Source: Branchiostoma floridae
Taxonomy: Eukaryota
Assembly: GCF_015852565.1 (NCBI RefSeq)
Contig: NC_136191.1
Span: 11,848,578 to 11,912,577 of the forward strand
Direction of reading: 5' to 3'
Length of the DNA stretch: 64,000 nucleotides
Part shown: positions 1 through 64,000 of the stretch, piece after piece
Layout: the number at the start of each line of letters is the position of its first letter
Position numbering within the stretch: the stretch's first letter is position 1
Position numbers and translations under genes: made by a program
Notes under the pieces: generated by a model
The model's input: only the letters and a program-made list of their open reading frames with translations
Told to the model about the DNA's origin: nothing
Databases searched by the model: none

Positions 1-1206
1 TACATTTACAACTGACATCCAACCATTTTAGGTAGGTACAGTCAGAAAACGCTACGATATTCCATCCTGACATCTGCTTTGAGATGGATCTCTGTTAAAA
101 GTTCAGTCCTTTAATTCCGAGTTCAGTGTTGTTGATGCGACTGCCATACATGAGAACGGTGTTGTACAAATCCCCAGTATTTCAGAAACACATGTGATGT
201 GTTAGAAAGTAGCAAAGCTCTGAGTCTGAAGAGTTTTTATACACATGCAGACAACCATGGGAGAAGAATATTTGTCTGTTTTGTAGATATACTATTACAA
301 AGATCGCAACAGAACACATGTAAATACCACAGTCAATATATCTAATGTGTAAGAAGGATTATATCATTCATCATCATTGAATGTCCATCAGCTTAACAAG
401 GGCTAGGAGTAAACCTTTTACAATTATGGTTACTTACAAGATGTACATTGTACATGTACATTGAATTTTGCACACAAGATGACTCTTAAGCAATAAATGT
501 ATTTATTTGCAACAACGAATTCGGAATGTAACACATAGTGATGTAATGGATACATATAACATTTTAAAAATGTAGATTTGCATCATTTTGAAGCAGCAGA
601 TTTGCACTGTTATTATTGCATTTTCCCAAGGCATTGCCATTATGCATGAAATTATTAATAAAGGGTATTAGTCAACGCGTCGCATTTAAATTATTGATAA
701 AGTAGAAGTATTGTATTAGTGGCAATAGCAGCTGCAAAATTGTTACAATATTCATTAACAGCAGGAATCACATGCACAGGTACAAAGTACATGTATCCTG
801 TATAAATTAACTACCTTCCACAAAAACCAATTAAAATCATAACTTTCATTACAATTGCATATAGATAAATCCGTATTAGCTCCTACACTGTCTAAGCTAA
901 AAAATACTATAGCTAAGCAAGACTTTCATATGGCCTAAAACTTTCCCTGAAAGAAAAAAAACGCTATTAGCCAGGGTTTTAATATTACAGTCGACATAGA
1001 AATACTACCAACAACAACTACCACGCAGATATTGCAGATAAAACAGGTAAAACTGCCACTATTTAACCATTTTAAGGCACATTGTGTTAGTAGGCCCGAT
1101 TGCACACTGACCATCTTAATTGCATCAAATTAGAACACTGAAAATTTGGTTAAATTTTTCATTGCATCTGAACGAAACTCAATTAATCTACAAGAACCTA
1201 ACCCCA

Positions 1207-4200
1207 CTACAGCTCAGTGTGATCGTACCCCTCACTATCTGTCAGTAGGTACTTGTTATACACTTTGTAAGGGTCTGTGTTCCAGTGCTTGTGGAAGGAC
1301 ACAGGAGGCTGATGGGATAGGTACCCTTTGGAATAGTCTGCAGGTCTAGCCTGGAACATAAAGAAAATAAAAATAACATTTTCATTGAACATGAAATGCA
1401 CCGAGTAAGTACTAGACATATGAAAAACTGTAACTGAGTAAGTTATCAAAGTAACATTCTTATGATAGATAAATGGCTGAAAGTATGAGTAAATAAGTGA
1501 ATGAACAAATGAATGAATGAAAGAAAGAATGAAGAAACAATCATTATATCCTGAATCACAAATGACATGCTCAAAAACAATTGTAGACTGCTTCTAAGAC
1601 ACCAGACAGTAGCTTAAGTACTATGTTCTGGTCCGTGCCAAAAGTTTCCAAGACCCTACCTGATGAAACAGCTGACTGTGGACCACATGGACACCTGCAG
1701 ATACCTCCGAACACATGCCCAGGATCATGTCATCTGGGGAGTCATCAGCAGGGCAACCACAGCTGGACTGCAACAGTTTGGTCACACCTGCTCTACTCAG
1801 CACCATTCTGTAGTGAGGAAAGCACAGAATCATTCTGAAAACAGCACTATATAAACTGATCATGATGTTAAACAAAAAAATTATCAGCTACAATGGAACA
1901 CTCTCCACCCAGATGTTGTAGCTGCCGAAACTGTAAACGCCTTCAAGTAAAAGAGTACACGCCTAACCCAACATAAACTCTCATTACAGACTCGTTTTAC
2001 AAACTCTGGACACTGGTTTTTAATTGTTAATTGTTAGAAGCGGATCCTATAGGCAAATTCTTTGCCTCCTATCCAATGACATGATATGATATATGATATG
2101 ATACAATGTCTCACTTTCAAAAGACAATTTTACCTTTAAAGACGGCTGGAATTATAAACGATAAAATGAGTAATACTTGCCCTCCTCCTCCTGTTATATA
2201 GGCATAGCCTGAGTCTACCCCTCGTGTCAGTCCATAGCCGTACCGCTCTCCTAAGAAGATGGGTTCAGATGGATCATAGCAGCTGAGGACAACCAGTAAT
2301 CTGGGCACACTGGAAGAAGATAGCGTTGTTCAGTAAACAAAGTGTTATACTACAACTGTCAGACATCTCTTTGATTAATCTTTATGTTTTTATCAATCAA
2401 TCGTTTGCTTGCATCATGAGTTGATGCGTGGCGGCTACAGACAGTTTTAGACATAACATCAATGTAATGAATCAACAAATAGACTAAGAGTCAGTATTCA
2501 TTTACCTTCAAATTCTAGCTTTATTTATTTGCAAAGCCAATAAAGTACCTACAAATGTACATGGATGGGATTAAGTACTGATCTGCAAGCCTAGAGTCTG
2601 AACATTAAGAGTCTACATGTTGACCATTCTTTCCCTACCTTAACAAGGTGTCATCATCGGCAATGACCAGCCAGTCCATCTTCTTCAAACTTTCCTTGGA
2701 GTGAAACTCTTTGAGGATGGCATAGACCTTCCCACAGTGACCTGGGGGCAACCAACAACAAATGCATGGATAGTTTTGCTGAATATTATCTGATTATTTG
2801 TTTGATACAAGAATGCAAGTGATCATGACAAAACCATCTTCTCTTGTGTGTTTATTGGATAAGTGGTTCAAGTTGTAGTAATATGTTTATGTAGTAGCTT
2901 TGCACTATGTTCATATGATCACACCAACCTCTCTCTGTGTTTGGCACCCCTGTAGTGACTGTTGGAATGGTAGAGTCTTCCTTGTCGCTATAGTATGTTA
3001 TATGCCTGGCATGCTTCCCCCATGTTTTCTTAACAACAGGCACTGAGAAAAAGATAGACGAGAATAAAAGCATCATGGAGAGCACATAAATGTATTTATT
3101 CACTTAAGTAATTTTTCCAAGCAACATCCTCCATACAACATCCATGTGACAGTATCTACCATGAGCTCTAAATGGTTTTCCCTCAAATACTATGAATGTA
3201 CCAGAGCAAAAATATTTAGTTTTTGGTCTTCATTCCCCCTCCACTCTACAATATGTGTTAAATCTACCATATAAAGTTATCATTTAAAGCTGGTGTGTTC
3301 CCCCGAAGGGTGGTTATTTTGTTAGAAACAAACGTGGTACTTCTGCCAACTCAAAATCCAATAAAAAAGATATTGATAACGTTTCCTGGAGGACACAATT
3401 ACTCATTACCCTTGACACAGTCTTATCACTATGAACACATTGTTAGACAGCCATAAATCAATTTTATAGTATTGGTATCTATGACACCTTGTCTAACACA
3501 ATGTCATAAGTTACGATTACACAAACACTTATCATCTTTGTGTTAAAAGTTACAAAGTTATTACTGATGTCCCGCTATTACTTTTAGTACACAAATGTAT
3601 TACAGAATACAAACACACAGTCTATAGCAAGTTCTTAAGAATTGTTGCAAAATATTTTTTGCCAGATTCTGGCATACATCGTTCTAGACTTTTAGAACTG
3701 TTGCAAAATCCGTCTAGCCATATACTAAGTACTTCACAAATTGTGAAACCGTACATACATTCTCATCACATACCTCTGTCTTTGTGATATTTCTCACATG
3801 TTTTTACAGCAAAGAAAGCTGTCTCCTCAGAAACTGGATCCCCCTGGAAAGAACAAAATTTCTGTTCACATTCAATAAAAATTTTTGTGTCTCTAAGTAC
3901 ATGTGTAACTACAAAAGAAAAAAAAGAAAATAATGCTTTGCATTACAGATATCATATCCCTCATATACATGATACATGGTTCATTTGGTTTATGATGTGG
4001 GAGGGGTTGTATCTTCAATCTCCTCAAAGTTAACAAAAAAGAATAAAAGCAAAACTTACACATTGTGGTAATTTGGTAGGGAAAGTTGTTACACACTTGG
4101 CATTGTCATTTTGTGGACCTGCACAGAACTGGGGCACATCTGTAAGTCTGACTCCTTTCCCACTGTCATAGATGTACATGGCTATCTGTGATGACAGACA

Positions 4201-7200
4201 AAATTTAGGATTAGACCTTCAATAACTAATCAATGATTCAAAGAACACAAAATTAGTATTGTGATTGTTGAGACAGCAAAACAGGTTTTAATACAACAAA
4301 GTTTCAGTAGCATGATTCATGTACAATACAAAATGACACATGACTACTTCAACTAGAAAGGCCGACATTTGCTTAAGAGCAAATACAGCATATTTCAGCC
4401 ATACCCCTTCCCACGCAACATTGGACTGTTCCAAATCACCCCTGCGCAAAAATGGAACATCCTCTTAACAGTACATTATCCCCCAAAGTGGACTGGTATT
4501 GTGAATTGATTCCAGGTAAAAACAGAGCTTGCTTCTATTTTTCAGAAAATGACAATAATCACACCTTCCATTCAGAAAATTTTCATCATGACTGAAAATT
4601 GTTGAATGACTTCATGTAATGTCATTAACAATTTTCAGTACGATAACTAGGTGTAAGTTTAAAAAAGTATAAGCTCCTTGCGATGTGGGTACATTTATTA
4701 TTGCAGTGAACTTTTTTTATTCAAGTAGGGCATACGATTTAATAATTATCAAGCAGGTGCAGGTACTGTAGGAGCGTTTGTTTTCTTCAAGCTGTAAAAC
4801 TGTTAAACTGTTTTACTTTGTATGCAATCAGCCATCGAGCCTATTCTTATTTTAGTTTAACAACTTCCTGCCAGACCCGGAAGATACGATTGAACCTTGT
4901 TCGAGGATTTATTTTCGTCTGTCTGGTCAGTCTGTTCATACCCTGGCGCTGAGAGTGTTTTATTGGGCTGAAACTCTGGCAGTTTAAAGTTACTTACAAT
5001 TTAAATGTTCAAAGTTTATGTCAAACAACAACAGCACTAGGAAATGTGGCCACTATAGACAGGTGGTCACTATAGAGAAAATGCTGATCTATTGACTAGG
5101 AGCCATACGTTACACATGATTTCAGTACACTGATCATTAATCATATAAACATTGCACAGGTAAGCCAATTGTTTAGATGTACAATTTAAAAGTTCAAATA
5201 ATTCTGAAGAGAAATATTGATGAGAAAATAATCATTCTCGCCACTGTCTAACTTATAATTACGTATCAAAACTAAACGCAGATTTTCTAACTAACGCACC
5301 TTTCGCCGACTTCATCAAAGGACCGCCGGCTATCAATCAAACACGGCTGTTGATTAGACTTAGAGTTTCAAACAGTCATGTGCTGTGTGCCAGTTGACAG
5401 CGAACTTCATGCTACGTGATGCTTGCTTGGACCTTCTTTGAAATTCCTACAGCGTGTCAGCGGTGCTTCTACAAAATATTTAGACTGTAACACTGAGTCC
5501 CACATGTTTTATAGAATAGAATTTGACGCAGAACAGCGTTTTTGCTGGGTATTTTTCTTGAAAAATGTCCGTGGGAATATCAGCGAGGCGGCGACGTAGG
5601 GATATCAGACCGTCAACAAAAGTCGCACGGCGGCTAACAGCGCAGCGAAGATACTAGCGCTATAAATAAGCACTTCAACTAAGGATGGCAACCCGTACAA
5701 TATTTTTGTATACTGTTGAGCTAAGTAAAGTTTGTTGTTTATGAGGTTTTAGTTGTCTTTGAAGCTTTGACCCGAAATATTCTAAAGTCAAACTGCTGAA
5801 GAGAAGTAAGTGACTGCTACGATTATCGTAGATATGGCCCTAAAAATGATAAAAGAAGCCTTCTCAATAGTCTAAAATGCAAAAGCTTCCGGGGGGGCTT
5901 CGCCCACCTGGGTCCCCCCCACAGTGGCCTTGCCCCTGGACCCCGCCAGGGACATTCGGCGGCCCCCGGACCCCTGTCCGACGCTTTGAAAAAATCCTGG
6001 CGAGAAGTCTGTACGGCCTGAGTCTTCAAGTTAACGCAGCGTTCCCGCCAGGCATACGTCTTTACGTCTTTGGACGCATTTTTTTCTGGAAAGACGCATT
6101 CGGCTCGGCTGAATGCGTCCATAAAAAAATCTGAAAGAAAGGCTGACCTGAACCACCCGTGTACAAAATGTATCTGGAATCTTTACAAAAATCTGTCTTT
6201 ATAAAAAGGAATCCTACCTTTACAATTTATACTTCAAATTCTTCACTTTCCGGTCATCCCAGTAGTCTGGGCATGGGGCGGAGCGCGGCACGTGTTACAA
6301 CTAGCGGACCCATGTACGACACACCCAGCCACGCGCCAGTCTGAGCCGTCCGTTGCGCAAAGTAATTTTTTGTAGTCCGTGAAATACATCTGACAGTCAG
6401 CATTCTTTAACACTCGAAGAAATCTTATACAGATTTTATATTCTGATATTAACATGATACTTACTTGTTCTCAGTTTCACGTATTTGTTAAAGATTTGTG
6501 GGTAATACTAGTATTGAACAAACAAACTGTTCTGCTCGAGTGCTGCACATCTCAACAAAAGTTCTCACGCTGTGGGCAGTTGATTGGCAGTCGGCAGTCT
6601 TTGACAACAGGCCGCCGGCGCCAAGCAGTCAAGATTGGCCACCAGGTCCAAATCCAATCATCTTAAGAACCAATCAGCGTTTGATAAATGTAATGTTACA
6701 CTCTGTCATTGGTCACCGGGAAAAAACAAAAGTTACCGAGTATTAGCGCACGTGACGTTGGTAGCCACCCGTGTCGTCTGGCAACTTGAGTTTCTTCCCT
6801 AGCTGCTAACAATTTACTATTAAAGTTTCCCCATTTATCCAAGTTAAAAAAAAACGGTGCGCGGTAAATAAGTGAAGAATCCAAAACTATACACTTTATT
6901 TCTTATTTACAAAATTTATTTTGTTTCAAAAAGACAAAATTTGCGGCAAAAAAGGGGCCGCAATATTGTTGTCAAGCGTCGATCGAGTCGGCTGTGCACT
7001 AGCGTTGGCCTCCGTGGCACATGGCGCGGCACGCCCCCCTCCCCAGACGGACCGTCGATCGCAGCGCCCAGCACGTTGGGACGTCTTTCTGGCCACTGCT
7101 TCAAGGCTACACCGGCACAGATCACTGCCAAAGAGGCAACAGATCGTCCTCCTTCGAGTAATGTATAACGTTCTTGGTCTATTTAAAAAGAAATCCAGCC

Positions 7201-10200
7201 AAAGATTTCACGCCGAAAACGGGGTTACCTGAGGTCGCAGGAAACAAACGCACGCTCGTGGAAAATGACGGTATGGCCTTGTAAATTTTTAAAACCCCAC
7301 CGATTCGAAAAATTTGAGTAAAATCATCGGGCAAAATAGAAAAAAACACAGCGCCGTTATTTTATCGTCTCGGAAAACTATTTGATGTGGGAGGGCGCAA
7401 CATCGATCGCACGAGGTAGACATCTTTTTATTCAATGACGGAAAAAAATTGGCATAATTTTTCCATGGGCTGACGAACTAGCTAGAGCCCTGTTTCGAAG
7501 CATCAAAAATCCAAAATTTTCATATAGACATGTCTGGACAAATAAAACCCGGGCCAGATCACGGAAGGCTGATTCCCTGTGCTTATAGCTTTTTTAATAT
7601 AACGTATTTTGATGAAGAGGGTGGTCGTCGATAACTGAAAATGGGAGTAAAAGAGGCAACCGACATCCAATTCCAAGTGCATGATTATCCACTCAAATTG
7701 CAGGAAATTGTGTTCTAGAGGGTTTGAAAATCCAAATTTTCCCGGGGGAGCATGCCCCCGGACCCCCCTAGAATGCGAGCGCCTGCAGCGCTCGTCTCGC
7801 GCCTCCGGCGCTCGTTACGCCCCTCCAAAATATTTGGACGCATATTTTCAGAAACCTGGCGGGAACGCTGAGGTAACGTATTGTGTGGTCCCGCTTATGA
7901 ATATTAATTAGCCTTCGCTTTCCTCTTCGCTGATTGGCTGAACCATTAATTGAATTAACTCTTCCTGCCGGCTAGACGCAGGTGCAGATGTCGGCTCTGT
8001 GGGGTGAACGTCCGAAAGGTCATGGCATGGAGAACGAAAGAAAACCAATTTCCCCTAAAAAAAGTGCTGTAATTAAGCCTTTTACAGTACTTTATGCCAA
8101 AAATTTTACTTGGATCATTTTACCAACTATCTTATGCCTATCTATACCAAATGTTACTCATATCAGGGTACAGGGGTGCAAAATATACCGTTATAAGACC
8201 GTCAACAACAGTCGCACGGAGCTAACAGCGCAGCGAAAATACCATCGCTAGCGTTTCAACTTCGGATAACAAGTTATAAGTACTGTTGAACTCAGTAACG
8301 TTAAAGTTTGTTTTTAGTTGCCTTTGACGGTTTGACCTGAAATAGTGTTACGCTAAACTCCTGAAGAGAAGTTAAGTGACTGCTGCGATTATCATAGATA
8401 TGCCCCTAAGAACTGATACAATATAAAGCCTTCTGAATAGTCTAAAATGCGAGAGCCTTAGGCGGGCTTCGCTCCCACTGGCGGGAACACTGCTATATAC
8501 GGGATCATGAGGCCCCGCTTATGAATATTAATTAGCCTTTGGCCTCCTCTTCGCTGATTGGCTAGGTCTTTGATTCAATTAACTCTCCGGCTGACGCGCA
8601 CAGGTGTGGCTCTGTGCGGGGTCACGGAAGGTCACGTCAGGAGGCCAAAAGAAAACAAATTTCCCCTCAGAAAAGTGCCAAAATTAATCATTTTAAAGTT
8701 GTTTATGTCAAAAATTTTACTTGAATCTTGTTACCAAGTATCTAATGCCTATCTATACCAAATTTCAGGTCATTTAATTGTAATACCAGGGTACAGGAGC
8801 CAAAAGTGTCCTTTTTTGGTCAAAAATTGGCCAAAAATCGCAAAAATAAGCATTTTGTTGCACTGTACACCAAAAGTGTTATTGAATTTATATGAAGGGA
8901 TTATCAAGGCACATCTGTGTCAAATTTCAGCTCATTCGGTTGCAATACCAAGGTACAGGAGCCAAAAGTGTCCTTTTTTGGTCAAAAATTGGTCAAAAAA
9001 TCGCAAAAATAAGCATTTTGTTGTACTGTACACCAAAAGTGTTATTGAATTTATATGAAGAGATTATCAAGGCACATCTCTGTCAAATTTCAGCTCATTT
9101 GGTTGTAATACCAGGGTACAGGGGCCAAAAGTGTCCTTTTTTGGTCAAAAATTGGTCAAAAAATCGCAAAAATAAGCATTTTGTTGTACTGTACACCAAA
9201 AGTGTTATCGAATTTATATGGGGGCATTATTAAGGCACATCTCTGTCAAATTTCAGCTCATTTGATTGTAATACCAGGGTACAGGGGCCAAAATATACAG
9301 TTTTGGTCTAAAATTGACCAAAAAATCTCAATAAAATCATTTTAGAGGCAGATATGAAAAAAACTGAGAAAAAAGCATCAAGGTATTGGCCCATTCTACC
9401 CCTGTGCCAAATTTCAGGTCATTCGGTCCAGGAACGGCGGAGATGAATCACTTTGAAGATTTGACAGGAGAAAGAAGAAAGAAACATTACGAATACAATA
9501 TATTTCACCATACTATGTATGGCTGAAATATAATAAACTCAAACTCAATAAAACACACTTAATGTATACCATTTCAAAAGGATGCACAAGAGTTAACATA
9601 CTTCTGTAAAAAGCTTTCCTTTTTCTTTAGGCCTAGGAAAAAAAATGTTGTGTTTCCTGTTTCAGTCCTGAAAAAAATTGGGTCGGTAGGTAGGGATTAT
9701 CTTCTTTTTTTTCTTGTAATTTTTTTTTGGCTGGCCAAAACTCTAGTGATACATATTACAATACAGTCAAACAAAGTAAACTGAAGTGCATGAGGACACT
9801 TCTCTTTTAATGTCAAACTTTAATTTTGTGCACAATAGATACATTTATCCTTCATTAGATAGGACAAGCAGTGTTTTTGCTTCAATAGGAAGCAGGCTGA
9901 ATAAAAATTCTAACTGGAAACTGTGACTCCTCTGCCCACACCCAAAAAAAGTCTAGGGTCGGCAGGTTTTTCTAGGGTAGGTAGGGAAACAGGAAACACA
10001 ACATTTTTTTTCCTAGGCCTTATAAGGGATACAAACTAAAAATCACAGTTCATCATTGGCATCCCTACCTCATGTTTAAGATCAATGGTGAATTCACTCT
10101 GATGACTTTCCTCAGACCATCTTTTTGCTAGCCTACAGAATGGAAAAGACACCAGAAAACAATTAACACAATTACTTGCATACAAGGGTATAAATATCAT

Positions 10201-12405
10201 TGTGTCACTAGCTAGACTCAGACTTTAAGCATATCTACTAGATCAGTTCAGATCAATAAGTCATGTATTATTGACGTATTTTAATATTTGAGATTAAATA
10301 CTATCTATCGTAGTTGTCAAACATAACGAAAATATAATAATAAGTTGATTATAAATATTATGATAATTTGTACCTATTGAGCAGTGGGGCACTGAGAGCC
10401 CAGCCTGCTGAAAAGTCTGGGTAAGAGAAGGACCCAGGGTTTTGGTGGAAGACAAAGTGATGGATAATGGTGGCTTCCTGGTCTACAAGAGCATGGCCTA
10501 GAAAAAGTTCCTAAGAAAACATAACAAAAAATTAGATTTATTGTAAGGAAAATGGGGTATAAGAGTATAATTTATCAGCACATTCATAGACATACTATAT
10601 AATAATTTCACATAGTTGAATGAAGTCTGTCACAAACATATTGATTACATGCCCTTAACATTCATCTTAGATATAAACATCAATGGCATAAATTATTCAG
10701 AATCACCTTTTCAGCATCATACTTCCTGAGAACGTCGAGCAATGGCAGGAGTTTCACAGCTGTGTCATCTTCACAAAAGAACACCCAGGCTGCTCTCTGC
10801 CCAAAGGTCTGGGAAATTCTGAACGGAATGCATCAATGGTGCAAGCTGTTACAAAAACAAGCATAAAAGGAACAAAAGCAAACAGCAACTGCTGTTTCGA
10901 AACAAGGAAAAATATTCAGTTCAGATAAAGAGTACTTTTTAATTTTTTAAAGCTCTCCTTGAGGGAAAAGTTACTCTGCTACGTAAATCGTATATCTTAT
11001 TCGTTTGTTGTATATACATTGTATAGATGTTCTACTGTTGTATCTTTGCCAAATACTTTAGATTCTATGTTTGTCAAACTCACTTACTTGGGAAGGTAGG
11101 GAAGGATGGTCCACGCCCCCCGGCCTTTCCACTCCTCATGCAACAGTACAACTGTCGGTGGCTCCTGACATTGCAAATTGTACATTCAAAATATTTTCTT
11201 TTAAGTAAATGACACATGACTATTTCAGCATGCTATTGTGCACATATGATTATAACAGACACGTTTGTGAAGGTTAGACATCCAGGATATGATAAATAGA
11301 TGATGGTTCAAACTGTTCTTCTGGATTATATCAAAATTTTATTCAGACGTTTCGGAAGGCATCCACCTTCCTTCCTCAGTGAAATGAAAATGAATACTAG
11401 TAGTTAACCTCAATAGTTACCTGTGTTGTTTATTTTAGTACACCTTAGCCATTACCTTTTTTGTTTATTTAGAACATAAGAATTATTCTTTGTTCCGAGA
11501 AATTGTTTGTCTTTATTTTCATTTCACTGAGGAAGGAAGGTGGATGCCTTCCGAAACGTCTGAATAAAATTTTGATATTATCCAGAAGAAGAGTTTGAAC
11601 CATCATCTATTGATTATAACAGACCTTCTTTAATTCAATAAAATTGAGCAAATATAATTTGGCCAAAACATGGGAAGCAAGCACAACAGATATGAAGTAT
11701 GAACAGAATTTTTTCAAATAGTTGGAACCATTTCACCACATTGCTGTATGGTGAAGGCAAAATGCAAAATGAAACACACCTGTTGAAGATCCTGAGCTTG
11801 TTGCCTGATGTTTTCTCTGAGCTGGTGAGCCTTTTCTGTGTGGTAGCTGTACTTCTGGCTCTGGATGATAATCACCACATCCTGCAGTCCTAATAAAAAA
11901 AAGATGTGTGTTCCGAAATATTTCATACGTATACTGACGTCTGAGAGCACATAATAGTCATCTAATTTATTGTGATCGTCCTTGTTGTTGGTAAAGTCAA
12001 TTTGAATGTTGATAAGTGACTCCATCCTTCTTATCTGCCATTTTGGGAATTTGAACATAACATAGCTTTGATTTCCTTTCACGTGCTAATACTCTAAATA
12101 CATAATAGATGAAGTGCAGCATTGAACCTCCATACCAGCTGACCCTTACCTATGTTATTGCCATGTTTATCCCCTTGTTGACGTGTTATGTCGTCTGCTA
12201 CACCAGGACCGGTCTGACCGGAATCTTTGGGCTCGGAGGCGGCGACAAGCAGACCTGAAAATGGATGGTATTCTCTCAGATAAGGTTCTAATAACAATAG
12301 TGAACAGACAGATATCAAAAGGAAACAAAATCTGAGCAATAATCTACCTAAAACCAGCGCTGAAAGCTTGTAAATTGTGCGATGTATTTTGACTTCTGCC
12401 GCCAT
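1207..12405 (-). CDS. B3GLCT: Beta-1,3-glucosyltransferase (B3GLCT/B3GALTL-like; two fringe-like GT31 domains), multi-exon gene
   Basis: Translated minus-strand exons match B3GLCT exon by exon. Approximate exons: 12343-12405 ([19 protein letters not shown], start), 12140-12245 (signal-anchor-like [13 protein letters not shown] region), 11776-11893 ([36 protein letters not shown]), 11089-11168 ([25 protein letters not shown]), 10686-10800 ([39 protein letters not shown]-like), 10385-10510 ([44 protein letters not shown]), 10058-10130 ([21 protein letters not shown]), 4052-4192 ([42 protein letters not shown]), 3777-3846 ([22 protein letters not shown]), 2935-3052 ([39 protein letters not shown]), 2640-2750 ([33 protein letters not shown], catalytic DDD), 2218-2300 ([27 protein letters not shown]), 1655-1838 ([26 protein letters not shown]), 1207-1345 ([47 protein letters not shown] then stop; HTEL is a KDEL-type ER retention signal matching REEL in vertebrate B3GLCT). 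Each exon is flanked by AG acceptor and GT donor. Coordinates were read by eye and are accurate to a few nt. Confidence 0.85.
5560..5915. repeat. Dispersed repeat copy (second copy at 8190-8480), intronic
   Basis: 5625-5915 (cacggcggctaacagcgcagcgaagatactagcgc...ctgaagagaagtaagtgactgctacgattatcgtagatatggccctaaaaatgataaaagaagccttctcaatagtctaaaatgcaaaagcttcc) aligns with 8210-8470 at roughly 80 percent identity. Flanking G/C homopolymer-rich segments (5890-5960) are present. Confidence 0.55.
7880..9430. repeat. Complex nested tandem repeat: roughly 620-bp higher-order unit containing roughly 170-bp subrepeats, at least 4 copies
   Basis: The subunit ...caaggcacatctgtgtcaaatttcagctcattcggttgcaataccaaggtacaggagccaaaagtgtccttttttggtcaaaaattggtcaaaaaatcgcaaaaataagcattttgttgtactgtacaccaaaagtgttattgaatttatatgaag... 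recurs at about 8760, 8900, 9070 and 9240, with partial copies at 8100 and 9400. 7895-7990 is similar to 8505-8600. The ORFs 8558-9058 and 8892-9233 are repeat artefacts. Confidence 0.7.
9629..10020. mobile_element. MITE-like foldback element with roughly 35-bp terminal inverted repeats
   Basis: Left TIR aggcctaggaaaaaaaatgttgtgtttcctgtttc (9629-9665) is the reverse complement of gaaacaggaaacacaacattttttttcctaggcct (9986-10020). Inner inverted gggtcggtaggtaggg motifs are also present. The roughly 390-bp element lies in a B3GLCT intron. Confidence 0.55.
11283..11615. mobile_element. MITE-like element with roughly 100-bp terminal inverted repeats
   Basis: 11296-11393 (atagatgatggttcaaactgttcttctggattatatcaaaattttattcagacgtttcggaaggcatccaccttccttcctcagtgaaatgaaaatgaa) is the near-perfect reverse complement of 11517-11613. 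The direct repeat GATTATAACAGAC occurs at 11248-11260 and 11612-11624 and may be a target-site or flank duplication. It lies in a B3GLCT intron. Confidence 0.55.
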
Positions 12406-12892
12406 TTTGTTCTAAGTGTACTCAGTAACCATGTAAGGAGTCAAGCAGTTTAGTAATTTTGAAATTGATAGAAAACACGAGCCAGTTCCAGTTTTTATGA
12501 CACCTATATTGTAACGTAAGTAATGTTTTGCGTAATCAGTAACGATACAAAATGACTCAAATGAGAAGACAAGTCAACATAGATAAGAATACTGCTAGTT
12601 ATTTCATCATTGAACTGCTGTCCAGCACACGGTGGGTCCAAAAGTTTCATTCACGGTGGTTGCAACTCACATGAAGTTAGGGAAACTCTGATTGGTGGAA
12701 ATCTTTTCCTATCAACCAATTAGAGTTCGTGTTATTTAGGGTGTTCTCCAAATCTCCACTACGCATGCACGTGACCTTTGTCCCCAGGTGTGCGCATACC
12801 TGTGTGGTGTTTGTGTTTGGTGGCTGTTTTGGTGCGAGTTTGGGCAGTTTTGGTTAATTTATAACACTTCTAGCGGAAAGATCGTCATCAGA
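12406..12892. promoter_or_regulatory. Putative bidirectional promoter between divergent B3GLCT-like and TBC-like genes
   Basis: About 490 bp separate the ATG of the minus-strand gene (12405) from the ATG of the plus-strand gene (12893). It contains a CCAAT box (ccaattagag near 12716) and a palindromic GCATGC/E-box element (acgcatgcacgtgacc near 12760). No TATA box is obvious. Confidence 0.45.
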
Positions 12893-15800
12893 ATGAGTTC
12901 TACTACACCAGAATGGCTTGAGGACTGCAAACATCATGTCACAGAGACCAGCGTAAGTTTTTATCTCATGTTTACTAAGAAAATGTCAACAAGTGTGTAA
13001 AACACTGAAGCACCGTTATGTCAACCCCGACGTGCACATAGACCAAGGAGCCTCCTTGCCTCTATTCATCAAGGTAATAAAACTCATAATTAGAAATGAC
13101 AATTTGAGTTGATTCTATAAAGTAATATAAACAGTTTTCTGTAGCTTTTTGATTCTCCCTAATTTGTCCAAGACCAAAGGTGTGACCTTCCTTCAGCATC
13201 AATTATCTCAAAATGATTTAGTTTCAGTCAGTTTGATAAGATGTAAGTTCAATAATTATTGCAATAAAAATACACTCCATTTTGTGAACCTATAATAATA
13301 TAACTAAATCATCACCAGCGCCATTATTCCTTGTTTTAAGGGGAAAATTATGCGCATAGTTCATTCTCTACCAAAAGAAATGTGAACTTCAAGATAATAT
13401 CAAGTTAACACCTGTATACTGTAATAAAGGGTTACTGTTGGCTTTAGGGTGACAAGTTGAAAAATGAGTCACAGATGATAACCTGATTTTCCCATCCAAT
13501 CCAAACATGGCAAAAAAGAACCAAGAACAATGATACTATTTAAACTGATGAATATATAAATGTTCTTCTGTGTATCTGCAGGAATGGAAGGGCTTCACTG
13601 TGGAGTTGTTTGATGCAGTACAGCAGCAGCTGACAGAGAGTCATGTGAAGTACTTCAGTGATCTGTCAGAAGCTGAAAAGGAACTCTTCATGGAGAGGGC
13701 TGTCAGGGCCATTCAGCATGGTAGGTGTACAATCAATTATTCAGTAGTTACATTCTTTTGGTTACATAGAATGATAAAGAGTTATCAAATAGGAATTCAG
13801 GTGAAGGATACATAATACAAATGCCTTTACTAATAGCTCGTGTTCCACTGGCTATGTCACTGGCTATTTTCAGACAAAAGTCATAAAACGTAGTAACAAT
13901 CAGAAAATATTTTTTTATATACACAAGCGATATATGTTACAATTTGGAAATGCTAGTGGTTGTTATTAGAGGCTAGCTCCATATCGTCTGAAAACCTTTC
14001 ACTATCAATCTACATTGAACGACTTCTTACAATTGAAAATGTGTTTCCATTTGATAGACGCCTTATTACTGGTATCAGTTCTTCATCTAAAGATTCTTAA
14101 TAAAAAAATCAGATCAGTCCATTTGCAAAGATAAATGACCAATCACTTGTTCCTCCCAGGTTCCTCCTTCACCACCCTGAATGCCCAGGTGTCTAAGATG
14201 CTGGACATGGCTCTCAACAACGAGGTGGCCCGAGAGCTCCTGGAGGACCATCCGGTCAACACCAAGTCCGACCTGGTGCTAGGCCACGCGCGGGATGGAG
14301 CGGTCAGTCTTCTGCAGCGGTGGCCGGACATGAGGGACAAGTTACACCTGTGTCTGAACCAGCCCCTCCCCCCTACACTCAGGCAGCTGGCATGGAAACT
14401 ACATCTCAGGAACTCCAAATGTATGTGTATTTGGCAGGGCTGCAACTTGAAACTTAGAATTATATGGTTGATTCTTGATAGTGAGTTATATCCATACAGT
14501 TTTATTTGGGGCTAATCTGCCTCTCTCTGGTGGTTTACTGGTATGTGGCTTTGTTTTTCCTAATACTGCAACTAAAAGTCAATTTTCTTACCAAAATCAT
14601 ATCAAATGTACAATATTTTCTTTTGTATATCTTTACTTCTAGTGCGGCGACAGTATGCCACTGCTGTGAAGACTGAGTCCCCCTCGCTGAAGTCACCCTG
14701 GCACAGAGAGATTTGTCAGAAGTGTGAAGACATCTTGCAGTCCGAGCCAACCTTCAAACCTCTGGCAAACCATTATGGTAGAGTACCAAGCAGTGTGCAT
14801 GTCTATAACTGTTCATGATGACTTACAATAGCGGACACATGTTGACACAATTAACAGATTGTCCTATGGGTAAAGCAAAAGATAATCTGTTTTTTGTCAT
14901 CTAAGCTAGCATACAATATCAAGATTACTGTAACAGTTGCTCTGTAAACTACATGTGTAGGGCTTGGATTTTGACTGTGTTCTACTTGTGTTTTCAGTTG
15001 CTGAGGCTACATGTGTTATGTCTACACATAGTCTACTCCTCATGCAGAAGTACTAGTACTAGTAGTTAGATACATGAATAGAATGTATAATTCTTTGCTT
15101 CAGTTGTACAATCAACACATAACATGATAATCACAGATTACTTGTAATTTTTTGTAGGTGTGCTGACTGCAATGCAGTCTGTCCTGTCCTACTACCATGC
15201 CAGTCTACAGACAGCCTCCACCCTGCCTGACATGGACTACCTGTTACTGGTACCATTCCTGGCTGTCACACAGAACACACTGTCCGGGGACTCCGCTGCT
15301 GGGGACAATGTTAAGGCACTACTGGTGGAGGAGTTTATAACATACATGGCACAGCGACCTGGCTACATGAGGGAGTCAGGGGTGAGGGTAAGTCAGGCAG
15401 CACTCACTCAGGGGGCTTTTACACTAGCACGTAGTCCTTGTGATCAGAGTTTGCCTGTTAGATAAAATGCATGATACACATCAATTTGCCTTATTCATTT
15501 CCTATCATTTATAGCCGGGGTTGCCCAGCTCATTATGTTGTTTATTGTCACTGCTTCTTAGTGGGTCCTGCATTACAAATGAATAAAATAAGTAATGTAC
15601 ACATACAATCACATGCAAGCAAACATACAACAAATGATAAATATGGTAATGATAAAGAATAATGTAAACAATAACTTCAAGATAACAACAATAATTAATA
15701 CTCATAATCAAGAAATTTATAAGAAATTTTATTTGTAAGAAATTTCATAAGAAATGGTAGGTGGGAATAAGGCATTACATGATGTACAATGTACTTGTTT

Positions 15801-18800
15801 TTCAGGCAAGTCATGGCCGTCTTCATATGTTTTATTTTATTTCACCACATTTTAAGGACTTCAGTGATGAGAAGCTGGTGTTTGCAGACACTGTAGCAGA
15901 CTTGCTGAAGCAGCATGATGACCACCTAGCAACTGCCATCAGTACTGCATTTGCCACAGAAAAGGGTATGATGTTACAATAGTTACTGCCTGTTCTCATT
16001 TGTATTGTTGTAGACTGCCGTATATTAATGTATGTAACCACTTATTCTTCATTCGTGTATCAGTGAGGACACCTTGCAACTCACAGAGAATCGCATGTTA
16101 AGGCAAGACTGCTTGTGTCTAAATCTTTTTTCACCCCCAGTAACTCCCAGTCGTACCAGCCTGGAGGAAGGCCTGCAGACACTACTGCAGCCACTTCTTA
16201 GGGTCATGTTTGTAGGTGAGCAACCTTAAGTCCTCATTAAATTCTTTACCAGGATACAGTAGAAGCCGCTTAATTGCACACCGTATTTGCCAGTAGATTT
16301 CGTGTAATTAACCGGATGGTGCAATAATGCGAAGCTATCTAGATGGACCACACTGGCTTCTACTGTAGATATGATTCCATGAAACATATTAAGTCTAATG
16401 TACTGCAAAACATACATTCATTCCATATGATATTTGTTTTAACCTATATGCAATTGTTTTAGCCAGCATTGCTCTGTAGGAGAGTGTTTAGTCCTATATA
16501 TGCCTTATGCAGTAAGTACAAATTCTAGTGTCTAGGACACTTCACACAGCTGTATGTTCAACACCAGTTGCTTACCTTGGTGTATATATTCCACAGGATA
16601 TCTCCAAATGGACTGCCTCCTGTATATCTGGGACCAGTATATCATCGGACTAGATGTCCCAGCCTACCAGGTTCTCCCCACCATCTCTACTGTACTTCTC
16701 ATGCTGCTCAGGGAACATTTCTTCAAGTGCAAGAATGTAAGTGACAAAAAACTTAGTACTGTATCTAGAAATCAAAGTACAGTTTGAGATTGGAAGACAA
16801 GTTTTTCTGTGTTGGTACATTAACACTATTTAAAACTTCATTCCAACATATAGACTAGATCCACCAGTGTGCATGTGAGATGAACATGCAATCAAAACAC
16901 ATGATATTGATGGAGTCTAGACCTTTCAAATTTGGTTATAGGCTGTGTAAAATCCTACCAGTTGGTACTTCAAATCAAAATTGTCATTACTTTTTGCTAA
17001 TAGTAGAAAAATGAGTCAAAAAGCCTGCATATTTGCTGTGTCAGTGAAACTCTGTGTTTTCTTCCCCAGTCTCATCAGATGGAACAGGTTTTGCTGAGCC
17101 ACAGCCGGAAGCTTCACATGCACCAGTTCCAGTACGAGATCAACAAGAGATTCTACAGGACTCTACACGCTCAAATCCACAAGGACGACAAGTCTACCAT
17201 GCCTGTCCTTGATCCTACACAAAGTCAGTTATCAAAAAGAAATATTGAGTTTGAAAAGATTTTGATGATATATTATGCACAAAGGGAAAGTCAGTGTCAT
17301 GCATCAGCTAGACTTTACACATTTAGACAAGTATGAAATTTGTTGACAACTCTAATCAATAATAATGACAATGTGGGTTCAGAATGCTCTTTGCCAAGTT
17401 TTTTTCATTTGTTATGAATCATACTGGAGTTGAAAGTCTTTTGACAAGAAAAAAGAATGTGCCCTGCTCATAATATTTCCCACAAAATGTTTGATTCGTA
17501 CAATATAGAATTGGGACAAGATTTCAATCAGAAGATGAAGTAGAAGTTCACATTATATATATTATTTATACATTGTACTGTAATGCAAATAAAGGATTGT
17601 GGATGTCTTAAACTTGAAGTTTGAACTGACCACAGGTGTAGGGATGCCCCCTCCATGGACACACTGGTCAGTAGAGAAGCTCCCTCCCAGACAGAAGGCC
17701 CACGATCGCAGACAGGCTAGAGAGGAGAGGGAGGCACAGAGACTCAGGTACACTGGAACAACATGTGAAGGCATATACTCTTATACTATTTCTGTTCCTC
17801 TTACACAACCTTTTCTTATAAGTAACATGCTTTGGTTTTATATACAGTATGCCATTTCAAAGTAACAGCTGTTGCCTCTAGGATGACAATACGTCATGTT
17901 GCAATTGACAAGCTCCTCACACCTGTATTAATCTGTAGATCTGGGTTTTATTTTCAGGTTTGTTGAACAGCAAAAGGCAGAAGTGGAGATGAAGCAGGAA
18001 GATGAACTTGCCAGAAAAAGGTATGTGCTTCACTACAAATTGTTCCTGATAATTATTACATGACATTTGGTACTAGGAATTCTCAATAATTAAAGAAATG
18101 TAAGCAGAAACTGACAGCTTTGTACAACAGAAAAGAAGGAGAATTAGTTTCAGTAAGCCTTCTAACTGTGTCATGTATGAATATTTATGTAGGGAGGAGG
18201 AGAGGCAGCTAGAGCTAGCACTGGAGCAGTCCCGTCGTCAACAGGACCAGGAGAGACTGGCACTGGAACAGGAGCTGGATGCGGTCAGAGAACACTTTGA
18301 TTATCTAGGGTCTACGAAAGTCGTCAACTATAATATTGAAATTATTTTTGTGACTTTCCTTGTTGGATCATAAAAAAAAGAATCTGTGATTTCTTGTGGT
18401 TACAAAATGGCTACATCTGTAGTGATCCTTTGATCATTAACATGTTATGTACTTGTAAGTATGTTGATGTCTCATTTTTTGCAATATGCAAGACATGTTG
18501 TTCAAGACATTGCTTTTGCAATGAAACTAAAACCCCAAAAAATTATATTTTGTAACTTTTTAGAAGTTGTTCCTTGATGTTTATTTATTTATCACCCCAG
18601 GAGCGACAGGCGAGATACGAGCTACAGAAGCGAGCTGATGACCAGATCGCCCTGTTACAGAAACAGATCGACGAACTTAAGAGAATGAAAGATACCAAAC
18701 CTGTAAGGACAATTCCTAACACAATATATATCACTTGATAAAGTACATTTTGTCTAAAATGGTTCAGTGAGTAAATAAGTGTACCACATGTATCCATGTT

Positions 18801-20946
18801 GTATGTCCAGAACCTTTCTAGAATGAATTGTATGTTAATACCTCAACTTTGTTTTCAAGTCAAAGAGCCAACTATATGATGGGTGCATTGTCATTGTAGA
18901 GTACCATCTAATACCACTGACATGTTCATCCTCATTTATAGAAATCTGCAGCACCATCAGAGACCCTATCAGCAATCAGGTGAGCAACAAGTACTTAAAA
19001 ATGCTTTTAGTCTTTTAAAGGGTATGGAATCCAAAAAAACTTTTTATATCAATGTAAGATTGAGCTTACTTTTGCCTCAATGTTTGTCTTTTGCTGTGTT
19101 TCCAATGTGTTAGTTACCGCTAAGAGCTTGTCATCTGACAGTCATGTGATATTCACATGATCCTCCCCCCTGTTCCCAGTCTGAAGGCTCCGCCCCCTTC
19201 AGCTGCCACTCACGTGACCAGGACCTGGCCAGTCGCCCCCTCTCCTGCCAGGTCAGAGCCCTCCCGGCCCCCCGGGACACCAGACGCAGTCAAGGCTGAG
19301 ACTATGATGCGAGACTTAGTGGGGCGGATCATGCAAGGAACCAACTTCTGTTAGTATAGAATCATAAACGCATTTTGTGATGTTACCGATATATATATAT
19401 ATATATCTGCTAGGTTAACCCAGCTTTAAGGGTCAGATTTACTTTAATTTCCGTAGTGTTTGTCTAAGTGTTCATGTTTACAATGTACACACCCTAGGGA
19501 TGTTGTGCTTGGCCTTTCCTAAACAAGATAAGAAACTTCGAGAAGAAAAACAGAAAACTACTGCCAAATGAACTGACTTCACAACTATATAAAGAAGGAC
19601 TAGAATGAAAGCATCCTTCTTTTAAATCTGTTTAAACCTGAGACACAGTTCAACACCGACTAAGATAGCCTTCAGTAAAAACTATTTCAATGTTTCATGG
19701 AAGTCCCAGGTTACATCTTCAATGATTTTTTCAAACAAGAAAAGTCACATATCTAACTTAGAGCTTTGATCCATCTCCAGCAGTTGTGATTAGAAAGTAA
19801 ATGGAATCAGTTTATTTTTGTAGTAAACACTAGTAGAATAATCTGTATGATTTACCTTGTTGTGTGTTTGCCTCCTCCAGTGGCACATGGTACTGGTGAT
19901 GAGAAGGATACCTTGGATCAACAGACCAGACAAAGTCTGCAGGCTTACAACAAGGATCGCAGGGAGGCAGAGGTGGGTAACACAGTGGGAGTCACTTGTT
20001 TGGATGGCAACAAAGTTTTTTTGTACACACTCAAGTCTTATTTACCTGGCTGACATTTTGCTGATCTGACACTTTTGTCTGTCACCTCATCAACACTTGA
20101 TTGTGCACAAAGAACTTTGTTATACAGTATTTTACCTACCTAATAAATCTATTTCCACATTTGCAAGATTTTGTACCTTTGCTAGAAGGTTATATTTTTG
20201 CTTAGAATTTGAAGTGGGGTATTTTGTTTGTAGCCAAGTATTATGGCTACCCTAGCTCTACCCAGCTGTAAGACCGAACTATGCCCTAGGAACTTGTACA
20301 GCACAGCACTGTTATTTTTGTCTGTTGAATGAATACGTTTTTTCACTATTTTTGTCTCACCACCACCGGTTTGCTAGGGCATCCTCACTCCCCTGGGCAC
20401 AAAGTCCCGCGAGGGGCATTGCCCAGTTTTACGTAGATGTAGATGTACCAAATAGGTGGTTTATATAATCATTAAGGAAACAAATCTGCTATGAGTCCAG
20501 CTTGCAAGGTGATATAACATTAAGTTAGACTTACATACAGCTTGATACAAATGTAAATTGTCCAAAAGTTTTTACCAGTATACTACACATTTACCACATT
20601 TTATCTATGGAATACTTGCCAATGATTGAGCCAGTCTCACCCCACACTGTACATGTCATATGTATGAAACACTTTCAATGTTTATGACCACAAAAATGTC
20701 TGACTCCACAACCGTCTGTTGTTTATCCAGATTGAGATATTTGGACGCCGAATCAGCTCACGTGATTGGAACAGTATGGCGTCAGGGGAACGTACGGACA
20801 CCCAGGGGAGACTAGCGGATGCTGTTCGACGGAAAGTAGAACAACGACATGGCTCCAACAGTGGACAAAACAACAACAGTCGCCATGGCACCAACAACAG
20901 TCGCCATGGCAACAACAGTCGACACAGCACCAATAGTCGACACTAG
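12893..20946 (+). CDS. TBC (Rab-GAP) domain-like protein with C-terminal coiled coil, multi-exon; catalytic Arg/Gln finger motifs not evident
   Basis: Exons with clean GT-AG boundaries: 12893-12952 (MSSTTPEWLEDCKHHVTETS), 13581-13720, 14160-14420 (contains LRQLAWKLHL, a TBC motif-A-like RxxxW), 14643-14777, 15168-15387, 15806-15965, 16141-16215, 16597-16736 (LLYIWDQYIIGLD...VLLMLLREHF, typical TBC core), 17070-17232, 17634-17747, 17958-18020, 18192-18283 and 18601-18701 (heptad-rich coiled coil EEERQLELALEQSRRQQDQERLALEQELD, ERQARYELQKRADDQIALLQKQIDELKRMKD), 18942-18979, 19180-19354 (runs into a stop). Two further in-frame exon-like segments, 19880-19975 and 20730-20946 (the latter ends in an NNSRHG repeat tail and a stop), may be alternative 3' exons. 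A polyA signal AATAAA lies near 21368. The 3' structure is uncertain. Confidence 0.55.
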
Positions 20947-22040
20947 CCACTGGCTAACTTTTTTACAAATGATTTTAAGATGCTGTGCCTTATGTATATA
21001 TTGTATATGTGTTGTAAAAAGTTGCAGATACATGCATATGTTAGAATGTGCTTTTGTATAAACCTTGATAGATACATCCCTAAAAGTTTAATTGCAATGC
21101 TATATGATGTCAAATACTTATGTTGTCAAATACTTATTGCTGTTTTTCATATTTTTGTCTCTGTTGTGCTGTCCTTGTATATTCAATGGTATGTCATTGG
21201 GTAATAAGTCCCATATTTTAAATGTACCTTAATTGTGCCTTTTACTATGCAAGAATTCAAGTCACTGTATCAATATATATGTTTCATTACTAGATACTAT
21301 TCAAGTCACTGTACCAATACATAATGTTCAATTGTAAAGTTACTGTGTGAATATTGTTACAACAAGCAATAAACTATTATATAGCACTCACTCCTAGGGC
21401 TATTGTTACCCTGTTGCTTAATATGCAACTACTAGTACATCGATTGTCTCAGCATATTGTGGTCAAAATATCTAATAGATATTTCAGTAGAGGGTGTCTA
21501 TAAACATGTAATGTGTCTGTCGTGAATTGTGAAATATGCTCTCAACTTAATATCTCAGTAACTTTTTGCCATGTTTCCCCAACTGGTTTTCTTTAGAAAT
21601 GTCCATGTGTTTTAGACACTTCAAGGTTTCACTTCAATGCCCAAGACACAATAATAAACATTCCTGTCTACACTATCAATTCGTCATCAAGGATACTAGT
21701 AGGTTAGCGAGTCTGAAACAGACAATGTAGGTTTTAGAAGGTTATGTTTTCAGTTGTGCCATGGTTTATTGTGGGTCTACATGAATGTCAACAGTATAAC
21801 TCAGGTGTAACAAGGTGTAGATGGATCTTAATGGTATTTGATATCTTCAGAAATGAGAAAATATTTTCTTATTTGTGTTAAACCACTTTAAAGAAATATC
21901 TCCGTAATTTTTAGCAAGTTACATTTTGGGTGATAGACTTCCTTGCTTAAACATAACCGTAATACAGTACATAAACTGCATTTAGCACAAAGTGTTGTTA
22001 GGAATCCCCATGCAGGTCCTCATGTCGGATCTTTCTCCTT

Positions 22041-22235
22041 GACCAATCAAAACTGGCAGATATTGATCTCATCATCAAAGATAGCCAATCGCGGACAGTT
22101 CTGGTCTGCATTCTTCTGACCAATGACACAATGACACTCTTCAATGGGCCAATCGAAAACTAGGGATGCTTAAATACACTCATCAGAGACAGCCAATCGT
22201 GAAAGGTTCTGGGGTGCTTTCAGACCAATGACAAG
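22041..22235. promoter_or_regulatory. Cluster of six CCAAT(C/G) motifs in about 200 bp, spaced 30-40 bp apart
   Basis: gaccaatcaaaactgg, agccaatcgcggacag, gaccaatgacacaatg, ggccaatcgaaaacta, agccaatcgtgaaagg, gaccaatgacaagcc. It lies immediately upstream of a CpG-rich segment (22260-22440) that ends in a consensus splice donor gaagagag|GTGCTAAG. Confidence 0.4.
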
Positions 22236-22249
22236 CCAGGATTCCCTCA

Positions 22250-25200
22250 GCGTACTAGCAGGTGACAATATTTGCACCTGTGGTGAGCACACCAGTTCTA
22301 AAAAACCGACGCGAGCCCATTGTTATCACTCACGGTCGATTCAGCAACCAGCGAAGACCGTATCCGTTCCGCGTGACAGCGCGCCGTGAGCTGAAATGTG
22401 CGGCCTCGGGAAGACAGACACGACCTGGAGAAGAGAGGTGCTAAGAGTTACCCTACCAATGGCAAGAGTTACCGCAAGAGCACCCACGACATCGGCAGGC
22501 CGAGGAGCCACCAAGAGAACCTACGCTGAGACCTGCGGTGTTCTAAAAGGTGAGACGTTCAGCCAGCTTGTTCGAAACATTCAAACGTCTTTGCCTTCGC
22601 AGCATTTTGCCTTCCATTTACTGACACCACGGATGCTTTAATGTTATCTCAGGCTCTATGTCTGCTTCCCCGAATCCGCCACTAGGTATGTTTTATATGT
22701 CTTGTGTCCGTTAATTAAAGACGTCGGACACTATCCGGTCGCAACTTCAAATTGTAATTCCACTTGTTAACTTTGGAGCTTTTGTTTCTTGCAGTGCGGT
22801 GGGTGATGGTAGGATATGCAAGCATACCGGCCCACCTGAAGCAATGAAGACCGTACCCATTTCTTCTCGCGGATAGCGCACGGCAAGCCGAAATCACGGT
22901 GCAGCCGCTTGAAGGGAGACAAGGAGCTGGGGAAGACTAATGCTGAAAGCTACCGTAATGCTGAAAGCTACCGTAACGCCCGCGACAACGTCCACGGCAT
23001 CGCCCTGCCAGCTCACCGTATGCTTCTCCTCGGAGCCTCCAGCCTCATCTACAAAAGTGACATTGGTGTTCGAAACAGCCGCCAAGCCACGTCGAGAGTT
23101 CGAGGCTTTTTTATTTTCCTTCCGCGAGAGAAAGTAGTCCGTTCTATGACTTCGGGCGTCACCAGCCCCTACAAGAAAGCTTATCGCAGGAGTACATTAC
23201 CGTTTATCTTACCAATGTCAAGTTATTTACAATATTTTAGACTCATTTATTATCTCTGTGGATTTTTGAACCGATAGTTTATCGTTTTCCCGTCAATAAT
23301 ACGGCTCAAAATCTCGTGATTTTCGTGTAATTTCCCCTCATATTTTTTAACTGTTGTAGATTTCAAACCAACAGGAATTTGGGACCACAAGAAAGAGCAA
23401 ACATTGTAGTTTCTGTCGGTATAAGGCTCATCATAGATTTTGAGGGCGTAATGCAAATGCCGCCAATCCGCGCGGAGTCATGTCATAATTTTGACTCCAG
23501 AATAGAACGCGCCCGATTTGACTTTTTCAGTAAATATCGACTCTGGACAGGTCTTCGTCCCATAGATATCGAATCTTTGACCGGAACTAAGTTAACAGTG
23601 GTCCCCCGTATATAAATTCCAACTTTCAAGTTGATATGCCAATCCGAGATGATATAAATATAACTTCAAAAGTTCTAACTGACTACCGTAGCGAACCGCG
23701 TGCCGTTTTGGGACAGTTCTGCGTTCCATGACCCCCGGGCGTTGGGACTACTTACAAGAAAGCCTGCTGCTTGAGTTTACAACTATGTATATTCATCATT
23801 TCATCACATATACAACTTTAAAGCTTCTCACTTCACTCCTTTGGATTTTTAACAAATTTGTCTAGCTGTATCCATTTGATTTTATAACCTGAAATCAGTT
23901 GATTTTAGTGCAATTTCCACCGCTTTATTATCTTGTGACAGATTTAAAAATAAACGGAAAATTTAGTGCACAGAATAGCCCGAATTCTCTTCTTTCAGTC
24001 GGTATATGGCATACTATCCATTTCGTGGCAGTAATAGGCTTTTTTCCCAATTGCGCGAGGGCACCTCATCAGAGGCATTCAAAAAAGAACGCTTCCGCCC
24101 TTGCGTCAACGCCCGTTCCACGGAGCCCGCGCCAGACACGCACCGCCGTATTTGCGTCCTAGTTGCCGTAAGACCAATGTAGCATTTGCTAATTCAGTCC
24201 GTCTCAACACTGTTTTATTCCGTATGCGTCCTCTAACAATACCGGGGATGTGCATCGGTACCGCAACTTGTGTTAAAAAGCCAGCTGTACTCGAATCAGC
24301 TACACCAACAACTTGCAATATTTGCGCGTAAAACAGTAGATAAGGTGACCCCGATAGACATGGACTTTCAAACATTTCCAAATTTCAAACCAACAGGATC
24401 TTTACATGAGTTGTAGTCGAAGATTCGACAAAGCTAATTCACTAGTTATTAAATATAGAATCGAGGGCGTAATGCAAATGCCGTCAATGTGAAATTCGTC
24501 GAAATTTTTGCCCCGTACGGCACCGCCATTTTGCTAATTTTACTATGTAACAAATATGACCATGAAACTAACTTTTATTGCCGTAAAATACCCCCAAAAC
24601 GGTTTATACAGAGAGCACATGGTGTTCCCTTCTTGTACATATAACGCAATATTTGTAAAATGGCCGCCAAATAGGTTTAAAACAGCTGTTTAAGTCGGGT
24701 GAAATTTCATCCAACTGTCACGCGACAAGCCTTTCCTTAGCAACGACGTTGCTAGGGACCGCGGAACACTTCGAACTGCAAATAAAAACGGTTCTATTCG
24801 TGTTCGATTTACTGCGTGGCTTGGCGGCTGGAAAAGGTGAGACATTCGAAGATTCAAATGTCTTGCATTTGCTTTCGCAGCGTTTTGCTTTCTATTTACT
24901 GAAACAACTGATATTTCATTGTTATCATATACTCTATTTCCCGACTAGTGTTCTGCTCGTGTCCGCACGTCATGGGCACAGTCCGGTCTCAATTTCAAGT
25001 AACATTTCTAATTGCAATTGAACACCCCGGCGTTAACCAGCCTTTGTTTCTAGTAGCTTTGCATCAGCTCTGAACCCCAAATCAGAGGAAGGGCGTGTCA
25101 GGTACTGAAGCCGATTGAAGAAGCTACGAGTGCCGAAAAGTGATGCCGCGAGTGCCGTACACCCCCGTGTTGTATGCAGCCAAGTTCCTGAGGCACCGTG

Positions 25201-25660
25201 AAGAAAGACGAACTGTTGACGTGACGTGATATCACCACTGTGAGTCGATCCTACTTGCAACTTGCTCCAACTCAACGCTGATGACTTTGGGCGATTTTTG
25301 GATACTTCTTTTTTTTCTTCTTACTTAGAGGGAAAGAATTACAACAGAGCTTTTATTTACGTGAGCAAGAAGCCTGGCTGTCCGTTTTTATTGCCTGTAA
25401 TTTGACTTTGTTGTCGCGAACCGTTTGGTTACAGTTGCCATTGGGCCTTTGTTTCTTGCAGTGGTAGGTGAGGGAACTTGATGCGTACACCATGTCTAGC
25501 GGAGTAATCGACGTAAGACAGGACAGCAACAGCTACCGATCAGCCCCGTTGTATACAGTACATGAAGCACCATGAACACTCGACTGGTGATATCACACCT
25601 GTAAGTTGATCTTACTCAACTTGCTCCAATGACGTGACGCCGATGATTCCTTTACACTTG
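22250..25660 (+). other. Tandemly duplicated CpG-rich non-coding exon-like modules (possible 5' UTR exons or lncRNA locus)
   Basis: Module pairs: 22540-22650 is similar to 24830-24940 (aaaaggtgagac(g/a)ttc...caaa(c/t)gtctt(t)gc(c/a)tt(c/t)gc..cgcag...ttactga.ac...gtta). 23440-23475 is similar to 24460-24495 (gagggcgtaatgcaaatgccg). 23350-23375 is similar to 24385-24405. 25150-25285 is similar to 25520-25650. The acceptor-like motif ttgtttcttgcag|tg.ggt.ggtga is repeated at 22790, 25045 and 25460. No protein-coding frame is conserved between the copies. Confidence 0.35.
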
Positions 25661-25794
25661 CTTTATATAGCCATAAAGCTGTTGTAATTATATCAAAGAA
25701 AATGTTAGCCTGGTCGTCTTGTTCTTATGCCTGTGATTTGACTTCTTTGGGAGTGACAAGAAGCTGGGAAGGAGACGTCTCGGCAGCTTCCAGT

Positions 25795-26060
25795 CAGAAG
25801 AGACTACCCGGTGTTCGTGTCAGAAGTGATTGTTGTATTTTCGTGAGGGCTTACGTGTCCCATATATGTAATTCGTAGGCAGACGAGTTTGATTTACCGT
25901 TCTTCGTAGAGAATCTAGTCTTATTCACGTAACCCGGTGTTCGTGTCAGAAGTGATTGTTGTATTTTCGTGAGGGCTTACGTGTCCCATATATGTAATTC
26001 GTAGGCAGACGAGTTTGATTTACCGTTCTTCGTAGAGAATCTAGTCTTATTCACGTAATT
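25795..26060. repeat. Direct tandem duplication, roughly 131 bp x 2
   Basis: 25798-25929 and 25930-26060 are near-identical (cccggtgttcgtgtcagaagtgattgttgtattttcgtgagggcttacgtgtcccatatatgtaattcgtaggcagacgagtttgatttaccgttcttcgtagagaatctagtcttattcacgtaa). Confidence 0.85.
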
Positions 26061-26389
26061 CGTAGAAAGGTGACCAAGTGTTTTGTAATTGCTTTCCTTG
26101 ATTTTCGCGTGATATGTAAGGAGTTCTTCTGAATTCAGTGTAAAGCGTAATCAGACCAACCACCCATAGGCAGTCATTCTTAGCAGCCTCATGTTTTATC
26201 AGCAACATCTTTTTATTTTATTTTCAAAATGTATTATGCTATTCCAGTACTGGACTCTCGATGGCTGGCTCTAAATTTTTGCTTTCATGTCTTTGCATAT
26301 ATGAGTGAACAAGTCTTTTGTTCTCACATTAAGCCGTTTTTATTTCATGTATTTTGCTTCCGTTCTTGTACAGCAGTGGCCAACATTAA

Positions 26390-28510
26390 CAGTTTAGAGT
26401 TTTGCAAATGTTGATATTGCCGCTGTCATTGGTGTTGAAGTAGCTTGGGGTCTTTTGTTCTTGAAGTCCTGTGGAAAGTTCGCTGCTGAAGGCTGAGGCT
26501 AACGTTCGGACACTTATATCGCGTACTAACACACAAACACGCGCGCACACACACTTTAACACTACATGTAGTAGCACACATTAACATCTAACAGTGGCAC
26601 GTGGCACATTAACGTCTACCACCATCACTCAGCACAGTAACATATTAATACACTATCACTCTGAACAACCGTCTGAGCCTTCTGAAAGCAGCACATAACT
26701 TTTCACATGACTTCAAGTACGGATGGCTTCAAGTTGCCTCCACCAATACACCGGCGATGTCAACATTTGCTAATTCTGAACTGTTATCCACTTTTGTATT
26801 GGAATGGAGACAAAATACGTGAATACACGAGCTTTGAGAGCAAAGGTCTTTCATCATGATGCAAATAGGCTTTTTATATCTTTATATGCTTTAACAAAGC
26901 CATCGACAGTAATGTACGTTTAGCAAAGATGTTTTAGGTAAACAATAGTCTCGCTAGCTAACATGAGTGTTCTACGAATGCCTAGTGTAGAATAAATATA
27001 TGTAAACAAATGCCTGACTAATGTTTTAAGCCCGACCATGAAACAAACATTGCCTTGTGTCCCTGAATGTTACATTATCCAGTTTGCTATATTCGAATGT
27101 ACTTAAAGTTTTAGTCAACAAAAAAGAAAGGTTGCTTTCATCTCTAGCTCACTTCGTATAATGCTCATGTCCAAGCATACTTCGTATAATGCACTTATGT
27201 ACAAGTATTCAACGATTCAATTACTGGATGTATATAACGTTATAGTGCAGATAGACGACGGCAGTTCTGATAACATCTACGATTGTTTGAAGTTGGCAAA
27301 CTTAATTGTGTCGCCACTGGAGTTGGAGTGACTGAAATAAACGAATGTTTGTTTTGTGTCCATTCATTTACATTATCAACAGTGAATAAAGCCTTTTGCT
27401 CTCACTTTGCCTGTCTATTTCTTGTGTTTCGCTTCATTCTTGTACAAGAGTGGCCACATTGTCCTAGAAAGGCAGCAAAACACTTGAATAAAAGTGCTTT
27501 GAGAGCCAAGGTCTTTCTTCGCTGAGATAGACTATATCTTTGATTACGTTACCAAATTGACATTTGAGACGTAGTTCTAATAAAGCCAAGCTTAACTGCT
27601 GTGGTATGTTTAGGATATAAGGAAATGTGGTTGTAAAAAGTGTAGAATAAAGCCTCTATCTTAAGCTCGATTATGTAAACCATGAAACGACCTTGCCTAT
27701 GTTATCAAATACCTTGTACAAGAGTTGTCAACAGTTCGGAATCAAGCAGTGTTGATGTTGTCGTTGGTGTTGAGGTAACTTCAAGTGAGTCTTTGTACTT
27801 GACGGCCTGTGGAAAGTTCGCTGCTGAAGGCTTATATTAGACTGACGTTCTATCACTTGGTGTGTGTACTAGCTTGTGTTAATATCTCGCACGGACACAC
27901 GCATTACACCACACGTTAACATCTAACACCGGCACTTGGCAAATAGTCCACCACCATCACTCAGCACAGTAACATCTTAATACTTAACACTCGGAACACA
28001 ACTATCTTGGCTTTTTTTTTTAAGCAGCGCAATAACTTTTCGCGGAACTTCAAGTACAAATGGCTTCAAGCTATCTCCACCAGCACACCGACGATATATT
28101 AATATTTACGAATTGTAAACTGTTAGCAACTTTTGTCCTTGAGTAGAGGCTTTGAGAGCAAATGTCATTTCTTGGCCCTTCAGGATCTTTTTAGAACAAT
28201 CTTTGTCAGTTTTTTATACTGTTGTCTGAACATATGATCAAGTAAATCATGAAATACTTGAACAATATACTCAGATCTAGATCAATATCATTCACTATGT
28301 ACCCAAATCAAAAATGTGTATGTTGTATATTATCAAATTAATTCATCAGATGGGTGTGCTATTATTAGCCTTTATATTTCTTGTATTTCGCTTTATTCCG
28401 GTACAAGAGTGGCCACCTTGTCCCAGAATGGCAGCAAAATACGTGAATACAAGTGCTGTGAGAGCCAATGTCTTTTTGCTAAAGTTGACTCGGTATATTC
28501 GTTGTCTTAG
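26390..28510. repeat. Roughly 1-kb tandem repeat, about 2.2 copies
   Basis: 26395-26880 aligns with 27745-28180 (tgttgat.ttg.cg.tg...ggtgttga.gta.ct...cctgtggaaagttcgctgctgaaggct...cactcagcacagtaacat.ttaatac...). 27400-27530 aligns with 28370-28500 (ctt.tatttcttgt.tttcgcttt.attc..gtacaagagtggccac.ttgtcc.agaa.ggcagcaaaa.ac.tgaata.aagtgct.tgagagccaa.gtcttt), and also with 26790-26850. Confidence 0.7.
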
Positions 28511-29132
28511 ATAGCCAAATTAATACCAACTATTACGGGCTCAGTTGAACTAAATTTACTAGTGATCAAATCAAGTACAAAATTCAGTGCTGGGTAGTTC
28601 TACACGTACGGCATCTATGTGTGCCATAATGTAGGGTCCACTAAGATGCAATGATTTTCGGAAGATTGTACTGAACAATTTATGCTAATTGGGTAGGGAA
28701 GATGATGAACTGAGACTATTTATACAATTAAATTTGCATAATCAGTTGAAAATACTAAAATCTTCACTAGAAATGGTTAATAAAATTTGTGTGAGGTCGT
28801 GAAACTCTAGTTTTATCTCTGGCACTTTGACTATAGACCGTAAAAAACCGTGCAGCCATGGCAGTAACGTGTCGCCCTGCAGTGGTGACATCATTATTCT
28901 CGCCCACCTCTGGCGTATGACTTAATCAACCTAAGCACGAAATTCCACTGTTGAGTAACCTTGACCATGGTGGTGGTAAGTGAAAGCTCATCATTTTTCT
29001 ACGAGTAAGCACAACAGGAATATGATGGACATGTGTCAACTAAGAAGCTTTAAGGTTATAATGTAGCTACCTTTGCCAGAATGGCTAAGGTTATGTTTTA
29101 GGCTTGTACGTCTGTCTGTCTGTCTGTGTGTG

Positions 29133-29790
29133 AACAGCATAACTCGAGAAGCTTTGGATGGATCCTGATGATATTTGGTAGGTGGGTAGGGGTCGGGAAA
29201 ACAACGGTCAAGTTTCATAATGGGCCCCCTAGCGACTTGCCAAGGTACTGCAGCGGAACTTCCATTTTTGATATCTCGTGTTCTGGACATGCTGTGGTTG
29301 TGATTTTTAAGTGGTAGATAGCCCTTGGAACAGAGAGTAAGTGCTGTGAGTTTGGACCACCTAGTGGCTTTTTTTGGAACTGCAGGCGTCGGTTTCCTTT
29401 CAAACTTTTGATGAGAATAACTCAAGAACGTTTTGACGGATCGCCATGATTTTTGGTATGTAGATAGAATGAGTGATGACTTACATAATGAGATACTGAT
29501 TATGCAAATCAACAGCTAATTTGCATAATTAATGAGGAAAGTTTATAAAGTCACTTCATTCCATGATAGAACTTTCAAACTTGTCACGTATGTAGCTGGA
29601 AAGGAGAGAAATGTCGATAGATATCTATTATGCAAATTACGACCTCATTTGCATAACTAATTAGAAAATATGAACGCATTGATGAATCGTCATGATTTTT
29701 GGTATGTAGAAAGCCTTAAGTAAAGACTTACATAATGAGACACCAATTACATAAATTATCAGCTAAGTTTCATAATTAATGAGAAAAGTT
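29133..29790. repeat. Three adjacent copies of a short interspersed repeat family (additional copies at about 37470-37560 and 41215-41345)
   Basis: A shared core ...ataactc(a/g)agaa(g/c)(c/g)tt.ggatgga(t/c)c.tgatgatatttggta(t/g)gt(a/g)g... appears at 29133-29250, 29407-29530, 29660-29790, 37478-37560 and 41218-41345. Several copies are followed by an ...attatgcaaat...ttgcataattaatga... segment. Confidence 0.5.
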
Positions 29791-30158
29791 CATGAATTCA
29801 CTGCATTCTGTGATAGGATTTTCAAAGTTGTCACGTTAGTAACTGAGAAAGAGGGAAGAGAGCAAAAGGTGTATGTTTGGGTCCCCTGGCTGAAGCTTCT
29901 TTTTTGGAATTGCAGGAACCGGTTTAGTTTCAACCTTTGAAAGAGAATAAGTCAAGAAGGGATGAAAGGATCATCATAATTTTCTTCTTCTTCTTCTTTG
30001 GAAGCCCACGTTCATCGTGTTGAACATTATGGCTTTTGAGGTGCACGTGCGCGTCGGTTTACTCCTAATAATATCAATCATGATCCGTAACTCATCTGTC
30101 CAAAATTACCATGCCAGGTCCGTCACCATAGTGCTGACCGGGGTTGTAATGACTTGGA

Positions 30159-30383
30159 TTATTCCGCGGCAGCCAGCGACTTGAAGATGGTAAAAGTCGC
30201 TGCCTCCACGGTGCTGCTTTGAAGAGCGTTCCAGTCTCTAATTGTCCTGGGTAGAAATGAACCACTTCGGTACTGGGTTCTAGTGTTTATCCTCTTCAGT
30301 TGTCGGCTATGCGCCCTCCTCTGCCTTGCAGGTGCTGAGACCAATTTTTGGTATGCTGATAGCTTAAGTGATGCTTGATACAA
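30159..30383 (-). mobile_element. Truncated 3' end of a non-LTR (LINE-like) retrotransposon ORF2
   Basis: The minus-strand ORF ends ...SGSFLPRTIRDWNALQSSTVEAATFTIFKSLAAAE. The (S)FFPRTIRDWN(S/A)LP ... (S)FK tail is a conserved C-terminal signature found in many invertebrate LINE ORF2 and hypothetical RT proteins. No upstream RT domain remains, so this is a fragment. Confidence 0.5.
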
Positions 30384-30959
30384 TTTGATATCAATTATGT
30401 AAATTGGGATCTGATGTGCATGATTTGTGGCAAAATTTTATAAACCAACTCCAGGCATATGAAATGAAATGTAATGAGTAACACATTTATGTCTACAGAC
30501 ATCATTCTACATAACAAACCTGGTTTGTTTGGCAAAGGTACATGTATGTGTTCGTGGAACTCTAGTTTGTACATGTGGTGGTCTCTTACAAATTTCAGCC
30601 CAGTCCTTTTGAGACGAGTTTTAATTTTTCAGGGAAAACTATCAAGGTTAGGCAAACACGGTACTGACAATGTCCTTCCTCAACATTCTTGAACAGATTG
30701 AAGTATATAACCTGGCCCTGTACCCCTCGTGATGTGTGCGGGATGTGTCAGTTTACAGGATGGAAAGTGTCCGGTCCTTGTACATTCAACAAACTAAACC
30801 TGAAATTTGATGAGAACCCAAATAAACATGCTGAGGGCCAAGTTCAAATCTTATAATCACATCTTCCACCTGCCACTCACGGAACAGGTGCCAGATGTCA
30901 GCACCAACTATGGCCTTGGACATGACGAAACTGGGCTGTACTTTGTCTTTGGTTCTATA

Positions 30960-31320
30960 TTCTTGGAAACGTTAACAGCAGGCCAGTGTTAGAAACATTT
31001 AAACCACTGTTTGACAAATATTTGTACCTTAGCTCTCGTGCTTTACTTTCGACTAGTGTCTGACGATAGGTATGTACATTCTTGGAAACGATAAACGTTA
31101 ACAGCAGGCCAGTGTTAGAAACATTTATACACCACTGTTTGACAAATATTTCCACCTTGGTTCCCGGCTCTTTACTTTCGACTAGTGTCTGAAGATGGGC
31201 ATGTACATTCTTGGAAACGATAAACGTTAACAGCAAAGCAGTGTTAGAAACATTTATACACCACTGTTTGACAAATATTTCCTCCTTGGTTCCCGGTTCT
31301 TTACTAGTGTCTAAGATGGG
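30960..31320. repeat. Roughly 120-bp tandem repeat x 3
   Basis: The unit tacattcttggaaacgataaacgttaacagcaggccagtgttagaaacatttatacaccactgtttgacaaatatttccaccttggttcccggctctttactttcgactagtgtctgaagatgggcatg repeats with minor changes. The minus-strand ORF 30955-31338, which has an internally repeated peptide, is an artefact of this repeat. Confidence 0.8.
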
Positions 31321-34300
31321 TATGGTGATTGAGGTCAATGCCTAATGAATGGAAACGGTAACGTCAACTGGGGGTTGCTGTGAAAGTACTACTAATATAT
31401 ATTTTTCGCTAGCTAGCTTTTGCTAACACAATTGTCATTTCTTTCAAGGTAAAAGAAAGTGTAGAACAACCCAGACTAACCTAAGATTTCAAAATCATTG
31501 TGGATTATATGTGAAAACAATCCGATGATCCATGGCGATTTGCACAGGAAGACGTTGTCTTGGACTGTGGTAGTTGGCCAGCGGTTTATGCGGTATTTTT
31601 TTTTTACAAAATGGGAATCTAACCTAAACGGGCTTCAAACATCTAGCCTTCTACTCGAGATATCAGTGCACGTTTTTATAAAGTTTGACCATACTGTATC
31701 TTAAGCTTCTAGTGCGGGGTCAAACCTGGTATCGCTAGAAAGGTCTATCTCCGAGTAATTGTAATCTGAAAACCATTTTTAAGTGTTAGCGTTTGCATAA
31801 AATCTACAATCTAAATATTTCATGGAGGTATGAGGTCGTCGAACCCTAGTTAAAAAAACAGATCTTTGGGGTAAATGCATTTTAGCTTACATACGTAAAG
31901 AATTGCTCATTTCAGTCATGGATACTGTTCTTACCACCGCAGATCTGCTTGGAGATGGATTGGCTGGATCTACCGGATTGGAGTGAACCATGCTATATTT
32001 GCTTGCAAATGTTCCCTATCTACTGAGTATAATTGCCTAATGCTGGCAACAATTTTCGGTATCACTAACAAAATAGTGTGTCTGACTACTGTGCATCAGA
32101 CTACTGTGCATCATCTTGTGTGCATCGTCTGATGCCCCTTTATGTCCCATGGGACCAGTGCACGGAGCTGTGCCCTCCAATCAACCCGCGTGACCCGGAG
32201 GTTAATAGGTACGTCCTCGAATTACCAGGGTGCAACGCGACACTCTGGCCAGGATCAGGACAGTCGTAGATACAAAGCTTTAAAGGTGTATATATAGATA
32301 ATTCGAAACAACTAGTAGTATTCAGCGAGATATTTTCACTCTTATTGACGTAGGATTGTGCTCCCTGTGTGCTTTTTTGATATGCGAATATTTTTTGTAA
32401 CTCTATAATAAAACTACGTGTCCTGACACTATAGTTAAGATGATCGAAACATCAATTAGACACTTTTTCTACCTACCCCGATCTTCAATGTGTTCTTTAT
32501 TTCATCAGTCAAGACTATGCTGACAGGTGTTCCTGGTTCAAAACAACGTTTCCTTTTCCTACCCTTTAAAGTGATTGGGTTTAGCATTTCATCACACATA
32601 GACCACAGTCAAATCCGGTTAGACTCCAGTCAAGTAGAGGCTTTGTGTTCAACATAAGGACTGAAAGTCAGCGTGGTAAGGAAACCATCATGCGCTGCGT
32701 TAAAACAAACCCCCTCAAACCGTCTGTGACAGGCAGACAGCGTTTCCGCCACCCCGTTGAAGGTTATTCGGAAGGTGCTAAATCTTGGTCTAAGTCAAAA
32801 CATGATATTCTATTTTACTCGAGTCAAAGATCCCGTCTACGATTGATCAAGTCCAGGTTTGAAACCGCTACGCTATGGACATTCTGCTGAGTGCTTAGGT
32901 CTTGGGGTTGAGGGAAGAAAGAGCGTACGCGTGATTATTGTACAGTTATCCTCGCCCTTTGACAAATTCTCCGTCTCATAGTGCGAAAGGCATTCCAAAC
33001 CAATTAGTACGGGATCGGTACGATTACTTGACATTCTGTCTTCTTTATTTTTCTTGAGGGTATCGCCTGTGGGAACCACCTAACTATCCCCTACCACATG
33101 TATCCAATTCTGTCCCTGGTAGCTGGAACATTGCTGTTGAAGCCCAACACCCAGATGGTTTAAGTCCTTTGACATATTCGTGAGGCACTGATTTATTCTC
33201 AGAACGTTCACGGTCACTGTAATTGGCAAACAAAGCACTCGAAGAAAGCCCGCGTCAGAACAACAGGAGAAAGCCACTCTGAATTAAGACTCTGGGTCGT
33301 CTTGCTCCAACGCATCTTTCCATATAGCAGACATTCGTCTTGTAGTTTACCTCCGCTGCCTGCAGCATAATCCTTCATACTTGATCTAAGTACAGACTTC
33401 GACTGAGTTCAAGGGAAGGGTGCCTCGCGTAGCCCGGCCGCCCGACATACTTAATCTATTTGGTCTGGAGCAGACCCACAGTTCTAACACCCACCAGGCC
33501 ACTAGAAGAACCTGTTTCTCGTCCTTGATTGACGTTTTCCAAAACAAGCACTTCAGGAGCTTACACATAGTCCCGGGGAAGCAAAGTAGGGGTTCAACTC
33601 TTCCTCTATGTTAACATCACGCTCTCTCCCGGGCCAGGAATCGTTAGACTGGAAGTCTACAATATACAGATTCGGCATTACGGGAGATGTCTCCTAATTT
33701 TGATGACGTCATTTGTGCACCGGAAGTGACGATACTGTCAGGTTCAAGACTCGAAGATTTTCGATGTCAGAATTATTGATGACAAGAATGCAAATGTTCG
33801 CATAACTAATAATGGTTTACTCTCACTATGTAAAGAAACTGAATAGATAAAGATTAGATAGACAAATAGATGTTAGAAACTTGTCCACAAAAGTAACAGG
33901 CATTTCATTTGTAGGACGATTTGTCACGGTACATAACTGTGTAAACATTACGTACAATGTTATTAAAGCTTCTGTAACTCCTGCTGCAAAAATCTTTGCT
34001 CTCGTGGTACCCCCAACGCTCAACTGTATCGAAGTCGCCCAGTCCTGCCATAGGAGACTTTCAACAGTACAGCCTGTGGGAGATGAAGCTAGCCCAGGCC
34101 TACCAGACGACACAAGGGCTTGTTCAGGACTCTACTTCCAAATCACGGTCGACGTCTGAGTCGACGTTTTGCAACGACCTGACGACGTTTGCTGGTGCTT
34201 GTAGCGGAAGGCGTTTTTAGGCGAAACACCGGTGATTTTCCTAGAACATCGGCGGGCGAGACTTAAAGAAGTGTACGAGAGATTTTTGGACTTTCATTCA

Positions 34301-34458
34301 TACATGACTGAGTCTGTACCCCGCATACTGAGTGTACACCACCTATACCAGCTGGTTCTCAGGGCGTGTTGTTTGGGGCGTTGACAACTACAAAGGAGTC
34401 TGGGTTTGTGAGAAAGGGACAAATCGCCTGTAGTGGACCTTATCGCGAAAGGACAACA

Positions 34459-37400
34459 ATGAGAACGGAGATGATACTCATAAGAACCACATTGTTGCTG
34501 CTGGTGACTCTGGTTGTGTTGAACGTATCGTGTGTGGGGTCTACCAAGGCGCAGCGCAAGTCCACGAACGGATACCAGGGAGGGACCAGGTAAGATTTCA
34601 TATGAATGTGATATAACGTTACATGCAGTTATTAGTATTACCAAGCAAACGTAACGAAGTGTGTTCAAGCGCAACATTGTAGAGAGTCAATGGTAATGAT
34701 GCTCAGGTGCAGATGTGAATGCGTGATATCAGCATGTCTAATTGTCTCCTGAATCACTCCTTGTAATAGCGTGGGCCCATGAGTGTTGCCCAGGTCACGT
34801 ACCCTTTGTAGAGTCGAACACACACGACCGTAATTTTTCTGCACTCAATCTGTCTCGAAAGTGTTTGCACGTGTCCAAAGCTTTGTGTATCATCAGATGC
34901 AACAATCGGTCCTTTGTGTACGCCCATGAAAACCTTAGCTGTGTCCTTTAAGAATCAGTTGGCTGGTTGAATATTATGTACTGGTTGCTACCCCCTGTTC
35001 CTATGTTTTTTAACTGTAAGACATGATGCCTCTGTCGGATAATATGAGGGTGATTGCTAAAGATACCGAAGACAAGGTTGTGAACCTGACTTTGAAAATG
35101 TCTACACGTTAGGTACGAAGCACACTGCACTGCATTATTATTGCTCTCACGCCCATCCCGTCCCTACCATTACATGGGTGTCGGGGATAGCACACAGCGT
35201 ACCGCACCTCGGCACGGCAGGAATTCTTACAGACTTGACTCTGGCCCGTGGATGGCATGTTAGGATGTGTGTATGGCGGCATGGCGACTACTCCTGTACT
35301 TTTCAGACACAGCCTCAAAAGTAACCATACAACACGCAGAGCCGTTTCCAGAAACATCACGTATTTAGGGGGAGCTCCGAGAATGTCTGTCAGATGGTCC
35401 TGTGCAATATTGAACAGTGATGGTGATTAACTTAAACAGTTATCCCCACGGGACAACAACGCAGGAAAATTGCAAGATCATAATGTTTTTTTTAACATTC
35501 CTTTGCGTTAACGTTGTCCTTGATTCGTTTGTGGCGACAGAAGACCTTGTCACCACGCCACTTGTATCCCTATGCCACTTTGTAATCCTGTTTTATCTGG
35601 CATGGGGACTTCGGATGAATTATGTCCACTATAACTACCAATAAACTACCTAATGAGACCAATTGCAAGCCCGCCTCTAGACACTACACAAACAGAAGGT
35701 GCTAGCCCGTCCCCTGTTTAACCTGAAGGTAATGCCTTGAACCATGACATGTTAATCTAACACAGTTGTTCCACAACCCTTACTTCCACAAACGTTATCT
35801 AATAAAGGGTTAATGCCCCGCCCCGAGGTGTATATGGTGAGATAATCCCTGGTCAGGTGCGATAACCACCGAATAAACCACCGAGTGAGCGTAGCGAACG
35901 AGGTGGTTTATGAGGTGGTTATCGCACCTGACCAGGGATTATCTCACCATATACACCGAGGAAAAGGCGGGGCATTAACGTTATTATCATATAGCCTATT
36001 CAACTGACACATATAGCCTATCCAACTGACACAGGGCGTTTTCTGCGTGTTTACTGTAGCAACCTGCGGATGACCGCGGGTGACCCCCGGTAGAACGCCC
36101 GTTCTGTTCGATCACGTCAGATCGAACAAGATTCGTGTTCTAATACCCCGAATAGAAGTCAAATTTGACCATCGGGCTTGTTTAGTGGGGGTGTTGAAAG
36201 TCATGTTCAATCTTTTTCTATTTAAAAATCATTGATATCTTTTTAATTGTGTTGTAGTTTAACATAAATTGTTCGAAATAATGTACAGTACGCTGTTTAA
36301 TAGATATAATCGATAAATACTTAAGACTAGTATTAGCGTCCTGTCCCCTCTATAATGGTGCGGTCCAAAAAGTGGTCGGTTATTCTAATAACCGACCACT
36401 TTTCAGGTTACTGCCTGATAACCCATAGGAAATGGGGGCCTCTGATTGGTCAACTCCATCTGGCTATATGATAATACATCTTAGATGTCAACATCTTAGT
36501 GATATCCATTGCATATACATGACCTTCCGTGAGCTAGACATCCTTGTCTGAGCCGTGAAGCCGACATATTTTGATATGGTGTTTACTTTTGAGCCGTCAA
36601 CCCAACGTGCAAGTGTAATTATGACATCTGAAATCTTATACGATGCTGTTTATTAAGAAGATCACTATTATAAGTGACATGGCTTTAGGTTAAAATGTCA
36701 TGCCCATAGTACCCAATAGACACTGTGAGCATTCTGGCTACTTTCCGGTTTAGATTAGTACATAGACAGAAGGCCAGGTATAAGGTAAAACGAACTCCTC
36801 CTGGACATGTGTTTTCTGTTATACGTGCTTGTGCTATCTTTGTAATACCTGTGAGAACAAATTATGGCCACGGCCAGTTCTAGAGAGCTAAGTATGTCTT
36901 GTCCGCTCTTGCATCACTTGTCTGGAGGTGCCTTGGCAGCGATTATTTCTGATTAACAGTCTTGTCGCCATAGTCGTGTATGGATGGAGAATGTCACGGC
37001 TTGTAACATTGATAAATAGACAGAATCTGTTAGATGATAGATAAAGTCAGAAACAGTCACCTGCGATCACCTGTATACACTGAGCTGCAGGTGCAAGTTA
37101 TTTTCCTCACACCCTGTAAATCTAACCCTTGTAGCATGTCTATTTAAAATCCATTATGTAAGCTTTTAATCATGCTGAAGTCAGACAGGTGGCACTGACA
37201 GTTCAAGGTGAACAGGAAGATGGCGACTTTGCTGCGGGCAGTCCTCTTTGGACTTTTTTAGTTTGTATGTATTGAATAAACGTGGTGCATATTCATGATA
37301 CTTAACATTGATTTAATCGGTTCAGAATGTCATCAATAGAATGAAGTGCTTCAGAAAACGTGCTAAGAGTTGAGGTCGCGTAGTAACTTGTTAATTACCT

Positions 37401-40400
37401 TCGCCAAGAAGGCACGAAGATTTTGTTTTCGGCGTCGTTTGCATGTGTGTTTGCTTGTACATGTATGTGTGTAAATGACCAACATAACTCAAGAATTGCT
37501 GGATGCGGATTGTGTCGATATTTAGTATTAGTATAGGGCAGGTCTTGCTTTTTATGTAAAATGATGCAAACATGTTATGGACTTCAATAAGCCAAGATCT
37601 GTGCAAAAATAAGACTTTTCAGTGTACCAATCACAGCTTAACCCTATCCAGGCTGAAGTAAGGTATGCAACATCACATCTTAAACGTTTTGCTGAGGAGG
37701 AAAAGAAGCTTATGGCGTCTGGTGTGTGGTTTTACCCGGCGGCTAGGCGGAAAGGAATCTTGGGAAAGGGGAAGTCTTATATTTTGTTTACAACTGATGA
37801 TAACCAGTTGAAAGACGTGCTGTATTCGTAAGGCATGTTGCCTGTCTGTAGGGGAAGGTACTTAGGTGGTGAGGGATATATCATGATCACAACAGTAGGG
37901 TGAATACCTGCTGGCCAAGTTGTTTCAGATGATAGGTCTGTGCAATACTGAAGGGTATTGTCAAGTGTTTGAATTTTGATTTACTGTACATTTTACAGGC
38001 CAAGGTTTCTAAAGATCAACAGATTAGGAAATATCTAGGCCAAAGGACGAACTGTGCACTGCTAGCAGTGGTGGTCCAAATGATGTATGGTGGTTTACAA
38101 ATTTGTAGTCGGCTGTGGCTTTGCGAGCTCAGCTTGCTAAACGCTAATTAGAAAGTAGTGGCGCTTTGCACGCCAATTTTTCGGTCTGCTTGAAACAAGG
38201 CTGGACAAAGTAATCGAAACGCTCTCCAGGCTTAGCTACGCTTGTTAACGGTGGTGCGAGGATAATTTGGGGCAAGGCTGTGTCAAAACGTTTATGTTGG
38301 AAACTTCTTTTTTCTATAGTGGTAAGAAAAGAACAAAGCTTTCTGGCATAGTCTACACTATAAACAGAGTAACTATACCGGTGTCTTGAAAATGGTCGTT
38401 AGTGTGTGTCTTAAAAGCATTCCACAGTGTGTTTAAGGGACCTCGGAATGCATAGGAATGCATATGTCTATACATAAATATTTCTGTATTTATACATTCA
38501 TGGAAATGTGATCCAATATTTAAGCAATCCAGACCTCACAGACTGGTTTAATAGAAATGTTCATTAGAATTTGTTTGACAAGACTGCAGCTGGGCAAGTC
38601 GGCCATTTTGGGGTCGAACTGTATGTGTCGGTCGAAGTTGTAGCGGTTGCAAAGCCTGTACCGAAGTTGCGAAGCCTGTCCGGACGTGTCCTAGGCTTCG
38701 CAATCGGTCTATTGTGTGTATTATAACGTTGCACTTCAGATTAAACAAAGGTTGGAAAAGCCACTTGCTGAACACTTAAGTTCAAGGGTGTCTGGCAGTC
38801 GTCCCAGAGTCATGCTTCAGGACTGACAGAGACTGATAACGGGATCACCGCCCGCGCGCCTTGCAGTTATTACTACATCCCCAGCCGACAGACAACCTCA
38901 ACAGTCATCAAGCAGGCGAGGTCGCAACGTTATCTCACATCTTGTACTGGTCTCGGCTTATCTCGTGATTGAAAGACTGTAAGTTCTCATTCATCCGCCG
39001 GCTCCAACGTGTGTGGTGACGCGGTGAGAGGTAGCAGCAGACAGCACATGTCAGGTGCACGGACGAACCGCGATTGCGTGCGGATCCGGCAAGCCGAGAA
39101 GCGGGTCGGTTTTGTTATAGGGTTCGACCCGACACCTCGGATACCCCTCGTTTGTTTCACGACATCGTCTGAATACCGTATCAGTCTATTCCTGATGACC
39201 TGATCACATGCAGTTGTCATGCGTTACACAGTCGCCGCCTGCTTTCATTCATAACTTCTGTTTATACTATAGTGTATAATCAACAACAACAATCTCTTCA
39301 GATGAATTTGAATCCGCAATATTTGACGATGAAAATTATGTGGTATCAATCTTAGTTTACAAACATGTCAATTGTTACTTTAACTAAATTATTTTGTCTT
39401 AAAGCTGACTGCGATCAGTTCAAAGCCCATCATGAACTAGTATATAAATTGTATTGACGCTATCGTTATTATGAATTCTGGTTCTAAAGTAACTAGGTTC
39501 TAAAGTAACTAGTCACTGCTGTCGCACGCTGATTACCTTCTGAGTAAACGTTCTCCAACTGCGAGGCAAAAAGCAGGCTCTTTGACACGCTACAACAAGC
39601 GGTTCTGTGAGAAACTCGATCAGGGTCAAGACGCCAGAATAGAGCTTCTTTAACTGTAGGCCACCCAGGGGAAAGTGAAGTTCGCTGAGTGACACCGGGA
39701 GCACGGCCTTTCTGGAGACCCTCACAGTAAACACAACTGTCGGGAGAGATGCCGGGGCCTCCCGGGCCGGTCGTCTTGCTGTCCCGGCTGTCTTCTGTCC
39801 GTCCGTCACCATCTCATCACCTTGAAACCAGTAAATAAATGGTGGTGCTTCGGAAGGGACTTGGACCTGGTGAATCCTTACCTCTTTTCGGAGCTCTGAC
39901 GGTCACAACGAAAAACTAGACTGGGGGAAATCTACGGAGCCTCTCATGCTTTGATATTTGGAGTCTGCTTTTAGATGTCTGATTTAAGTAGCTCAGAACA
40001 ACACGGTTGCTTCTAGACAATCCCACCATCTACCGACAAACTGCAAATGAATTCATGTTTCTTGAGCTAAACGTGCAAAAACAGCCCTGAAAATGTCATT
40101 GAATTCTAAACCCATACGGATTTGTGCCAGTTAAAACCAGAGATATAGCTTGACTACTGACTTAGCTTGACATGCTAGAGTTTATGGTCACGTGACACAA
40201 TGCTGCCACGATCGTAAGGAGTAAAGGCCTCGTAAATCCCAGGCTGTAGCTGCCAGAACCCGGATGTTCGTCTATCGCCATGACGCAACTATTGGGACTG
40301 TGGGATCCTAGGAATGTCAGGATTTATTGCAGGGGGTGACACTACATTCAATTACACATCCAGAGCGTGTTAGGGCGACACTGACCTTGTATCTCTTGTG

Positions 40401-42785
40401 CTCTTCGCGTTGCACCTGGTTTCGAATGGCAGCTAGTGATGAATGGCGTCTGTGCCCTTGGGTAGCAGAGTACGGGTGGTGTCTGGGGCCTTGGTTGGTC
40501 TTGGATCATTCTTGCAAACTCTTTATCATGGCTTTATTAATCCAATCAAAATCAATCAAAATAAAATGTCGCATTAATCGAGTTTAAGACCTGCTTATGA
40601 GACTCGGATGCCCAGGAGTGTTTTAATGTTTCCTCGTACAAACTCCCTTTAATAGCAAAGAAATCTTTTTGTTTTCGAAATTTCACAGGGGCGCAGGCTC
40701 ACATTGATATTGGCGGATGCACAAATCACAGATCCTCTTGAAATGAAAGATAGTAGTATGCCCAAAAAATACAACAGAAGTCACATATATTCTGAATGAT
40801 ACAGTTCAAGTCCCAGGCGAGAAGACAATGGATGTTACATCCCAGACAGCTGTTCAGGAGTGCTGTACATTTGTTGATCCAACAAGACCCATACATACAC
40901 CACTACCTCATATATTACACTCCTGTCTGCGCCGTTATCTCCCAGTCCCTGTCTCTGTCACGGCCGCCATGCTCCCTGCAGAGATAAGTGCTTGTTTTCA
41001 CACAAGATAAACAGGTGGCTGACCCAGCATAAATGTTTGGCGCGACTGAAGGGTTTCTACTTCTTCCAATCTACACACTGGAGAGTATATTAGGGCTGCA
41101 GTGCGTTGTTAGGAATGGCAACAACTAAAGCAATATTAGCGACAATAATAAACGACAAGAAAACGTATACGACGATATGAATTAGCATTGCGATTGGTTT
41201 TGACTTCTCTGTTTGTGCAGCATAACTCAAGAAGCTGTGGGTGGATCTGTGTGATATTTGTTATGTAGCAAATGTTACGGTGGCAAATGAAGGACCATTT
41301 TGATTGAGGGCCCCTGACGCCTTCTCAAAGTACTGCAGCATAGCATTTAGTTTGTGTATCAACAATATAAGATTATATAATCCAAGCTACCGATGATGTA
41401 TGACACAAGTCGCATAACGTACGTCTTGAGCTCTTGTCCGCTGAAAAGGTAAATCACCCAAAGAAATAACATGTCTGCACAGTTTGTGCATGTACCGAAC
41501 TTGAGAGGAAATATGTTCCTGCTTACCCTTTCAATTGACACTTAGTAATATGTGATGAGGCACATATGAGAGGGTTATGCGTTGTAATTATATACAGAAC
41601 ACAGGCGGACTGTTGAAAGACACATAACTCTTTTAACAGGCCATGTTTCAGCAGCCAAATGTTTGATCTCAGAGTTTACATAACCCAAGTTTAAAAGCCT
41701 GGCTAGTCCCCAAACTTAGCAGACGTAAGTTGTGAGGAGACCGCATGAAGTGTTATTTCTGTGTAAGTTATCCTTTGTTAACATTGACCACAGACTGTCT
41801 GGCAATTTGAAGTAGAAAACATCCGGCTGACGAGTCCAACCCTGTTTAATGTTTAAGTAACAGTCCGATCAATCTAAGTGGGTTTTAAATCTACTTTCAC
41901 TTGTTTGCTTTTCTACTGAGTAAGGCAGGCACGGTTTAACGGTTCATTGTGATTTGCTATAATGGATGTGTTGCCTGATTTGTGAACGTTGGGTCAAATG
42001 TGACTATCTTTTCTTTACAAAGATTAGATTCATAATATTATAGTGGTTGTATAATATAATGCATAATGAAGTTGAGAACACACTGACTACTATTATGTGT
42101 AACAGTTATGCATAGTGACAAATTCTTTTAGGTGCCTCTTCTTCCTATGGTTGCCCAACCTGAAAACGACAGCCTATTCAGCAGCCATTTCTGCATCAGA
42201 TTCAGCACTGAGATTCAGCCCCTAGCATCACGACAGAAGCACAAACCAGCCGCCAAGCCTACAGCTTAGAAAAGTGCTATCGTAGTAACGTTAACTTTTT
42301 TTCCCTTATTTTTTCGTTTTCAGTAACTGGTGCGCCTACACAGTGTCCAAGCAGGTGTCCTGTAAGGTTAAGAATGGCTCGGCAGTCTACAAACAAGCCT
42401 ACTACATGCCGGGGTGCTCCGTCTGGAAACCTGGCAACTGTTACAGGTAGGCTGGGGAGTATCGTGTGCGGGGCATGTGGCATGGGCAAAGTCAAGACGT
42501 CACTGTGAGCCCTCTCACGGTTAGAGATCTGAACGCATGTGCAGCGACAGGAATTCTAGGTGATATGTCAAAGGTAAAGGCCATAAAAAAGAAAACAGCC
42601 CTTGTCCTGACCATTGTTTCGATTTGCATAACAACGTCCAGGTGGGTTTTGTTTTCTTTTTCAGGGCCTTTACCTTTGATGTATTACCTAGAATTCCTGT
42701 CGTCGCACATACGTTCTGATCTCTGTGAGAGGGCTTATTGTCAGGATTTATGGTTGCTAATACCGTTGTAGTTATATGGTGATGG

Positions 42786-42884
<99 letters not shown>

Positions 42885-44879
42885 TGCTGATGATGATGAT
42901 GATGATGATGATGACGATGATGATGATGATGATGACGATGATGTTGATGATGATGATATAGAGGTGGTCACTAGCACAGATTTGACTATGTACTAGTGAT
43001 GGTCGTGTTCACTATCTCTGTCAGGTACCGGCGGACAGTGCGTCCCACCTACCGAGTGGCGTACAAGACCGTCACGGCCATGGAGTGGAGGTGCTGTCCC
43101 GGCTTCCAGGGAGCAACCTGTCAGGACAGTACGTAAACTAGAGTAGTCTCGTTGTAGTCTCCACCAGATTGACTACGCTTGCTATTGTAGGGACAATAAT
43201 TTGACAGGTGAGTTTTGCTACCAGAGGAGTTGGCTGACCGCTCAGCCAACTTTCCGGAGGGGAAACATTTTAACCTTAGCATGGACTGACTATCCAGATT
43301 CTTTTGCGGAATTCTACGATCACCGTACCCCAGTAAGAAAGTGGGGCTAGTCTCATTAGTTCAGTGCCCGGCTTTAATATTTTCCCATTATGTGCTAGAG
43401 GTAACAACGATTAGTCAAAGTACAATGATAATTGTACGCGACAAGGAATCTCCAAGATGAGATCTACCGGGTTGATGAAGAGACAAAGTGCGTCTCAAAA
43501 GCTTCCCAAGCTACGAACTGTAGTTGTGTGTATTTTGTTAAAAATTTGGTCATACTTCCACAGCTTGCTTCAACTGCACTCGTCTGACAGCTCTAGAGAA
43601 GCGGATGAGTGCTCTGGAGAACACAGTAAGTCTTAGCATTTCACTCACTTTCTCTTTGCGATAACTGTAGAATATGTTTTATTTTCATGTATTTGAACTT
43701 TGATCATGACTTAATTCTCCAACCTCAGTTAGCTACCATTACATGAAGCTAGTCTGCGATTTTCTGTGGTACAGAATAGACCAAACGCAACTATTGAAAT
43801 TTTACAGTTTTGTGAATCTCCTAGTCCATATATAATATTCTTATTGCAGGGTCTACCGGTTAGTAGTGACACGAAAGATATGCCAGTCGGCCCACCCCCT
43901 GTCACAAATGGCAAGAAAGCCGACTCGGAGGTGTTATCGACAGGACCTACAGGGCCCGTGGGTCCCCGTGGCCCCCCGGGTCACCCCGGGATTCCCGGGC
44001 GAGCGGGTCCCGAGGGCCCACGGGGAAGGCCCGGGGCACAAGGACCTACCGGGCCTCAAGGGCCTCCAGGACAACCTGGCTTACGGGGAGAAATAGGCTT
44101 ACCTGGGGAACAGGGTGAGTTAGCGAATTATATCAATTTGGTGAGTTGTTGTTGTAGGTACGTAGCAAAAGTTATGAAATAGATGACGAGGATTAGACAA
44201 GTTATGTAGGGGTCAACTGCGCCGACTCCCTTGTAATTTTCTTAAATAAACTTGCATATAACTGTTACATACAATTTACGTTCTGGATCTTTTTTGTAGG
44301 CGAACCAGGCATGCCTGGGACGCCAGGGTTCACCATGGAGGGTTTGCCAGAAGGTATGCCTGACATGTCGGCACTACTCCGCAAGGTGGATCTCCTAGCG
44401 AACAGAGTATCCTTATTGGAGGAACTCATGGCAGTGACGTCAGAAGGTATGAAAAAGGAATAATCTCGTCAGTGACTATGACTTGCCTATAACGTAATTT
44501 TTATGTGTAATTTTCCTGTACTTAACATGACTCGAAGAGCACACGTGTCAATAATTATAACTTCTTACAAAGAATACTCATAATTACCTGTCGTTCCACA
44601 GCGGGTGGATTTCTGCCCGGAGGAGGACCATCTTTACGCCCAGGACCGGGCACCTCACCTAAACCTGACGTCTCGTCCCCCGACTCGTCCCCAGGACCCG
44701 ATCTCGTCCCCAGGCCCCGTCCTGACACGTCACCAACTCCTGCTGAGTTACCAGAACCTGACGTCATCAGTCCTGACGGCAGACCTGGCTCTACCATATA
44801 CCCAGGGTTCCCCGGGGCTGACTATGAAGGGTCAGCAGACCACAATCTACCATTCCTGTTTGAGAGTGAGACTGTATGA
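34459..44879 (+). CDS. EMI-domain-containing short collagen (EMID1/Emu1 or COL26A1-like), 7 exons
   Basis: Exon 1, 34459-34589: signal peptide [27 protein letters not shown], donor GTAAGA. Exon 2, 42324-42446: [41 protein letters not shown] (EMI domain N-terminal half). Exon 3, 43024-43127: [33 protein letters not shown] (EMI C-terminal half with the WRCCPG motif). Exon 4, 43564-43625: [21 protein letters not shown]. Exon 5, 43850-44114: Gly-X-Y run [57 protein letters not shown]. Exon 6, 44300-44447: [11 protein letters not shown] plus coiled segment. Exon 7, 44602-44879: Pro/Ser-rich tail, stop TGA at 44877-44879. Splice phases are consistent across all junctions. Confidence 0.8.
35810..35960. 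repeat. Near-perfect roughly 150-bp palindrome (hairpin with roughly 60-bp arms and roughly 20-bp loop)
   Basis: gttaatgccccgccccgaggtgtatatggtgagataatccctggtcaggtgcgataaccaccgaataaaccacc [gagtgagcgtagcgaacgag] ggtggtttatgaggtggttatcgcacctgaccagggattatctcaccatatacaccgagg aaaa ggcggggcattaac. The arms are exact reverse complements apart from a 4-nt bulge. It lies in intron 1 of the EMI-collagen gene. Confidence 0.85.
36355..36405. repeat. Second short perfect hairpin (17-bp arms, 3-nt loop)
   Basis: aaaagtggtcggttatt cta aataaccgaccactttt, about 500 bp downstream of the large palindrome. Confidence 0.8.
42779..42957. repeat. (GAT)n microsatellite, about 60 units with a few GAC and GCT interruptions
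   Basis: Directly visible. It lies in intron 2 of the EMI-collagen gene, between the two EMI-domain exons. The poly-Ser and poly-Met ORFs at 42741-42977 are artefacts. Confidence 0.95.
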
Positions 44880-45193
44880 CGTACCACTGCGTGGACGTTA
44901 CGTAACGGTTGAAACAGTTACGTCTCTGCGTGACACAGATACATCTTTATTGTACACAAAACACTTTTAGAGTAGAGTTATGACATTTCTAGATACCACA
45001 GTAGTAAAATGTGTATCACTTGTCAAAGATATAGATACAAGAACACTACATTTAAGACGACGAGGCGTGTCAAGTAGATAGAATTCTATTCAAACTTACA
45101 GCGTTAAGGTGTTTTTGCCGGGGCGCCGAAGGCGCCCGGCTTTGTCCCCGGTTTAATGGTTCGTCCTTGGATGGGTCTGCTATGGTCGCAAAA

Positions 45194-45306
45194 TGTACCG
45201 TGCGTTTTTACGACAATTCTCAGCCCTTCTCAGCCCTTCAAATAAACGCAATGTACCGTGCGTTTTTACGACAATTCTCAGCCCTTCTTAGCCCTTCAAA
45301 TAAACG
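45194..45306. repeat. Roughly 57-bp direct repeat x 2
   Basis: aatgtaccgtgcgtttttacgacaattctcagcccttct(c/t)agcccttcaaataaacg occurs twice in tandem. Confidence 0.8.
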
Positions 45307-45488
45307 TTGTAAGAATACTGTTTATCCATGACCTCTACTCGTACAGAAAACATTGCAGCGCTCATTAGCAAAGTCTAGGAAAGGAAAATGTTTCTTGATT
45401 TGCAGTAAAACACTGGTCATGTAACATTTGAGGAGTTGTCGTTAAATCGCACGGTTCATTTTGCGATAGCGTTGACGGGTCCGGGTAT

Positions 45489-45688
45489 TTAGCGGAATAA
45501 CCCGGAATAACCCGGAATAACCCGGAATAACCTTAATAAAGGATGAAAGCTACCGAAATACAGTGTGCTTTGATAAGTTAAGATCGCAGAATGCAATATT
45601 TTGGCATAAAATAATGTATATATGGCCATGGGAACAAGAAATATTACGGTTATTCCGGGTTATTCCGGGTCATTTCGGGTTATTCCGG
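45489..45688. repeat. Small foldback: (CGGAATAAC)n microsatellite arms in inverted orientation
   Basis: 45489-45530 (gaataacccggaataacccggaataacccggaataacc) versus 45645-45688 (ggttattccgggttattccgggtcatttcgggttattccgg), separated by about 110 bp. Confidence 0.7.
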
Positions 45689-46602
45689 TAAATACCCTCA
45701 CGGGCGTTGACGGTGCGGAGGAGGTGAGATTTTTATCGTACAGAAATTGGTACAGTTTGTAAAGTTATCTTTCTGGAATTCGGATGTATTAAAATATAAC
45801 ATTACATTCTAAGGCGTAGTGTCATGTGAGTAAAATGAGCACGACATTTGACGAAAGATTTTGTGGAGGGTATACAGTCAAGTTTATTGTGCAACGATTG
45901 GAACAGTTTACGTGCGGGTGGGAGGGGGGCGTGCGTCTATATATGCAGCTGCAGGAGGTCCTGCAGGACATTTTCGATCGTAAGAGTAACGTACAATTTG
46001 AAAAGATAGTGATCATGAATTCGGACACATTGAAACATATTTCCAAGGAACGGTATATAGTTTTTTTAGTAAAACCAGTGTGTGGGGATTGACGAGAATT
46101 TAGATAGTTTAATGGTGCACTGTGCTTGAGCCGATGCGAGGCATTATGCAGGGCATTTTTGATTGTAAAAATATCGTACAAGTTGAAAAGATGGATCGGA
46201 TTCTAATACATTAAAACATACATTTCCAAAGAATAGTAGAAAACAACGGATTGTAGCTAACTGTTAAACAATCAGCAAAGCAGTTGGCAAGATGTCACAC
46301 CTGAACTTTTGTAGATTTTTGCTTTTTGTTGGTACTAGTAAGATGTTATGTGATCAAGACAATATTTTCTTTCTGTTTCAGTGACGCCTTAGACTGTTCT
46401 CTGCTATATATACAAGTGACACAGTAATATACAGAAACTTACAGCTAGCAAAAGTCTGTACTCAATAAGATTTTACACAGTACACATTTATACTTCTTCT
46501 GCTGAAATCTACGCATTACATTTTGCATCCAACCAAAGAGGTTTGAAAGAGAGTCCTTGATCCAACCAAATTAGACCTTGAGACCTATTAACAGATCATT
46601 GA

Positions 46603-46912
46603 TCACTGTGCATTTTGCACATACCAGACTCAATCGTGCCACTGAGCACTGCATTTTGCACACACCAGACCAATTGTGCCACTGAGCACTGTGCATTTTG
46701 CACACACCAGACCTATCGTGCCATTGAGCACTGTGCATTTTGCACACACCAGACCTATCGTGCCATTGAGCACTGTGCATTTTGCACACACCAGACCAAT
46801 CGTGCCATTGAGCACTGTGCATTTTGCACACACCAGACCAATCGTGCCATTGAGCACTGTGCATTTTGCACACACCAGACTCAATCGTGCCACTGAGCAC
46901 TGTGCATTGTGC
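46603..46912. repeat. 48-bp minisatellite, about 6.5 units
   Basis: The unit cactgtgcattttgcacacaccagacc(a/t)atcgtgccattgag is repeated head-to-tail. The ORFs 46571-47029, 46615-46896, 46630-46914 and 46676-46918 are artefacts of it. It ends 38 bp upstream of the ATG of the 385-aa ORF. Confidence 0.9.
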
Positions 46913-46949
46913 AAATAAAGTCAAGCAAAGAACACATATATTGTGAACA

Positions 46950-48107
46950 ATGTGTGAATCTATTTTATCGGGAAAATACCACCAAGGTGACATCATTTTC
47001 AGTGGAGATAATAGAGGCAAACAATGCACTGCAAATGCTTTAATGGCAGTTGTTAACCACAGTACTTGCAGACAAGCAATTACCTGGACAAGTACAGACC
47101 TTGATGGTGTACTTTTTCAAGGAGATGCACTATACACCTACATAAAACCATCACTAAGATCTGGTGTGGAGTTCCTCTCCGTTGATGATATTCCAGACTA
47201 TTTGCAACTTTACAACAATACTGTACGTGTATCAATAAAAGAGTCTTACACTGGAGACATATTTGCCACAGAAGCAGTCTATCCTTATTACACCTTAAAG
47301 AAAGCCCTAGAAGCAGCATTTGCTGAATCCAACACTTGTCTTTTCATAACAGCACATGGAATAACTGGTTCAACAGTAGCATTGTTGCACGCTGATAACA
47401 AGTATTTTGTTTATGACTCACATGCCAGAAGTCCCATAACAGCATTGCCAGATAGCCATGGCACTTCTACTTTAAGCATGCACAGTTCAAACAGCAATCT
47501 AGTTTCATTCTTGCAACAACTTAACTGGAACACAACATGCAATTTTGAGGTTGTCCCAGTACAAGCAGAAAATGTTTTCTTATCAGTTGAACCTACTGGT
47601 ATACACATTATCAATCTGACTAGCAATGTTTCTTCTATGATTGAGTCAGAAAACTGCTTTCAAGTTCAACAACAACACACATACACCTTGGTTAAACCAG
47701 AGTTTGTATCTACGAAAGAGAACCTACAACAACCAAACACAGCATTTCCATTTGCACCACATTGTAACCAAAGTACTGGGAAAAACATTGTGCCATGCAC
47801 CACAAGCAAACATCCAAGTGCTATGCCAGAGAACAGGAATGAAGGCCTCTTGAATCAATTAGTAATGTCACCAAATGCAGCATCAAATTTAAATGATAAA
47901 AAAGTGCAAGGTCTTGCAATCCAAAGCGCAATATGCAAGGACAAACAAGAAAAACAAACCTATCAACAGAAGACAGAGAGTCTTGCAGAACAAAGAACAT
48001 CATACAAAGCAAAGAAAGCAAATGAGACCTGTGAGCAAAAAGCAGCACAGCAAAGAGCATCATATAAAGCGAACAAAGGTTTCCAGCCAACTTCCCATAG
48101 ATTTTAG
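46950..48107 (+). CDS. Intronless 385-aa ORF of uncertain function; N-terminal half has a Cys...His arrangement compatible with a papain-fold thiol peptidase (OTU/UCH-like?), C-terminal half is Q/K/A-rich low complexity
   Basis: Longest uninterrupted ORF in the window. Candidate catalytic residues: Cys in GDNRGKQCTANALMAVVNH and His in KYFVYDSHARS, about 130 aa downstream. No introns. It is immediately preceded by a 48-bp minisatellite (46603-46912). A 45-bp internal fragment (about 47521-47565) is re-duplicated just downstream (about 48135-48180), which suggests a multi-copy or mobile origin. The family assignment is unverified. Confidence 0.35.
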   Translation: MCESILSGKYHQGDIIFSGDNRGKQCTANALMAVVNHSTCRQAITWTSTDLDGVLFQGDALYTYIKPSLRSGVEFLSVDDIPDYLQLYNNTVRVSIKESYTGDIFATEAVYPYYTLKKALEAAFAESNTCLFITAHGITGSTVALLHADNKYFVYDSHARSPITALPDSHGTSTLSMHSSNSNLVSFLQQLNWNTTCNFEVVPVQAENVFLSVEPTGIHIINLTSNVSSMIESENCFQVQQQHTYTLVKPEFVSTKENLQQPNTAFPFAPHCNQSTGKNIVPCTTSKHPSAMPENRNEGLLNQLVMSPNAASNLNDKKVQGLAIQSAICKDKQEKQTYQQKTESLAEQRTSYKAKKANETCEQKAAQQRASYKANKGFQPTSHRF

Positions 48108-49004
48108 ATATAAACTTCTAGTTTAATAATGATGCACATTTTACTGGAACACAACATGAAATTTTGAGGTAGTCCTTCCAAATGCGCCCCGGCCAGCTTT
48201 TTTTAAAAGCTTTCTTGTTTAATCACAAGATGGATGTCGTGCATTTAAACCTTCCTTAGAGCATTTGAGATGTGTTATCTTAGATATCAGTACAAAGTCC
48301 AGAGCATTCCTCACACTTCTTGTCTTTCAACTGAGCATTTTGAAATATCAACAAGAATAAGATATCATCTAGGGCTACAATTAAGTGAAGTTGTCATTAT
48401 CTTATTGGATATTAAACTTTTATTTGCAAATATATATATGCTACTATTGTAGTCTCGATCGCGAGTACATGCAGTGTGGGTTTATGTTACAATGTTCAGT
48501 TTATAATGTCACATACTTAAGCAGATTGTATGTCCAGTTTCCAACGACAAAATAAACAGCAGGCACTCTTGAAGTTTTGGTGGTTTTCCAGAAGTCTAAA
48601 TATGGCAATGTTGCCATAATTCTGCAAAACAACCTGCTATCAATTACTTCTAAACTTCAGGAGATGACAGGTGATGATAAAATGTGAGAAACGTTTCATT
48701 CTAATCGTCCTCAGTGACTCTGTATACAGTGTAATGTGTGCTTATACTGGGAGCTTTAGAATGCCAATTGTGTTTGATGTACTTTCTCTATATATGGCAC
48801 GTTCTGGCATCGTACTCAAAAATTTATAAAAATAGAATGTCACTTTCCGAACCAAAAACACCCAGAAGTGTATTTCAAGCGTAGTATGCCTTGTTTCTTG
48901 GACGAACCGGGGCAGAAATAAATTCCTGGTCACCTTATTGTCACAGTAGTATTGATCAACCATTGGGATTGTGGACTATCATTAGTACCAATTCCTGACA
49001 CAGT

Positions 49005-51247
49005 CTAAGTCCCGGGTACCCTTCTCCTGGAGACGACATACTCGATGTAGCTGATCATACCGTCGTTGTTTGTATCGTCTTCAGACAGGATCTTGTCCAC
49101 AAGACCTGGTGAGAAAATCCCAATAGTGTAAGCAACACTGGTCTAGTCTTCTCGTCATTACCTAGTAATGGTAGGAGTGAGACATACCCGAAGATGAGTA
49201 TACAACAGTTCTCATTCGGTTTTCTCTAACCATTTGTGGAATTCTATTGCCTAGCTGTGTACTTTTATTTTTGTGTCTTATACATGTATCTATCAACTTT
49301 TCGTTAGATATTGGGCAGTGCTGATTGGCACTGCTAGGTGTCGTTGCAGTTTAAAGGATGTGGTCTCAAACATGACTAAGGCTGTATCACCGCTCATCAC
49401 AATTCATGACAGGGGTAAATTTTCTATCGATCGAAACGGCATCTTGATCTAGCCAGTACAATGCCCTGAGGAAGGTAGAAGAAGTTCTATCCAAAAGTTG
49501 GCAGGTAGGTGATATTGGTTGTGTACAAATAACCCTTTTAAGGCTCAACCTCTCACCAACATGATGAAAGTATTCATGGAGATATAACGCTAGTTCACCT
49601 TTATTCGCGGGGTGACCTTTATCCGTTGTCTTTAAAAACAGCACATTTAGGAGTATTAAGTCTGCGGACTGTGGTTTCAAATGTGCAATATTTAAAAATG
49701 TTCCAATATGAAACCACCGTCCGTCGACTTCATATCCCTAAATACATTTTTTTTACAAACAACGGGTATAGGTCACCCTCGGATAAAGGTGAACCAGCGT
49801 TACCTGTGAATACGGTCATCCTCTCCTGGTGTTCCTGGTTGGTCCGTTCTCTTTCCTGTTCAGCAGTCTCTCCCTCAGGAGCCGGGCGCCCGAAACTGTC
49901 GTAGTCGGAATTATGGGATACCGCCGCCATGATCTCTAACCCGTCCAGATGGTGGTCTTTGTCGCTATCGTGAGATCTGACGTACATATATGATAAAAGG
50001 GCAATAAAACTGAAATAGGGTTTCAGAGGTGTTGTCAAAAAGAACAATCACAAGCCTTACACAGGTGTGCTCGGATTACCTGGCTATCGAGAGACCTGCT
50101 TTGACCTTAAGGGGAAAGGAATAATTGCAAACTTACAAACGCTGCAGAAATATCAATACCACGTGTATCGATATATTATTGACTATTAACTAGCTTTCAC
50201 ATTTGCACGAATATGTTAATATTAGGCAACTAATTGGATACTTCCTGGCTGTTTTTGTCCAAGAAAAGAGCATGCAAAAACATTCACAGACATTCTGTTC
50301 ATTCTTACATGCGGTGTCGTACCTTACTGTAGAGTAGCTCTTATCACAAGATATGTTTTGACACATTTTGAATGTACTTCACTACATATGAATGTCATTC
50401 GTACAAAAATAATGATTCAGAAGTAAATTCATACTTGAAGAAATGGAACTCTCTCTCCGCTGGGGTCATGCTGTTGATATCCTCTTCAGACAGCTCCTTG
50501 ACGTGTTCCTTTAGATGCCTGGGAAATATATATGAAAGTAGAGATATATATTTGAGTGTGTTTATGTACATAAGAGAGAAACAAATCGCCTGATTGCAGT
50601 ATCTTTAATAACCGCTAGATAGCGTGGTTCCGCATCGGCAATGATGTGTGCTTGGGTGGTACCTTAATGTTTAGTAACCCACGATATGCTATATCTAAAT
50701 TGATATAGGATCTAATTACCGAAGTTTCTCCGTTGCTTACGTTATCACATCTCTATGATGACCAGGTGTTCGTTTTCCCACACATGGAAAAGTACTTCAT
50801 GTTTTGTTTGCCCTGCAGTCGGCCCAGTTTATGTAACGTTACAGTAGGAAAACAAAACACAGCGAATCAGCTGCTACCACGTAGAACTTGGAAACATCAG
50901 TTAGCATTACTCACAACTGTTAGTTAATAGTATTCCTGAGTACGTATACCCTGAATTTTTTATGTCCATGACTAGCAACAAACATTGTTCTTCGTTACAT
51001 TTTGATGCGCACTGATAGGCACATACGTACTGACAACCCTTGCACGATGAAATATGTGTGACATTCCCATATGTTAGATAAACGCCGTTTCTATATCATA
51101 CACCTTACCCCTTGTCCTGAAGCATTTGTGCGTCGCGAAATTTGTTGTCGTCGTACCCCTCGGGAGACAAGCAACGCGTCTGAGGGACCAGGAGCAGGAC
51201 CATGGCCCCGACCACAGCCGGGAGAACAGCCGACGACATTGCCACAC
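49005..51247 (-). CDS. MCFD2-like EF-hand protein (multiple coagulation factor deficiency 2 homologue), tandem copy 1 of 4
   Basis: Four exons on the minus strand. 51108-51247: signal peptide MAGSVAMSSAVLPAVVGAMVLLLVPQTRC...FRDAQMLQDK. 50436-50518: GHLKEHVKELSEEDINSMTPAEREFHFFK. 49797-49966: SHDSDKDHHLDGLEIMAAVSH plus a copy-specific insertion NSDYDSFGRPAPEGETAEQERERTNQEHQERMTVFTG. 49005-49115: GLVDKILSEDDTNNDGMISYIEYVVSRRRVPGT then stop; second EF-hand loop DDTNNDGMISYIE. Compare vertebrate MCFD2: [49 protein letters not shown]...DDDKNNDGYIDYAEF. Confidence 0.8.
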
Positions 51248-51830
51248 TACCCGCCATCCCTCTGTCCCGGTGTTAACTAGGAGTACGCCTACCGCTGGTT
51301 ATCTTTGCAAAGCTCGTGTGAACGTTTGTCAATGTTTAACCCATAGTCTAGTATCAACGACTGTAAACTTGCGTAAAAAGTTGTCGGTCATTTTTACGAG
51401 TATCGTGTATGATGTATGCGTAATGTCCACGGACTGATACTTTTTGTTTGTGCGTAAAAAGGCCCCATTAAATGATGAAATACGATGTAAAGTTTGACCT
51501 TGTCAAGCAAAGTCTTATCCTACTAGTGAAGTGAGTACTTAAGATACCAACAAGCAAGAAGACAACTTCATTGAATATGTTAGCGTATTTTTCTTTATTT
51601 CTTTATCTAAGTTTGATTTTGTTTGAACCTTTATCTAGAGTCAACGACCGTCCATCATATCTATTTCCATGATGAATCCACTATGCACAATAAATATAAG
51701 AAAACGTACTGTTTTATATAGGTCTAAGTTTAACAGCATTAGACAACGTCTCTTGAATAGTTTTCTAACTGGTTTGAAGTTACTAACAGATTTCTATTTG
51801 GTAACCACTTTTTTTCCAGCCTTTCAAAGA

Positions 51831-53620
51831 TAAAACTCTCCTATTGGTTCAGCTGGTCATTCAGGTCCTTTTGTCGCTGCTGTTGTGAGGCTTGTACATC
51901 TTTTTCATGTCTGCGTCTTGATATGACGTACTCGACGTAGCTCATCATGCCGTCATCGTCGGTGTCATCCTGCTCCAGGATCCTGTCCACCATGCCTTAA
52001 GACGAAGATAAATATTGTAAAATACTGTTTATCTTTTTGTTTGTGATTTACACGTAGCACCTTTGTGATATCATGAGCTTGTTGGATGTTATTTTTCATT
52101 AAGTTTTCCTCTTGCATAACTATGTTAAAACATATATTGAATACACGGAGAAAAATCTTGTTATCCATAGAACAGTACGATAGGTCGTGACGTCACATGA
52201 CAGGCCGTAAATGCTAAAATGTATTTTAACTTCTTGCTACCTTTCGTCAAAGATGGCAATCATTCTGATATTTTCCTACCTTACTAAGACAGTGACATAG
52301 GAGCAGAAATGCTCTTTAGGGGGAATCCTTATATCATAGCTACTCTGGATATCATGGGGGGATACCCGCTTAGTCACGTGCACGTTTGGGACCTCCTTAC
52401 TGCAGCGCCACCTAGGATTTTGTTTCCAGTCATGACATACGGCAGACCTGTTAGAAAGTTGAGTCTCTCCTGATGTTCTCGGTACCTCCTGGCTCGTGTC
52501 TGTTCGGGCGTCTCGTGTTCGGGCACGGGCTGTTCGGCCGGCTCTCTGTGGTAGTGCTGGTGATCAATGGCCGCCAGGATCTCTAAACCGTCCAGCTTCA
52601 AGTCGTGATCAGTGTCGTGAGATCTTCACGTGAAGGAAGGGTTGAAAAAGTCAGTGAACGACGAAAAAAAGGAAAACTTGGGAATAGAAAAAATTGACAA
52701 CAAACGAAGACAAAAAAGGCCTGGCCTTGAACGTATCGTTAGACGCTACAAGCTAGTAACGTACTTGAAGAAATGGAACTCCAGTTCCTCGGGTGACATC
52801 TGGTTGATCTGTTCCTGGGTCAGCTCCTGTACGTGTTCCTTCAGATGACTGCATGAAAATAACATTGCAAACGTATATAAGACCTGGTAACTCAACTGGT
52901 ATGGAGGGCTTTAGTAAAGTTGACGGCCGGGCTTTAGTAAAGTTGACGGCCGTCAACTTTACTAAAGCCGTATGGAGCATATGAAATGACGTTCTGTTAC
53001 GTGTTTTGTTTGCATTTGATATTCAAACGCACAAGAGGGTGGTTGAGAGGCCCAGCTGCTCCAAGTCACACGCCTATATGAGGCTCGAAAAACCTTTGTT
53101 GAGAGGTACATTTTCAGGATAGTCAAGTCTGTGAAACATTTCCTAATCGCTGTAGCAAATGTTACTCACCAACTTGATAATATGAAAATGTCATTATTTG
53201 AGGTCAGGCAAATGTTGGTTTACTTATCTCCAATCAATATGTTTTAAAAGAACAAAGGTCAGGATAAAAGTACAAATGTTTCCGTTATGTGGCCTTGTAT
53301 GTTACGGGCACCATATGTAAAATTGCAATTGAATCTTCTTGAGAAGATGGTGGAAATATTAGACTAAGTGTATTCCTCGGGTAATTAAATCAATCAAAGC
53401 GTGACTAAGTTAGTGACGTTAAAGAATAAGTCTTGTTGTGAAAATTGAATATCCATATGCTACCAGATTATGCCATATGGCTTGTATAAACACTGTTCGA
53501 CAAGAGAACTTTACCTTTTGTCCTGCACCATGGACGGATCCCGAAACCTGTTCTCATTATCAGTACCGAACACGTTATGCACCAGAAGTAGACTCACCCA
53601 GACTGCAAGACAAGACCACA
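51831..53620 (-). CDS. MCFD2-like EF-hand protein, tandem copy 2 of 4
   Basis: Exons 53514-53620 (MAGLWSCLAVWVSLLLVHNVFG...FRDPSMVQDK), 52765-52848 (SHLKEHVQELTQEQINQMSPEELEFHFFK), 52448-52623 (SHDTDHDLKLDGLEILAAIDHQHYHREPAEQPVPEHETPEQTRARRYREHQERLNFLTG), 51831-51995 (GMVDRILEQDDTDDDGMMSYVEYVISRRRHEKDVQASQQQRQKDLNDQLNQ then stop). GT-AG at all junctions. Confidence 0.8.
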
Positions 53621-54235
53621 ACCCCGCCATGACTGTGTGGACTGGGGTACTGGCGCTTTTGTCCGTTCGCTATTGTATTGGCTTCGTGTGAGGGTAAATA
53701 TGATTATTGCAGAAGTACACGTGTACTCAGAGTTAATCATTACTTATATATAACAAGTACTACCACGTAATTGAGCTGTAGTACCTGGCATTAGTGCTGT
53801 AAATTGAATTCTTCTTGGATTACATTTTAAGGGGCGTGCCCGCCTTGCGTTACGTGGTCTTTGTAGTTTAAACTCTATATCACATCAAGTTCTCAGTGTG
53901 AATTACATGTTGTGTAGTTGGCAAAGAACTTAAGATGTCACAGACTACAAGTAATACACAGTAATACACAGTACAAAGAGTGCGATTCGCATTGTGACAG
54001 GTCAAAGAAATAAATAGTGAAAAGCAGACAAAGAAAGTTTGTTCGTTTGTGACAATTTCAATGTATAGAATATCAAAGTTCTGGTCTACCTCTTTATTCT
54101 TTGCAGACAGTCCTCATTTAAAAAAGGTAAGGATACCTGAGTTATGGCTAAAACGCTTTAACAATGTATTCATTCTAGTCATGATCACATGGGACGACAA
54201 TGACATGTTTACAACTCTTCATTCATATCCGCCAT

Positions 54236-56127
54236 TTATGATGTTCCCGAGTTTTCTTGATTCCTCTTCACATTCTGCTCCCTGTGCTTGCGCGTTGAGA
54301 TGACGTACTCGATGTAGCTCATCATCCCGTCGTTATCTGTATCATCTTCTTCTAGAATCTGGTCCACCAAACCTATCAGTATAAAGGCAAACCGTTGATG
54401 CTAGAGCGTACTATAGATATGCTTTTAGATGTACATTGAGAATGTACGTCTTGTTGCACTTGGTCTTTCGCTACATTGACTTTTGACATGATTCGTCAAA
54501 GGGCATCTAATTTTTGAGTTTAAAAAATATCACATTTGACAAAATCAACAACTATTCTTCGTGATATCAAGTGGCATGTTCTTTTCTCTAGGCTCAAACG
54601 AGATGACCATCTAATGCATGGATTTTTGACAAAGAAACATTGACCTTCTATTACAAATGTCAACTCTGGTTTCTTCCTTGAACCTTCTTCTTGTTGCGGA
54701 GAAAGACATTCATCTCCAAGAGTATCTACATGTATCAGACTACTACTCTTATATTAGTTGAAACATAACGTATGTTACCTGTGTGGTACTTCAGCCGTTC
54801 ATCATCGTCAGGAGGATAGTTATATTCAGACCTATGTTCGATGGCGGCCATGATCTCCAGACCGTCCAACTTCATGTTCTTGTCACTGTCGTGGGACCTG
54901 GTGAGAGGACGATTTAGCATAAGTATTAACTTAAATACACTTGTAAGCTGTATAACTAAGTGTTAGCTACTCTGTATTTGCTTCTGTAGGGATGAGGGTT
55001 TCGTGTCCCAAAACTTTAAAGCTTTTAAAAAATCTTTATGGCTGTATATGTATTTGTCTTATCTTTTCTATGGTGTCTTTATCTCCAGCATATTCTAATG
55101 AATATGAATGAGTGAACGAATTTGCTCAAGCCACTGACTTACTTGAAGAAGTGCCACTCCAGTTCCTCAGGTGACATCTGGCTGATCTGTTCCTCTGTCA
55201 ACTCTTGTACGTGTTCCTTCAGGTGACTGCAACAAAACGGTAATACAAATTGAGACGTCGGCCATTATCCACATGACTATATATACAATGTAGCCTTTGC
55301 GTTCTTCCGCTGTCTCTCCAAACAGAGTTATAAGTAACAGATAACAGAGTAACAGACCCATCTGCTGTTGTTCACACGCTACAACGGGCTCTTACACTAA
55401 ACACCCACATATGCAAGTGGCGGAAAAAGTACTAATTAAGATATGTCAGCCATAATTTGGGGTCATTTGTGCCTCGCATGATTGTTGATTATGAGGGCAG
55501 CAACTGGTATTGGTCCATATGTTGTAATCAGTCCCAATGGCGCAACAACATGTCATGCCAAAATATGTAGTCTGACGTAGGCTTACTTATTCTTTACAAC
55601 ATCTTATTTTAACCATGCGATTACGGCATCCTGATAACACAAATACATATGTAAAATAGAATTGAATATAAAGGAATGTACGAGACTACATAACGTAATA
55701 TCGTTTCCCCTAGTATGGAATAATGGACTGAGAGAGCAAAGAAGGGGCTCTCATGCATGCAATGAAAATTCAGAAATTGTGTTGAGCCAAGTTAGTCTGA
55801 TCCAGCGTTCCTCACTCCTCTGTCTGAAATTCTAACCACCTGATGTTCCGAGAAAAAAAGCGTTTCTGTCCTTAGTCAGACCACGTGCACGACTATGAAA
55901 CCGCCAATTATAATCCTCTGTTATGTCCCAGAACTGTCTGTCTATTCCATATGTTAACGTTATACATGTTCACACATATCTACCTACCCTTTATCCTGGA
56001 CCATGGATGGATCCCGAAACCTGTTGGTGTCCCCCTCCGCTGTAGACACCGCTGTCGGTACCAGGAGGAGGTAAGTACCGAAGGCGGCTAACAGAGCGAA
56101 CGGTAACCGGGGCTGAGGCATGGCCAT
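54236..56127 (-). CDS. MCFD2-like EF-hand protein, tandem copy 3 of 4
   Basis: Exons 55988-56127 (MAMPQPRLPFALLAAFGTYLLLVPTAVSTAEG...FRDPSMVQDK), 55143-55226 (SHLKEHVQELTEEQISQMSPEELEWHFFK), 54778-54897 (SHDSDKNMKLDGLEIMAAIEHRSEYNYPPDDDERLKYHTG), 54236-54372 (GLVDQILEEDDTDNDGMMSYIEYVISTRKHREQNVKRNQENSGTS then stop). Confidence 0.8.
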
Positions 56128-56959
56128 AGTGAAGACTAGTACTATTCTACACGCACATGCTCGTGTCGTGAGTGTCTGTTTGAGTATAGTATTTGCACTT
56201 GTGTTTAATCTTTAATGCATCACGATGACGTGCTCCACACGTGACAAGTTTATTAATTTTGATATCTTCAACAATATAACCAAGTTCAACAAGGAACAGT
56301 TTTATTGCGTTTTGTAAGATACTACATAGTCTACTTCTTGATACCAAGTGGACATTGTATATTCAGCGGTTCTACTAGTTCATCTTACCTTATGGTTAGG
56401 TTAGATACATGCATATGCTATATGAACAATTCATTGAAAGTACACACACCTATAAAACTATTATCATGGCATCAGTATGATAAGACTTCAAGGCAGGGTA
56501 CGTAAATGTTGTATATAGATAAAAGGGAGTATAATTATTGTATTTCACACTAGGTGATCATCATCAAATGACCAATCCTTTGAAAAAGATCTTCAGGCTA
56601 GCGCTATCGACATAGAGCGCTTAACCGTGAAATCACCGTGTTATTTTCGCTCAGATGCTTAGCCCCCTTAACTCTTCCTTTTCAACGTTCAAGGCGGGTC
56701 GTTAGGTCTTATACACAGTTTCGTCGAATTCCTTTCAAGTTGTACTTAAAACGGTGAGCATGGGATAACCTGTCACACGTATGCTTACGAGCGTACATGT
56801 TTAACGTTATATATCGCTATCCGGATCCCTCAATTATTTTACAAACAGGTGCCTTCAGATGTATGTCTGGTTATTAACGATTGTGAGCATTGGCTGCACG
56901 TGCCATATATTTCTAATTTCATCAACTTCTTCTACTTTTTCTACATCTAATGTAATAGC

Positions 56960-58540
56960 ACTGGTAAATTTAATTTCCCTGTTGTTCTTTTTGTTTCCTT
57001 TCCGCCTCTCTTTGTTTCCGTGCAGCTTCAGCCTCGACTTCGCGCCTTCTCCTGGCAATGACGTATTCAATCCAGCTGATCATGCCGTCATCATCGGAGT
57101 CATCGTCCGCAAGGATCTTGTCTACCATACCTGCGCAGTGGAAACAGCGAAAATTCTAGCGGAGACAGACCAGCATTTTCGTAGAGGGGGTATTGAAAAA
57201 ATTGTATTGGGAGGATTAGACCATTGATTTACCCAAGAGATGTTACAAAAAAAGGTGGCAAAGGTCCAGAAAGTTCAAAAGCTGACCGGGTAAAAATCAA
57301 ACGAACAATATTTTAGTTTAACTTAATATTTGCTTCAAAGTCAAACTGTACTGCCTATTAGGTAGTTCAAGTCCTTCACACACCATATGTTGTATATTGT
57401 GGCGCCCATCTCCGTTTCTATACCACTTGGCTACACAGCTGAGAAAGCTCTACATCAGTGGCTAGTCCATATGAAAGTTCTGTTTGTACCTGTATAGTAC
57501 TCCATCCTCTCGTTATAGTCAGGAGGGTAGTTATACTCGGATTGATGCTCGATGGCGGCCATGATCTCCAGTCCGTCCAACTTCAGGTTCTTGTCACCGT
57601 CGTGAGATCTGTCGTTAACGACAAAAGCATAAGCCTTTTTTTATGTGATTTTATCCAGCCACGCTTAGGCTTTGGTCCCATTTCCGAAACGGGACCCGGC
57701 CGGAATGTTTACAGAAATGAAAAAAAAAGTGTTCACCAAGGAATATACACGATTGATTAAGTCTCCTGACTAATTTTTCTACGTTCTGTGTGTTTTGTTG
57801 CCTTTCTTCATCATATTTTTGTTTCCTAAAGCTGCCCGGCCGGGCCCTGGGTTGGGCCTAAGGATGACCTGTAGATATGGTACATACTTGATGTCAGCGA
57901 TATAATACAGTCTGTCATTATACTCGATTAGCAGATCGATAGAGGTTTCTGAAAAGGATGTACTTACTTGAAGAAGTGGAACTCTACTTCTTCAGGTGAC
58001 ATCTGGTTGATCTGTTCTTCAGTCAGCTCTTGGACGTGTTCCTTTAGGTGACTACGGGAAATATTAAGTTCAGGATTTAACTATGCAGCTGGTGCTGTAA
58101 CCATACATATTACATGCTTTCCTTCGGAGTTGGAAGGGGGGTGCCAGCTGTGCCCGTTCACACTCTATGGGCTTACAGGCCGCAAATCCGTTAGATTATA
58201 AATGAAATTTTAAAAATAACAGAAACCTTTACGTCAAAAACACAGCACAAGAATGATAAAGACCCGTACCAATCGAAATAGACATATCCACAGTATGATT
58301 CATTACCTTCTGCACATTGTAACAATGAAGTAAAAAAAAAGTTAAAGATCCTAATGTAACGCTACCCATATTGTTCCATATGGTAATCTGAACATTAAGA
58401 CAGAACCATAAAAACTCACTGTTTATCCTGTATCATTTCCGGATCCCGAAACTTGTTGCTTGGAGTATCTCCGGTGCCAGTACTTAATGCGTTCGGCACA
58501 AGAAACAGGAAGGCACCGAGGGTCGCCGTCAAACGACATA
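56960..58540 (-). CDS. MCFD2-like EF-hand protein, tandem copy 4 of 4
   Basis: Exons 58441-58540 (MEFLCRLTATLGAFLFLVPNALSTGTGDTPSNKFRDPEMIQDK, donor GTGAGT), 57968-58061 (HLKEHVQELTEEQINQMSPEEVEFHFFK), 57490-57608 (SHDGDKNLKLDGLEIMAAIEHQSEYNYPPDYNERMEYYTG), 56960-57130 (GMVDKILADDDSDDDGMISWIEYVIARRRREVEAEAARKQREAERKQKEQQGN then stop). Confidence 0.8.
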
Positions 58541-59745
58541 AAAACTCCATGATAGCAGCTTAAAATTTGTTCCGCTAGTGCCTTACTACTACAAGCCGCA
58601 TGTGAGTATCGAGTATGTGTGCCGAAATTAATCTTTAACCGCGCTGTGCGCCCGCACCCACGTGTTTTAAACACTCGATAGTGCTTTGCTTACACAAGTA
58701 TAAAAACAATTGACAATACATAGTTATTGTAAGGTGTCCGATTCTGGGTGTCGTGAGAATGAAAACCATTGGGACATGATGTAAAGGGTATCTAAATTTA
58801 TTATGAACAATTCTTGAGTTTTTCACACTTTCAGCCTTGCCATAGTAACCTTTCATTGGAAGGTAACTGAAATGCGGACAGTTAGGAAGACGAAGGTACA
58901 AAATGCCATGAAAACACACGTGAAACATGCAGCCGAACCTTGCATCTGCTTGAAGATTATCGAAACGCTCCCAGCAACTCCCAGCAAGGGATTGTAGTAA
59001 TTTGTTTAAGTAAGATGCGATTTTAGTTTATAAAAATAGTTAGACTATGTGACAGTAGACACAAATACCAAATAAGAACATGTCAGTAACTGTGACCAGA
59101 AGCACCATGGCCATTTACAGCATCTATGACTTTGGCAGCTAGCCTACGCAACTCTACATGGTGACCATTATGCCACATTCTGTGTGGACTAATAAGAACA
59201 GGAAGGGCGTTGCCCATATGTACAATGACACCCCTTCTATCTTCTATGACACCACCATAATGGGACTGTTATGATATAGTAATGGTATGTGATATGGGCT
59301 ATGGTTAGGGGGAGGGGGGAAACGACACTACCCAAACGCCTTGTCACAGATGTCATTCAGAGTTCAGAGTTTTGGAAAAAATGACTCCGTGTTAAATACA
59401 TTTCGCAGTTGACATTTGAATTAAGCGACGCCCACCTCATATAACATTTTGTGAGGTTTATTATAGCAATTAAATAACATTGTTCTACATGGCCTACGTC
59501 ATTACGATAAAAATATAAGAGTTACATTATGTTAAATATGTTCTCTCGTTGTAGTTCATTTGACTCTTTTTCTACCAACAAAAATGCACGCATAGAAAGT
59601 TCTGGTCGTCCTGGTAAAGATGTGTAATGGAGATATTATGATGTGGTACAGCCCCCACACATGTTCTATAAGGAATGAGGGATTCACCAGTTTAGTAACA
59701 CGCCTATACATAACGGGATGACTAGTGATGACCGCCATCGCGCCT

Positions 59746-59881
59746 CTATATATATCCCCGGGGAACAGCTGCACAGTACAGTCCCCAGGGTCGCGCCGTG
59801 CGGCCGCCAATTCAGATTTCTGCACAATTTTCTACAGACAAAGACACTTCAAAACATCGCAAGCTCTCAAGTAACGACAAG
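59746..59881 (+). promoter_or_regulatory. TATA-box promoter and non-coding first exon of the downstream Ig-FN3 muscle-type gene
   Basis: TATATATA at 59746-59755 in a GC-rich context (ccccggggaacagctgcacagtacagtcc follows). An exon-like segment ends at a consensus donor acgacaag|GTAAGA (59881/59882). The next acceptor (ttttctcag at about 60830) precedes a 5' UTR and the ATG at 60877. Confidence 0.45.
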
Positions 59882-60876
59882 GTAAGAAACTGTTGATCCC
59901 TCTAAGTAGTGTTTAAGCGTTATTGTGTGTTTCGCTGTACATTTTTGTACCAAAGACAAGCAACAGTAAGTTATGTGCACTGCGTTTGTGACATTGTTAT
60001 GATAGACAGGGACAGATGTTTGATGATGAGCTCTCCATGAAATATAGTTTATTTCTAACCCCCCTCCCCAATACCCCCTAACATGAAGAATATCCTTTTT
60101 ACAATTGCCAAATAAATTGAACGACTAATGTAAAGTTCTATCATGTTTTGTATCACTTCGGAAGTGATATAACTTGAATAACATTTCATTGCCATTAAGT
60201 TATTTCTGGTGGTAGCAATATTTGTGTCGTAACGCTACCTATTGTTGCATTTAGTCTTTCATGGTATGGCTGTGTCTTTTGAAGTTTATGAAAATGATAC
60301 ATTCTAAACATTGCCTCCTAGACACCTTAGATAGCGTTAACGTTTCATTCAACCCATGGCTATGGCCGATCGTATGCCATGATTTCAGTAGCATACGACA
60401 TAGTTCTTATACAACAAAGAACATTCTGGTCTCTGACAACCGGTACCAACTAATTATGTGTCACGATACCGCTATTGGTGGGAAATTTTAGCTGATTTAT
60501 AGCCGTTACTGTTATGAAACAGTGAGCTTCTGAGCAGGCGCGATTCTCCATTAATGCAGTCTAGACAAATGTCAATTCCAATGGTTCAAGAAAATATCGA
60601 GCTAAATCTAGCCGCGTATTAATTTTTTTCAATAGCTCGCAGTGGAAATGTGGTCAAGTTACAGCAATGTTCCTACACAACGATTTCCTTCTAAATTTAT
60701 ATGCCCATGAATCTATATAGCTATACTCTTGCTCTGAATGTGTTCACATGTTTGTGTTTACCACCCGCGATATGGAGTGGTGCACCATCTTGTCGAAATT
60801 ATTGCGTGATGATTAGTTTCTTTTTCTCAGGTAAAAGATTGCCAGGCTTGTGACAAGCAAAGAACAAAACAACATT

Positions 60877-63800
60877 ATGTCAGGTGGAATGAAAACCCTG
60901 CGCATCAAGTCCGGAAATGACATCAAACTTGATCTGCCAATCAGCGGGGACCCTCCACCGACGGTCACGTGGTATAAGGATAACAAAGAGTTGCGTAATT
61001 TGGGCCGATACAGCATCCGGAACACCCCCATTTCTACCATACTGAAGGTGCGGGGTGCAGACTGGACAGACGCGGGAGTATATACACTAAAGGTAATGGC
61101 ACTTTGAATGACACAACTACACTGATACATACTTCTTGAATTGAATCATAAGTGGATAACATCATCAGATGACTTTAGGAATGAGTCAATAATGTTTTTC
61201 CTCCGCCTTGCTCCGACTCACTAACCTATTGCATATTGACGACAAACAAAAACATATCTGAGACAGACTTGAATAAGAAATTCTACTGAATGAAATAATT
61301 TGTGTGAAATGAATTTCAGCAATTGAACTTGGTGTGAAGGGAGTTGGGTACCAGGAGAATGCACACGACAAAGTCCATGTGAATATTTGTTGCGCTTTAC
61401 ACTCTTAACAAAACTTGCCTCTTCCCTTTTTTCCAGATTTCTAATGAGTTGGGAACCAACAAGGCCGATATAAAGATTGAGGTGATTGGTCCTCCCGACC
61501 CCCCTAAGGGCCCCCTGACAGTCAGTGACGTCACCGCTGAAACTGCTGTGCTGACATGGGCACCACCACAGTACGACGGCGGAGCGGAGGTAACATGGTG
61601 CTTTTTTGGCGACACCTCAATGGTGGAGCCGATGATACAGTACTAGTGTTACCATCGAGTTGAAAATGTTCTAAGAACTCCTACTATGTGTTCGTTTAAA
61701 ATTAGTTTTGGGCCACGCCTCATGAGCTCAAGCGTCTGGTTCACGCATTCCTTGTTCAGGGCTAGCACGACTCTACGTGACGTATCAATACATTTACGGT
61801 TGCTGATTTTCAGGTGATGAACTACGTTGTTGAGAAGACGGACAGTTTCGGGTTGACCTGGGTGTTCGTGAACACAAACGTACAGAGGAACACGATCCGT
61901 GTGACCGGGCTGATCCCTGATGGGGAGTACAAGTTCAGGATCAGCGCAGAAAACAGGTGAGTCATAAAGGTCAATCTATTGGATCCTTTCGTTGAGCCCT
62001 TATGACAGGTCGTTCAGTGTAATATAACCATCTACTGCCGCACCGCGTGCCTGCGAAACTGGTGTGTTACGTTGAAGGGCGGTTATACGGCTATATAGAT
62101 ACAGATACAGGTTATTACCACGTCATAGAGCATGATCATCACTAGCTAGATGTCATGACGTGGTAGTTTCTACACCTGACGATGTGTTTTGTTCAAGGTT
62201 TGGCACGGGACGTCCCATCGAGACTGACGTCATCGTAGCCAAGAACCCGTACGACATCCCGCCCTCCCCCCGAGGCGTGCGGATAGTGGATGCGACCGGT
62301 GAAACCATCATATTGGCATGGCGACCGCCTGCAGACGACGGCGGGTCAGAGATCACAGGTCAGTATCAACCAATCAAGTACGGCTGAGACCTTTATCTGA
62401 AGTTTCTCTAATTTCTGTGAATGAATGTTCTCAATTCTCTAAAGATAACTTTATTCCATATTTATTATATTTTTCTACCCAGGTTACATTGTGGAACGAC
62501 GTGAGAAGACCAGCCGCCGCTGGGTGAAAGTTAACAAAACTCCCGTCAGGAAACTGGAGATCCGTTCACAGGGGCTCGTGAAGGTATTCCTCGCGCTTTG
62601 ATAAAGCACCACAAATAGCGCTTCATTTTCAAACGTCACGAGCAACCGCAATGTTGGTAGCGTTGTTAGATCCAAGATGGCGACCAATCACTCCGAATCC
62701 GAACTATCAACTATTTTTTTTCAAAATCATTCTGGTACATATATATATTCTCTAAATATTCAGGGTCAAAATCAAGCATGTATTGGTTAAGAAAAATTAC
62801 GTCGCATAATGGTTTTGCACGCTCCTTTAAACACACCATGGCGGAAGTTTGCACAGTTGACATCGTTAAAACACCTATTTTGTTTTTGCAACCGGCATTG
62901 TTTTCGTATCATTTGTTGGTGAGTGTTTTCTACTAGTTACGATGAACATGCTGGTGCCCATCTAAAACTACCACGCTTCCTGTACGTTCCCAGGGCCTGG
63001 AGTACGAGCACAGGGTGAGCGCAGTGAACGCAGCCGGAGTGGGGACCCCTAGCGAACCAACCGAGCTGGTGGAGATCATTGATCCCGTTGACGAACCGAC
63101 TGAATTGAAGGTGAGAATTTGCATTCGCTTTGTTTTGTTTTGTGGTGCTCAAAATAAGACGTTATTCTAAACACTGTTGTTTTTCGCTTTCATAGCTCAG
63201 ATGTGGACAAACTTGTACCATCTCTCCCCCAGGTTACAGAGGTATCCAGGAATTCGGTGTCGTTGAAGTGGACAAGGCCCCTTAGCGACGGAGGAAGCCG
63301 CATCGTGACGTACATCATCGAGCGACGTCAAATGAAGGATGCTGAGGAGACTTGGCTGCTCTGTAACGACTCGAACGTGCAAGACACCAACTTCACTGTG
63401 GGGAACCTGTTAACGGATGAGGTCATCGTCTTTAGGTAAGGACCAGATTTGGTTTTTTCTGCAATCTTTTTTATCCCCTTCTTAAAAATAAAAAGACATC
63501 AACAAAGGAACAGCATGACAGAATCGATGCAAAACTAAATAGGATGAGCTTTCTACCTTTAGGGCTATAGGTGCACATCTGGTGGCTGTGACGTAGCAAT
63601 GACGTAATCAAATGTCAGCCATATCGGTTGCTCTAGTAAAGACGCATGTAAACACATAAGTCATTTTGTGAGTACTTTTCAGTATCCAGTCCAATAAATA
63701 TGACAACACCACAATCTCGTCCCCCACCCTCCTTCAAAATCATACTCCTTTATGTTGAAATTTATGAATATTTTTGTTATATGTACGCACCATTATCAAA

Positions 63801-64000
63801 TCATATTAAATCTCCACTCCAGGGTGTCTGCCCGTAACGCCGCCGGGGTCGTCAGTAAGCCCAGCGAACCCACCCCGCCAGTGGTGCTGAGGGACGAGGA
63901 ACGCCCGCCTGTGGTGCAGGTGATGCAATTTTGTATTGTCTTGATTTAGCAGAGATGATGGAAGACATTTGATGTATCGCAGCTGCTGTATCATTACAGT
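60877..64000 (+). CDS. Titin/twitchin-family muscle protein, N-terminal part (one Ig domain followed by FN3 domains); continues beyond the window
   Basis: Exons 60877-61092 (MSGGMKTLRIKSGNDIKLDLPISGDPPPTVTWYKDNKELRNLGRYSIRNTPISTILKVRGADWTDAGVYTLK, an I-set Ig domain), 61437-61589 (IGPPDPPKGPLTVSDVTAETAVLTWAPPQYDGGAE, FN3 start), 61814-61951, 62197-62358 (PPSPRGVRIVDATGETIILAWRPPADDGGSEITG), 62484-62583, 62993-63110, 63233-63435 (VTEVSRNSVSLKWTRPLSDGGSRIVTYIIERRQ...), 63821-63919 (VSARNAAGVVSKPSEPTPPVVLRDEERPPVVQ), then a donor. The PxxP...W...P..DGGS..I..Y..E motifs are characteristic of titin/twitchin/projectin FN3 repeats. Phases are consistent across junctions. Confidence 0.8.

Follow-up and report, generated by a model that had tools for sequence, protein, structure and literature searches.

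Within the 64-kb stretch of Branchiostoma floridae DNA analysed here (the window, 64,000 nucleotides), six NF-Y-type CCAAT boxes stand at the 5′ edge of a CpG-rich block, and four non-coding exon/intron-like units follow in tandem, the second of them interrupted by a DNA transposon. These features suggest that an NF-Y-type promoter borders an unmethylated domain and would drive a non-coding or 5′-UTR transcript, a reading that we place midway between doubtful and probable.

A duplicated array of CCAAT boxes

22041 to 22231, + strand: six-box CCAAT array, with RRCCAATSR matches at 22041, 22083, 22118, 22147, 22191 and 22223

The six NF-Y-type CCAAT motifs of the original prediction were confirmed by a motif scan and by Markov simulations. 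All six boxes match RRCCAATSR, the consensus with NF-Y-type flanks, within 191 nt; all are in + orientation, with CCAAT itself beginning at 22043, 22085, 22120, 22149, 22193 and 22225. The array holds 6 of the 18 RRCCAATSR matches in the window (both strands scanned). In 150 simulations of a 64-kb first-order Markov sequence, the largest cluster within 200 nt had three sites and arose once. The array consists of a ~106-bp three-box unit repeated twice in tandem (22043-22128 aligns with 22149-22233 at 73% identity); with the tandem copy collapsed, three sites in 110 nt are still above all simulations (maximum 2). The boxes had also been described as evenly spaced, which holds only roughly: the box-to-box distances are 42, 35, 29, 44 and 32 nt, and three boxes were duplicated once.

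NF-Y double sites have a minimum spacing of 19 bp and preferred spacings of 24-28 and 35-37 bp (PMC4889920). All distances in the array exceed 19, that of 35 falls inside a preferred class and that of 29 adjoins one. Between the two array copies, the box columns are identical at 25 of 27 positions versus 35 of 64 (55%) outside the boxes (binomial P = 2e-5), a statistic possibly inflated by alignment anchoring. No further array copy was found in the rest of the window or in L002, an amphioxus locus of 43 kb (B. lanceolatum, CM068863.1). Four of the 12 other consensus boxes fall in 5-8.6 kb, the sole other CpG-rich region of similar size. That region lies between - strand B3GLCT-like exons, for which a word-indexed protein search matched only distant vertebrate B3GLCT proteins, and a gene-like run of + strand ORFs. 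Two further word-indexed searches with proteins of the window gave no match. We consider the array a credible candidate cluster of NF-Y sites, bordering the CpG-rich block on its 5′ side.

A CpG-undepleted domain beginning at the array

That a CpG-rich block follows the CCAAT boxes was borne out. The CpG observed/expected ratio (o/e) rises from 0.05-0.5 at 18-22 kb to 0.9-1.3 at 22.2-26 kb and then falls to 0.6-0.85 farther downstream; the step-up at 22.2 kb coincides with the array. The CpG-undepleted domain starts ~0.4 kb past the final AATAAA in the CpG-depleted sequence that precedes it. At 22.2-22.6 kb the sequence reaches CpG-island values (GC 0.53-0.57 and o/e 0.86-1.17, for thresholds of o/e >= 0.6, G+C >= 0.5 and >200 bp); the rest of the block has a GC content of 0.40-0.48. 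The highest CpG density belongs to the transposon at 23076-24830 (o/e 1.28), not to the exon-like modules, and without the transposon the o/e of the block is 0.89-0.99, modestly above the unmethylated baseline of 0.6-0.85 downstream.

GC skew is slightly negative over 22-25 kb; in vertebrate CpG islands, a negative skew is atypical downstream of a + strand start site. Amphioxus carries 5mC only in gene bodies (PMC6292497), and in a mosaic-methylated genome an o/e near 1 marks any unmethylated DNA. Its composition indicates that the CpG-undepleted domain is germline-unmethylated, with the array at its 5′ edge.

The position of the array at exactly this methylation boundary argues against an alternative in which the locus, as unmethylated intergenic DNA that lies downstream of a neighbouring gene, consists of neutral, minisatellite-like tandem repeats, with functionless motifs and nothing transcribed. 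Such an origin also sits poorly with a single 106-bp unit whose three consensus boxes are already beyond chance, with the selective conservation of the boxes between the array copies, and with the concentration of consensus boxes in the window's other CpG-rich region.

Tandem exon/intron-like units

Four non-coding units lie in tandem at 22.3-25.8 kb (495, 503, 405 and ~345-370 bp). Each is made up of an exon-like part, a GT donor and an intron-like part, and a clear AG acceptor was assigned to units 1-3. The segments are as follows, with a slash at the donor or acceptor junction.

22300 to 22549, + strand: exon-like part of unit 1 (E1), in which 22346-22494 aligns to 22839-22990 of unit 2; the 5′ limit is approximate
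22550 to 22794, + strand: intron-like part of unit 1 (I1), with donor aag/GTGAGAC (PWM score 10.7) and acceptor ttgtttcttgcag/ (9.8)
22795 to 23075, + strand: exon-like part of unit 2 (E2), which the transposon cuts 2 nt before the donor
24835 to 25056, + strand: last 2 nt of E2 and intron-like part of unit 2 (I2), with donor aag/GTGAGAC at 24837 (10.7) and weak acceptors at 25053 and 25056
25057 to 25461, + strand: unit 3, with exon-like part 25057-25239, donor act/GTGAGT, intron-like part 25240-25461 and acceptor ttgtttcttgcag/
25462 to 25805, + strand: unit 4, with exon-like part 25462-25600, donor cct/GTAAGT and a decayed intron-like part without a clear acceptor; the 3′ limit is approximate, and alignments took 25462-25830 and so reach into the first part of the 126-bp duplication
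25806 to 26057, no strand assigned: 126-bp tandem duplication, its two copies 100% identical

Once the 1,755-bp insertion is excised, units 1 and 2 are 75% identical end to end over ~500 bp, with alignment z scores of 18.5 for the exon-like and 22.6 for the intron-like parts. For other pairs, z is 10.1 (I3 vs I4), 4.0 (E3 vs E4) and 4.6 (I1 vs I3). The best conserved 20-mer of units 1 and 2 is the donor junction (19/20), and the donor module aaaag/GTGAGAC is present in two copies, at 22550 and 24837. The acceptor common to units 1 and 3 is identical at 17 of 19 positions; its module, ttgtttcttgcag/tg, is found twice, at 22794 and again at 25461, and a third, degenerate copy lies at 25053/25056. 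By PWM, the unit donors score 10.7, 10.7, 6.5 and 6.8 and the acceptors 9.8, 6.5 and 9.8. E2 also holds an 18-bp micro-duplication (two copies, 22938-22973). A duplicated promoter or leader-exon unit had been proposed for this region. The duplication of the unit is real, as the z scores of units 1 and 2 attest, but the promoter was not co-duplicated: there is no second CCAAT array, and no significant similarity to the array was found upstream of the later units.

Neither the window nor L002 contains other copies of units 1-4. The 126-bp duplication was considered as a fifth and sixth unit and rejected, having no significant similarity to units 1-4. Local tandem repeats are found elsewhere in the window at 8.6-9.5, 20.8, 25.8, 26.3-28.5 and 46.6 kb.

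Several observations favour the neutral-repeat explanation. Splice-like motifs show no excess, with donor- and acceptor-like counts matching the chance expectation on both strands, and exon-specific conservation is absent, since identity is 62% in the exon-like versus 72% in the intron-like parts. A transposon insertion was tolerated in unit 2, and many other local tandem repeats are present in the window. Weighing these points against those from the array, we regard neutral repeats as a somewhat unlikely origin of the locus. Because the splice motifs are not enriched and conservation is lower in the exon-like than in the intron-like parts, the sequence does not show that the exons are used.

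A transposon inside unit 2

23072 to 23075, no strand assigned: left copy of the target-site duplication GAAA, from the empty-site comparison with unit 1
23076 to 24830, no strand assigned: non-autonomous TIR DNA transposon of 1,755 bp with 16-nt perfect terminal inverted repeats
24831 to 24834, no strand assigned: right copy of the target-site duplication GAAA, from the same comparison

The segment at 23076-24830 is a class II TIR element inserted into unit 2. Its terminal inverted repeats, CAGCCGCCAAGCCACG at 23076-23091 and the reverse complement at 24815-24830, are 100% complementary; by hand calculation, the chance expectation of a 16-nt inverted repeat pair is ~0.002 for a region of this size. 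Unit 1 provides the empty site: its sequence ggtgttcTAAAaggtgagac is identical at 19 of 20 positions to unit 2 minus the insertion, ggtgttcGAAAaggtgagac. Direct repeats are present inside the element at 23130-23515, 23712-24097 and 24366-24488. We term the transposon non-autonomous because no Pfam domain, and with it no transposase, was found in it; the 4-bp duplication and the CAG... terminus are not diagnostic of a superfamily. A partial copy exists in B. lanceolatum (L002 33215-33663, CM068863.1; 79.5% identity over 449 nt), which begins exactly at the terminal repeat and is without the right end. The CpGs of the transposon are kept between the two copies.

The octamer+CCAAT modules, gagggcgtaatgcaaatgccg, lie inside this element in two copies, at 23442-23467 and 24463-24488. 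The repeated modules of the region had been taken as one system, and this stands for the exon/intron-like units, which are in tandem, but not for the gagggcgtaatgcaaatgccg modules, which are internal repeats of the transposon. An origin in a known transposon, the alternative set beside the original prediction, applies in part: to one of the three module types and to the stretch with the highest CpG density.

Several candidates were discarded. The segment 24650-24836, considered as an alternative first exon ("exon 1b") with an octamer, CCAAT-like and YY1 promoter, is the right end of the transposon. A 13-nt partial match at 42247 to the terminal repeat is compatible with chance. The octamer module had one match among metagenome contigs, in a 65%-GC bacterial contig with only a 21-mer in common, which we attribute to chance. 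Separately, a sacsin-like RefSeq protein model of B. lanceolatum owes its 40 C-terminal residues to the same transposon family; this tail is probably an annotation artefact and possibly a transposon turned exon.

As part of the region is demonstrably transposon, it is natural to ask whether the whole block is, with the array and units forming the promoter or leader of a mobile element, for example an LTR12-like solo LTR or the 5′ monomers of a retroelement. The U3 enhancer of primate ERV9/LTR12 carries NF-Y-bound CCAAT boxes in 5-17 tandem repeats of ~41 nt (PMC11853044), and the window itself contains a 42-bp x7 array with CCAAT-type boxes directly upstream of a transposon-like 385-aa ORF, for which an exact protein look-up gave no match. 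The region of that ORF is, however, strongly CpG-depleted (o/e 0.14-0.44), unlike the array block. Moreover, neither a second LTR nor any transposon protein domain was detected at 18-34.7 kb, and searches of the window and the 43-kb L002 found no long direct repeat pair and no recurrence of the array or units 1-4. We consider a mobile-element origin of the entire block very unlikely.

Coding potential, RNA genes and the downstream gene

The absence of a reading frame conserved between the copies was upheld: E1 has stops in all three frames, most frames across the unit copies also contain stops, and indels shift the frame between copies. Every stop-to-stop ORF of the window with 70 aa or more was compared with Pfam, and none at 18-34.7 kb yielded a domain; and a 145-aa ORF had no Pfam match. 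With phmmer, searches against 1.84 billion representatives matched only the transposon-derived part and one low-complexity protein. No coding sequence is detectable between about 18.4-21.7 kb and 34.46 kb; the gene-free stretch of the original prediction is in this sense correct but longer than the 10 kb given.

Searches for RNA genes were likewise negative: no snoRNA, snRNA or SL RNA by Rfam at gathering score in the whole window, only noise-level Rfam matches at E <= 10 in 21.5-28.5 kb, and no tRNA by ARAGORN. These results weigh against the idea that the intron-like segments are the functional or mobile part, either as a small-RNA host similar to a snoRNA host gene or as an introner-like element with its own splice sites. 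The idea would account for their better conservation, and a donor-proximal hairpin (GAGACRUU/AAYGUCUU) is present in both copies with one compensatory change. However, the folds are no more stable than shuffled sequence (z = +0.25 and -1.0), and we rejected the hairpin as a structured element, its stability being at the shuffled level in a comparison of two sequences. Inspection by eye showed no C/D or H/ACA box arrangement, nothing in Rfam rose above noise, and the segments number only 2-4 copies, all adjacent, with none elsewhere in the window or L002. A functional or mobile role of this kind appears extremely improbable.

34459 to 34589, + strand: nearest downstream + strand coding exon, the signal-peptide exon of an EMI-domain collagen gene

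This exon has a donor score of 11 and a phase that fits the EMI exon. A spliced model with exons 42324-42446 and 43025-43128 gave a Pfam EMI match (E = 9e-17), and a collagen exon was also detected. It is a possible splice target of a transcript from the array. Candidate motifs for a separate proximal promoter of this gene are a CRE at 33704 and an ETS motif at 33720.

Discussion

The explanation that we favour is an NF-Y-type promoter followed by non-coding or 5′-UTR exons. The structural steps can be read from the sequence: a 106-bp segment with three CCAAT boxes was duplicated in tandem to give six boxes, and a ~0.5-kb exon/intron-like unit was amplified by tandem duplication to four copies. 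Later, the 1.76-kb transposon landed in unit 2, 2 nt before its donor, and with it came the octamer-containing modules and the peak in CpG density. The locus may still be undergoing remodelling by unequal crossing-over or replication slippage, as the perfect identity of the two 126-bp copies at 25.8-26.06 kb suggests for the recent past. NF-Y boxes typically lie at about -60 to -100 from the transcription start site. The array would be bound by NF-Y and form the proximal part of a rightward RNA polymerase II promoter, with transcription starting ~60-100 nt past the last CCAAT box, near 22.29-22.33 kb. The product would be a spliced non-coding RNA, or its exons would serve as distal 5′-UTR exons of the EMI-collagen gene.

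As splice-like motifs are at chance density and no reading frame, Pfam match or Rfam match was found, we only infer transcription. The modest CpG excess that remains without the transposon, the slightly negative GC skew and the EMI-collagen gene's own promoter motifs all count against this explanation, and the disruption of exon 2 by the transposon argues against strong constraint on that exon. A bolder version, that this is a young lineage-specific non-coding RNA gene still growing by duplication of exon-intron units, with a doubled NF-Y promoter and a transposon that possibly added an octamer/CCAAT-type internal promoter or new exon sequence, seems decidedly unlikely.

Should the array prove to be a working promoter, the locus would offer a clear cephalochordate case of tandem duplication multiplying NF-Y sites and whole exon-intron units, and the transposon insertion, once dated, would serve as an internal time marker. 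For annotation, its value is that part of an apparently single system of repeated modules is a transposon.

The components of the locus can be compared with known systems. Like MITE-like non-autonomous class II elements, the transposon lacks a transposase and has TIRs, a 4-bp TSD and subterminal direct repeats, and its homologous copy at an unrelated B. lanceolatum locus fits this class; classic MITEs are shorter, whereas this element is 1.76 kb long and CpG-rich (o/e 1.28). The units resemble lineage-specific arrays of lncRNA or 5′-UTR exons in being short, ORF-less pieces bordered by GT and AG behind a promoter-like element, although their exon-like parts are no more constrained than the intron-like parts and the exons are putative, read from the sequence alone. 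With ERV9/LTR12, the locus shares CCAAT boxes multiplied through a short tandem unit upstream of non-coding, spliceable sequence. It differs in its 106-bp three-box unit and its cephalochordate host, and no paired LTR or retroviral ORFs were found, nor further copies in the window or L002.

Finally, the array can be set beside multi-CCAAT promoters bound by NF-Y: the Mrps12/Sarsm promoter has an array of four CCAAT boxes (PMC1802594), and "double CCAAT" platforms have been mapped by ChIP-seq (PMC4889920). The array differs from these in its six boxes, more than usual, in one recent-looking tandem duplication with irregular spacing of 29-44 nt, and in being known from its sequence alone. It is alike in its NF-Y-type flanks, single orientation, extent of ~200 bp, spacing above 19 bp and position at a CpG-rich edge. 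Overall, the locus has the look of an ordinary promoter or of a non-coding RNA locus, and it leaves current understanding unchallenged.

CCAAT array

Between 22043 and 22229 the + strand carries six CCAAT pentamers; all six fit the NF-Y-type consensus RRCCAATSR, which occurs only 18 times in the entire window with both strands counted. Overall, the window contains the bare pentamer less often than expected (119 observed versus 162 expected), and across 150 Markov-simulated sequences of 64 kb no cluster exceeded three sites per 200 nt or two per 110 nt. The array is a ~106-bp three-box unit that was tandemly duplicated once (22043-22128 and 22149-22233, 73% identity); a single unit, with three sites in 110 nt, already exceeds every simulation. 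The original prediction of six candidate NF-Y sites is supported, while their even spacing holds only roughly (42, 35, 29, 44, and 32 nt). Every spacing exceeds the 19-bp minimum, and they coincide in part with the classes of 24-28 and 35-37 bp described for paired NF-Y sites (PMC4889920). Identity between the copies reaches 25 of 27 columns within the boxes versus 35 of 64 in the spacers (binomial P = 2e-5), so that the boxes appear to be under constraint, with the caveat that aligners anchor on shared motifs.

CpG is scarce within the array (o/e 0.45), which adjoins the rise to a CpG o/e of ~1 at 22.2 kb and lies ~0.4 kb downstream of the last AATAAA (21653) in the CpG-depleted region upstream. 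About 30-50 nt past the last box, the mutually complementary E-box-type motifs CAGGTG and CACCTG flank acaatatttg (22259-22281); E-boxes between or beside double CCAAT sites have been reported for NF-Y/FOS-type platforms (PMC4889920).

Transposon insertion

A sensitive self-comparison of the region gave several repeat pairs with differing offsets. Within it, 23076-24830 is securely identified as a 1,755-bp transposon insertion, backed by a target duplication and an empty site. The arms of its perfect 16-nt inverted repeat lie at 23076-23091 and 24815-24830, and GAAA stands on either flank as the target duplication. Removal of the element and one GAAA restores ggtgttcGAAAaggtgagac, 19 of whose 20 positions equal ggtgttcTAAAaggtgagac in the first tandem unit, which provides a paralogous empty site. 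The left arm is also the exact start of homology to a 43-kb Branchiostoma lanceolatum locus (L002, CM068863.1): window 23075-23513 matches L002 33215-33663 with 79.5% identity over 449 nt (E = 4e-105), and window 23712-24068 matches the same segment at 65%. A Pfam search of the element's ORFs found no domain.

The element contains three internal direct repeats:
23130-23515, first repeat
23712-24097, second repeat
24366-24488, third repeat

These repeats carry the module gagggcgtaatgcaaatgccg, which is the octamer ATGCAAAT followed by CCAAT or TCAAT. Three repeated module types had been proposed; this one belongs to the element, and the exon-like modules stand. Two internal repeats agree at 25/26 positions of the octamer-CCAAT module, in surrounding repeat sequence of only ~79% identity, and the L002 copy departs from the module at three positions; constraint, gene conversion, and recent internal duplication are all possible. 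The element has the highest CpG content of the 22-26 kb block (o/e 1.28); 21 of its ~25 CpGs are present in the L002 copy, and both loci have an o/e of 1.25-1.33.

An ORF from the region, used as query in an exhaustive phmmer search, matched the C-terminus of XP_066267511.1, a RefSeq sacsin-like protein of 6360 aa from B. lanceolatum, whose last ~40 residues are translated from a copy of the element's family. This tail corresponds to L002 33216-33339 and begins exactly at the terminal repeat; it is probably an annotation artefact, or possibly a transposon turned part of an exon.

Tandem exon-like units

Without the element, the remainder resolves into a tandem array of four units:
22300-22794, unit 1, 495 bp
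22795-23075 plus 24835-25056, unit 2, 503 bp
25057-25461, unit 3
25462-~25805, unit 4

Units 1 and 2 align colinearly end to end with 75% column identity, and their Smith-Waterman z-scores against shuffles are 18.5 (exon-like) and 22.6 (intron-like). Units 3 and 4 resemble each other (z = 4.0 and 10.1) and show weaker kinship with units 1 and 2 (z = 3.3-4.6), with which they share the acceptor motif ttgtttcttgcag. The tandem duplication of exon-like modules is thus upheld by the alignments and z-scores obtained after excision. An alternative reading, in which introns alone were duplicated, arose from matching exon 1 to the right end of the transposon and was wrong. A donor-like GT is present in all four units (scores 10.7, 10.7, 6.5, and 6.8), and an acceptor-like AG in units 1-3 (9.8, 6.5, and 9.8).

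The main rival to a transcribed, spliced locus is that the array and the units are neutral tandem repeats. The frequency of donor- and acceptor-like motifs at 22-26 kb matches the expectation from the whole window and is the same on both strands, and identity between units 1 and 2 is 62% in exon-like and 72% in intron-like parts. As originally stated, no reading frame is conserved between copies; stop codons interrupt most frames of every exon-like piece, and indels disrupt any common frame. Rfam searches of the whole window and of the region matched no family. Units 1 and 2 both retain a short donor-proximal hairpin, with a single compensatory change, and its folds were no more stable than those of shuffled sequences. 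The element sits within exon-like part 2, which it would lengthen or disrupt.

Candidate downstream gene

Gene content was assessed by Pfam on translated ORFs:
1624-2329 (1.6-2.3 kb), - strand, Fringe-like (B3GLCT-type) exons
42.3-44.2 kb, + strand, EMI domain and collagen exon
60.8-64 kb, titin-like I-set/fn3 exons

Fish and frog proteins share 50-59% identity with the B3GLCT-like exons. No coding exons were detected between ~18.4 kb and 34.46 kb. Beyond this interval, an EMI-domain collagen gene was reconstructed by hand:
34459-34589, + strand, signal-peptide exon, its ATG opening a typical signal peptide
42324-42446 and 43025-43128, + strand, EMI exons
~43800-44100, + strand, collagen exon

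A strong donor (score 11) closes the first exon and leaves the phase that the EMI exon at 42324 needs; the spliced model codes for a full-length EMI domain (E = 9e-17) and, after it, collagen repeats. A long (GAT)n microsatellite (42780-42955) lies in the intron separating the EMI exons. A CRE and an ETS motif lie 0.75 kb ahead of the ATG, and there is a moderate acceptor at 34362. The gene may have its own proximal promoter, accept upstream 5′-UTR exons, or both.

CpG landscape and other repeats

CpG density forms a mosaic along the window, which is metazoan nuclear DNA:
1-5 kb and 9-22 kb, o/e 0.15-0.5
5-8.6 kb and 22-26 kb, o/e 0.9-1.3
most of the remainder, o/e 0.6-0.85

This mosaic is explained by amphioxus 5mC, which is nearly confined to gene bodies and negatively correlated with CpG density (PMC6292497). 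Of the 12 consensus boxes outside the array, four fall in the second CpG-rich region (5000-8600, o/e 0.9-1.16), in both orientations (6668+, 6706-, 7931-, and 8555-). Flanked by the B3GLCT-like exons on the - strand and a + strand ORF run that looks like a gene (13.5-18.4 kb), this region is likely a bidirectional promoter.

Five repeat families are common to L002 and the window, which places the window in a cephalochordate, most likely a Branchiostoma species. A ~160-bp tandem repeat (8550-9550) has homologues (62-70%) in tandem repeats at three L002 sites and therefore represents an amphioxus-wide satellite-like family. A 126-bp segment is tandemly duplicated at 25806-26057; its 100% identity marks a very recent event, unrelated to units 1-4. 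Direct and inverted repeats of 70-85% identity cluster at 26300-28500 (for example, 26424-26797 with 27759-28136, and 26344-26488 inverted against 26689-26823), probably as several copies of another dispersed element. A 42-bp tandem repeat (46603-46920, ~7 copies) has a CCAAT-type box in each copy, GACCAATCG in two and variants in the others. It directly precedes the ATG of a 385-aa single-exon ORF (46950-48107) with a weak, sub-threshold Pfam match to the herpesvirus tegument N-terminal (cysteine protease) region. CpG is strongly depleted in this area (o/e 0.14-0.44), and 46603-48107 looks like a methylated mobile element with the CCAAT tandem array as its own promoter. Three paralogous - strand exons at 49700-55000, with motifs RSHD(S/T)D(K/H)(D/N)..LDGLEI(M/L)AA(V/I), suggest a small tandem gene family; a Pfam search of them gave no match.

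Discussion

Four structural features are secure: the duplication of the CCAAT array, the tandem array of four units, the transposon insertion, and the 126-bp perfect duplication. From the motif statistics, the conservation of the boxes, and their position at a methylation boundary, we infer as the most economical functional reading that an NF-Y-type promoter would drive a spliced non-coding or 5′-UTR transcript. A transposon origin of the whole block is a less likely alternative. Comparable CCAAT arrays are known both in host promoters (PMC1802594; PMC4889920) and in LTR12 elements (PMC11853044), and an array of this kind is therefore not new.

Follow-up and report, generated by a model that had tools for sequence, protein, structure and literature searches.

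The closest described relatives of the gene reported here are the vertebrate matrix genes EMID1 (Emu1) and COL26A1 (EMID2/Emu2). The C1-XXXX-[S/T] motif of the EMI domain has been defined, and its site is O-fucosylated in human EMID1 (PMC11949838). EMILIN and Multimerin proteins likewise place coiled-coil-like sequence after an N-terminal EMI domain, but they carry a C-terminal gC1q domain that is missing from the lancelet protein, which is also much shorter. Lancelet genomes have a heterozygosity of 3.2–4.2% and contain MITEs that are abundant and recently active, making up about 6.7% of the genome (PMC10013865). A literature search on EMI-domain collagens in amphioxus found no papers. Our study concerns one such gene, located at 34459–44879 on the + strand of a 64-kb stretch of Branchiostoma floridae DNA (hereafter, the window), which comes from the B. 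floridae haplotype in an assembly of a B. floridae × B. japonicum hybrid. The gene is the lancelet counterpart of EMID1 and COL26A1. We are highly confident in the overall picture that emerges: a single lancelet EMID1/COL26A1 (‘Emu’) gene, in which the palindromes of the first intron belong to one recent mobile insertion and a (GAT)n array in the second is an expanded microsatellite, both being ordinary polymorphisms.

Gene model and protein

Our seven-exon model, in which all introns are GT–AG, encodes a 369-amino-acid (aa) protein that is identical to RefSeq XP_078599416.1 from the hybrid assembly. The B. floridae reference protein XP_035690950.1, named ‘collagen alpha-1(XXVI) chain-like’, matches it at 98% identity. 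The gene was previously annotated in RefSeq, and its structure is as predicted from vertebrate and hemichordate relatives. Exon 1 (34459–34589) opens with the ATG at 34459, encodes a putative signal peptide and ends in phase 2 before GTAAGA. Its sequence is conserved, at 97% in the B. floridae reference, 83% in B. belcheri and 81% in B. lanceolatum, and the encoded N terminus reads as a basic n-region, a hydrophobic core and a small-residue c-region that are kept in all three lancelet species. Exon 2 (42324–42446) starts after TTTTCAG, reads S-NWCAY and encodes the first half of the EMI domain as far as NCYR, with the second half in exon 3 (43025–43128). The CFNCT motif and a short coiled-coil-like stretch follow in exon 4 (43564–43625), a linker and the bulk of the collagen triple-helix repeats in exon 5 (43850–44114), the end of these repeats and a conserved helix in exon 6 (44300–44446), and a Pro/Ser-rich tail in exon 7 (44602–44879), which closes with the stop codon TGA at 44877–44879.

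Read in order, the protein runs from the putative signal peptide through the EMI domain (exons 2 and 3), the CFNCT motif with its short helix, the Gly-X-Y run and a second conserved helix to the proline-rich tail. Pfam matches comprise EMI (PF07546) at residues 45–114 (E = 8.2e-16, 59 bits against a cut-off of 25) and, C-terminal to it, Collagen (PF01391, E = 1.7e-15), with no C1q match at E ≤ 0.01. The EMI domain is single and N-terminal in the mature protein, contains 7 Cys and the WRCCPGF motif, and presents the C1-XXXX-[S/T] O-fucosylation motif as C47-AYTV-S52 in exon 2. The collagenous part is one unbroken run of 22 Gly-X-Y triplets. In a side-by-side reading, the C-terminal helix has the same hydrophobic spacing as vertebrate LREALKILAERVLILEHMIG, and it is invariant in the three lancelets. 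By analogy with the vertebrate proteins, the product would be a secreted matrix protein that probably trimerizes through its collagen and helical segments and interacts through its EMI domain. An initial annotation of this DNA had proposed an EMI-domain short collagen, without recognizing the B. floridae origin or the existing gene record; the Pfam EMI and Collagen matches and the best database matches agree with the proposal and place the gene with EMID1 and COL26A1.

The exon 1–exon 2 junction

The same annotation had the signal-peptide exon splice in phase directly into the NWCAY exon, and this holds: our model, with that junction, equals XP_078599416.1, and the junction is common to five annotation models from three lancelet species, namely XP_035690950.1, the JGI model C3YDH2, two B. 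belcheri models and a B. lanceolatum model. Its position and phase are also kept in mackerel (Scomber) COL26A1. The acorn worm Saccoglossus keeps the phase, with the junction shifted upstream by two residues. The surrounding exon plan, with a phase-2 intron before NWC, a phase-2 intron immediately after YR and a phase-1 intron before C-x-NCT, is shared by lancelet and mackerel, and all three intron phases of the EMI area in the acorn worm equal those of the lancelet. These annotation models and the conservation of the junction support a splice from exon 1 to exon 2.

Repeats in introns 1 and 2

Intron 1 (34590–42323) spans 7,734 bp and had been described as collecting palindromes. Both of the palindromes that were pointed out are present: a near-perfect palindrome of 187 bp (35800–35986), whose inner arms at 35827–35882 and 35902–35957 are 96% complementary, and a perfect hairpin with a 17-bp stem and a 2-nt loop (36368–36403), as read from the sequence and its self-match. 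However, all palindromes of the intron, together with a 22-bp duplication, lie within a single haplotype-specific insertion of 667 bp (35805–36471), with the long palindrome at its 5′ end and a TAATA duplication on either side (35800–35804 and 36472–36476). The B. floridae reference lacks the insertion and shows a precise empty site with a single TAATA copy, and the orthologous sites of B. lanceolatum and B. belcheri lack it as well. With about 3 inverted repeats in its 7.7 kb against 36 in the full 64 kb, intron 1 is no richer in them than the rest of the window, and the idea that it collects palindromes has to be given up.

One B. belcheri assembly has a relative of the insertion, 89–92% identical, but not at the orthologous site: it lies in another part of the intron, is inverted and has one palindrome arm only. 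The second B. belcheri assembly lacks it. Two copies of the element have been seen in all, with this one the only further copy in about 91 kb of homologous loci. The insertion contains no open reading frame (ORF) of 70 aa or longer; Helitron-like ends do not fit by eye. We take the palindromes to be the cargo of one recent insertion, a non-autonomous mobile element segregating in the species.

The initial annotation also listed copies of a short interspersed repeat in intron 1, of which two diverged examples can be recognized. One (37390–37564) is present in both B. floridae haplotypes, with 39 bp at this site in B. lanceolatum against 175 bp in the window, and the other (41176–41360) is older, occupying the orthologous position in all three species. 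Each is 64–66% identical to a third copy at 29068–29275 (over about 37390–37540 for the former), rising to 71% over a shorter stretch of the latter (41208–41339 against 29123–29254). The presence of the repeat is weakly confirmed; no match between the two intron 1 copies reaches E < 0.01. A scan for tRNA-derived SINE heads gave no hit.

Intron 2 is 578 bp long here and 283 bp in the reference allele. Between the EMI exons, where the initial annotation had placed it, lies a (GAT)n microsatellite of 59 units on the + strand (42781–42957; 48 GAT, 8 GAC and 3 others), with a longest pure run of 20; TRF reports it at 42776–42957 with a score of 280, and it is the only long trinucleotide array within the window. 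The reference carries 6 units, and B. lanceolatum and B. belcheri have none. On the comparison of these two B. floridae haplotypes the array is therefore polymorphic, as had been anticipated, and it is a B. floridae-specific microsatellite that expanded in the window haplotype. The same intron contains a large inverted repeat that had gone unmentioned (42523–42724), with 75-nt arms that are 88% complementary. As a MIR8562 microRNA this hairpin was rejected: it reaches 56 bits in Rfam against a gathering score of 211, and the reference haplotype lacks its right arm.

The intron 1 palindromes could be functional elements of the gene, as hairpin-RNA or microRNA precursors or as a regulatory cruciform, rather than passenger sequence. 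In favour of this, the fold is extremely stable: the long palindrome folds as DNA at −84.8 kcal/mol (z = −20.6), a value reached by 0 of 200 shuffles; its sequence is also 92% identical between the B. floridae and B. belcheri copies, compared with about 75–79% for alignable intron sequence. Such identity, however, fits a recently active repeat family. The segment is found neither on the reference allele nor at the orthologous site of the two other species and has no Rfam match, and the B. belcheri copy is displaced, inverted, single-armed and present in one assembly of two; we regard a role for the palindromes as extremely improbable. The expanded (GAT)n was likewise suggested to affect splicing of the EMI domain, and could do so alone or with the adjoining inverted repeat, by altering EMI-exon splicing efficiency in the window haplotype. 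Both repeats lie inside the intron between the EMI exons, whose length is doubled relative to the reference, and a long pre-mRNA stem could in principle influence exon pairing. Yet the array starts 334 nt past the donor and ends 67 nt before the acceptor; neither haplotype has lost its donor, polypyrimidine tract or acceptor, and the RefSeq exon predictions are the same on both. The suggested effect on splicing is not borne out, and we consider it very unlikely.

We read the insertion and the microsatellite as structural polymorphisms of the ordinary kind in a genome that is very heterozygous and rich in repeats, and not as special features of this gene. Over the approximately 10-kb gene, the two B. 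floridae haplotypes differ by the 667-bp insertion, a 116-bp indel and the difference of about 290 bp in intron 2, and a further insertion of 3.1 kb separates them just downstream. This makes the locus a compact and clear illustration of how much two lancelet haplotypes differ in structure over a single gene.

Conserved sequence in intron 1

The first intron is long in all three lancelets (7.0–12.7 kb in four other assemblies) and in Saccoglossus (approximately 21.9 kb), and it sits at an ancient, conserved position. Its core remains alignable, at 79% to B. lanceolatum and 41–45% to B. belcheri, whereas the alignable fraction of introns 2 and 3 is 0%; this cross-species conservation is an addition to the initial annotation. 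No sequence similarity was detected between the Saccoglossus and lancelet first introns. No ORF exceeding 99 aa is fully contained in intron 1 (a 127-aa ORF overlaps its 5′ end), the three intron 1 ORFs scanned had no Pfam match, and none of the four annotated assemblies places a gene call inside it. Because its length is kept in three lancelets and it contains many conserved blocks, intron 1 most likely carries cis-regulatory DNA, a reading drawn from conservation alone.

The most conserved block in the locus (39503–39701) is 89–91% identical to B. belcheri, contains more than 100 nt that are near-invariant in three species and is more conserved than exons 1, 5 and 7. The lancelet species compared here are reported to be at least 50 million years apart. 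Two minus-strand frames of this block are open in 5 of 5 sequences; as a minus-strand coding exon it was rejected, given that substitutions are not 3-periodic (12/7/7), that conservation does not extend to the candidate donor and start codons and that there is no gene call. Nor does it behave as a structured RNA, the alignment-fold energy being no better than that of column shuffles (z = −0.5 and +0.3), and it has no Rfam match at E ≤ 1. No match was found in the Saccoglossus or mackerel loci. A second conserved block follows at 39728–39866, with a GTAAATA-AT motif at about 39831–39840 that shows one substitution in B. lanceolatum, and with an ATG that is not kept in B. belcheri.

Upstream of these, a conserved non-coding block on the + strand (38749–38977) raises the question of an unannotated exon. 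The block is kept in three species and is bounded by invariant CTTCAG and GTAAGTTCTCAT edges, so that conserved AG and GTAAGT would frame a candidate cassette; the two adjoining blocks are strongly conserved too, and the B. belcheri GenBank model Bbelb_149090 treats the homologous sequence as two coding exons, in phase with exon 2. However, the B. floridae block is interrupted by stop codons in the frame concerned and measures 229 nt, not a multiple of 3, and another B. belcheri haplotype has an in-frame stop as well. Indels between species are not multiples of 3, and five other models from three species (RefSeq, BraLan and old JGI) skip the cassette. A hidden coding exon was rejected on the ORF and Pfam results given above and because the extra exons of Bbelb_149090 map to a block with stop codons and a frameshift in B. 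floridae. Inclusion here would bring in a stop, leaving a non-coding (‘poison’) exon or an alternative untranslated one; we find any unannotated exon of this gene in intron 1 unlikely. Taking the mid-intron blocks together, we put forward tentatively, as a possibility that falls short of an expectation, that they form a functional unit, which may act as an enhancer within the intron or as an alternative promoter of the Emu gene, or consist of conserved non-coding (‘poison’) exons that regulate its expression. If so, regulatory content, and not the accumulation of junk, would explain the long first intron in lancelets and the acorn worm.

We read the first intron as conserved rather than junk-filled. 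For a matrix gene older than the genome duplications of vertebrates, it supplies a few candidate regulatory elements. On its own, the locus matters little; its main use lies in the corrections to how the palindromes, the (GAT)n array and intron 1 are to be read.

Comparison with known elements and genes

Among mobile elements, the closest known counterparts of the insertion are lancelet MITEs and other short non-autonomous elements: it is itself short, non-coding and rich in inverted repeats, it is flanked by a target-site duplication of 5 bp, its presence is polymorphic, and it has a relative in a second species. Target-site duplication, small size and a lack of coding capacity are features it shares with MITEs. 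The terminal inverted repeats of MITEs, by contrast, are missing from the 667-bp element (the best match between its termini is 6 bp), and because of this it falls outside the strict MITE definition.

Among genes, Saccoglossus kowalevskii LOC100378089 resembles the lancelet gene in layout, encoding a 347-aa protein with one short collagenous run on the same exon plan and with a very long first intron after the signal-peptide exon; the two differ in sequence, with 35% identity over 40% of the query only. The best non-lancelet matches are fish COL26A1 proteins (45% identity, 197 bits). Vertebrate COL26A1 has a signal peptide, where the lancelet protein has a putative one, and the same single N-terminal EMI domain with WRCCPGF and directly following C-x-NCT, the same collagen repeats with a C-terminal helix aligning with LREALKILAERVLILE, and the same intron positions and phases across the EMI area. 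It is longer (about 440 aa, compared with 369) and has two collagenous domains instead of one 22-triplet run, and the Pro/Ser-rich acidic tail is lancelet-specific. In mackerel COL26A1, intron 1 is only 254 bp and intron 3 is the long one. Vertebrate EMID1 shares the overall architecture and the C1-XXXX-[S/T] site, but at lower similarity (132 bits at best), and between its EMI domain and CLNCS motif it carries additional sequence with no counterpart in the proteins of lancelet, acorn worm, scorpion and nemertean. A neighbour-joining analysis of 321 columns with 100 bootstraps places the lancelets outside a group of gnathostome COL26A1 and EMID1, with weak support (57%), rather than with vertebrate COL26A1 alone. 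The lancelet protein is probably a relative of both from before their duplication, and not a strict COL26A1 ortholog; its higher bit scores to COL26A1 would fit an ancestral form that COL26A1 has kept.

An annotated EMI-domain collagen gene

Our gene model, rebuilt by hand from the sequence at 34000-45500, has seven exons on the forward strand, at 34459-34589, 42324-42446, 43025-43128, 43564-43625, 43850-44114, 44300-44446 and 44602-44879, with AG acceptors, GT donors and compatible phases throughout. The reading frame spans 1,110 nt (369 codons and a stop), and an exact-sequence look-up of its translation returned an identical protein, RefSeq XP_078599416.1, which belongs to the B. floridae x B. 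japonicum hybrid assembly, the strategy of which has been described (PMC10013865); the window is therefore the B. floridae haplotype of that assembly. The EMI-collagen gene is already annotated, with exactly the exon structure that we built. Pfam places an EMI domain at residues 45-114 (E = 8e-16), followed by a match to collagen repeats (E = 2e-15), and a scan of the 369-aa protein returned nothing beyond these two. Together with the identical RefSeq protein, these matches uphold the call of an EMI-domain short collagen made in the initial annotation, and the features that it reported lie where it placed them. An already annotated gene, set in a genome that is rich in repeats and highly polymorphic, accounts for the whole observation.

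The exon 1-exon 2 junction

Exon 1 closes with two bases of a codon (phase 2, ..ACC AG before gtaaga) and exon 2 supplies the third, continuing T AAC TGG TGC GCC TAC (S-N-W-C-A-Y). The resulting junction, GYQGGTS joined to NWCAY, is common to both RefSeq B. floridae models, C3YDH2, two B. belcheri models and a B. lanceolatum model; the old JGI model C3YDH2 has the same junction, plus only a spurious extension upstream. Exon 1 lies at the expected place in the other lancelet species, with 81-84% nucleotide identity, and no other protein-coding gene is called inside intron 1 in four annotated assemblies. The alternative that the predicted signal-peptide exon comes from another transcript was set aside on the annotation models and conservation.

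The exons of the acorn-worm (Saccoglossus kowalevskii) and mackerel (Scomber) genes were located for a comparison of intron position and phase. In both, the signal-peptide exon closes in phase 2 (..AG before gt) just before NWC, ending two residues earlier in the acorn worm; the EMI domain is split at the same position, after YR, in phase 2; and the intron after this split is in phase 1, just before C-x-NCT. This comparison indicates that the exon 1-2 junction is an ancient deuterostome intron. The in-phase splice into the NWCAY exon that had been proposed from the sequence is thus borne out by its presence across lancelet models and by conservation of the intron in acorn worm and mackerel. 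Intron 1 measures 7,734 bp in the window, 6,969 bp in the other B. floridae assembly (hereafter, the reference), ~7,010 bp in B. lanceolatum, and 12,239 and 12,725 bp in two B. belcheri assemblies; it reaches ~21.9 kb in the acorn worm and only 254 bp in mackerel COL26A1.

One insertion carries the intron 1 palindromes

The palindrome reported in intron 1 was confirmed, with 96% complementarity between the inner arms (35827-35882 and 35902-35957), and the 191 nt at 35800-35990 have a DNA fold of -84.8 kcal/mol (z = -20.6 relative to shuffles). The second, perfect hairpin was likewise recovered, with a 17-bp stem at 36368-36403. The window is collinear with the B. floridae reference chromosome (locus L001), being 90-95% similar with a few gaps, and a 667-bp segment at 35805-36471 has no counterpart there. 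The empty site in the reference reads AACGTTATCTAATA followed directly by CATCTTAG, and TAATA stands on each side of the insert in the window. The orthologous site is likewise empty in B. lanceolatum and B. belcheri, which makes the segment a derived insertion. Inside it, the large palindrome and the perfect hairpin are accompanied by a 22-bp tandem duplication (35988-36033) and a weaker 23-nt inverted repeat (36091-36142).

One B. belcheri assembly has a related copy in the homologous intron, ~4.5 kb further along. This copy is 89-92% identical, has the same 5′ end (TAATA followed by AAGGGTTAATG...), is reversed in orientation and carries a single palindrome arm; the other B. belcheri assembly has unrelated sequence where this copy would sit. 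The 667-bp insert, in which we found no terminal inverted repeats and no open reading frame, bears the marks of a mobile, non-autonomous element.

The statement that intron 1 'collects' palindromes does not hold, as all of them lie in this one insertion and the intron has inverted repeats at ~0.4 per kb, versus 0.56 per kb in the whole window (36 pairs of at least 17 nt). The pattern fits the reported abundance of lancelet MITEs, which have been recently active and make up ~6.7% of the genome, and lancelet heterozygosity of 3.2-4.2% (PMC10013865). Elsewhere in the window, inverted repeats at 11288-11618, 49610-49778, 9629-10020 and 52907-52969, with arms of 110, 73, 35 and 23 nt, respectively, look like MITE-type elements; palindromes are common across the whole region.

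The short interspersed repeat noted in intron 1 is the weakest item of the observation: two copies are present (~37390-37540 and 41176-41360), but they are diverged, each being 64-66% identical to a third at 29068-29275 (71% across a shorter part). Tandem repeats are found upstream of the gene at 8759-9343 (163 bp x 3.6), 25806-26087 (126 bp x 2.2) and 30967-31305 (129 bp x 2.7).

A polymorphic GAT array in intron 2

The only long trinucleotide array within the window, at 42781-42957, comprises 59 units (48 GAT, 8 GAC and 3 others). Intron 2 is 578 bp long here, versus 283 bp with six GAT units in the reference, so the predicted length polymorphism is evident between two B. floridae haplotypes. 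The array is absent from B. lanceolatum and B. belcheri, in both of which intron 2 is unalignable. Intron 2 also holds an inverted repeat that the initial annotation did not mention, with 75-nt arms at 42523-42597 and 42650-42724; the reference carries the left arm alone, the right arm falling within the same alignment gap as the GAT difference. A plant miRNA family in Rfam scored 56 bits on this hairpin against a threshold of 211 and was rejected; such a weak score is what any long hairpin would give.

An effect of the array on splicing, as had been suggested, finds no support here. The array begins 334 nt past the donor and ends 67 nt short of the acceptor, both the window and the reference allele have intact splice signals, and RefSeq exon predictions are identical for the two.

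Conserved blocks in intron 1

After trimming of splice-site flanks, the alignable share of intron 1 is 79% for B. lanceolatum and 41-45% for B. belcheri; that of introns 2 and 3 is zero for both species. One block, 38749-38977, is kept in all three lancelets, and its edges are invariant: CTTCAG (AG) on the left and GTAAGTTCTCAT (GTAAGT) on the right. One GenBank model from B. belcheri, Bbelb_149090, reads it as two coding exons. We rejected a conserved coding exon: the B. floridae block has stop codons in frame, a frameshift and a length that is not a multiple of 3, the homologue in another B. belcheri haplotype also contains a stop, and the interspecies indels are not multiples of 3. The block may instead be a non-coding cassette or poison exon.

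A second block of ~200 bp, 39503-39701, is 89-91% identical to B. belcheri, with >100 nt almost invariant across three lancelet species, and exceeds exons 1, 5 and 7 (76-84%) in conservation. Stops occur in every forward-strand frame; two reverse-strand frames are open, and substitutions show no 3-periodic pattern that would indicate coding on that strand. The block has no Rfam match and no excess RNA structure, and neither the acorn-worm nor the mackerel locus contains a counterpart. Adjoining it, the block at 39728-39866 has a GTAAATA-AT motif with one substitution in B. lanceolatum, and an ATG that is not conserved. G+C and CpG are locally high at 38.8-39.2 kb. From these alignments we infer that the conserved blocks are cis-regulatory DNA; they are the only part of the locus worth a further look.

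Separately, the 116 bp at 39846-39961 correspond to ~8 bp in the B. floridae reference. Because the outgroups align into the first part of this segment (B. lanceolatum up to 39914, B. belcheri up to 39866), the reference allele is probably a deletion.

Downstream neighbourhood

Just downstream of the gene, 45117-48210 is a ~3.1-kb insertion missing from the B. floridae reference, set inside a T-run and with ends GCCGGGGCGC and GCGCCCCGGC. It contains a forward-strand open reading frame of 385 aa (46950-48107), the N terminus of which matches a herpesvirus-tegument-type cysteine protease fold (Pfam Herpes_teg_N, E = 4e-7) and PDB 8add_A, deposited as 'ATP-dependent DNA helicase' (E = 1e-12). 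Also within it are a 42-bp x 7.5 tandem array (46597-46913), a 58-bp duplication (45192-45306) and inverted (CGGAATAACC)4 blocks (45493-45532 and 45648-45688). The insertion probably represents part of a transposon that encodes a helicase. Further downstream, at ~49000-58000, homology to L001 20414-29361 marks several small EF-hand genes in a row on the reverse strand, with products of 157-176 aa and weak EF-hand_7 or EF-hand_FSTL1 matches. B. belcheri has the same neighbours, with an EF-hand match; in B. lanceolatum a reverse-strand neighbour is called at the same place, with no family match on record.

Relationship to EMID1 and COL26A1

The top database match, 369 aa long and 98% identical over the full length, carries the name 'collagen alpha-1(XXVI) chain-like [Branchiostoma floridae]'. 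After the proteins of B. belcheri and B. lanceolatum, at 85-86%, come vertebrate COL26A1, with up to 197 bits, and, below it, EMID1, with up to 132 bits. The RefSeq name 'COL26A1-like' mirrors this best-hit similarity. A neighbour-joining tree places the lancelets, together with the acorn worm, outside the gnathostome EMID1 and COL26A1 group (support of 87% for EMID1, 57% for COL26A1 and only 57% for their joint node), so the lancelet gene is, on this tree, best described as a single pre-duplication relative of both vertebrate genes. An EMILIN or multimerin identity is ruled out because the protein lacks a gC1q domain.

The protein carries the hallmarks of the EMID1/COL26A1 family, among them collagen repeats and one EMI domain at the N terminus, which has seven cysteines and the WRCCPGF motif. 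Its C1-XXXX-[S/T] motif is C47-AYTV-S52 in the lancelet protein; this motif is O-fucosylated in human EMID1 and multimerins (PMC11949838). A further hallmark is a helix in which hydrophobic residues are spaced as in the vertebrate LREALKILAERVLILE motif. By contrast, the collagenous part of the lancelet protein is one run of 22 triplets, whereas vertebrate members have two collagenous domains, and its tail is lancelet-specific.

What the first reader, a model, noticed from the sequence alone, without database searches (positions are those of the whole stretch)
35810..36405. Long perfect palindrome plus a nearby second hairpin: foldback-type element or recombination hotspot
Arms of about 60 bp with only a 4-nt bulge are very unlikely to arise by chance. 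A 17-bp-arm perfect hairpin sits about 500 bp downstream. Such structures are typical of foldback or MITE transposons, or of cruciform-forming fragile sites. Neither hairpin resembles the other repeats in the window.
Basis: seen in the sequence. Interest (0 to 1): 0.5.

Follow-up and report, generated by a model that had tools for sequence, protein, structure and literature searches.

The report
Long palindrome with G·A-zipped hairpin
A 171-base palindrome in non-coding DNA of an animal genome is real and far beyond chance, and all of its few imperfections are G·A mismatches on one strand, so it looks built to fold as a single-stranded DNA hairpin; whether it is a transposon copy could not be tested because no other copy is visible in any data available here.

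Summary
Both hairpins exist. The large one spans 35809-35979 and folds as one rod centred on T35892. It has 74 Watson-Crick pairs, one AAAA bulge and four tandem mismatches (DNA fold about -84 kcal/mol, z = -20). Every mismatch is 5'-GA-3' opposite 5'-GA-3' on the + strand. The tip is GCGTAGC, a G-N-A triloop "mini-hairpin". Random decay of a perfect palindrome does not give this pattern: other palindromes in the window carry ordinary scattered mismatches.

The 19-nt tip also caps about 80 unrelated hairpins in phage contigs. There its paired steps covary: 65 of 113 are complementary, against 7 expected. So the tip is a selected structural module. Similarity to phage DNA stops at the cap.

Hairpin 2 (36368-36403, 17-bp perfect arms) is unrelated in sequence.

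The window is animal DNA with split collagen, Ig/Fn3 and Fringe-like exons. It holds at least 8 short-range inverted-repeat structures, where 0.1 is expected by chance. No transposase or Rep remnant is present.

Neither hairpin has a second copy in the window, and the palindrome has none in the collections searched. The palindrome's only possible target-site duplication (TSD), TA or TTAA, is itself palindromic and therefore ambiguous.

Best reading: a MITE- or foldback-like hairpin insertion shaped for single-strand folding. This is unproven.

The parts
35809..35979 (+). Whole 171-bp quasi-palindrome. On the + strand it folds as one hairpin rod centred on T35892.
   Evidence: 74 WC pairs, 4 tandem GA/GA mismatches, 1 AAAA bulge, 3-nt loop; z about -20.
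35809..35822 (+). Outer 14-bp clamp GTTAATGCCCCGCC, left arm. It contains the TTAA/TA that could be a TSD.
   Evidence: I5, 100% complementary; only these two copies in the window.
35966..35979 (+). Outer 14-bp clamp GGCGGGGCATTAAC, right arm.
35962..35965 (+). AAAA bulge. It is the only indel between the arms.
35825..35826 (+). Tandem G·A block 1, left side. It pairs with GA at 35958-35959 in a CGAG/CGAG context.
   Evidence: The CGAG block is described in PMC10085684.
35958..35959 (+). Tandem G·A block 1, right side.
35871..35872 (+). Tandem G·A block 2, left side. It pairs with GA at 35912-35913 in a CGAA/TGAG context.
35912..35913 (+). Tandem G·A block 2, right side.
35862..35884 (+). Tandem sub-repeat in the left arm: ATAACCACCGA then ATAAACCACCGA. 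It is mirrored in the right arm as GAGGTGGTTTAT then GAGGTGGTTAT.
   Evidence: Read directly.
35883..35901 (+). Apex module GAGTGAGCGTAGCGAACGA, read as GA-GT-GA-GC-GTA-GC-GA-AC-GA. It holds G·A blocks 3 and 4 and the triloop.
   Evidence: There are 20 exact hits, and 105 with a free loop base, in IMG/VR; the half-swapped control has 0. Covariation of the NN steps is shown.
35889..35895 (+). GCGTAGC, a d(GCGNAGC) G-N-A triloop mini-hairpin at the tip.
   Evidence: PMC13037366 reports Tm about 70 C for N=T.
35988..36031 (+). Two tandem 22-bp repeats, CATATAGCCTAT(T/C)CAACTGACA, starting 9 bp after the palindrome.
   Evidence: no other copy in the window.
35982..35996 (+). Left arm of a 15-bp perfect inverted repeat (TATTATCATATAGCC). 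It starts 2 bp after the palindrome and may be the end of an adjacent 495-bp MITE-like unit.
   Evidence: I4; about 0.1 such pairs expected per 64 kb of random sequence.
36462..36476 (+). Right arm of the 15-bp inverted repeat (GGCTATATGATAATA).
36368..36403 (.). Hairpin 2: 17-bp perfect arms (AAAAGTGGTCGGTTATT) around a 2-nt CT spacer. It lies inside the 495-bp unit.

Best explanation
The 171-bp sequence is a non-coding, hairpin-forming palindromic insertion. Most likely it is a solo copy or relic of a MITE- or foldback-type mobile element, in an animal genome crowded with such inverted-repeat elements.

Its sequence is built for one strand. When the + strand is single-stranded (as lagging-strand template, in a transcription bubble, or as an excised or replicated intermediate), it can snap into an 83-step rod. 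Folding would nucleate at the GCGTAGC G-N-A triloop. Every interruption of Watson-Crick pairing would be a tandem sheared G·A pair in a pyrimidine-GA-purine context. The - strand would instead carry T/C mismatches and a TAC loop.

Shown: the anatomy, its non-random nature, the strand asymmetry of the sequence, and the recurrence and covariation of the cap module in phage DNA.

Inferred: that the single-stranded DNA hairpin is the selected form, that the element arrived by insertion, and that in duplex form it is prone to cruciform or hairpin-mediated instability.

Hairpin 2 is a separate, unrelated small palindrome. It probably belongs to an adjacent 495-bp unit bounded by inverted repeats.
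For: Anatomy and significance.

The mismatches are not decay. All four are GA/GA, and the loop is closed by G..A. A naive random-decay model gives about 1e-13. Three other long palindromes in the same window show ordinary scattered single-base mismatches and indels. A scan for hairpins with tandem mismatches finds no other such locus in the window.

Biophysics from the literature. d(GCGNAGC) mini-hairpins are extraordinarily stable and occur at ssDNA priming origins (PMC13037366). CGAG / Py-GA-Pu blocks form stable sheared tandem G·A pairs inside DNA hairpin stems (PMC10085684).

The cap is a real structural module.
- IMG/VR has 105 stretches with GAGTGAGCG-N-AGCGAACGA, and the half-swapped control has 0.
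- All four loop bases occur, and the closing pair is WC in 53 of 79 contexts.
- The NN steps are complementary in 65 of 113 cases against 7 expected, using at least 9 pair types.
- The cap sits on context-specific stems.
- A related G·A-zipped hairpin capped by GCGAAGC, not the same 19-nt module, lies on the + strand of a single-stranded DNA microvirus.
- There is no sense-strand bias relative to neighbouring ORFs.

TE-rich context: at least 8 inverted-repeat structures against 0.1 expected, one with a clean 8-bp TSD.

Boundaries: the inverted repeat ends abruptly and is flanked by TA/TTAA.
Against: - There is no second copy in 64 kb and none in any searchable collection.
- There is no unambiguous TSD.
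- The termini (TGCCCC.. after TTAA, ATGCC.. after TA) do not match canonical piggyBac or Tc1/mariner ends, as far as I recall them.
- No transposase, Rep or helicase remnant lies anywhere in the window.
- ViennaRNA DNA parameters give only 1.6 kcal/mol difference between the strands. The claimed strand asymmetry therefore rests on published biophysics of sheared G·A pairs and G-N-A loops, not on a computation made here.
- A single locus cannot show selection.
Confidence: 0.45

Rival explanations
1. It is a locally generated palindrome, not a transposon. An inverted duplication at this site has since been kept nearly perfect by intrastrand (hairpin-templated) correction. Only mismatches that evade correction survive, namely stable tandem sheared G·A pairs. 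The locus then behaves as a cruciform or hairpin fragile site.
For: It is single-copy in everything searched. It has no unambiguous TSD. Tandem G·A blocks are unusually stable and helix-compatible (PMC10085684), so they could persist where other mismatches are removed.
Against: The pattern needs eight specific transversions and no others. All four blocks, and the loop, put GA on the same strand, whereas a strand-neutral process should mix GA/GA with TC/TC. The tip is exactly a module that is selected as a structure elsewhere. Other palindromes in the same window decay normally.
Confidence: 0.2
2. It is a relic terminus or origin of an element that replicates or moves as single-stranded DNA. 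Candidates are a parvovirus- or densovirus-like telomere hairpin, a Helitron-type or other HUH-endonuclease-mobilised end, or a eukaryotic counterpart of IS200/IS605 end hairpins. The strand-specific G·A-zipped rod would be the recognised or priming structure.
For: The design is strand-specific. A G·A-zipped hairpin with a G-N-A mini-hairpin tip, related to the cap but not identical to it, occurs on the packaged strand of a microvirus. The same cap module lies directly upstream of TnpB genes of IS200/IS605-type elements. Mini-hairpins act at ssDNA priming origins (PMC13037366). The right flank has iteron-like 22-bp repeats, an A+T-rich stretch and a second hairpin. The length is within the range of simple rod-shaped parvoviral hairpins, as far as I recall.
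Against: No NS1/Rep, helicase, capsid or TnpA/TnpB remnant lies within 5 kb on either side or anywhere in the window. No partner terminus was found. Similarity to phage DNA is limited to the 21-28-nt cap. Resemblances to AAV Rep-binding GAGC repeats, MVM ACCA motifs and ssoA CS-6 come from memory, are short, and were found after the fact.
Confidence: 0.15
3. It is a hairpin-RNA gene, either a long inverted-repeat precursor of siRNAs or a miRNA-like locus, possibly MITE-derived. It would be transcribed and diced.
For: An 83-step stem with a tiny loop is a good Dicer substrate in principle. All-inverted-repeat MITEs are known sources of miRNAs (MADE1 and mir-548, from memory). Tandem G·A pairs are tolerated in RNA helices.
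Against: No Rfam family reaches threshold. Only generic sub-threshold hairpin hits appeared, and those were on hairpin 2. There is not a single G·U-type wobble among the 74 pairs, and the tip is a DNA-favoured GCGNAGC motif rather than a typical RNA loop. There is no promoter or expression evidence, and the stem is far longer than animal pre-miRNAs.
Confidence: 0.1
4. It is an assembly or library artefact, such as an unremoved hairpin adapter or a fold-back chimeric read.
For: Palindromes can be produced by missed hairpin adapters or by strand-switching during amplification.
Against: The centre does not match the hairpin adapters I could recall, and there is no plasmid or vector match. The inverted repeat is short and sharply bounded within unique flanks, rather than running to a read end. 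The ordered GA/GA pattern is not what a copying artefact gives.
Confidence: 0.03

Closest known systems
MITEs made almost entirely of inverted repeats (e.g. human MADE1) and foldback-type elements
   Same: Short and non-coding. The two arms take up nearly the whole length, with a tiny loop. The ends are sharp and flanked by TA/TTAA. The genome is crowded with similar inverted-repeat elements.
   Different: No second copy, no unambiguous TSD and no cognate transposase could be shown. The arms hold only one 12-bp sub-repeat doublet rather than the tandem arrays of classic foldback elements. The arm differences are exclusively tandem G·A mismatches on one strand, which is not a described MITE feature as far as I know.
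d(GCGNAGC) mini-hairpins and CGAG-block (Py-GA-Pu) sheared G·A hairpins
   Same: The tip GCGTAGC fits the GCGNAGC rule exactly. Blocks 1 and 3 are CGAG opposite CGAG, and blocks 2 and 4 are CGAA opposite TGAG. All fit the Py-GA-Pu rule (PMC13037366, PMC10085684).
   Different: The published cases are short oligonucleotides or short genomic tracts at phage origins or in a human promoter. Here the motifs are embedded in a 171-nt rod that is otherwise Watson-Crick paired, in an animal intergenic region. Folding was not measured.
G·A-zipper hairpin cap recurrent in phage genomes (found here; no Rfam family, no paper holding the sequence)
   Same: The 19-nt module is identical (20 exact hits), and the family GA-NN-GA-GC-GNA-GC-GA-N'N'-GA shows covariation. 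It caps longer stems in most contexts.
   Different: Similarity ends at the cap. The phage stems are 4-27 bp, not 83 steps. The phage contexts are prokaryotic-virus genes, some next to TnpB.
Single-strand origin and terminal hairpins of ssDNA replicons (Microviridae/G4-type priming hairpins, plasmid ssoA, parvoviral telomeres)
   Same: A long imperfect hairpin that works on one strand only, with G·A-type bubbles or mini-hairpin tips. A microvirus carries a comparable G·A-zipped hairpin on its packaged strand.
   Different: No replication or capsid genes are nearby. The host is an animal chromosome. No function was tested.
IS200/IS605 end hairpins and integron attC sites
   Same: Recombination substrates that are recognised as folded single strands, with strand choice set by non-Watson-Crick features.
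   Different: Those are bacterial and much shorter. IS200/IS605 elements need similar left- and right-end hairpins and a TnpA. attC sites need R/L boxes (GTTRRRY / RYYYAAC), which the ends here (GTTAATG / CATTAAC) do not satisfy.

Membership tests
MITE (miniature inverted-repeat transposable element) | Terminal inverted repeats at both ends of a short non-coding element | tested here: met
   The 14-bp perfect outer and 56-bp inner inverted repeats span the whole 171 bp. No ORF or Pfam domain is present.
MITE (miniature inverted-repeat transposable element) | Target-site duplication flanking the inverted repeats | tested here: inconclusive
   Only TA (35811-12 / 35976-77) or TTAA (35810-13 / 35975-78) fit. 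Both are palindromic and so cannot be told apart from the repeat itself. No non-palindromic direct repeat abuts the ends. An 8-bp AACGTTAT repeat (35791-98 / 35977-84) is offset by 10 bp on the left and is only weakly significant.
MITE (miniature inverted-repeat transposable element) | Multiple dispersed copies in the genome | not testable with these tools
   There is no second copy in the 64-kb window and none in metagenome, viral or GTDB collections. Those collections do not contain this organism, and the source genome is not available.
Foldback (FB-type) transposon | Long inverted arms built from arrays of short tandem sub-repeats | tested here: not met
   Only one 11/12-bp doublet per arm (35862-35884) is present. 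TRF finds no array in the arms.
piggyBac-type MITE | TTAA TSD with CCC...GGG-type termini | tested here: inconclusive
   TTAA is present on both sides, but the element would then start TGCCCC and end GGGGCA. The canonical terminus is quoted from memory.
Parvovirus-/densovirus-like endogenous element | Terminal hairpin adjoining NS1/Rep and capsid coding sequence | tested here: not met
   Pfam on all ORFs of 45 aa or more in 31-41 kb, 75 or more in 41-60.5 kb and 85 or more in 1-31 kb finds no NS1, Rep, helicase or capsid domain.
IS200/IS605-type element or derived palindrome-associated element | Similar sub-terminal hairpins at both ends, with TnpA/TnpB or family copies | tested here: not met
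   Hairpin 2 is not similar to the palindrome. No OrfB/TnpA domain is in the window. Only the 19-nt cap is shared with structures upstream of phage TnpB genes.
Helitron 3' end (considered for hairpin 2) | Short hairpin 10-12 nt upstream of a CTRR-3' end inserted before T, with a 5' TC end and family copies | tested here: inconclusive
   CTGA|T lies 11 nt after hairpin 2 (36415-36419). This is expected by chance at a few percent. The stem (17 bp) is longer than typical, and no 5' end, Rep/Hel or other copy was found.
Known RNA family (miRNA, snoRNA, ribozyme) | Match to a curated covariance model at gathering score | tested here: not met
   Rfam has 0 hits at gathering score in the window. Only weak generic hairpin hits appear at E of 0.01 or above, all far below gathering score.
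d(GCGNAGC) mini-hairpin / CGAG-block sheared G·A hairpin | Sequence rules: GC-GNA-GC tip, and tandem GA opposite GA flanked 5' by a pyrimidine and 3' by a purine | tested here: met
   tip GCGTAGC; blocks CGAG/CGAG (twice) and CGAA/TGAG (twice). The rules come from PMC13037366 and PMC10085684.
d(GCGNAGC) mini-hairpin / CGAG-block sheared G·A hairpin | Physical formation of sheared G·A pairs and a strand-specific stability difference | not testable with these tools
   The nearest-neighbour model gives -83.5 (+) against -81.9 (-) kcal/mol, but it does not parameterise these motifs. NMR or melting is needed.

The most novel reading that the evidence does not exclude
The palindrome is the working end or origin of a eukaryotic element that moves or replicates through a single-stranded DNA hairpin. 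On this reading the + strand G·A-zipped rod with a G-N-A mini-hairpin tip is recognised or primed strand-specifically. It would use the same structural cap that phages, including single-stranded DNA microviruses and IS200/IS605-type elements, place on their hairpins. That would make it an animal-genome example of a hairpin class so far characterised only in phage and plasmid biology.
Probability: 0.12. Interest if true: 0.7.

Novelty: new variant of a known kind. Interest (0 to 1): 0.35.

Why it matters
As a locus, it is one palindrome in the non-coding DNA of an animal. If it is just another MITE copy, it is ordinary.

What stands out is the design. Every departure from perfect symmetry is a tandem G·A mismatch on one strand, and the tip is a G-N-A mini-hairpin. 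Such a pattern cannot come from neutral decay, so the sequence was probably shaped as a single-stranded DNA hairpin. Strand-specific hairpin substrates are well known in bacteria and phages (attC sites, IS200/IS605 ends, ssDNA origins) but are hardly documented in animal chromosomes.

The side result may be worth more than the locus. A short structural cap, GA-NN-GA-GC-GNA-GC-GA-N'N'-GA, is strongly over-represented and covarying in phage genomes. It has no Rfam family, and no paper in the searchable library holds its sequence.

Long near-perfect palindromes are also known triggers of replication stalling and rearrangement, so the site is a candidate hotspot of instability.

Tried and rejected
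1. Bacterial or phage element (integron attC, telomere-resolution site, plasmid origin). This was my first impression from the GC-rich ends and the iterons. I rejected it because the window is animal DNA with split collagen, Ig/Fn3 and Fringe-like exons and no dense coding. The attC box rules are not met, and there is no plasmid or phage BLAST hit.

2. Copy-number search.
- The arm 20-mer found nothing in metagenomes or viral contigs, and one chance hit in a GTDB MAG with unrelated flanks.
- The termini-plus-gap pattern found nothing in metagenomes.
- Two further palindrome segments found nothing in viral contigs, and hairpin 2 found nothing there either.

3. Identifying the organism. The 385-aa ORF has no homologue. 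The titin-like exons reach only 31-49% identity to echinoderm and vertebrate proteins. The genome is therefore not in the protein collection, and I ran no further search on translated palindrome arms.

4. Autonomous partner element. Pfam on all sizeable ORFs of the window found only host exons and one Herpes_teg_N-like protease ORF 11 kb away.

5. Relatedness of the two hairpins: not significant.

6. Known RNA families: none. For the phage loci there were none at gathering score, and only a sub-threshold RAGATH-7 hit.

7. Literature searches for the terminus, the cap and its variants returned only a chance primer match or nothing.

8. Motif resemblances recalled from memory were kept as leads only, because they are short and were found after the fact. 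They are AAV Rep-binding GAGC repeats, MVM (ACCA)n with its GA/GAA bubble, HSV OBP box CGTTCGC, and ssoA CS-6 TAGCGA.

9. CpG decay or other mutational bias as the source of GA/GA was rejected: it would give transitions, not paired transversions.
Full report
**1. The observation**

The sequence at 35809-35979 is a 171-bp palindrome. The repeat finder reports two arm pairs:
- 56-nt inner arms, 35827-35882 / 35902-35957, 96% complementary;
- 14-nt perfect outer arms, 35809-35822 / 35966-35979.

Folded as single-stranded DNA, the region reaches -83.5 to -84.8 kcal/mol. Dinucleotide-preserving shuffles give about -20 to -21 (z about -20 to -21; none of 200 shuffles comes close).

The second hairpin lies at 36368-36403. 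It has 17-bp perfect arms around a 2-nt spacer (z = -6.9). Perfect hairpins with arms of 12 nt or more occur at only three loci in the window, against 0-1 in random sequence.

A self-BLAST of 34000-38500 against the window finds no other copy of either hairpin. Mismatch-tolerant searches of their arms agree. The two hairpins are not significantly alike.

**2. Fine anatomy**

Walking the pairs from the outside in shows that the apparent 19-nt loop continues the stem. The whole element is one rod centred on T35892. It contains:
- 74 Watson-Crick pairs;
- one AAAA bulge (35962-35965);
- four tandem mismatches;
- a 3-nt loop.

Every mismatch is 5'-GA-3' opposite 5'-GA-3' on the + strand:
- 35825-26 / 35958-59;
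- 35871-72 / 35912-13;
- 35883-84 / 35900-01;
- 35887-88 / 35896-97.

Each lies in a pyrimidine-GA-purine context (CGAG/CGAG or CGAA/TGAG). The tip is GCGTAGC, in which G35891 and A35893 flank the loop base. There is no other kind of mismatch and no G·T wobble.

A naive model of random decay of a perfect palindrome gives about 1e-13 for this pattern. Three other long palindromes in the window (11288-11618, 42508-42735, 49585-49802) carry ordinary scattered single-base mismatches and indels. A scan for hairpins that contain tandem mismatches finds no second locus of this kind.

On the - strand the same positions would be T/C mismatches with a TAC loop. The nearest-neighbour model sees only 1.6 kcal/mol between the strands, but it does not parameterise these motifs.

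The published biophysics is clear:
- d(GCGNAGC) forms an extraordinarily stable mini-hairpin with a sheared G·A pair. Tm is about 70 C for N=T. It is found at single-strand priming origins of phage G4 and relatives, at ssiA and at N4 promoters (PMC13037366).
- CGAG / Py-GA-Pu blocks form stable tandem sheared G·A pairs inside DNA hairpin stems (PMC10085684).

**3. Surroundings**

The window is animal nuclear DNA.
- It has no tRNA and no Rfam hit, and only 12 ORFs of 120 aa or more, the longest 385 aa.
- It has split exons for collagen (43733-44179), an Ig I-set domain and Fn3 domains (60835-63436), and Fringe-like glycosyltransferase exons, one of them at 2120-2329 on the - strand.
- The titin-like exons are at best 31-49% identical to echinoderm or vertebrate proteins.
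- The one long ORF (46950-48107, with a Herpes_teg_N-like protease domain) has no homologue.

The organism is therefore not in the searchable collections. No ORF within 5 kb of the palindrome, or anywhere else in the window, carries a transposase, Rep, helicase or capsid domain.

The window is, however, crowded with inverted-repeat elements. At least 8 independent structures have perfect arms of 15 bp or more within 1 kb, against 0.1 expected. One of them, at 52907-52969, has a clean 8-bp TSD, GTATGGAG.

Immediately to the right of the palindrome lie:
- two 22-bp tandem repeats (35988-36031);
- a 15-bp perfect inverted repeat (35982-35996 / 36462-36476), which starts 2 bp after the palindrome and encloses 495 bp, including hairpin 2.

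This looks like a second, adjacent MITE-like unit.

**4. Is it a transposon?**

The inverted repeat ends abruptly. The only TSD candidates are TA or TTAA. Both are palindromic and so cannot be told apart from the repeat itself. An 8-bp direct repeat, AACGTTAT (35791-98 / 35977-84), is offset and only weakly significant.

Copy number is the decisive test, and it cannot be made here:
- An arm 20-mer and a termini-plus-gap pattern gave nothing in JGI metagenomes.
- Palindrome segments and hairpin 2 gave nothing in IMG/VR.
- GTDB gave one chance 20-mer.
- Plasmid and phage records gave nothing.

The MITE or foldback reading is therefore supported by context and shape, not by the defining tests.

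**5. An unexpected link**

The 19-nt apex, GAGTGAGCGTAGCGAACGA, has 20 exact matches in viral contigs. Three other palindrome segments of 19-21 nt have none. With the loop base free there are 105 stretches, and a control with the two halves swapped has none.

Further features of these matches:
- All four loop bases occur (A 59, T 20, G 14, C 13).
- There are 79 distinct contexts with no conservation outside the module.
- The closing pair is Watson-Crick in 53 of 79 contexts.
- In about half of the contexts the module tops a longer stem of context-specific sequence.

Freeing the second step of the zipper tests for covariation. Of 113 newly ascertained occurrences, 65 have complementary NN/N'N', against 7 expected, and they use at least 9 pair types.

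The module is therefore a selected structure: GA-NN-GA-GC-GNA-GC-GA-N'N'-GA.

Where it occurs:
- It is mostly intergenic. In three loci (two independent contexts: L011/L014 and L015) it lies directly upstream of TnpB genes of IS200/IS605-type elements.
- A long G·A zipper capped by GCGAAGC lies on the + strand of a single-stranded DNA microvirus.
- Its G·A strand shows no bias towards the sense strand of neighbouring ORFs, 118 against 127 in a crude test. This fits a DNA-level rather than an mRNA-level role.

No Rfam family and no searchable paper holds the sequence. Similarity between the animal palindrome and these loci stops at the 21-28-nt cap. Given the small design space (16 NN steps times 4 loop bases), shared structure rather than shared descent is the economical explanation.

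**6. Interpretation**

The most likely reading (0.45) is a MITE- or foldback-like palindromic insertion whose sequence has been shaped for folding of the + strand as single-stranded DNA.

Rivals:
- a locally formed palindrome kept homogeneous by hairpin-templated correction, with only G·A blocks surviving (0.2);
- a relic end or origin of an element based on single-stranded DNA (0.15);
- a hairpin-RNA locus (0.1);
- an artefact (0.03).

Hairpin 2 is an unrelated small palindrome, probably part of the adjacent 495-bp unit.

**7. Verdict**

The locus is ordinary in kind (a palindromic repeat in a repeat-rich animal genome) but unusual in design. It cannot be filed as a member of any transposon family with the evidence available. 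Interest is moderate (0.35). The recurrent phage hairpin cap found along the way deserves its own follow-up.

Noticed in passing
IMG/VR loci L002-L201 (e.g. L011:9922-9940, L015:907-925, L008:5914-5932, L006:1854-1872): A structural hairpin cap, GA-NN-GA-GC-GNA-GC-GA-N'N'-GA, is strongly over-represented in phage contigs. The GT/AC version has 105 stretches, and a half-swapped control has 0. It shows covariation of the NN steps (65 of 113 complementary, 7 expected), all four loop bases, and no flanking conservation. No Rfam family covers it, and no paper in the library holds the sequence.
   Followed up: partly
L011:9870-10048, L015:850-1044; same architecture in L007, L016/L017, L026, L035, L053, L054, L060, L096: A conserved structured element of about 130 nt lies directly upstream of TnpB genes in L011 and L015. 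It has an outer helix GCGGGC..GCCCGC, pairing between CCCCTAC and GTAG(T/G)GGG, a small GNRA-type hairpin, and a variable stem carrying the cap. TnpB was identified by OrfB_IS605 plus Cas12f1-like TNB domains. The only Rfam signal is a sub-threshold RAGATH-7 hit (E = 0.16). It could be a left-end structure, a guide-RNA-related RNA or an IStron-like RNA.
   Followed up: partly
L022 (MK496750.1, Capybara microvirus Cap1_SP_222, record 2019-2055): The + strand of a single-stranded DNA microvirus carries GCGAGCGAGCGAGCGAGC-GAA-GCGAGTGAGCGAGCGAG. This is a long G·A-zipper hairpin capped by the classic GCGAAGC mini-hairpin, at the 3' end of a hypothetical-protein CDS.
   Followed up: no
window 52907-52969: A 63-bp palindromic mini-element (GGCTTTAGTAAAGTTGACGGCC…) is flanked by a perfect 8-bp TSD, GTATGGAG. 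This is the signature of a hAT-type MITE. Its left arm is internally duplicated (a 23-bp tandem).
   Followed up: partly
window 4591-4639; 9629-10020; 11288-11618; 28732-29509; 42508-42735; 45483-45697; 49585-49802: Seven further palindromic or inverted-repeat-bounded structures are present. They include 110-bp arms at 11.3 kb, 35-bp perfect arms at 9.6 kb, and arms made of CGGAATAACC x4 at 45.5 kb. None is related to the finding. Their arm mismatches are the ordinary scattered kind.
   Followed up: partly
window 46597-48107: A 385-aa ORF (46950-48107) has a Herpes_teg_N-type cysteine-protease domain (E = 4e-7) and no homologue in 5.8 billion proteins. It is preceded by a 42-bp x 7.5 tandem array (46597-46913). 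It may be an orphan TE or viral gene.
   Followed up: partly
window 35791-35798 and 35977-35984: An 8-bp direct repeat, AACGTTAT, lies on both sides of the palindrome. The left copy is 10 bp outside it and the right copy overlaps its last 3 bp. My rough estimate is p about 0.03. It could be a TSD of a slightly larger insertion, or chance.
   Followed up: partly
window 36415-36419: CTGA followed by T lies 11 nt after hairpin 2, which is the geometry of a Helitron 3' end. No 5' end, Rep/Hel or other copy was found, so it is probably chance.
   Followed up: partly
window 43733-44460; 60835-63946; 2120-2329 (-): Host gene fragments are present: collagen triple-helix exons, an Ig I-set exon and Fn3 exons of a titin/twitchin-like gene, and Fringe-like glycosyltransferase exons. 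They establish that the window is metazoan nuclear DNA. The palindrome lies about 8 kb upstream of the collagen exons.
   Followed up: partly
window 8759-9343; 25806-26058; 30967-31305; 42776-42957: Tandem arrays are present: 163 bp x 3.6, a perfect 126-bp duplication, 129 bp x 2.7, and an (ATGATG)n microsatellite of 30 units.
   Followed up: no

Follow-up and report, generated by a model that had tools for sequence, protein, structure and literature searches.

An intact VTD (peptidase C76) reading frame in a recent, probably Helentron-derived insertion in amphioxus

The window analysed here is a 64 kb stretch of amphioxus DNA, read on its forward strand. An open reading frame (ORF) on the + strand at 46950..48107 (stop included) runs for 385 codons from ATG to TAG, or 386 codons when measured from stop to stop. 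The next-longest open frame in the 64 kb has 181 codons and the longest across 100 shuffles has 217; frames as long as the 385-codon ORF are expected by chance at about 2e-7. The uninterrupted frame reported in the preliminary description is thus real and far longer than chance frames, and the intron-rich character ascribed there to the other genes fits the flanking ones, an EMI/collagen gene (+ strand) and tandem MCFD2-like genes (- strand). A single-sequence word-indexed protein search with the 385-aa product returned no matches, and an exact-product look-up gave no record.

The ORF is carried by a lineage-specific insertion of about 3.1 kb (45117..48217, + strand) that is absent from three reference genomes. 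Positions 42937-45116 of the window were aligned to 18215-16045 of the orthologous B. floridae reference locus (L006) and positions 48211-49143 to 16048-15091, with 87-95% identity across the locus. Since these flanks are nearly contiguous in L006, the segment between them is absent from the reference. The insertion is also absent at the orthologous sites of B. lanceolatum (L004) and B. belcheri (L005), and an empty site is seen in each of the three genomes. In the reference, the empty site consists of a T10 run, ...AATGTG-TTTTTTTTTT-AAATCATAAG. In the window the left side reads ...AAGGTG-TTTTT and then GCCGGGG, the T5 tract (45112..45116, unstranded) being the left part of the oligo-T target, and TTT flanks the insert on the right. 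The 3' boundary of the insert is TTCTTG (48212-48217), followed by host sequence TTTAATCAC. Because the T residues on both sides total fewer than the reference run, there is no net target duplication; an oligo-T target may leave room for a T duplication of 3-5 bp. When the insert was compared by BLAST with the remainder of the window and with the orthologous loci of the three references (about 130 kb of amphioxus sequence), no other copy was found. As it is missing at the orthologous site of three references, the insertion is unfixed and recent, recent enough to be missing from the B. floridae reference assembly. Absence of the ORF from related individuals or species had been named in the preliminary description as evidence against its own proposal. 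The ORF is absent from these relatives, which argues against a host gene and fits the mobile-element origin that was among the options listed there.

Residues 1-215 (46950..47594, + strand) form a catalytic domain of the viral tegument-like deubiquitinase (VTD) / peptidase C76 family, as assigned from PF04843, the structure 8ADD, the invariant residues and an AlphaFold2 (AF2) model. A Pfam scan of the 385-aa ORF at E <= 10 gave PF04843 (Herpes_teg_N) with 30.3 bits (gathering score 25; E = 4e-7), one spurious low-complexity match and nothing else. The PF04843 match spans ORF residues 11-161, corresponding to profile positions 3-162 of 183. A phmmer search of the PDB returned 8ADD, the VTD of a zebrafish Helitron, at E = 1.1e-12. 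The active site of VTDs has an unusual Asp-x-His, and the triad is in the 'mirror-image' arrangement typical of the family. The Cys and His noted earlier at a spacing of about 130 residues are Cys26, which sits in the motif GKQCTANALMAV, and His158, in FVYDSHARS; they are 132 residues apart, and Cys26 and Asp156-x-His158 align with the QC and DSH of 8ADD. The VTD family is defined by a conserved Q-C motif and an invariant Asp-x-His motif, and the catalytic residues Cys322, Asp451 and His453 of DrT1-VTD2 have been proven by mutation (Erven et al., 2022; PMC9741609). By this alignment Cys26 (codon 47025-47027) is the predicted nucleophile and His158 (47421-47423) a predicted catalytic residue, as the preliminary description had picked them, together with Asp156 (47415-47417; all + strand). 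917 homologues of the ORF were found. Q12, Q25, C26, G58, Y62, D156 and H158 are kept in all 71 aligned homologues (71/71) and in the ORF, and 41 of 41 sequences are invariant at these seven positions and at G171; the amphioxus ORF retains all eight invariant family residues. The domain is predicted to be an active deubiquitinase.

For structural comparison an alignment-based AF2 model of the ORF (pLDDT 96.3, pTM 0.92) was used and a single-sequence AlphaFold model (pLDDT 32) was discarded. Foldseek superposed the model on 8ADD with a TM score of 0.85 (2.2 A, E = 1e-17), on herpesvirus M48 (2J7Q) with 0.76-0.79, on Wc-VTD1 (8ADC) with 0.62 and on AvrPphB with 0.49. No OTU, UCH or C1 chain was found with an E value better than 0.1. 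The domain therefore has a papain-like alpha-beta-alpha fold that is superposable on solved VTDs. The profile and structure searches proposed earlier (Pfam; AlphaFold and Foldseek) thus support a papain-fold thiol peptidase in the N-terminal half, and it is the assignment to the OTU, UCH or C1 types that does not hold, PF04843 being what the Pfam scan gave. Nor is the peptidase family new, since VTD / peptidase C76 has already been described (PF04843; Erven et al., 2022; PMC9741609).

The name of the Pfam family, which is taken from the herpesvirus tegument protein, the weak match of the ORF to the herpesvirus large tegument protein 6PPB (KSHV/HHV; E = 0.059) and the structural match to M48 would fit an endogenous fragment of a herpes-like virus, namely a portion from the N-terminus of its large tegument protein. 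The herpesvirus USP domain (M48 2J7Q, UL36, BPLF1) shares the fold and the triad layout of the ORF, and the triad histidine bears the number 158 in both M48 and the amphioxus ORF, but it is only about 15% identical to the ORF and heads a capsid-associated protein of more than 2000 residues. An equivalent of His141 of M48, a second histidine close to the active site, is missing from the Helitron VTD structure (PMC9741609). The ORF resembles the VTDs of Helitrons (8ADD, E = 1e-12, TM 0.85) far more than those of herpesviruses (6PPB, E = 0.06), its nearest relatives adjoin Rep/PIF1 genes, and the insert is just 3.1 kb long with transposon-type ends and no further viral gene. A viral derivation, which the preliminary description had also offered, is consequently very improbable.

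The C-terminal tail, residues 216-385 (47595..48104, + strand), is without a significant homologue. Its 170 codons are open beyond chance (none of 20000 shuffles). The Q/K/A-rich composition earlier attributed to the whole C-terminal half applies to the last 75 residues (311-385; 47880-48104), of which 44% are K, Q or A and which contain a loose repeat, ...Q(Q/R)(R/T)(A/T)SYKA(K/N)K; residues 216-310 are instead rich in N, T, S, Q and P. The homologue search with the tail gave low-complexity alignments at E of about 5 only, an alignment to a Priapulus protein (P0007; E = 0.04) was below significance and the Pfam scan of the tail gave no credible match. Comparable K/Q-rich stretches lie between VTD and DUF6570 in two Helentron relatives (L002 and L003), that of L003 including a repeat motif; the likeness to the tail is one of resemblance only.

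The ends of the insert bear repeats. The 5' end is formed by the 10 bp GCCGGGGCGC (45117..45126, + strand), a (sub)terminal repeat that recurs inverted at 48184..48193 (- strand), set back by 24 bp from the 3' boundary. The exact 10-mer is found at these two sites only in the 64 kb; with one mismatch permitted, four matches were observed against 0.38 expected. The inverted repeat, recognised once the cross-species alignment had set the insert boundaries, measures 10 bp without mismatches or 12 bp if one is allowed, which is short for a Helentron (typically 12-15 bp). A search for long terminal repeats with a 14-nt minimum had given a 16-nt inverted pair (45003/48130), which was judged to be due to chance. 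The 5' repeat is embedded in the palindrome CCGGGGCGCC-GAA-GGCGCCCGG (45118-45139), which folds as DNA at -12.8 kcal/mol (z = -2.25). At the other end the palindrome AGCTTTT-TTT-AAAAGCT (48195..48211, + strand), an AT-rich perfect 7-bp stem with a 3-nt loop, ends 6 bp before the end of the insert. Since its folding energy is no better than that of shuffles (z = -0.42), this 3' palindrome is weak evidence on its own.

Between the ends lies a block of tandem and inverted repeats (45186..45697, unstranded) that comprises a 58-bp tandem in two copies (45192-45306), an inverted pair (45186-45219 / 45433-45466) and (CGGAATAACC)4, which with its complement forms 56-nt arms (45483-45538 / 45642-45697). 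The minisatellite described earlier as having a 48-bp period and ending 38 bp upstream of the ORF is present, but its period is 42 bp (7.5 copies, 94% matches; 46597..46913, unstranded) and it ends 36 bp before the ATG. The tandem arrays of the element are thus 42 bp x 7.5, 58 bp x 2 and 10 bp x 4. Past the stop there is a copy of a piece of the ORF, as had been observed, although with 36 bp it is shorter than the roughly 45 bp first given: 48140..48175 matches 47521..47556 (both + strand), a segment coding for the last part of the VTD domain (LNWNTTCNFEVV), at 33 of 36 positions. The copy begins 32 bp past the ORF stop and stops 8 bp short of the 3' inverted repeat, and it may be filler at an internal-deletion junction or a remnant of a second VTD unit. 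The remaining ORFs of the insert gave no Pfam match, and an Rfam scan of 44800-48500 gave none either.

Within the Helitrons, which are rolling-circle transposons, Helentrons form the branch that encodes an endonuclease. Their hallmarks were scored by the definitions in PMC4067079 and PMC7492417, in which tandem repeats are characteristic of Helentron/HINE elements. The inverted repeat, the 3' palindrome, the oligo-T target and the internal tandem repeats all fit these definitions, and a mobile-element origin of the ORF is borne out by the Helentron-type ends and the empty site in three references. The same data were weighed against two alternatives, a DNA transposon of another class (one with TIRs, for example hAT, PIF/Harbinger or Mutator) and a nested composite, either of which would have captured part of a Helentron gene. 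Such an element would likewise have an inverted repeat common to both ends, a short T duplication at the target is possible and the 5' 1.5 kb holds MITE-like inverted repeats that are potentially nested insertions. The repeat is, however, asymmetric: it forms the very terminus on the 5' side, but on the 3' side it lies 24 bp inward with the palindrome behind it, which is the layout of a Helentron/HINE and not of a cut-and-paste element. The oligo-T target shows no net duplication, the ORF has the orientation (5' to 3') and position expected for Helentrons, and searches of the window and of the insert ORFs found no transposase remnant. We regard a TIR or composite element as improbable.

An intronless ORF amid an intron-rich region, together with the empty single-sequence word-indexed search, would fit a retrogene, processed from a host gene with several exons, or else a peptidase of a new family. 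There is no 3' poly-A tract, the ends being inverted repeats, with a 3' hairpin, in an oligo-T target, and no parent gene was found among the 1.8 billion representative proteins searched; as to a new family, a Pfam model, solved structures and the 917 homologues already exist. Both proposals are refuted by PF04843, the 8ADD match, the homologues, Foldseek and the end repeats, and we give them practically no weight.

Autonomous Helentrons carry the VTD either at the N-terminus of the Rep/helicase/endonuclease protein or immediately upstream of that protein. Among the relatives of the ORF, one protein (P0003) combines VTD, OTU, DUF6570, Helitron_like_N and PIF1, and two Mytilus loci (L001 and L003) and an ENA locus (L002) have a VTD ORF of about 300-360 residues on the same strand as the Rep/helicase genes, 1.2-2.8 kb upstream of DUF6570/Helitron_like_N/PIF1; L001 additionally encodes Exo_endo_phos (AP endonuclease). 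The Mytilus galloprovincialis proteins of L001 and L003 (P0151 and P0152, 'Peptidase C76 domain-containing') are VTD ORFs of about 300-350 residues on the 5' side of the element, as in amphioxus, and are likewise preceded immediately by tandem repeats (in L001, arrays of 39 bp x 12.7 and 27 bp x 8.6 directly upstream of the VTD ORF) and followed by a K/Q-rich repeat region; their identity to the amphioxus ORF reaches 34%. They retain DUF6570, Helitron_like_N, PIF1, an OTU-like motif and, in L001, Exo_endo_phos, whereas the amphioxus element has none of these. A tblastn search with 150 homologues and the Rep/Hel/APE products of L001 and L002 gave nothing in the window outside 46905-47700, and remnants of DUF6570 or OTU were not found by tblastn in the 64 kb. 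As Rep, PIF1-like helicase and AP endonuclease are missing from the window, the element was classed as a non-autonomous derivative.

The closest protein relative of the ORF is about 33% identical, and no orthologue above about 33% identity was found among 1.8 billion representative proteins. The best relative being so distant, the databases do not contain the parent family. The top homologues are patchily spread over fish, beetles, a priapulid, a coral, a chiton and mussels; no amphioxus protein is among them. The Helitron/Helentron VTDs (DrT1-VTD2, 8ADD; PMC9741609) share with the ORF the Pfam family, the Q-C and Asp-x-His motifs, the fold of the model (TM 0.85) and the type of carrier, a Helentron-type rolling-circle element, but are only 23-33% identical to it and sit in a RepHel polyprotein, whereas the amphioxus VTD is encoded by the only ORF that a deletion derivative has kept. 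The amphioxus host is a cephalochordate, and neither amphioxus nor cephalochordates are named in the accessible portions of Erven et al. (2022) and its supplements (PMC9741609).

Taken with the HINE / DINE-1 elements (Thomas et al., 2014, PMC4067079; Cg_HINE, PMC7492417), the amphioxus insert has in common a subterminal inverted repeat whose 5' copy is a palindrome, a further palindrome beyond the 3' copy, central tandem repeats, an oligo-T site without evident target-site duplication and an origin by internal deletion. It differs in that its repeat is 10-12 bp against 12-15 bp and its 3' structures lie nearer the end, and HINEs are described as non-coding whereas the amphioxus element keeps a complete 385-codon ORF.

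The ORF is thus very probably the sole surviving gene of a non-autonomous, internally deleted Helentron of about 3.1 kb with a VTD deubiquitinase domain. A Helentron derivative would have landed, in the genome of a Branchiostoma floridae-like amphioxus, in the oligo-T run between the EMI/collagen gene and the tandem MCFD2-like genes. The deletion would have removed everything from DUF6570 through Rep, the PIF1 helicase and the AP endonuclease. The ORF stop would lie about 30 bp before the presumed junction, marked by the 36-bp copy of upstream ORF sequence, and about 40 bp of the 3' terminus, with the inverted repeat and the hairpin, would have been left. The element would be mobile only with Rep/Hel provided in trans. 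Helentron VTD domains cleave K48-type ubiquitin chains, and their proposed role is to shield transposition proteins against proteasomal degradation.

An intact 385-codon ORF with all invariant residues would also suit purifying selection, and the ORF could then be a host gene for a deubiquitinase, either domesticated or stand-alone, in which a transposon VTD was co-opted and is expressed for a host function. This would be in keeping with the full integrity of the ORF and its eight retained residues, the 170-codon tail open beyond chance and the lack of Rep/Hel nearby. Known domesticated VTDs include Drosophila ms(3)76Ca and nematode VTD genes. VTD domestication is documented repeatedly, with male-germline expression (Erven et al., 2022; PMC9741609). 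Against this, the entire 3.1 kb segment is missing at the orthologous site of all three reference genomes, the transposon ends are still present and the 1.8 billion representative proteins include no orthologue above 33% identity. As the insertion is young, the intact ORF is sufficiently explained without a host function, and we infer that it is intact through this youth and not through host selection; a domesticated or stand-alone host gene is improbable. Also improbable is that the derivative, though stripped of its transposition genes, is no dead fragment but a 'DUB-only' satellite, kept and spread through an enzyme that would act in trans for autonomous Helentrons or against ubiquitin-based host silencing, or else an early, polymorphic domestication. 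If true, the latter variant would be a step towards the VTDs of fly and nematode male germlines, here in a chordate.

We take the ORF for a young gene of a mobile element and not for a new peptidase of the host, and an apparent orphan peptidase is struck from the novelties: its family was described in 2022 and its carrier is of a known transposon type. With the Helentron assignment, a VTD-carrying Helentron is documented in a cephalochordate, a lineage that the accessible portions of the family-defining paper do not list, and a non-autonomous derivative with an intact deubiquitinase ORF is brought to light. The cleanly bounded presence/absence insertion could be used to mark where Helentrons were recently active in amphioxus. 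Should derivatives that still encode the enzyme prove numerous or expressed, they would offer natural material on the role of the transposon deubiquitinase.

The region around the open reading frame at 46950–48107 (+ strand) was compared with the orthologous loci of B. lanceolatum (L004), B. belcheri (L005) and the B. floridae reference (L006). The window is 87–95% identical to L006 across 22 kb and only about 70–80% identical to L004 and L005, which points to B. floridae, or a species very close to it, as the source. The alignment is interrupted at one common place in all three comparisons. Window positions 42937–45116 correspond to L006 18215–16045 and positions 48211–49143 to L006 16048–15091, and the ~3.1 kb between these aligned flanks has no counterpart in L006; in B. 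lanceolatum and B. belcheri just 60–100 bp separate the flanks. The empty site in L006 reads ...AATGTG-T10-AAATCATAAG; in the window the left junction (marked by a slash) is ...AAGGTG-T5 / GCCGGGGCGCC... and the right junction ...AAAAGCTTTCTTG / TTTAATCACAAG. The ORF, the minisatellite beside it and a 36 bp self-derived fragment all lie inside one insertion, 45117–48217, which interrupts an oligo-T run and is either polymorphic or of very recent origin. Since the insertion is missing from the B. floridae reference genome, its youth suffices to explain the intact ORF and selection at the host level is not required.

The host genes of this region are an EMI-domain/collagen gene on the + strand, with collagen-triplet exons downstream of an EMI exon (..WRCCPGFQG..; 42975–44900, ending near 44.9 kb), and, on the − strand (~49–58 kb), a tandem array of four MCFD2-like EF-hand genes (MCFD2, multiple coagulation factor deficiency 2). 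The former is the 3′ part of an EMID1/collagen XXVI-like gene, convergent with the MCFD2 array; EMI and Collagen are annotated at all three reference loci. The MCFD2-like exons recur at ~49.0–50.6, 51.8–52.9, 54.2–55.4 and 57.0–57.9 kb, and the array is also found in B. lanceolatum, B. belcheri and B. floridae (3–5 annotated copies). A peptide assembled from one copy matches Branchiostoma proteins, with up to 93% identity to B. lanceolatum MCFD2. A long GAT/ATC trinucleotide array (42770–42960), poly-Asp in one frame, lies directly 5′ of the EMI exon, and window 42614–42937 has no aligned counterpart in the B. floridae reference. More breaks in the alignment to L006 occur inside the MCFD2 array (49143–49299, 49586–49801 and 52751–52970) and point to further haplotype differences in the form of indels or small insertions.

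The 10-mer GCCGGGGCGC has exactly two copies in the 64 kb, inverted and one at each end of the insert (0.38 matches expected by chance with one mismatch allowed). The 5′ copy (45117–45126, + strand) starts at the first base after the T-run, and the 3′ copy (48184–48193, − strand) lies 24 bp inside the insert end; the repeat is perfect over 10 bp and reaches 12 bp with one mismatch. The 5′ repeat belongs to the palindrome CCGGGGCGCC-GAA-GGCGCCCGG (−12.8 kcal/mol, z = −2.25). At the 3′ end the palindrome AGCTTTT-TTT-AAAAGCT (48195–48211), perfect over 7 bp, is followed by TTCTTG; its hairpin energy alone is unremarkable. The asymmetric placement of the inverted repeat at the two ends argues against the insert being a cut-and-paste TIR element. 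Four features define Helentrons, the endonuclease-encoding branch of the Helitrons, together with the non-autonomous derivatives called HINEs (among them DINE-1): subterminal inverted repeats that are short, commonly palindromic and closer to the 5′ end (a few bases) than to the 3′ end; a palindrome separating the 3′ repeat from the 3′ terminus; TT or T-rich insertion sites with Ts at the boundaries; and frequent internal tandem repeats (Thomas et al., 2014; PMC4067079). Vojvoda Zeljko et al. (2020; PMC7492417) further list oligo-T targets that are not duplicated on insertion and satellite-like arrays in the centre of the element. The insert has each of these structural hallmarks of Helentrons/HINEs, with a somewhat shorter repeat. 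It also contains two MITE-like hairpins, one with 34 nt arms (45186–45219/45433–45466) enclosing a 58 bp tandem duplication and one with 56 nt arms (45483–45538/45642–45697) formed by (CGGAATAACC)4 and its complement; these may be either native Helentron leader or nested small elements.

The ORF runs from ATG to TAG over 385 codons (386 codons stop to stop), with an in-frame TGA one codon upstream of the ATG. The second-longest open frame in the window has 181 codons (all six frames), the longest frame across 100 window shuffles did not exceed 217 codons, and base composition predicts ~2e-7 frames of the ORF's length. Taken alone, the C-terminal 170 codons are also open beyond chance (0/20000 shuffles); for this tail (residues 216–385) no significant homologue and no Pfam family was found. 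The preliminary description called the whole C-terminal half Q/K/A-rich; such a stretch exists and is limited to the last ~75 residues. The tandem array (46597–46913; 7.5 copies), which stops 36 bp 5′ of the ATG, has a unit of 42 bp rather than the 48 bp reported earlier. The self-derived fragment past the stop is present at 48140–48175, at a length of 36 bp versus the ~45 bp claimed; it is identical to 47521–47556 at 33 of 36 positions, begins 32 bp past the stop and ends 8 bp before the 3′ inverted repeat.

The sole credible Pfam match of the ORF is PF04843 (Herpes_teg_N, peptidase C76), with 30.3 bits over residues 11–161 (gathering score 25). The top PDB sequence match is 8ADD (E=1.1e-12, residues 8–175), followed weakly by the herpesvirus large tegument protein 6PPB (E=0.059). 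8ADD is the structure of a Helitron-encoded viral tegument-like deubiquitinase (VTD) domain from zebrafish, DrT1-VTD2 (Erven et al., 2022; PMC9741609). The VTD family is defined by a papain-like fold and an invariant Asp-x-His motif, which puts the triad histidine on the side opposite to that in classical papain-fold enzymes; the DrT1-VTD2 triad Cys322/Asp451/His453 was proven by mutagenesis (PMC9741609). In the HMMER alignment, GKQC26TANAL and YD156SH158ARS of the ORF are aligned to these three residues. Among 1.84 billion representative proteins, searched exhaustively with HMMER, there were 917 homologues at E<=1e-3 (best 3.4e-51), nearly all matching residues ~4–210 only. All 71 domains of one alignment and all 41 of another share Q12, Q25, C26, G58, Y62, D156, H158 and G171, as does the ORF, whose single departure at positions conserved at >=90% is Ala165 for Gly, with a one-residue insertion close by. 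The cysteine and histidine singled out in the preliminary description (C26 and H158) are thus the counterparts of proven triad residues.

An AlphaFold2 model of the VTD domain, built with the homologue alignment, reached pLDDT 96.3 and pTM 0.92. Foldseek against the PDB placed 8ADD first (E=1e-17, TM 0.85, 2.2 Å), bearing out the papain-fold class proposed earlier; the runners-up were the cytomegalovirus M48 deubiquitinase 2J7Q (TM 0.76–0.79), bacterial Wc-VTD1 8ADC (TM 0.62) and AvrPphB (TM 0.49), the same set as reported for 8ADD itself. The ORF is a member of the VTD/C76 family on all testable criteria. Assignment to OTU, UCH or C1, the candidates first put forward, was rejected because PF04843 is the sole credible Pfam match and 8ADD the top match in both sequence and structure; the suggested new peptidase family is the previously described C76/VTD.

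Among the top homologues, P0003 (pipefish, 2849 aa) combines VTD, OTU, DUF6570, Helitron_like_N and PIF1 within one chain, and P0004 has VTD with DUF6570. The only named proteins from the profile search were from Mytilus ('Peptidase C76 domain-containing protein'). At two M. galloprovincialis loci (L001 and L003) and an ENA locus (L002), a 300–360 aa VTD ORF precedes DUF6570, Helitron_like_N and PIF1 in the same orientation, 1.2–2.8 kb 5′ of them; in L001 these domains have Exo_endo_phos, the AP-endonuclease domain characteristic of Helentrons, on their 3′ side. L001 carries arrays of 39 bp (×12.7) and 27 bp (×8.6) immediately 5′ of its VTD ORF and more tandem arrays (periods ~53–56 bp) 3′ of it. 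Translation of the stretches past the VTD gives K/Q-rich peptides in L002 and L003, with a recurring ...KQAS(I/V)xKYK... motif in L003. The order tandem array, VTD, K/Q-rich stretch is common to these loci and the window; between the K/Q-rich parts of the window and of L002/L003 there is resemblance only. In the mussel Helentrons (L001 11000–13900, L003 10600–12300) an OTU-like motif, ..NVWGTELEI(L/I)ACADLLKTDIYT.., is additionally encoded between VTD and DUF6570, so that these elements carry two different deubiquitinase folds; annotation breaks them into separate 'genes'. In P0080 (1275 aa) the VTD is fused to a DUF7869 region and not to Helitron domains, so VTDs may also travel on other kinds of element.

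A tblastn search with the 150 best homologues and the Rep, helicase and endonuclease products of L001/L002 gave no match in the window outside 46905–47700. The VTD ORF therefore stands alone in the window and, lacking Rep/Hel/APE, the element is non-autonomous. Most economically, the insert would be an internally deleted Helentron that kept its 5′ end with the repeat-rich leader and 42 bp array, its first ORF (VTD plus part of the basic linker) and ~40 bp of its 3′ terminus, and that would have lost all from DUF6570 through the endonuclease. The 36 bp copy of the VTD's last codons sits at the presumed deletion junction and may be filler templated during break repair or by template switching. 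Alternatively, it might be what remains of another VTD unit in tandem, since tandem units occur in P0001 (three) and DrT1 (two).

If expressed, the ORF product is predicted to have thiol deubiquitinase activity. The Helitron VTDs of zebrafish cleave ubiquitin chains of the K48 type, and Erven et al. (2022; PMC9741609) suggest that they keep the proteasome from degrading transposition proteins. The VTD family, its association with transposons and HINE-type derivatives are already published. The present element adds a cephalochordate host, not named by Erven et al. (PMC9741609) or in the supplements covered, and a complete deubiquitinase ORF kept in a type of derivative that is as a rule described as non-coding.

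What the first reader, a model, noticed from the sequence alone, without database searches (positions are those of the whole stretch)
49005..58540. Four-gene head-to-tail tandem array of MCFD2-like EF-hand genes
Vertebrate MCFD2 is a single-copy luminal EF-hand co-receptor that pairs with the cargo receptor LMAN1/ERGIC-53. Here, four complete paralogues, each with four exons, sit within 9.5 kb on the minus strand. The two EF-hand exons are conserved, but the signal-peptide exons differ strongly, the C-terminal tails differ, and copy 1 carries a 35-aa acidic insertion in the inter-EF-hand exon. That pattern looks like a lineage-specific expansion with diversification, perhaps of cargo or partner specificity, rather than recent identical duplicates.
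Basis: partly seen in the sequence, partly recalled or inferred. Interest (0 to 1): 0.65.

Follow-up and report, generated by a model that had tools for sequence, protein, structure and literature searches.

The report
Amphioxus tandem array of MCFD2-like genes
Four intact neighbouring genes in an amphioxus genome encode divergent copies of MCFD2, a small calcium-binding helper of protein export, and they are an old, genus-wide, selectively maintained offshoot that exists alongside a normal MCFD2 gene on another chromosome; databases already label them but nobody has described them.

Summary
Four head-to-tail genes lie on the minus strand at 49005-58550. Each has four GT-AG exons and an intact ORF of 159-176 aa. 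[quoted passage not shown]

- **Family:** human MCFD2 is the only significant solved relative, by sequence and by predicted fold.
- **Age:** the same ordered array occurs in B. lanceolatum, which has a fifth young copy, and in B. belcheri.
- **Selection:** paralogues have saturated synonymous divergence. Orthologues have dN/dS of 0.08-0.30.

- The array is not amphioxus's MCFD2 orthologue. A slow-evolving canonical MCFD2 gene with identical intron positions sits on another chromosome. The array is a separate long-branch clade found only in Branchiostoma. It differs at seven positions that are otherwise conserved, including Tyr135 to Met.
- There is no 35-aa insertion in one copy. Copies C and D keep the ancestral long exon 3, and A and B lost 18-19 codons.

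Function is inferred: soluble, calcium-dependent secretory-pathway adaptors. Whether they still dock on ERGIC-53 is untested. This is a new member of a known kind, of moderate interest.

The parts
56970..58550 (-). Gene A, MCFD2-like, 164 aa. Exons 58420-58550, 57968-58051, 57490-57608 and 56970-57130. Short exon 3 (119 nt). Long charged tail (RRRREVEAEAARKQREAERKQKEQQGN).
   Evidence: GT-AG splice model and ORF. Identical to XP_078599420. Orthologues in B. lanceolatum and B. belcheri have omega 0.08-0.30.
54236..56127 (-). Gene B, MCFD2-like, 159 aa. Exons 55988-56127, 55143-55226, 54779-54897 and 54236-54372. Short exon 3 (119 nt).
   Evidence: Splice model. Identical to XP_078599419. Best PDB match by sequence is MCFD2, E 3e-16. 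AF2 pLDDT 88.6. Omega 0.14-0.24.
51841..53630 (-). Gene C, MCFD2-like, 176 aa. Exons 53515-53630, 52765-52848, 52448-52623 and 51841-51995. Long exon 3 (176 nt). It is the only copy with all four His of the human Zn site.
   Evidence: Splice model. Identical to XP_078599417. AF2 pLDDT 91.8. Foldseek top hits are MCFD2 chains. Omega 0.09-0.14. His columns.
49005..51257 (-). Gene D, MCFD2-like, 168 aa. Exons 51109-51257, 50435-50518, 49804-49976 and 49005-49105. Long exon 3 (173 nt). Shortest tail (RRRVPGT).
   Evidence: Splice model. Identical to XP_078599418. Omega 0.13-0.14.
52448..52623 (-). Exon 3 of C. It carries EF-hand 1 and the long inter-EF linker. In the model the linker lengthens the entering helix of EF-hand 2 to 30 residues (106-135).
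   Evidence: Exon lengths. Canonical amphioxus gene exon 3 is 182 nt. DSSP of the models: helix 106-135 in C against 106-124 in B.
49804..49976 (-). It is homologous to the C linker (shared pattern P.PE.ET.EQ.R.R...EHQER).
58659..58664 (-). CACGTG box about 110 nt upstream of the ATG of A, within AACACGTGGGTGCG, which is conserved in three species. A putative promoter element (inferred).
   Evidence: Upstream comparison of 13 genes.
56238..56243 (-). CACGTG box 116 nt upstream of the ATG of B. An ACGTCA 12 nt downstream of it is the element conserved in B. lanceolatum and B. belcheri, as ACACGTCA. A putative promoter element (inferred).
53718..53723 (-). CACGTG box 93 nt upstream of the ATG of C, within ACACGTGTAC, which is conserved in three species. 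A putative promoter element (inferred).

Best explanation
**Shown**
- The window comes from an amphioxus genome. It is the B. floridae-type haplotype of the B. floridae x B. japonicum assembly.
- It carries a head-to-tail array of four intact genes of the MCFD2 family.
- The genes form a fast-evolving clade that is found only in Branchiostoma.
- They share all three intron positions and phases with the canonical amphioxus MCFD2 gene, which persists as a single, highly conserved copy on another chromosome. The array therefore arose by DNA-level duplication, not retroposition.
- The four-fold tandem duplication predates the split of B. floridae, B. lanceolatum and B. belcheri. All four copies have been kept under purifying selection since then.
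- Each protein has a signal peptide, an N-terminal 'lid' with the HxxxH motif, two canonical EF-hand calcium loops, and a basic C-terminal helix. None has a KDEL-type signal, a cysteine in the mature part or an N-glycosylation site.

**Inferred**
- They work like MCFD2. [quoted passage not shown]
- My best guess, at about 50%, is that they still ride on the ERGIC-53/LMAN1 lectin.
- On that reading the four copies offer different client-binding surfaces. They differ in linker and helix-3 length and in their tails, and each has its own promoter and signal peptide.

Confidence by part: about 0.95 for family assignment and evolutionary history, and about 0.5 for the ERGIC-53-dependent mechanism.
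For: **Structure and identity**
- Gene models and ORFs. Exact identity to four RefSeq proteins.
- By sequence, MCFD2 is the only significant solved relative.
- AF2 models have pLDDT 91.8 and 88.6. The 12 best Foldseek PDB hits are all MCFD2 chains, and the best is the cryo-EM form that includes the N-terminal lid.
- Both EF loops have canonical ligand positions. D81, D89, D122 and D129 (human numbering) are conserved, and so are three of the four Zn-site histidines in every copy (Zn site from PMC10944485).

**Evolution**
- Collinear arrays occur in B. lanceolatum and B. belcheri.
- Orthogroup bootstrap support is 98-100%, and the array clade has 99.8%.
- Paralogue dS is 1.6 or more, or saturated. 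Orthologue omega is 0.08-0.30, with bootstrap upper limits of 0.57 or less.
- A canonical MCFD2 gene is present in all three species on a different chromosome. Its intron positions and phases are identical to those of the array genes.
- An exhaustive HMMER scan of 1.84 billion representative proteins with an array-only profile found only Branchiostoma array proteins at or above 185 bits. The next hit scored 147 bits and is a canonical homologue.

**Mechanism, from the literature**
- MCFD2 lacks a retrieval signal, is held in the ERGIC by LMAN1, and binds cargo through its EF-hand helices (PMC10317151; PMC7069976).
Against: - No expression data could be examined. Transcription and splicing rest on RefSeq models and on selective constraint.
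- ERGIC-53 binding is untested.
- All 13 array proteins carry Met where the other 67 sequences of the 78-sequence family alignment have Tyr or Phe (human Tyr135). Y135N is a human disease mutation that disrupts the LMAN1-MCFD2 complex.
- Six further positions that are otherwise conserved are also changed: I52L, L56V, Y76F, L/M79S, F/Y82 to S/G/T, and T86 to L/M/H.
- The canonical copy could cover the ERGIC-53 role alone.
- The position of the array clade in the family tree is unresolved. Array plus canonical amphioxus as sister groups has only 19% bootstrap support.
Confidence: 0.6

Rival explanations
1. Uncoupled, secreted calcium-binding proteins. After duplication the array copies lost ERGIC-53 docking. 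With no retention signal they leave the cell and act outside it or in later compartments. This would resemble the mosquito salivary MCFD2 homologue LTRIN, or MCFD2 itself when LMAN1 is absent.
For: - The signature substitutions are fixed in all 13 array proteins at positions conserved elsewhere. They include Tyr135 to Met, and Y135N breaks the human complex.
- None of the four has a KDEL or HDEL ending.
- MCFD2 is secreted when it is not bound to LMAN1 (PMC10317151).
- LTRIN is a secreted, calcium-binding insect MCFD2 homologue (PMC10813304).
- A conserved canonical copy remains available for the ancestral role.
Against: - Met for Tyr is a conservative hydrophobic change, unlike the human Asn mutation.
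- One non-array family member also has Met at this position (P0142).
- The lid, helix 1, both EF loops and the core of helices 2 and 3 are strongly conserved within the array.
- No binding data exist either way.
Confidence: 0.33
2. One complex locus rather than four genes. The array would be transcribed across gene borders, and splicing between copies would make chimeric proteins. The units would then behave partly as alternative exon cassettes.
For: - The RefSeq annotation of B. floridae lists B, C and a chimera as isoforms X2, X1 and X3 of one gene.
- The X3 protein (P0009) consists of exons 1-2 of C followed by exons 3-4 of D.
- All introns share phases 2,2,1, so any such join stays in frame.
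- Only 583-842 bp separate one gene's stop codon from the next gene's ATG.
Against: - Each unit has its own ATG and signal-peptide exon, its own stop codon and a poly(A) signal.
- Upstream boxes are conserved between species.
- The newer hybrid-genome annotation calls four separate genes.
- The chimera is a computed gene model whose transcript support I could not inspect.
Confidence: 0.12
3. These are the amphioxus orthologues of vertebrate MCFD2, simply multiplied. That is the plain reading of the finding.
For: Databases give them the same name as MCFD2, and MCFD2 is the best solved relative.
Against: - A separate canonical gene exists. It is 95-98% identical between Branchiostoma species and 44-55% identical to outgroup homologues. 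The array copies are 31-48% identical to the same outgroups.
- The array is a distinct long-branch clade.
Confidence: 0.04
4. Assembly-level duplication, or decaying pseudogene copies.
For: None found.
Against: - Synonymous divergence between paralogues is saturated, and there is no intron or spacer similarity.
- The same array appears in independent assemblies of three species.
- ORFs are intact and omega is well below 1.
Confidence: 0.01

Closest known systems
Human MCFD2 (PDB 3A4U, 2VRG, 8JP4/8JP5), soluble EF-hand co-receptor of ERGIC-53/LMAN1
   Same: - A signal peptide followed by a small soluble protein.
- An N-terminal lid with the HxxxH motif.
- Two EF-hands with conserved calcium ligands.
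- No ER retrieval motif.
- The best match by both sequence and fold.
   Different: - Only 31-37% identity over the mature part.
- A basic helical tail after EF-hand 2 where human MCFD2 ends in FAKSLQ.
- Tyr135 is Met, Tyr76 is Phe, Met79 is Ser, and Tyr82 is a small residue.
- His101 of the Zn site is kept only in copy C.
- Four tandem genes instead of one.
- ERGIC-53 binding is unknown.
Canonical invertebrate MCFD2 homologues, including amphioxus XP_035672128 (P0136)
   Same: - The same four coding exons, with identical intron positions and phases.
- A long inter-EF linker, as in copies C and D.
- The YV..RRR basic tail.
   Different: - The canonical gene is single-copy, lies on another chromosome and spans 5.6 kb, against 1.6-2.3 kb for the array genes.
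- It evolves slowly: 95-98% identity between species, against 82-97% for the array.
- It keeps the family-wide residues that the array has replaced.
LTRIN, the Aedes aegypti salivary MCFD2 homologue
   Same: It is an MCFD2-family EF-hand protein with a signal peptide and calcium binding. It shows that family members can act as secreted proteins.
   Different: LTRIN belongs to the canonical insect lineage and does not carry the array signature (insect rows). It is not known as part of a tandem array. Its partner is a vertebrate host receptor.
CREC family (SDF4/Cab45, calumenin, reticulocalbins)
   Same: Luminal EF-hand proteins of the secretory pathway.
   Different: From general knowledge, CREC proteins have six EF-hands, are about twice as long, and often end in HDEL-like signals. 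The array proteins have two EF-hands. They gave no CREC match in the PDB or Pfam searches.

Membership tests
MCFD2 family (broad sense) | Closest sequence relatives are MCFD2 proteins rather than other EF-hand families | tested here: met
   By PDB phmmer, MCFD2 scores E 3e-16 and the next family E 0.008. All named database hits are 'MCFD2 homolog'.
MCFD2 family (broad sense) | Predicted fold is an EF-hand pair with the N-terminal lid helices | tested here: met
   AF2 pLDDT is 91.8 for C and 88.6 for B. Foldseek PDB ranks 1-12 are all MCFD2 chains, and the best is 8jp5_C.
MCFD2 family (broad sense) | Two canonical 12-residue calcium loops with acidic ligands at positions 1, 3, 5, 9 and 12 | tested here: met
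   EF1 is D.D.[ND]..LDGLE and EF2 is D.[DN].DG..S..E in all four copies. Calcium binding itself was not measured.
MCFD2 family (broad sense) | Signal peptide, soluble, and no KDEL/HDEL retrieval signal | tested here: met
   Each copy has a hydrophobic N-terminal stretch (Kyte-Doolittle 2.0-3.2). The C-termini are QQGN, SGTS, QLNQ and VPGT. This is a crude test, not SignalP.
MCFD2 family (broad sense) | Zn-binding His cluster (human H51, H55, H99, H101) | tested here: inconclusive
   H51, H55 and H99 are invariant in all copies. H101 is His only in C and is Ser in A, B and D. Most invertebrate homologues also lack it (site defined in PMC10944485).
MCFD2 family (broad sense) | Common gene structure with the bona fide MCFD2 gene of the same animal | tested here: met
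   The three introns are at homologous codons with phases 2,2,1, both in the canonical B. belcheri gene and in all the array genes.
MCFD2 orthologue (one-to-one with vertebrate MCFD2) | Being the amphioxus gene that groups with, and evolves like, MCFD2 of other animals | tested here: not met
   A separate canonical gene fills that place. The array is a distinct clade with 99.8% bootstrap support and a long branch.
MCFD2 orthologue (functional co-receptor) | Calcium-dependent 1:1 binding to the ERGIC-53/LMAN1 lectin domain | not testable with these tools
   No complex prediction or binding assay is available here. The papers listing interface residues (PMC2840101, PMC7193514) are not held.
MCFD2 orthologue (functional co-receptor) | Conservation of residues whose mutation causes F5F8D (D81, D89, V100, D122, D129, Y135, I136) | tested here: inconclusive
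   The four Asp are kept. V100 is Q, R or N. Y135 is Met in all copies. I136 is I or M. The other mutations are from my own knowledge.
CREC family (SDF4, calumenin) | Six EF-hands and about 300-360 aa | tested here: not met
   Two EF-hands and 159-176 aa. There is no CREC hit in Pfam or the PDB.

The most novel reading that the evidence does not exclude
The array is a cephalochordate invention. On this reading it is a set of four to five specialised soluble adaptors split off from the MCFD2/ERGIC-53 export receptor. They would either multiply the client range of a single lectin receptor, or have become secreted calcium-dependent ligands freed from ERGIC-53. In-frame splicing between neighbouring copies would add further combinations.
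Probability: 0.2. Interest if true: 0.55.

Novelty: new member of a known kind. Interest (0 to 1): 0.32.

Why it matters
MCFD2 is treated in the literature as a single-copy, vertebrate-centred co-receptor known for coagulation factors V and VIII. One review even states that no clear orthologues exist in lower eukaryotes.

This locus shows that an invertebrate chordate keeps a conserved MCFD2 and also a long-lived family of four divergent copies under selection. Amphioxus is generally held to lack factors V and VIII, though I did not check this. The family must therefore serve other clients.

The array offers natural variants at positions such as Tyr135, in the linker and in the tail. These could be used to ask which features set ERGIC-53 docking and which set client choice.

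It also warns annotators. One RefSeq annotation merges three of the genes into one gene with 'isoforms'.

Tried and rejected
- **Exact look-up of protein B.** The contig index had no record of it. I used the orthologues P0003, P0002, P0011 and P0048 instead.
- **Exact-match splice mapping.** It failed for two B. lanceolatum proteins because they come from another assembly. I replaced it with homology projection.
- **First bootstrap run.** It timed out and was redone with my own distance code.
- **Interface residues of the ERGIC-53-MCFD2 crystal structures.** The two key papers are not held, and the papers that are held give no residue list. I therefore make no claim that the signature residues touch ERGIC-53.
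- **Counting LMAN1-like genes in amphioxus.** I confirmed my human LMAN1 sequence against the PDB. I ran no further search on it, because only the best 120 hits are listed and vertebrate LMAN1 would probably fill them. A literature search gave nothing relevant.
- **CREC/SDF4 assignment.** Rejected.
- **Assembly artefact or pseudogenes.** Rejected.
- **Sister pairs within the array.** The tree does not resolve the order of duplications. A with B as sisters is suggested only by the shared deletion and by the 82% identity of their exon 3.
- **Rfam scan of the window.** No RNA family found.
- **Literature.** No paper in the library mentions both MCFD2 and amphioxus.


Full report
**What is in the sequence**

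Reading the minus strand of 48.5-59 kb, I built four gene models:
- A: 56970-58550
- B: 54236-56127
- C: 51841-53630
- D: 49005-51257

Each has four coding exons. All 12 introns are GT-AG, the intron phases are 2,2,1 in every copy, and exon 2 is always 84 nt. The ORFs encode 164, 159, 176 and 168 aa. tblastn with the four proteins finds these 16 exons in the window and nothing else.

All four translations are identical to consecutive RefSeq entries XP_078599420, XP_078599419, XP_078599417 and XP_078599418. [quoted passage not shown] The window is therefore amphioxus, and an independent pipeline reached the same gene models.

No single copy carries a 35-aa insertion. Exon 3 is 119 nt in A and B, 176 nt in C and 173 nt in D. 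Two copies are therefore longer, by 18-19 codons. The canonical amphioxus MCFD2 gene has a 182-nt exon 3, and protostome homologues also have long linkers. The long form is ancestral, and A and B have lost a segment. A and B also have the most similar exon 3 of any pair, at 82% nucleotide identity.

In the AlphaFold models the extra residues lengthen the helix that enters EF-hand 2. That helix spans residues 106-135 in C and 106-124 in B.

**Family assignment**

- Pfam sees only a generic EF-hand pair, at or just below its threshold.
- Against all solved structures, human MCFD2 is the only significant sequence match (E 3e-16). The next family is at E 0.008.
- The model of C (pLDDT 91.8) gives MCFD2 chains as Foldseek ranks 1-12. 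The best is the cryo-EM form in which the N-terminal lid is ordered.
- Both calcium loops are canonical. The aspartates mutated in human F5F8D (D81, D89, D122, D129) are conserved.
- H51, H55 and H99 of the recently described Zn-binding lid (PMC10944485) are invariant. H101 survives only in copy C.
- All four proteins start with a hydrophobic signal-like segment. They have no KDEL-type ending, no cysteine in the mature part and no N-glycosylation sequon.

**Age and selection**

I fetched the orthologous loci of B. lanceolatum (L001) and B. belcheri (L002-L004).
- The same genes lie in the same order and orientation. An Ig/fibronectin gene lies upstream, and an EMI/collagen gene lies downstream.
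- The window is collinear with these loci from about 41.5 to 62.4 kb, including non-coding stretches.
- B. lanceolatum has a fifth, young copy next to A (A2). Its dS to A is 0.21 and its omega is 0.68, with a bootstrap interval of 0.38-1.28.
- Within the window the paralogues are 55-64% identical. Their dS is 1.6 or more, or saturated, and their introns and spacers show no similarity.
- Orthologue pairs have dS of 0.31-0.74 and omega of 0.08-0.30. No bootstrap replicate reached 1.
- A neighbour-joining tree recovers orthogroups A to D with 98-100% support.

These are therefore old, maintained genes. They are not an assembly artefact and not decaying copies.

**The main correction: a canonical MCFD2 gene exists elsewhere**

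A profile search of the protein database returned 1004 family members. Among them is a second kind of amphioxus protein: P0048 in B. belcheri, XP_035672128 in B. floridae, and CAH1264296 in B. lanceolatum. It is encoded on a different chromosome.
- It closely resembles MCFD2 homologues of hemichordates, echinoderms, brachiopods and annelids.
- It is 95-98% identical between Branchiostoma species, against 82-97% for the array copies.
- It is 44-55% identical to outgroup homologues, against 31-48% for the array copies.
- Its gene has the same three intron positions and phases as the array genes. The array therefore descends from an MCFD2-type gene by DNA duplication, not retroposition.

In the 36-taxon tree the array is a single long-branch clade with 99.8% support. 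It is separate from the short-branch canonical clade, which has 100% support. Where the array attaches is unresolved. Array plus canonical amphioxus as sister groups has 19% support, and the attachment to insects looks like long-branch attraction.

An exhaustive HMMER scan of 1.84 billion representative proteins with an array-only profile found only two array-type representatives, at 258 and 185 bits. Both are from Branchiostoma. The next hits, at 147 bits or less, are canonical homologues from other phyla. Among the best 120 hits of the profile search, the hemichordate and echinoderm species that appear are each represented by a single protein cluster.

The simplest history is a cephalochordate-specific origin, followed by divergence and then tandem duplication before the Branchiostoma radiation.

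**What distinguishes the array proteins**

At seven alignment columns all 13 array proteins differ from a residue that at least 85% of the 23 canonical sequences share. In human numbering these are I52L, L56V, Y76F, L/M79S, F/Y82 to S/G/T, T86 to L/M/H, and Y135M.

In a 78-sequence alignment, five of these columns were checked (76, 79, 82, 86 and 135). The array's combination of residues at them occurs only in the array. Single changes do occur elsewhere: P0142 has Met at position 135, and P0139 and P0143 have Phe at position 76.

Y135N is a human mutation that disrupts the LMAN1-MCFD2 complex (PMC10119632). Met is a much milder change than Asn, however. I could not obtain the interface residue lists, so I do not claim the signature lies in the interface.

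Between the four paralogues, fixed differences concentrate in three places: the signal peptide, the linker with the start of helix 3, and the tail. The lid, helix 1 and the calcium loops are largely invariant.

**How it most likely works**

From the literature:
- MCFD2 has no retrieval signal, is held in the ER-Golgi intermediate compartment by calcium-dependent binding to ERGIC-53, and is secreted without it (PMC10317151).
- It binds an ERGIC-53 peptide, and through helices 2 and 3 it binds a leucine-rich segment of its clients (PMC7069976).

The array proteins keep every general feature needed for this. I therefore infer soluble, calcium-folded adaptors of the early secretory pathway. The four copies would differ in client range or in where they are expressed.

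Whether they still dock on ERGIC-53 is open, and I put it at roughly even odds. The main rival is that they have been released from ERGIC-53 and act as secreted calcium-binding proteins. The mosquito salivary protein LTRIN, an insect MCFD2 homologue, is a precedent for that (PMC10813304).

A minor rival is that the locus behaves partly as one transcription unit.
- For it: RefSeq for B. floridae lists B, C and a chimera of C exons 1-2 with D exons 3-4 as isoforms of one gene. The identical intron phases keep such joins in frame. The spacers from stop codon to next ATG are only 583-842 bp.
- Against it: each unit has its own start, stop and poly(A) signal, and upstream boxes conserved between species.

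**Novelty and verdict**

The genes are already in RefSeq and UniProt under the MCFD2 name. I found no paper that mentions both MCFD2 and amphioxus.

This is a lineage-specific paralogue clade of a known family, that is, a new member of a known kind. It is well supported as real and functional, of moderate interest, and its biochemical role is untested.

Noticed in passing
window 45094-48266, with an ORF at 46950-48107 (+): This roughly 3.2-kb stretch lies between the collagen gene and copy D. It has no counterpart in B. lanceolatum or B. belcheri, where the flanks are only about 70-100 bp apart, so it looks like an insertion in the B. floridae lineage. It holds an intronless 385-aa ORF that matches Pfam Herpes_teg_N above the curated cut-off (E 4e-7). 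The ORF's best solved relative is 8add_A, 'ATP-dependent DNA helicase' (E 1e-12), followed by the herpesvirus large tegument deneddylase. It is probably a tegument-like deubiquitinase domain carried by a mobile element.
   Followed up: partly
window 46597-46913 and 45483-45697: Inside the same insertion there is a 42-bp minisatellite of 7.5 copies. There is also a 56-nt inverted repeat whose arms are made of (CGGAATAACC)n.
   Followed up: no
window 49804-52848 (C exon 2 donor at 52765 to D exon 3 acceptor at 49976): RefSeq 'isoform X3' of B. floridae (XP_035690953, P0009) is an in-frame chimera of C exons 1-2 and D exons 3-4. In that annotation B and C are 'isoforms' X2 and X1 of the same gene, whereas the hybrid-genome annotation calls four separate genes.
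   Followed up: partly
L001 5278-6801 (B. lanceolatum): B. lanceolatum has a fifth intact array copy (A2) upstream of A. It is absent from the window and from B. belcheri. Its dS to A is 0.21 and its omega is 0.68, so it is a young duplicate under relaxed or changed constraint.
   Followed up: yes
window 58659-58664, 56238-56243 and 53718-53723, and further boxes nearer each ATG: An ACACGT(G) box lies 93-116 nt upstream of the ATG of A, B and C and is conserved in all three species. A TCACACGA-like box lies closer to the ATG in several copies. Copy D lacks the CACGTG box. These are possible shared regulatory elements, and the transcription factor is unknown.
   Followed up: partly
window 49585-49802 (D intron 3) and 52906-52967 (C intron 1): D intron 3 holds a 220-nt stretch that matches its own reverse complement at 78% identity and looks like a miniature transposon. 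C intron 1 holds a 23-bp tandem and palindromic repeat.
   Followed up: no
window about 41500-45100 (+) and about 59000-63300 (+): The flanking genes are conserved in position across species. An EMI/collagen gene converges on D, with a collagen exon at 43766-44182 (Pfam Collagen, E 3e-11). An Ig/fibronectin-III gene lies head to head with A.
   Followed up: partly
L002 12337-20074 (B. belcheri-type locus): The spacer between B and C is about 7.7 kb here, against 605 bp in the window. It contains sequence similar to window 29088-29386, so it is probably a repeat-element insertion.
   Followed up: no
Proteins P0049, P0053, P0064 and P0076 (hemichordates and an annelid): Several canonical invertebrate MCFD2 homologues end in KDEL-like tetrapeptides: NADL, SSDL, SGDL and SKDL. 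The amphioxus canonical and array proteins do not. This hints that ER retention of this family is achieved differently in different phyla.
   Followed up: no
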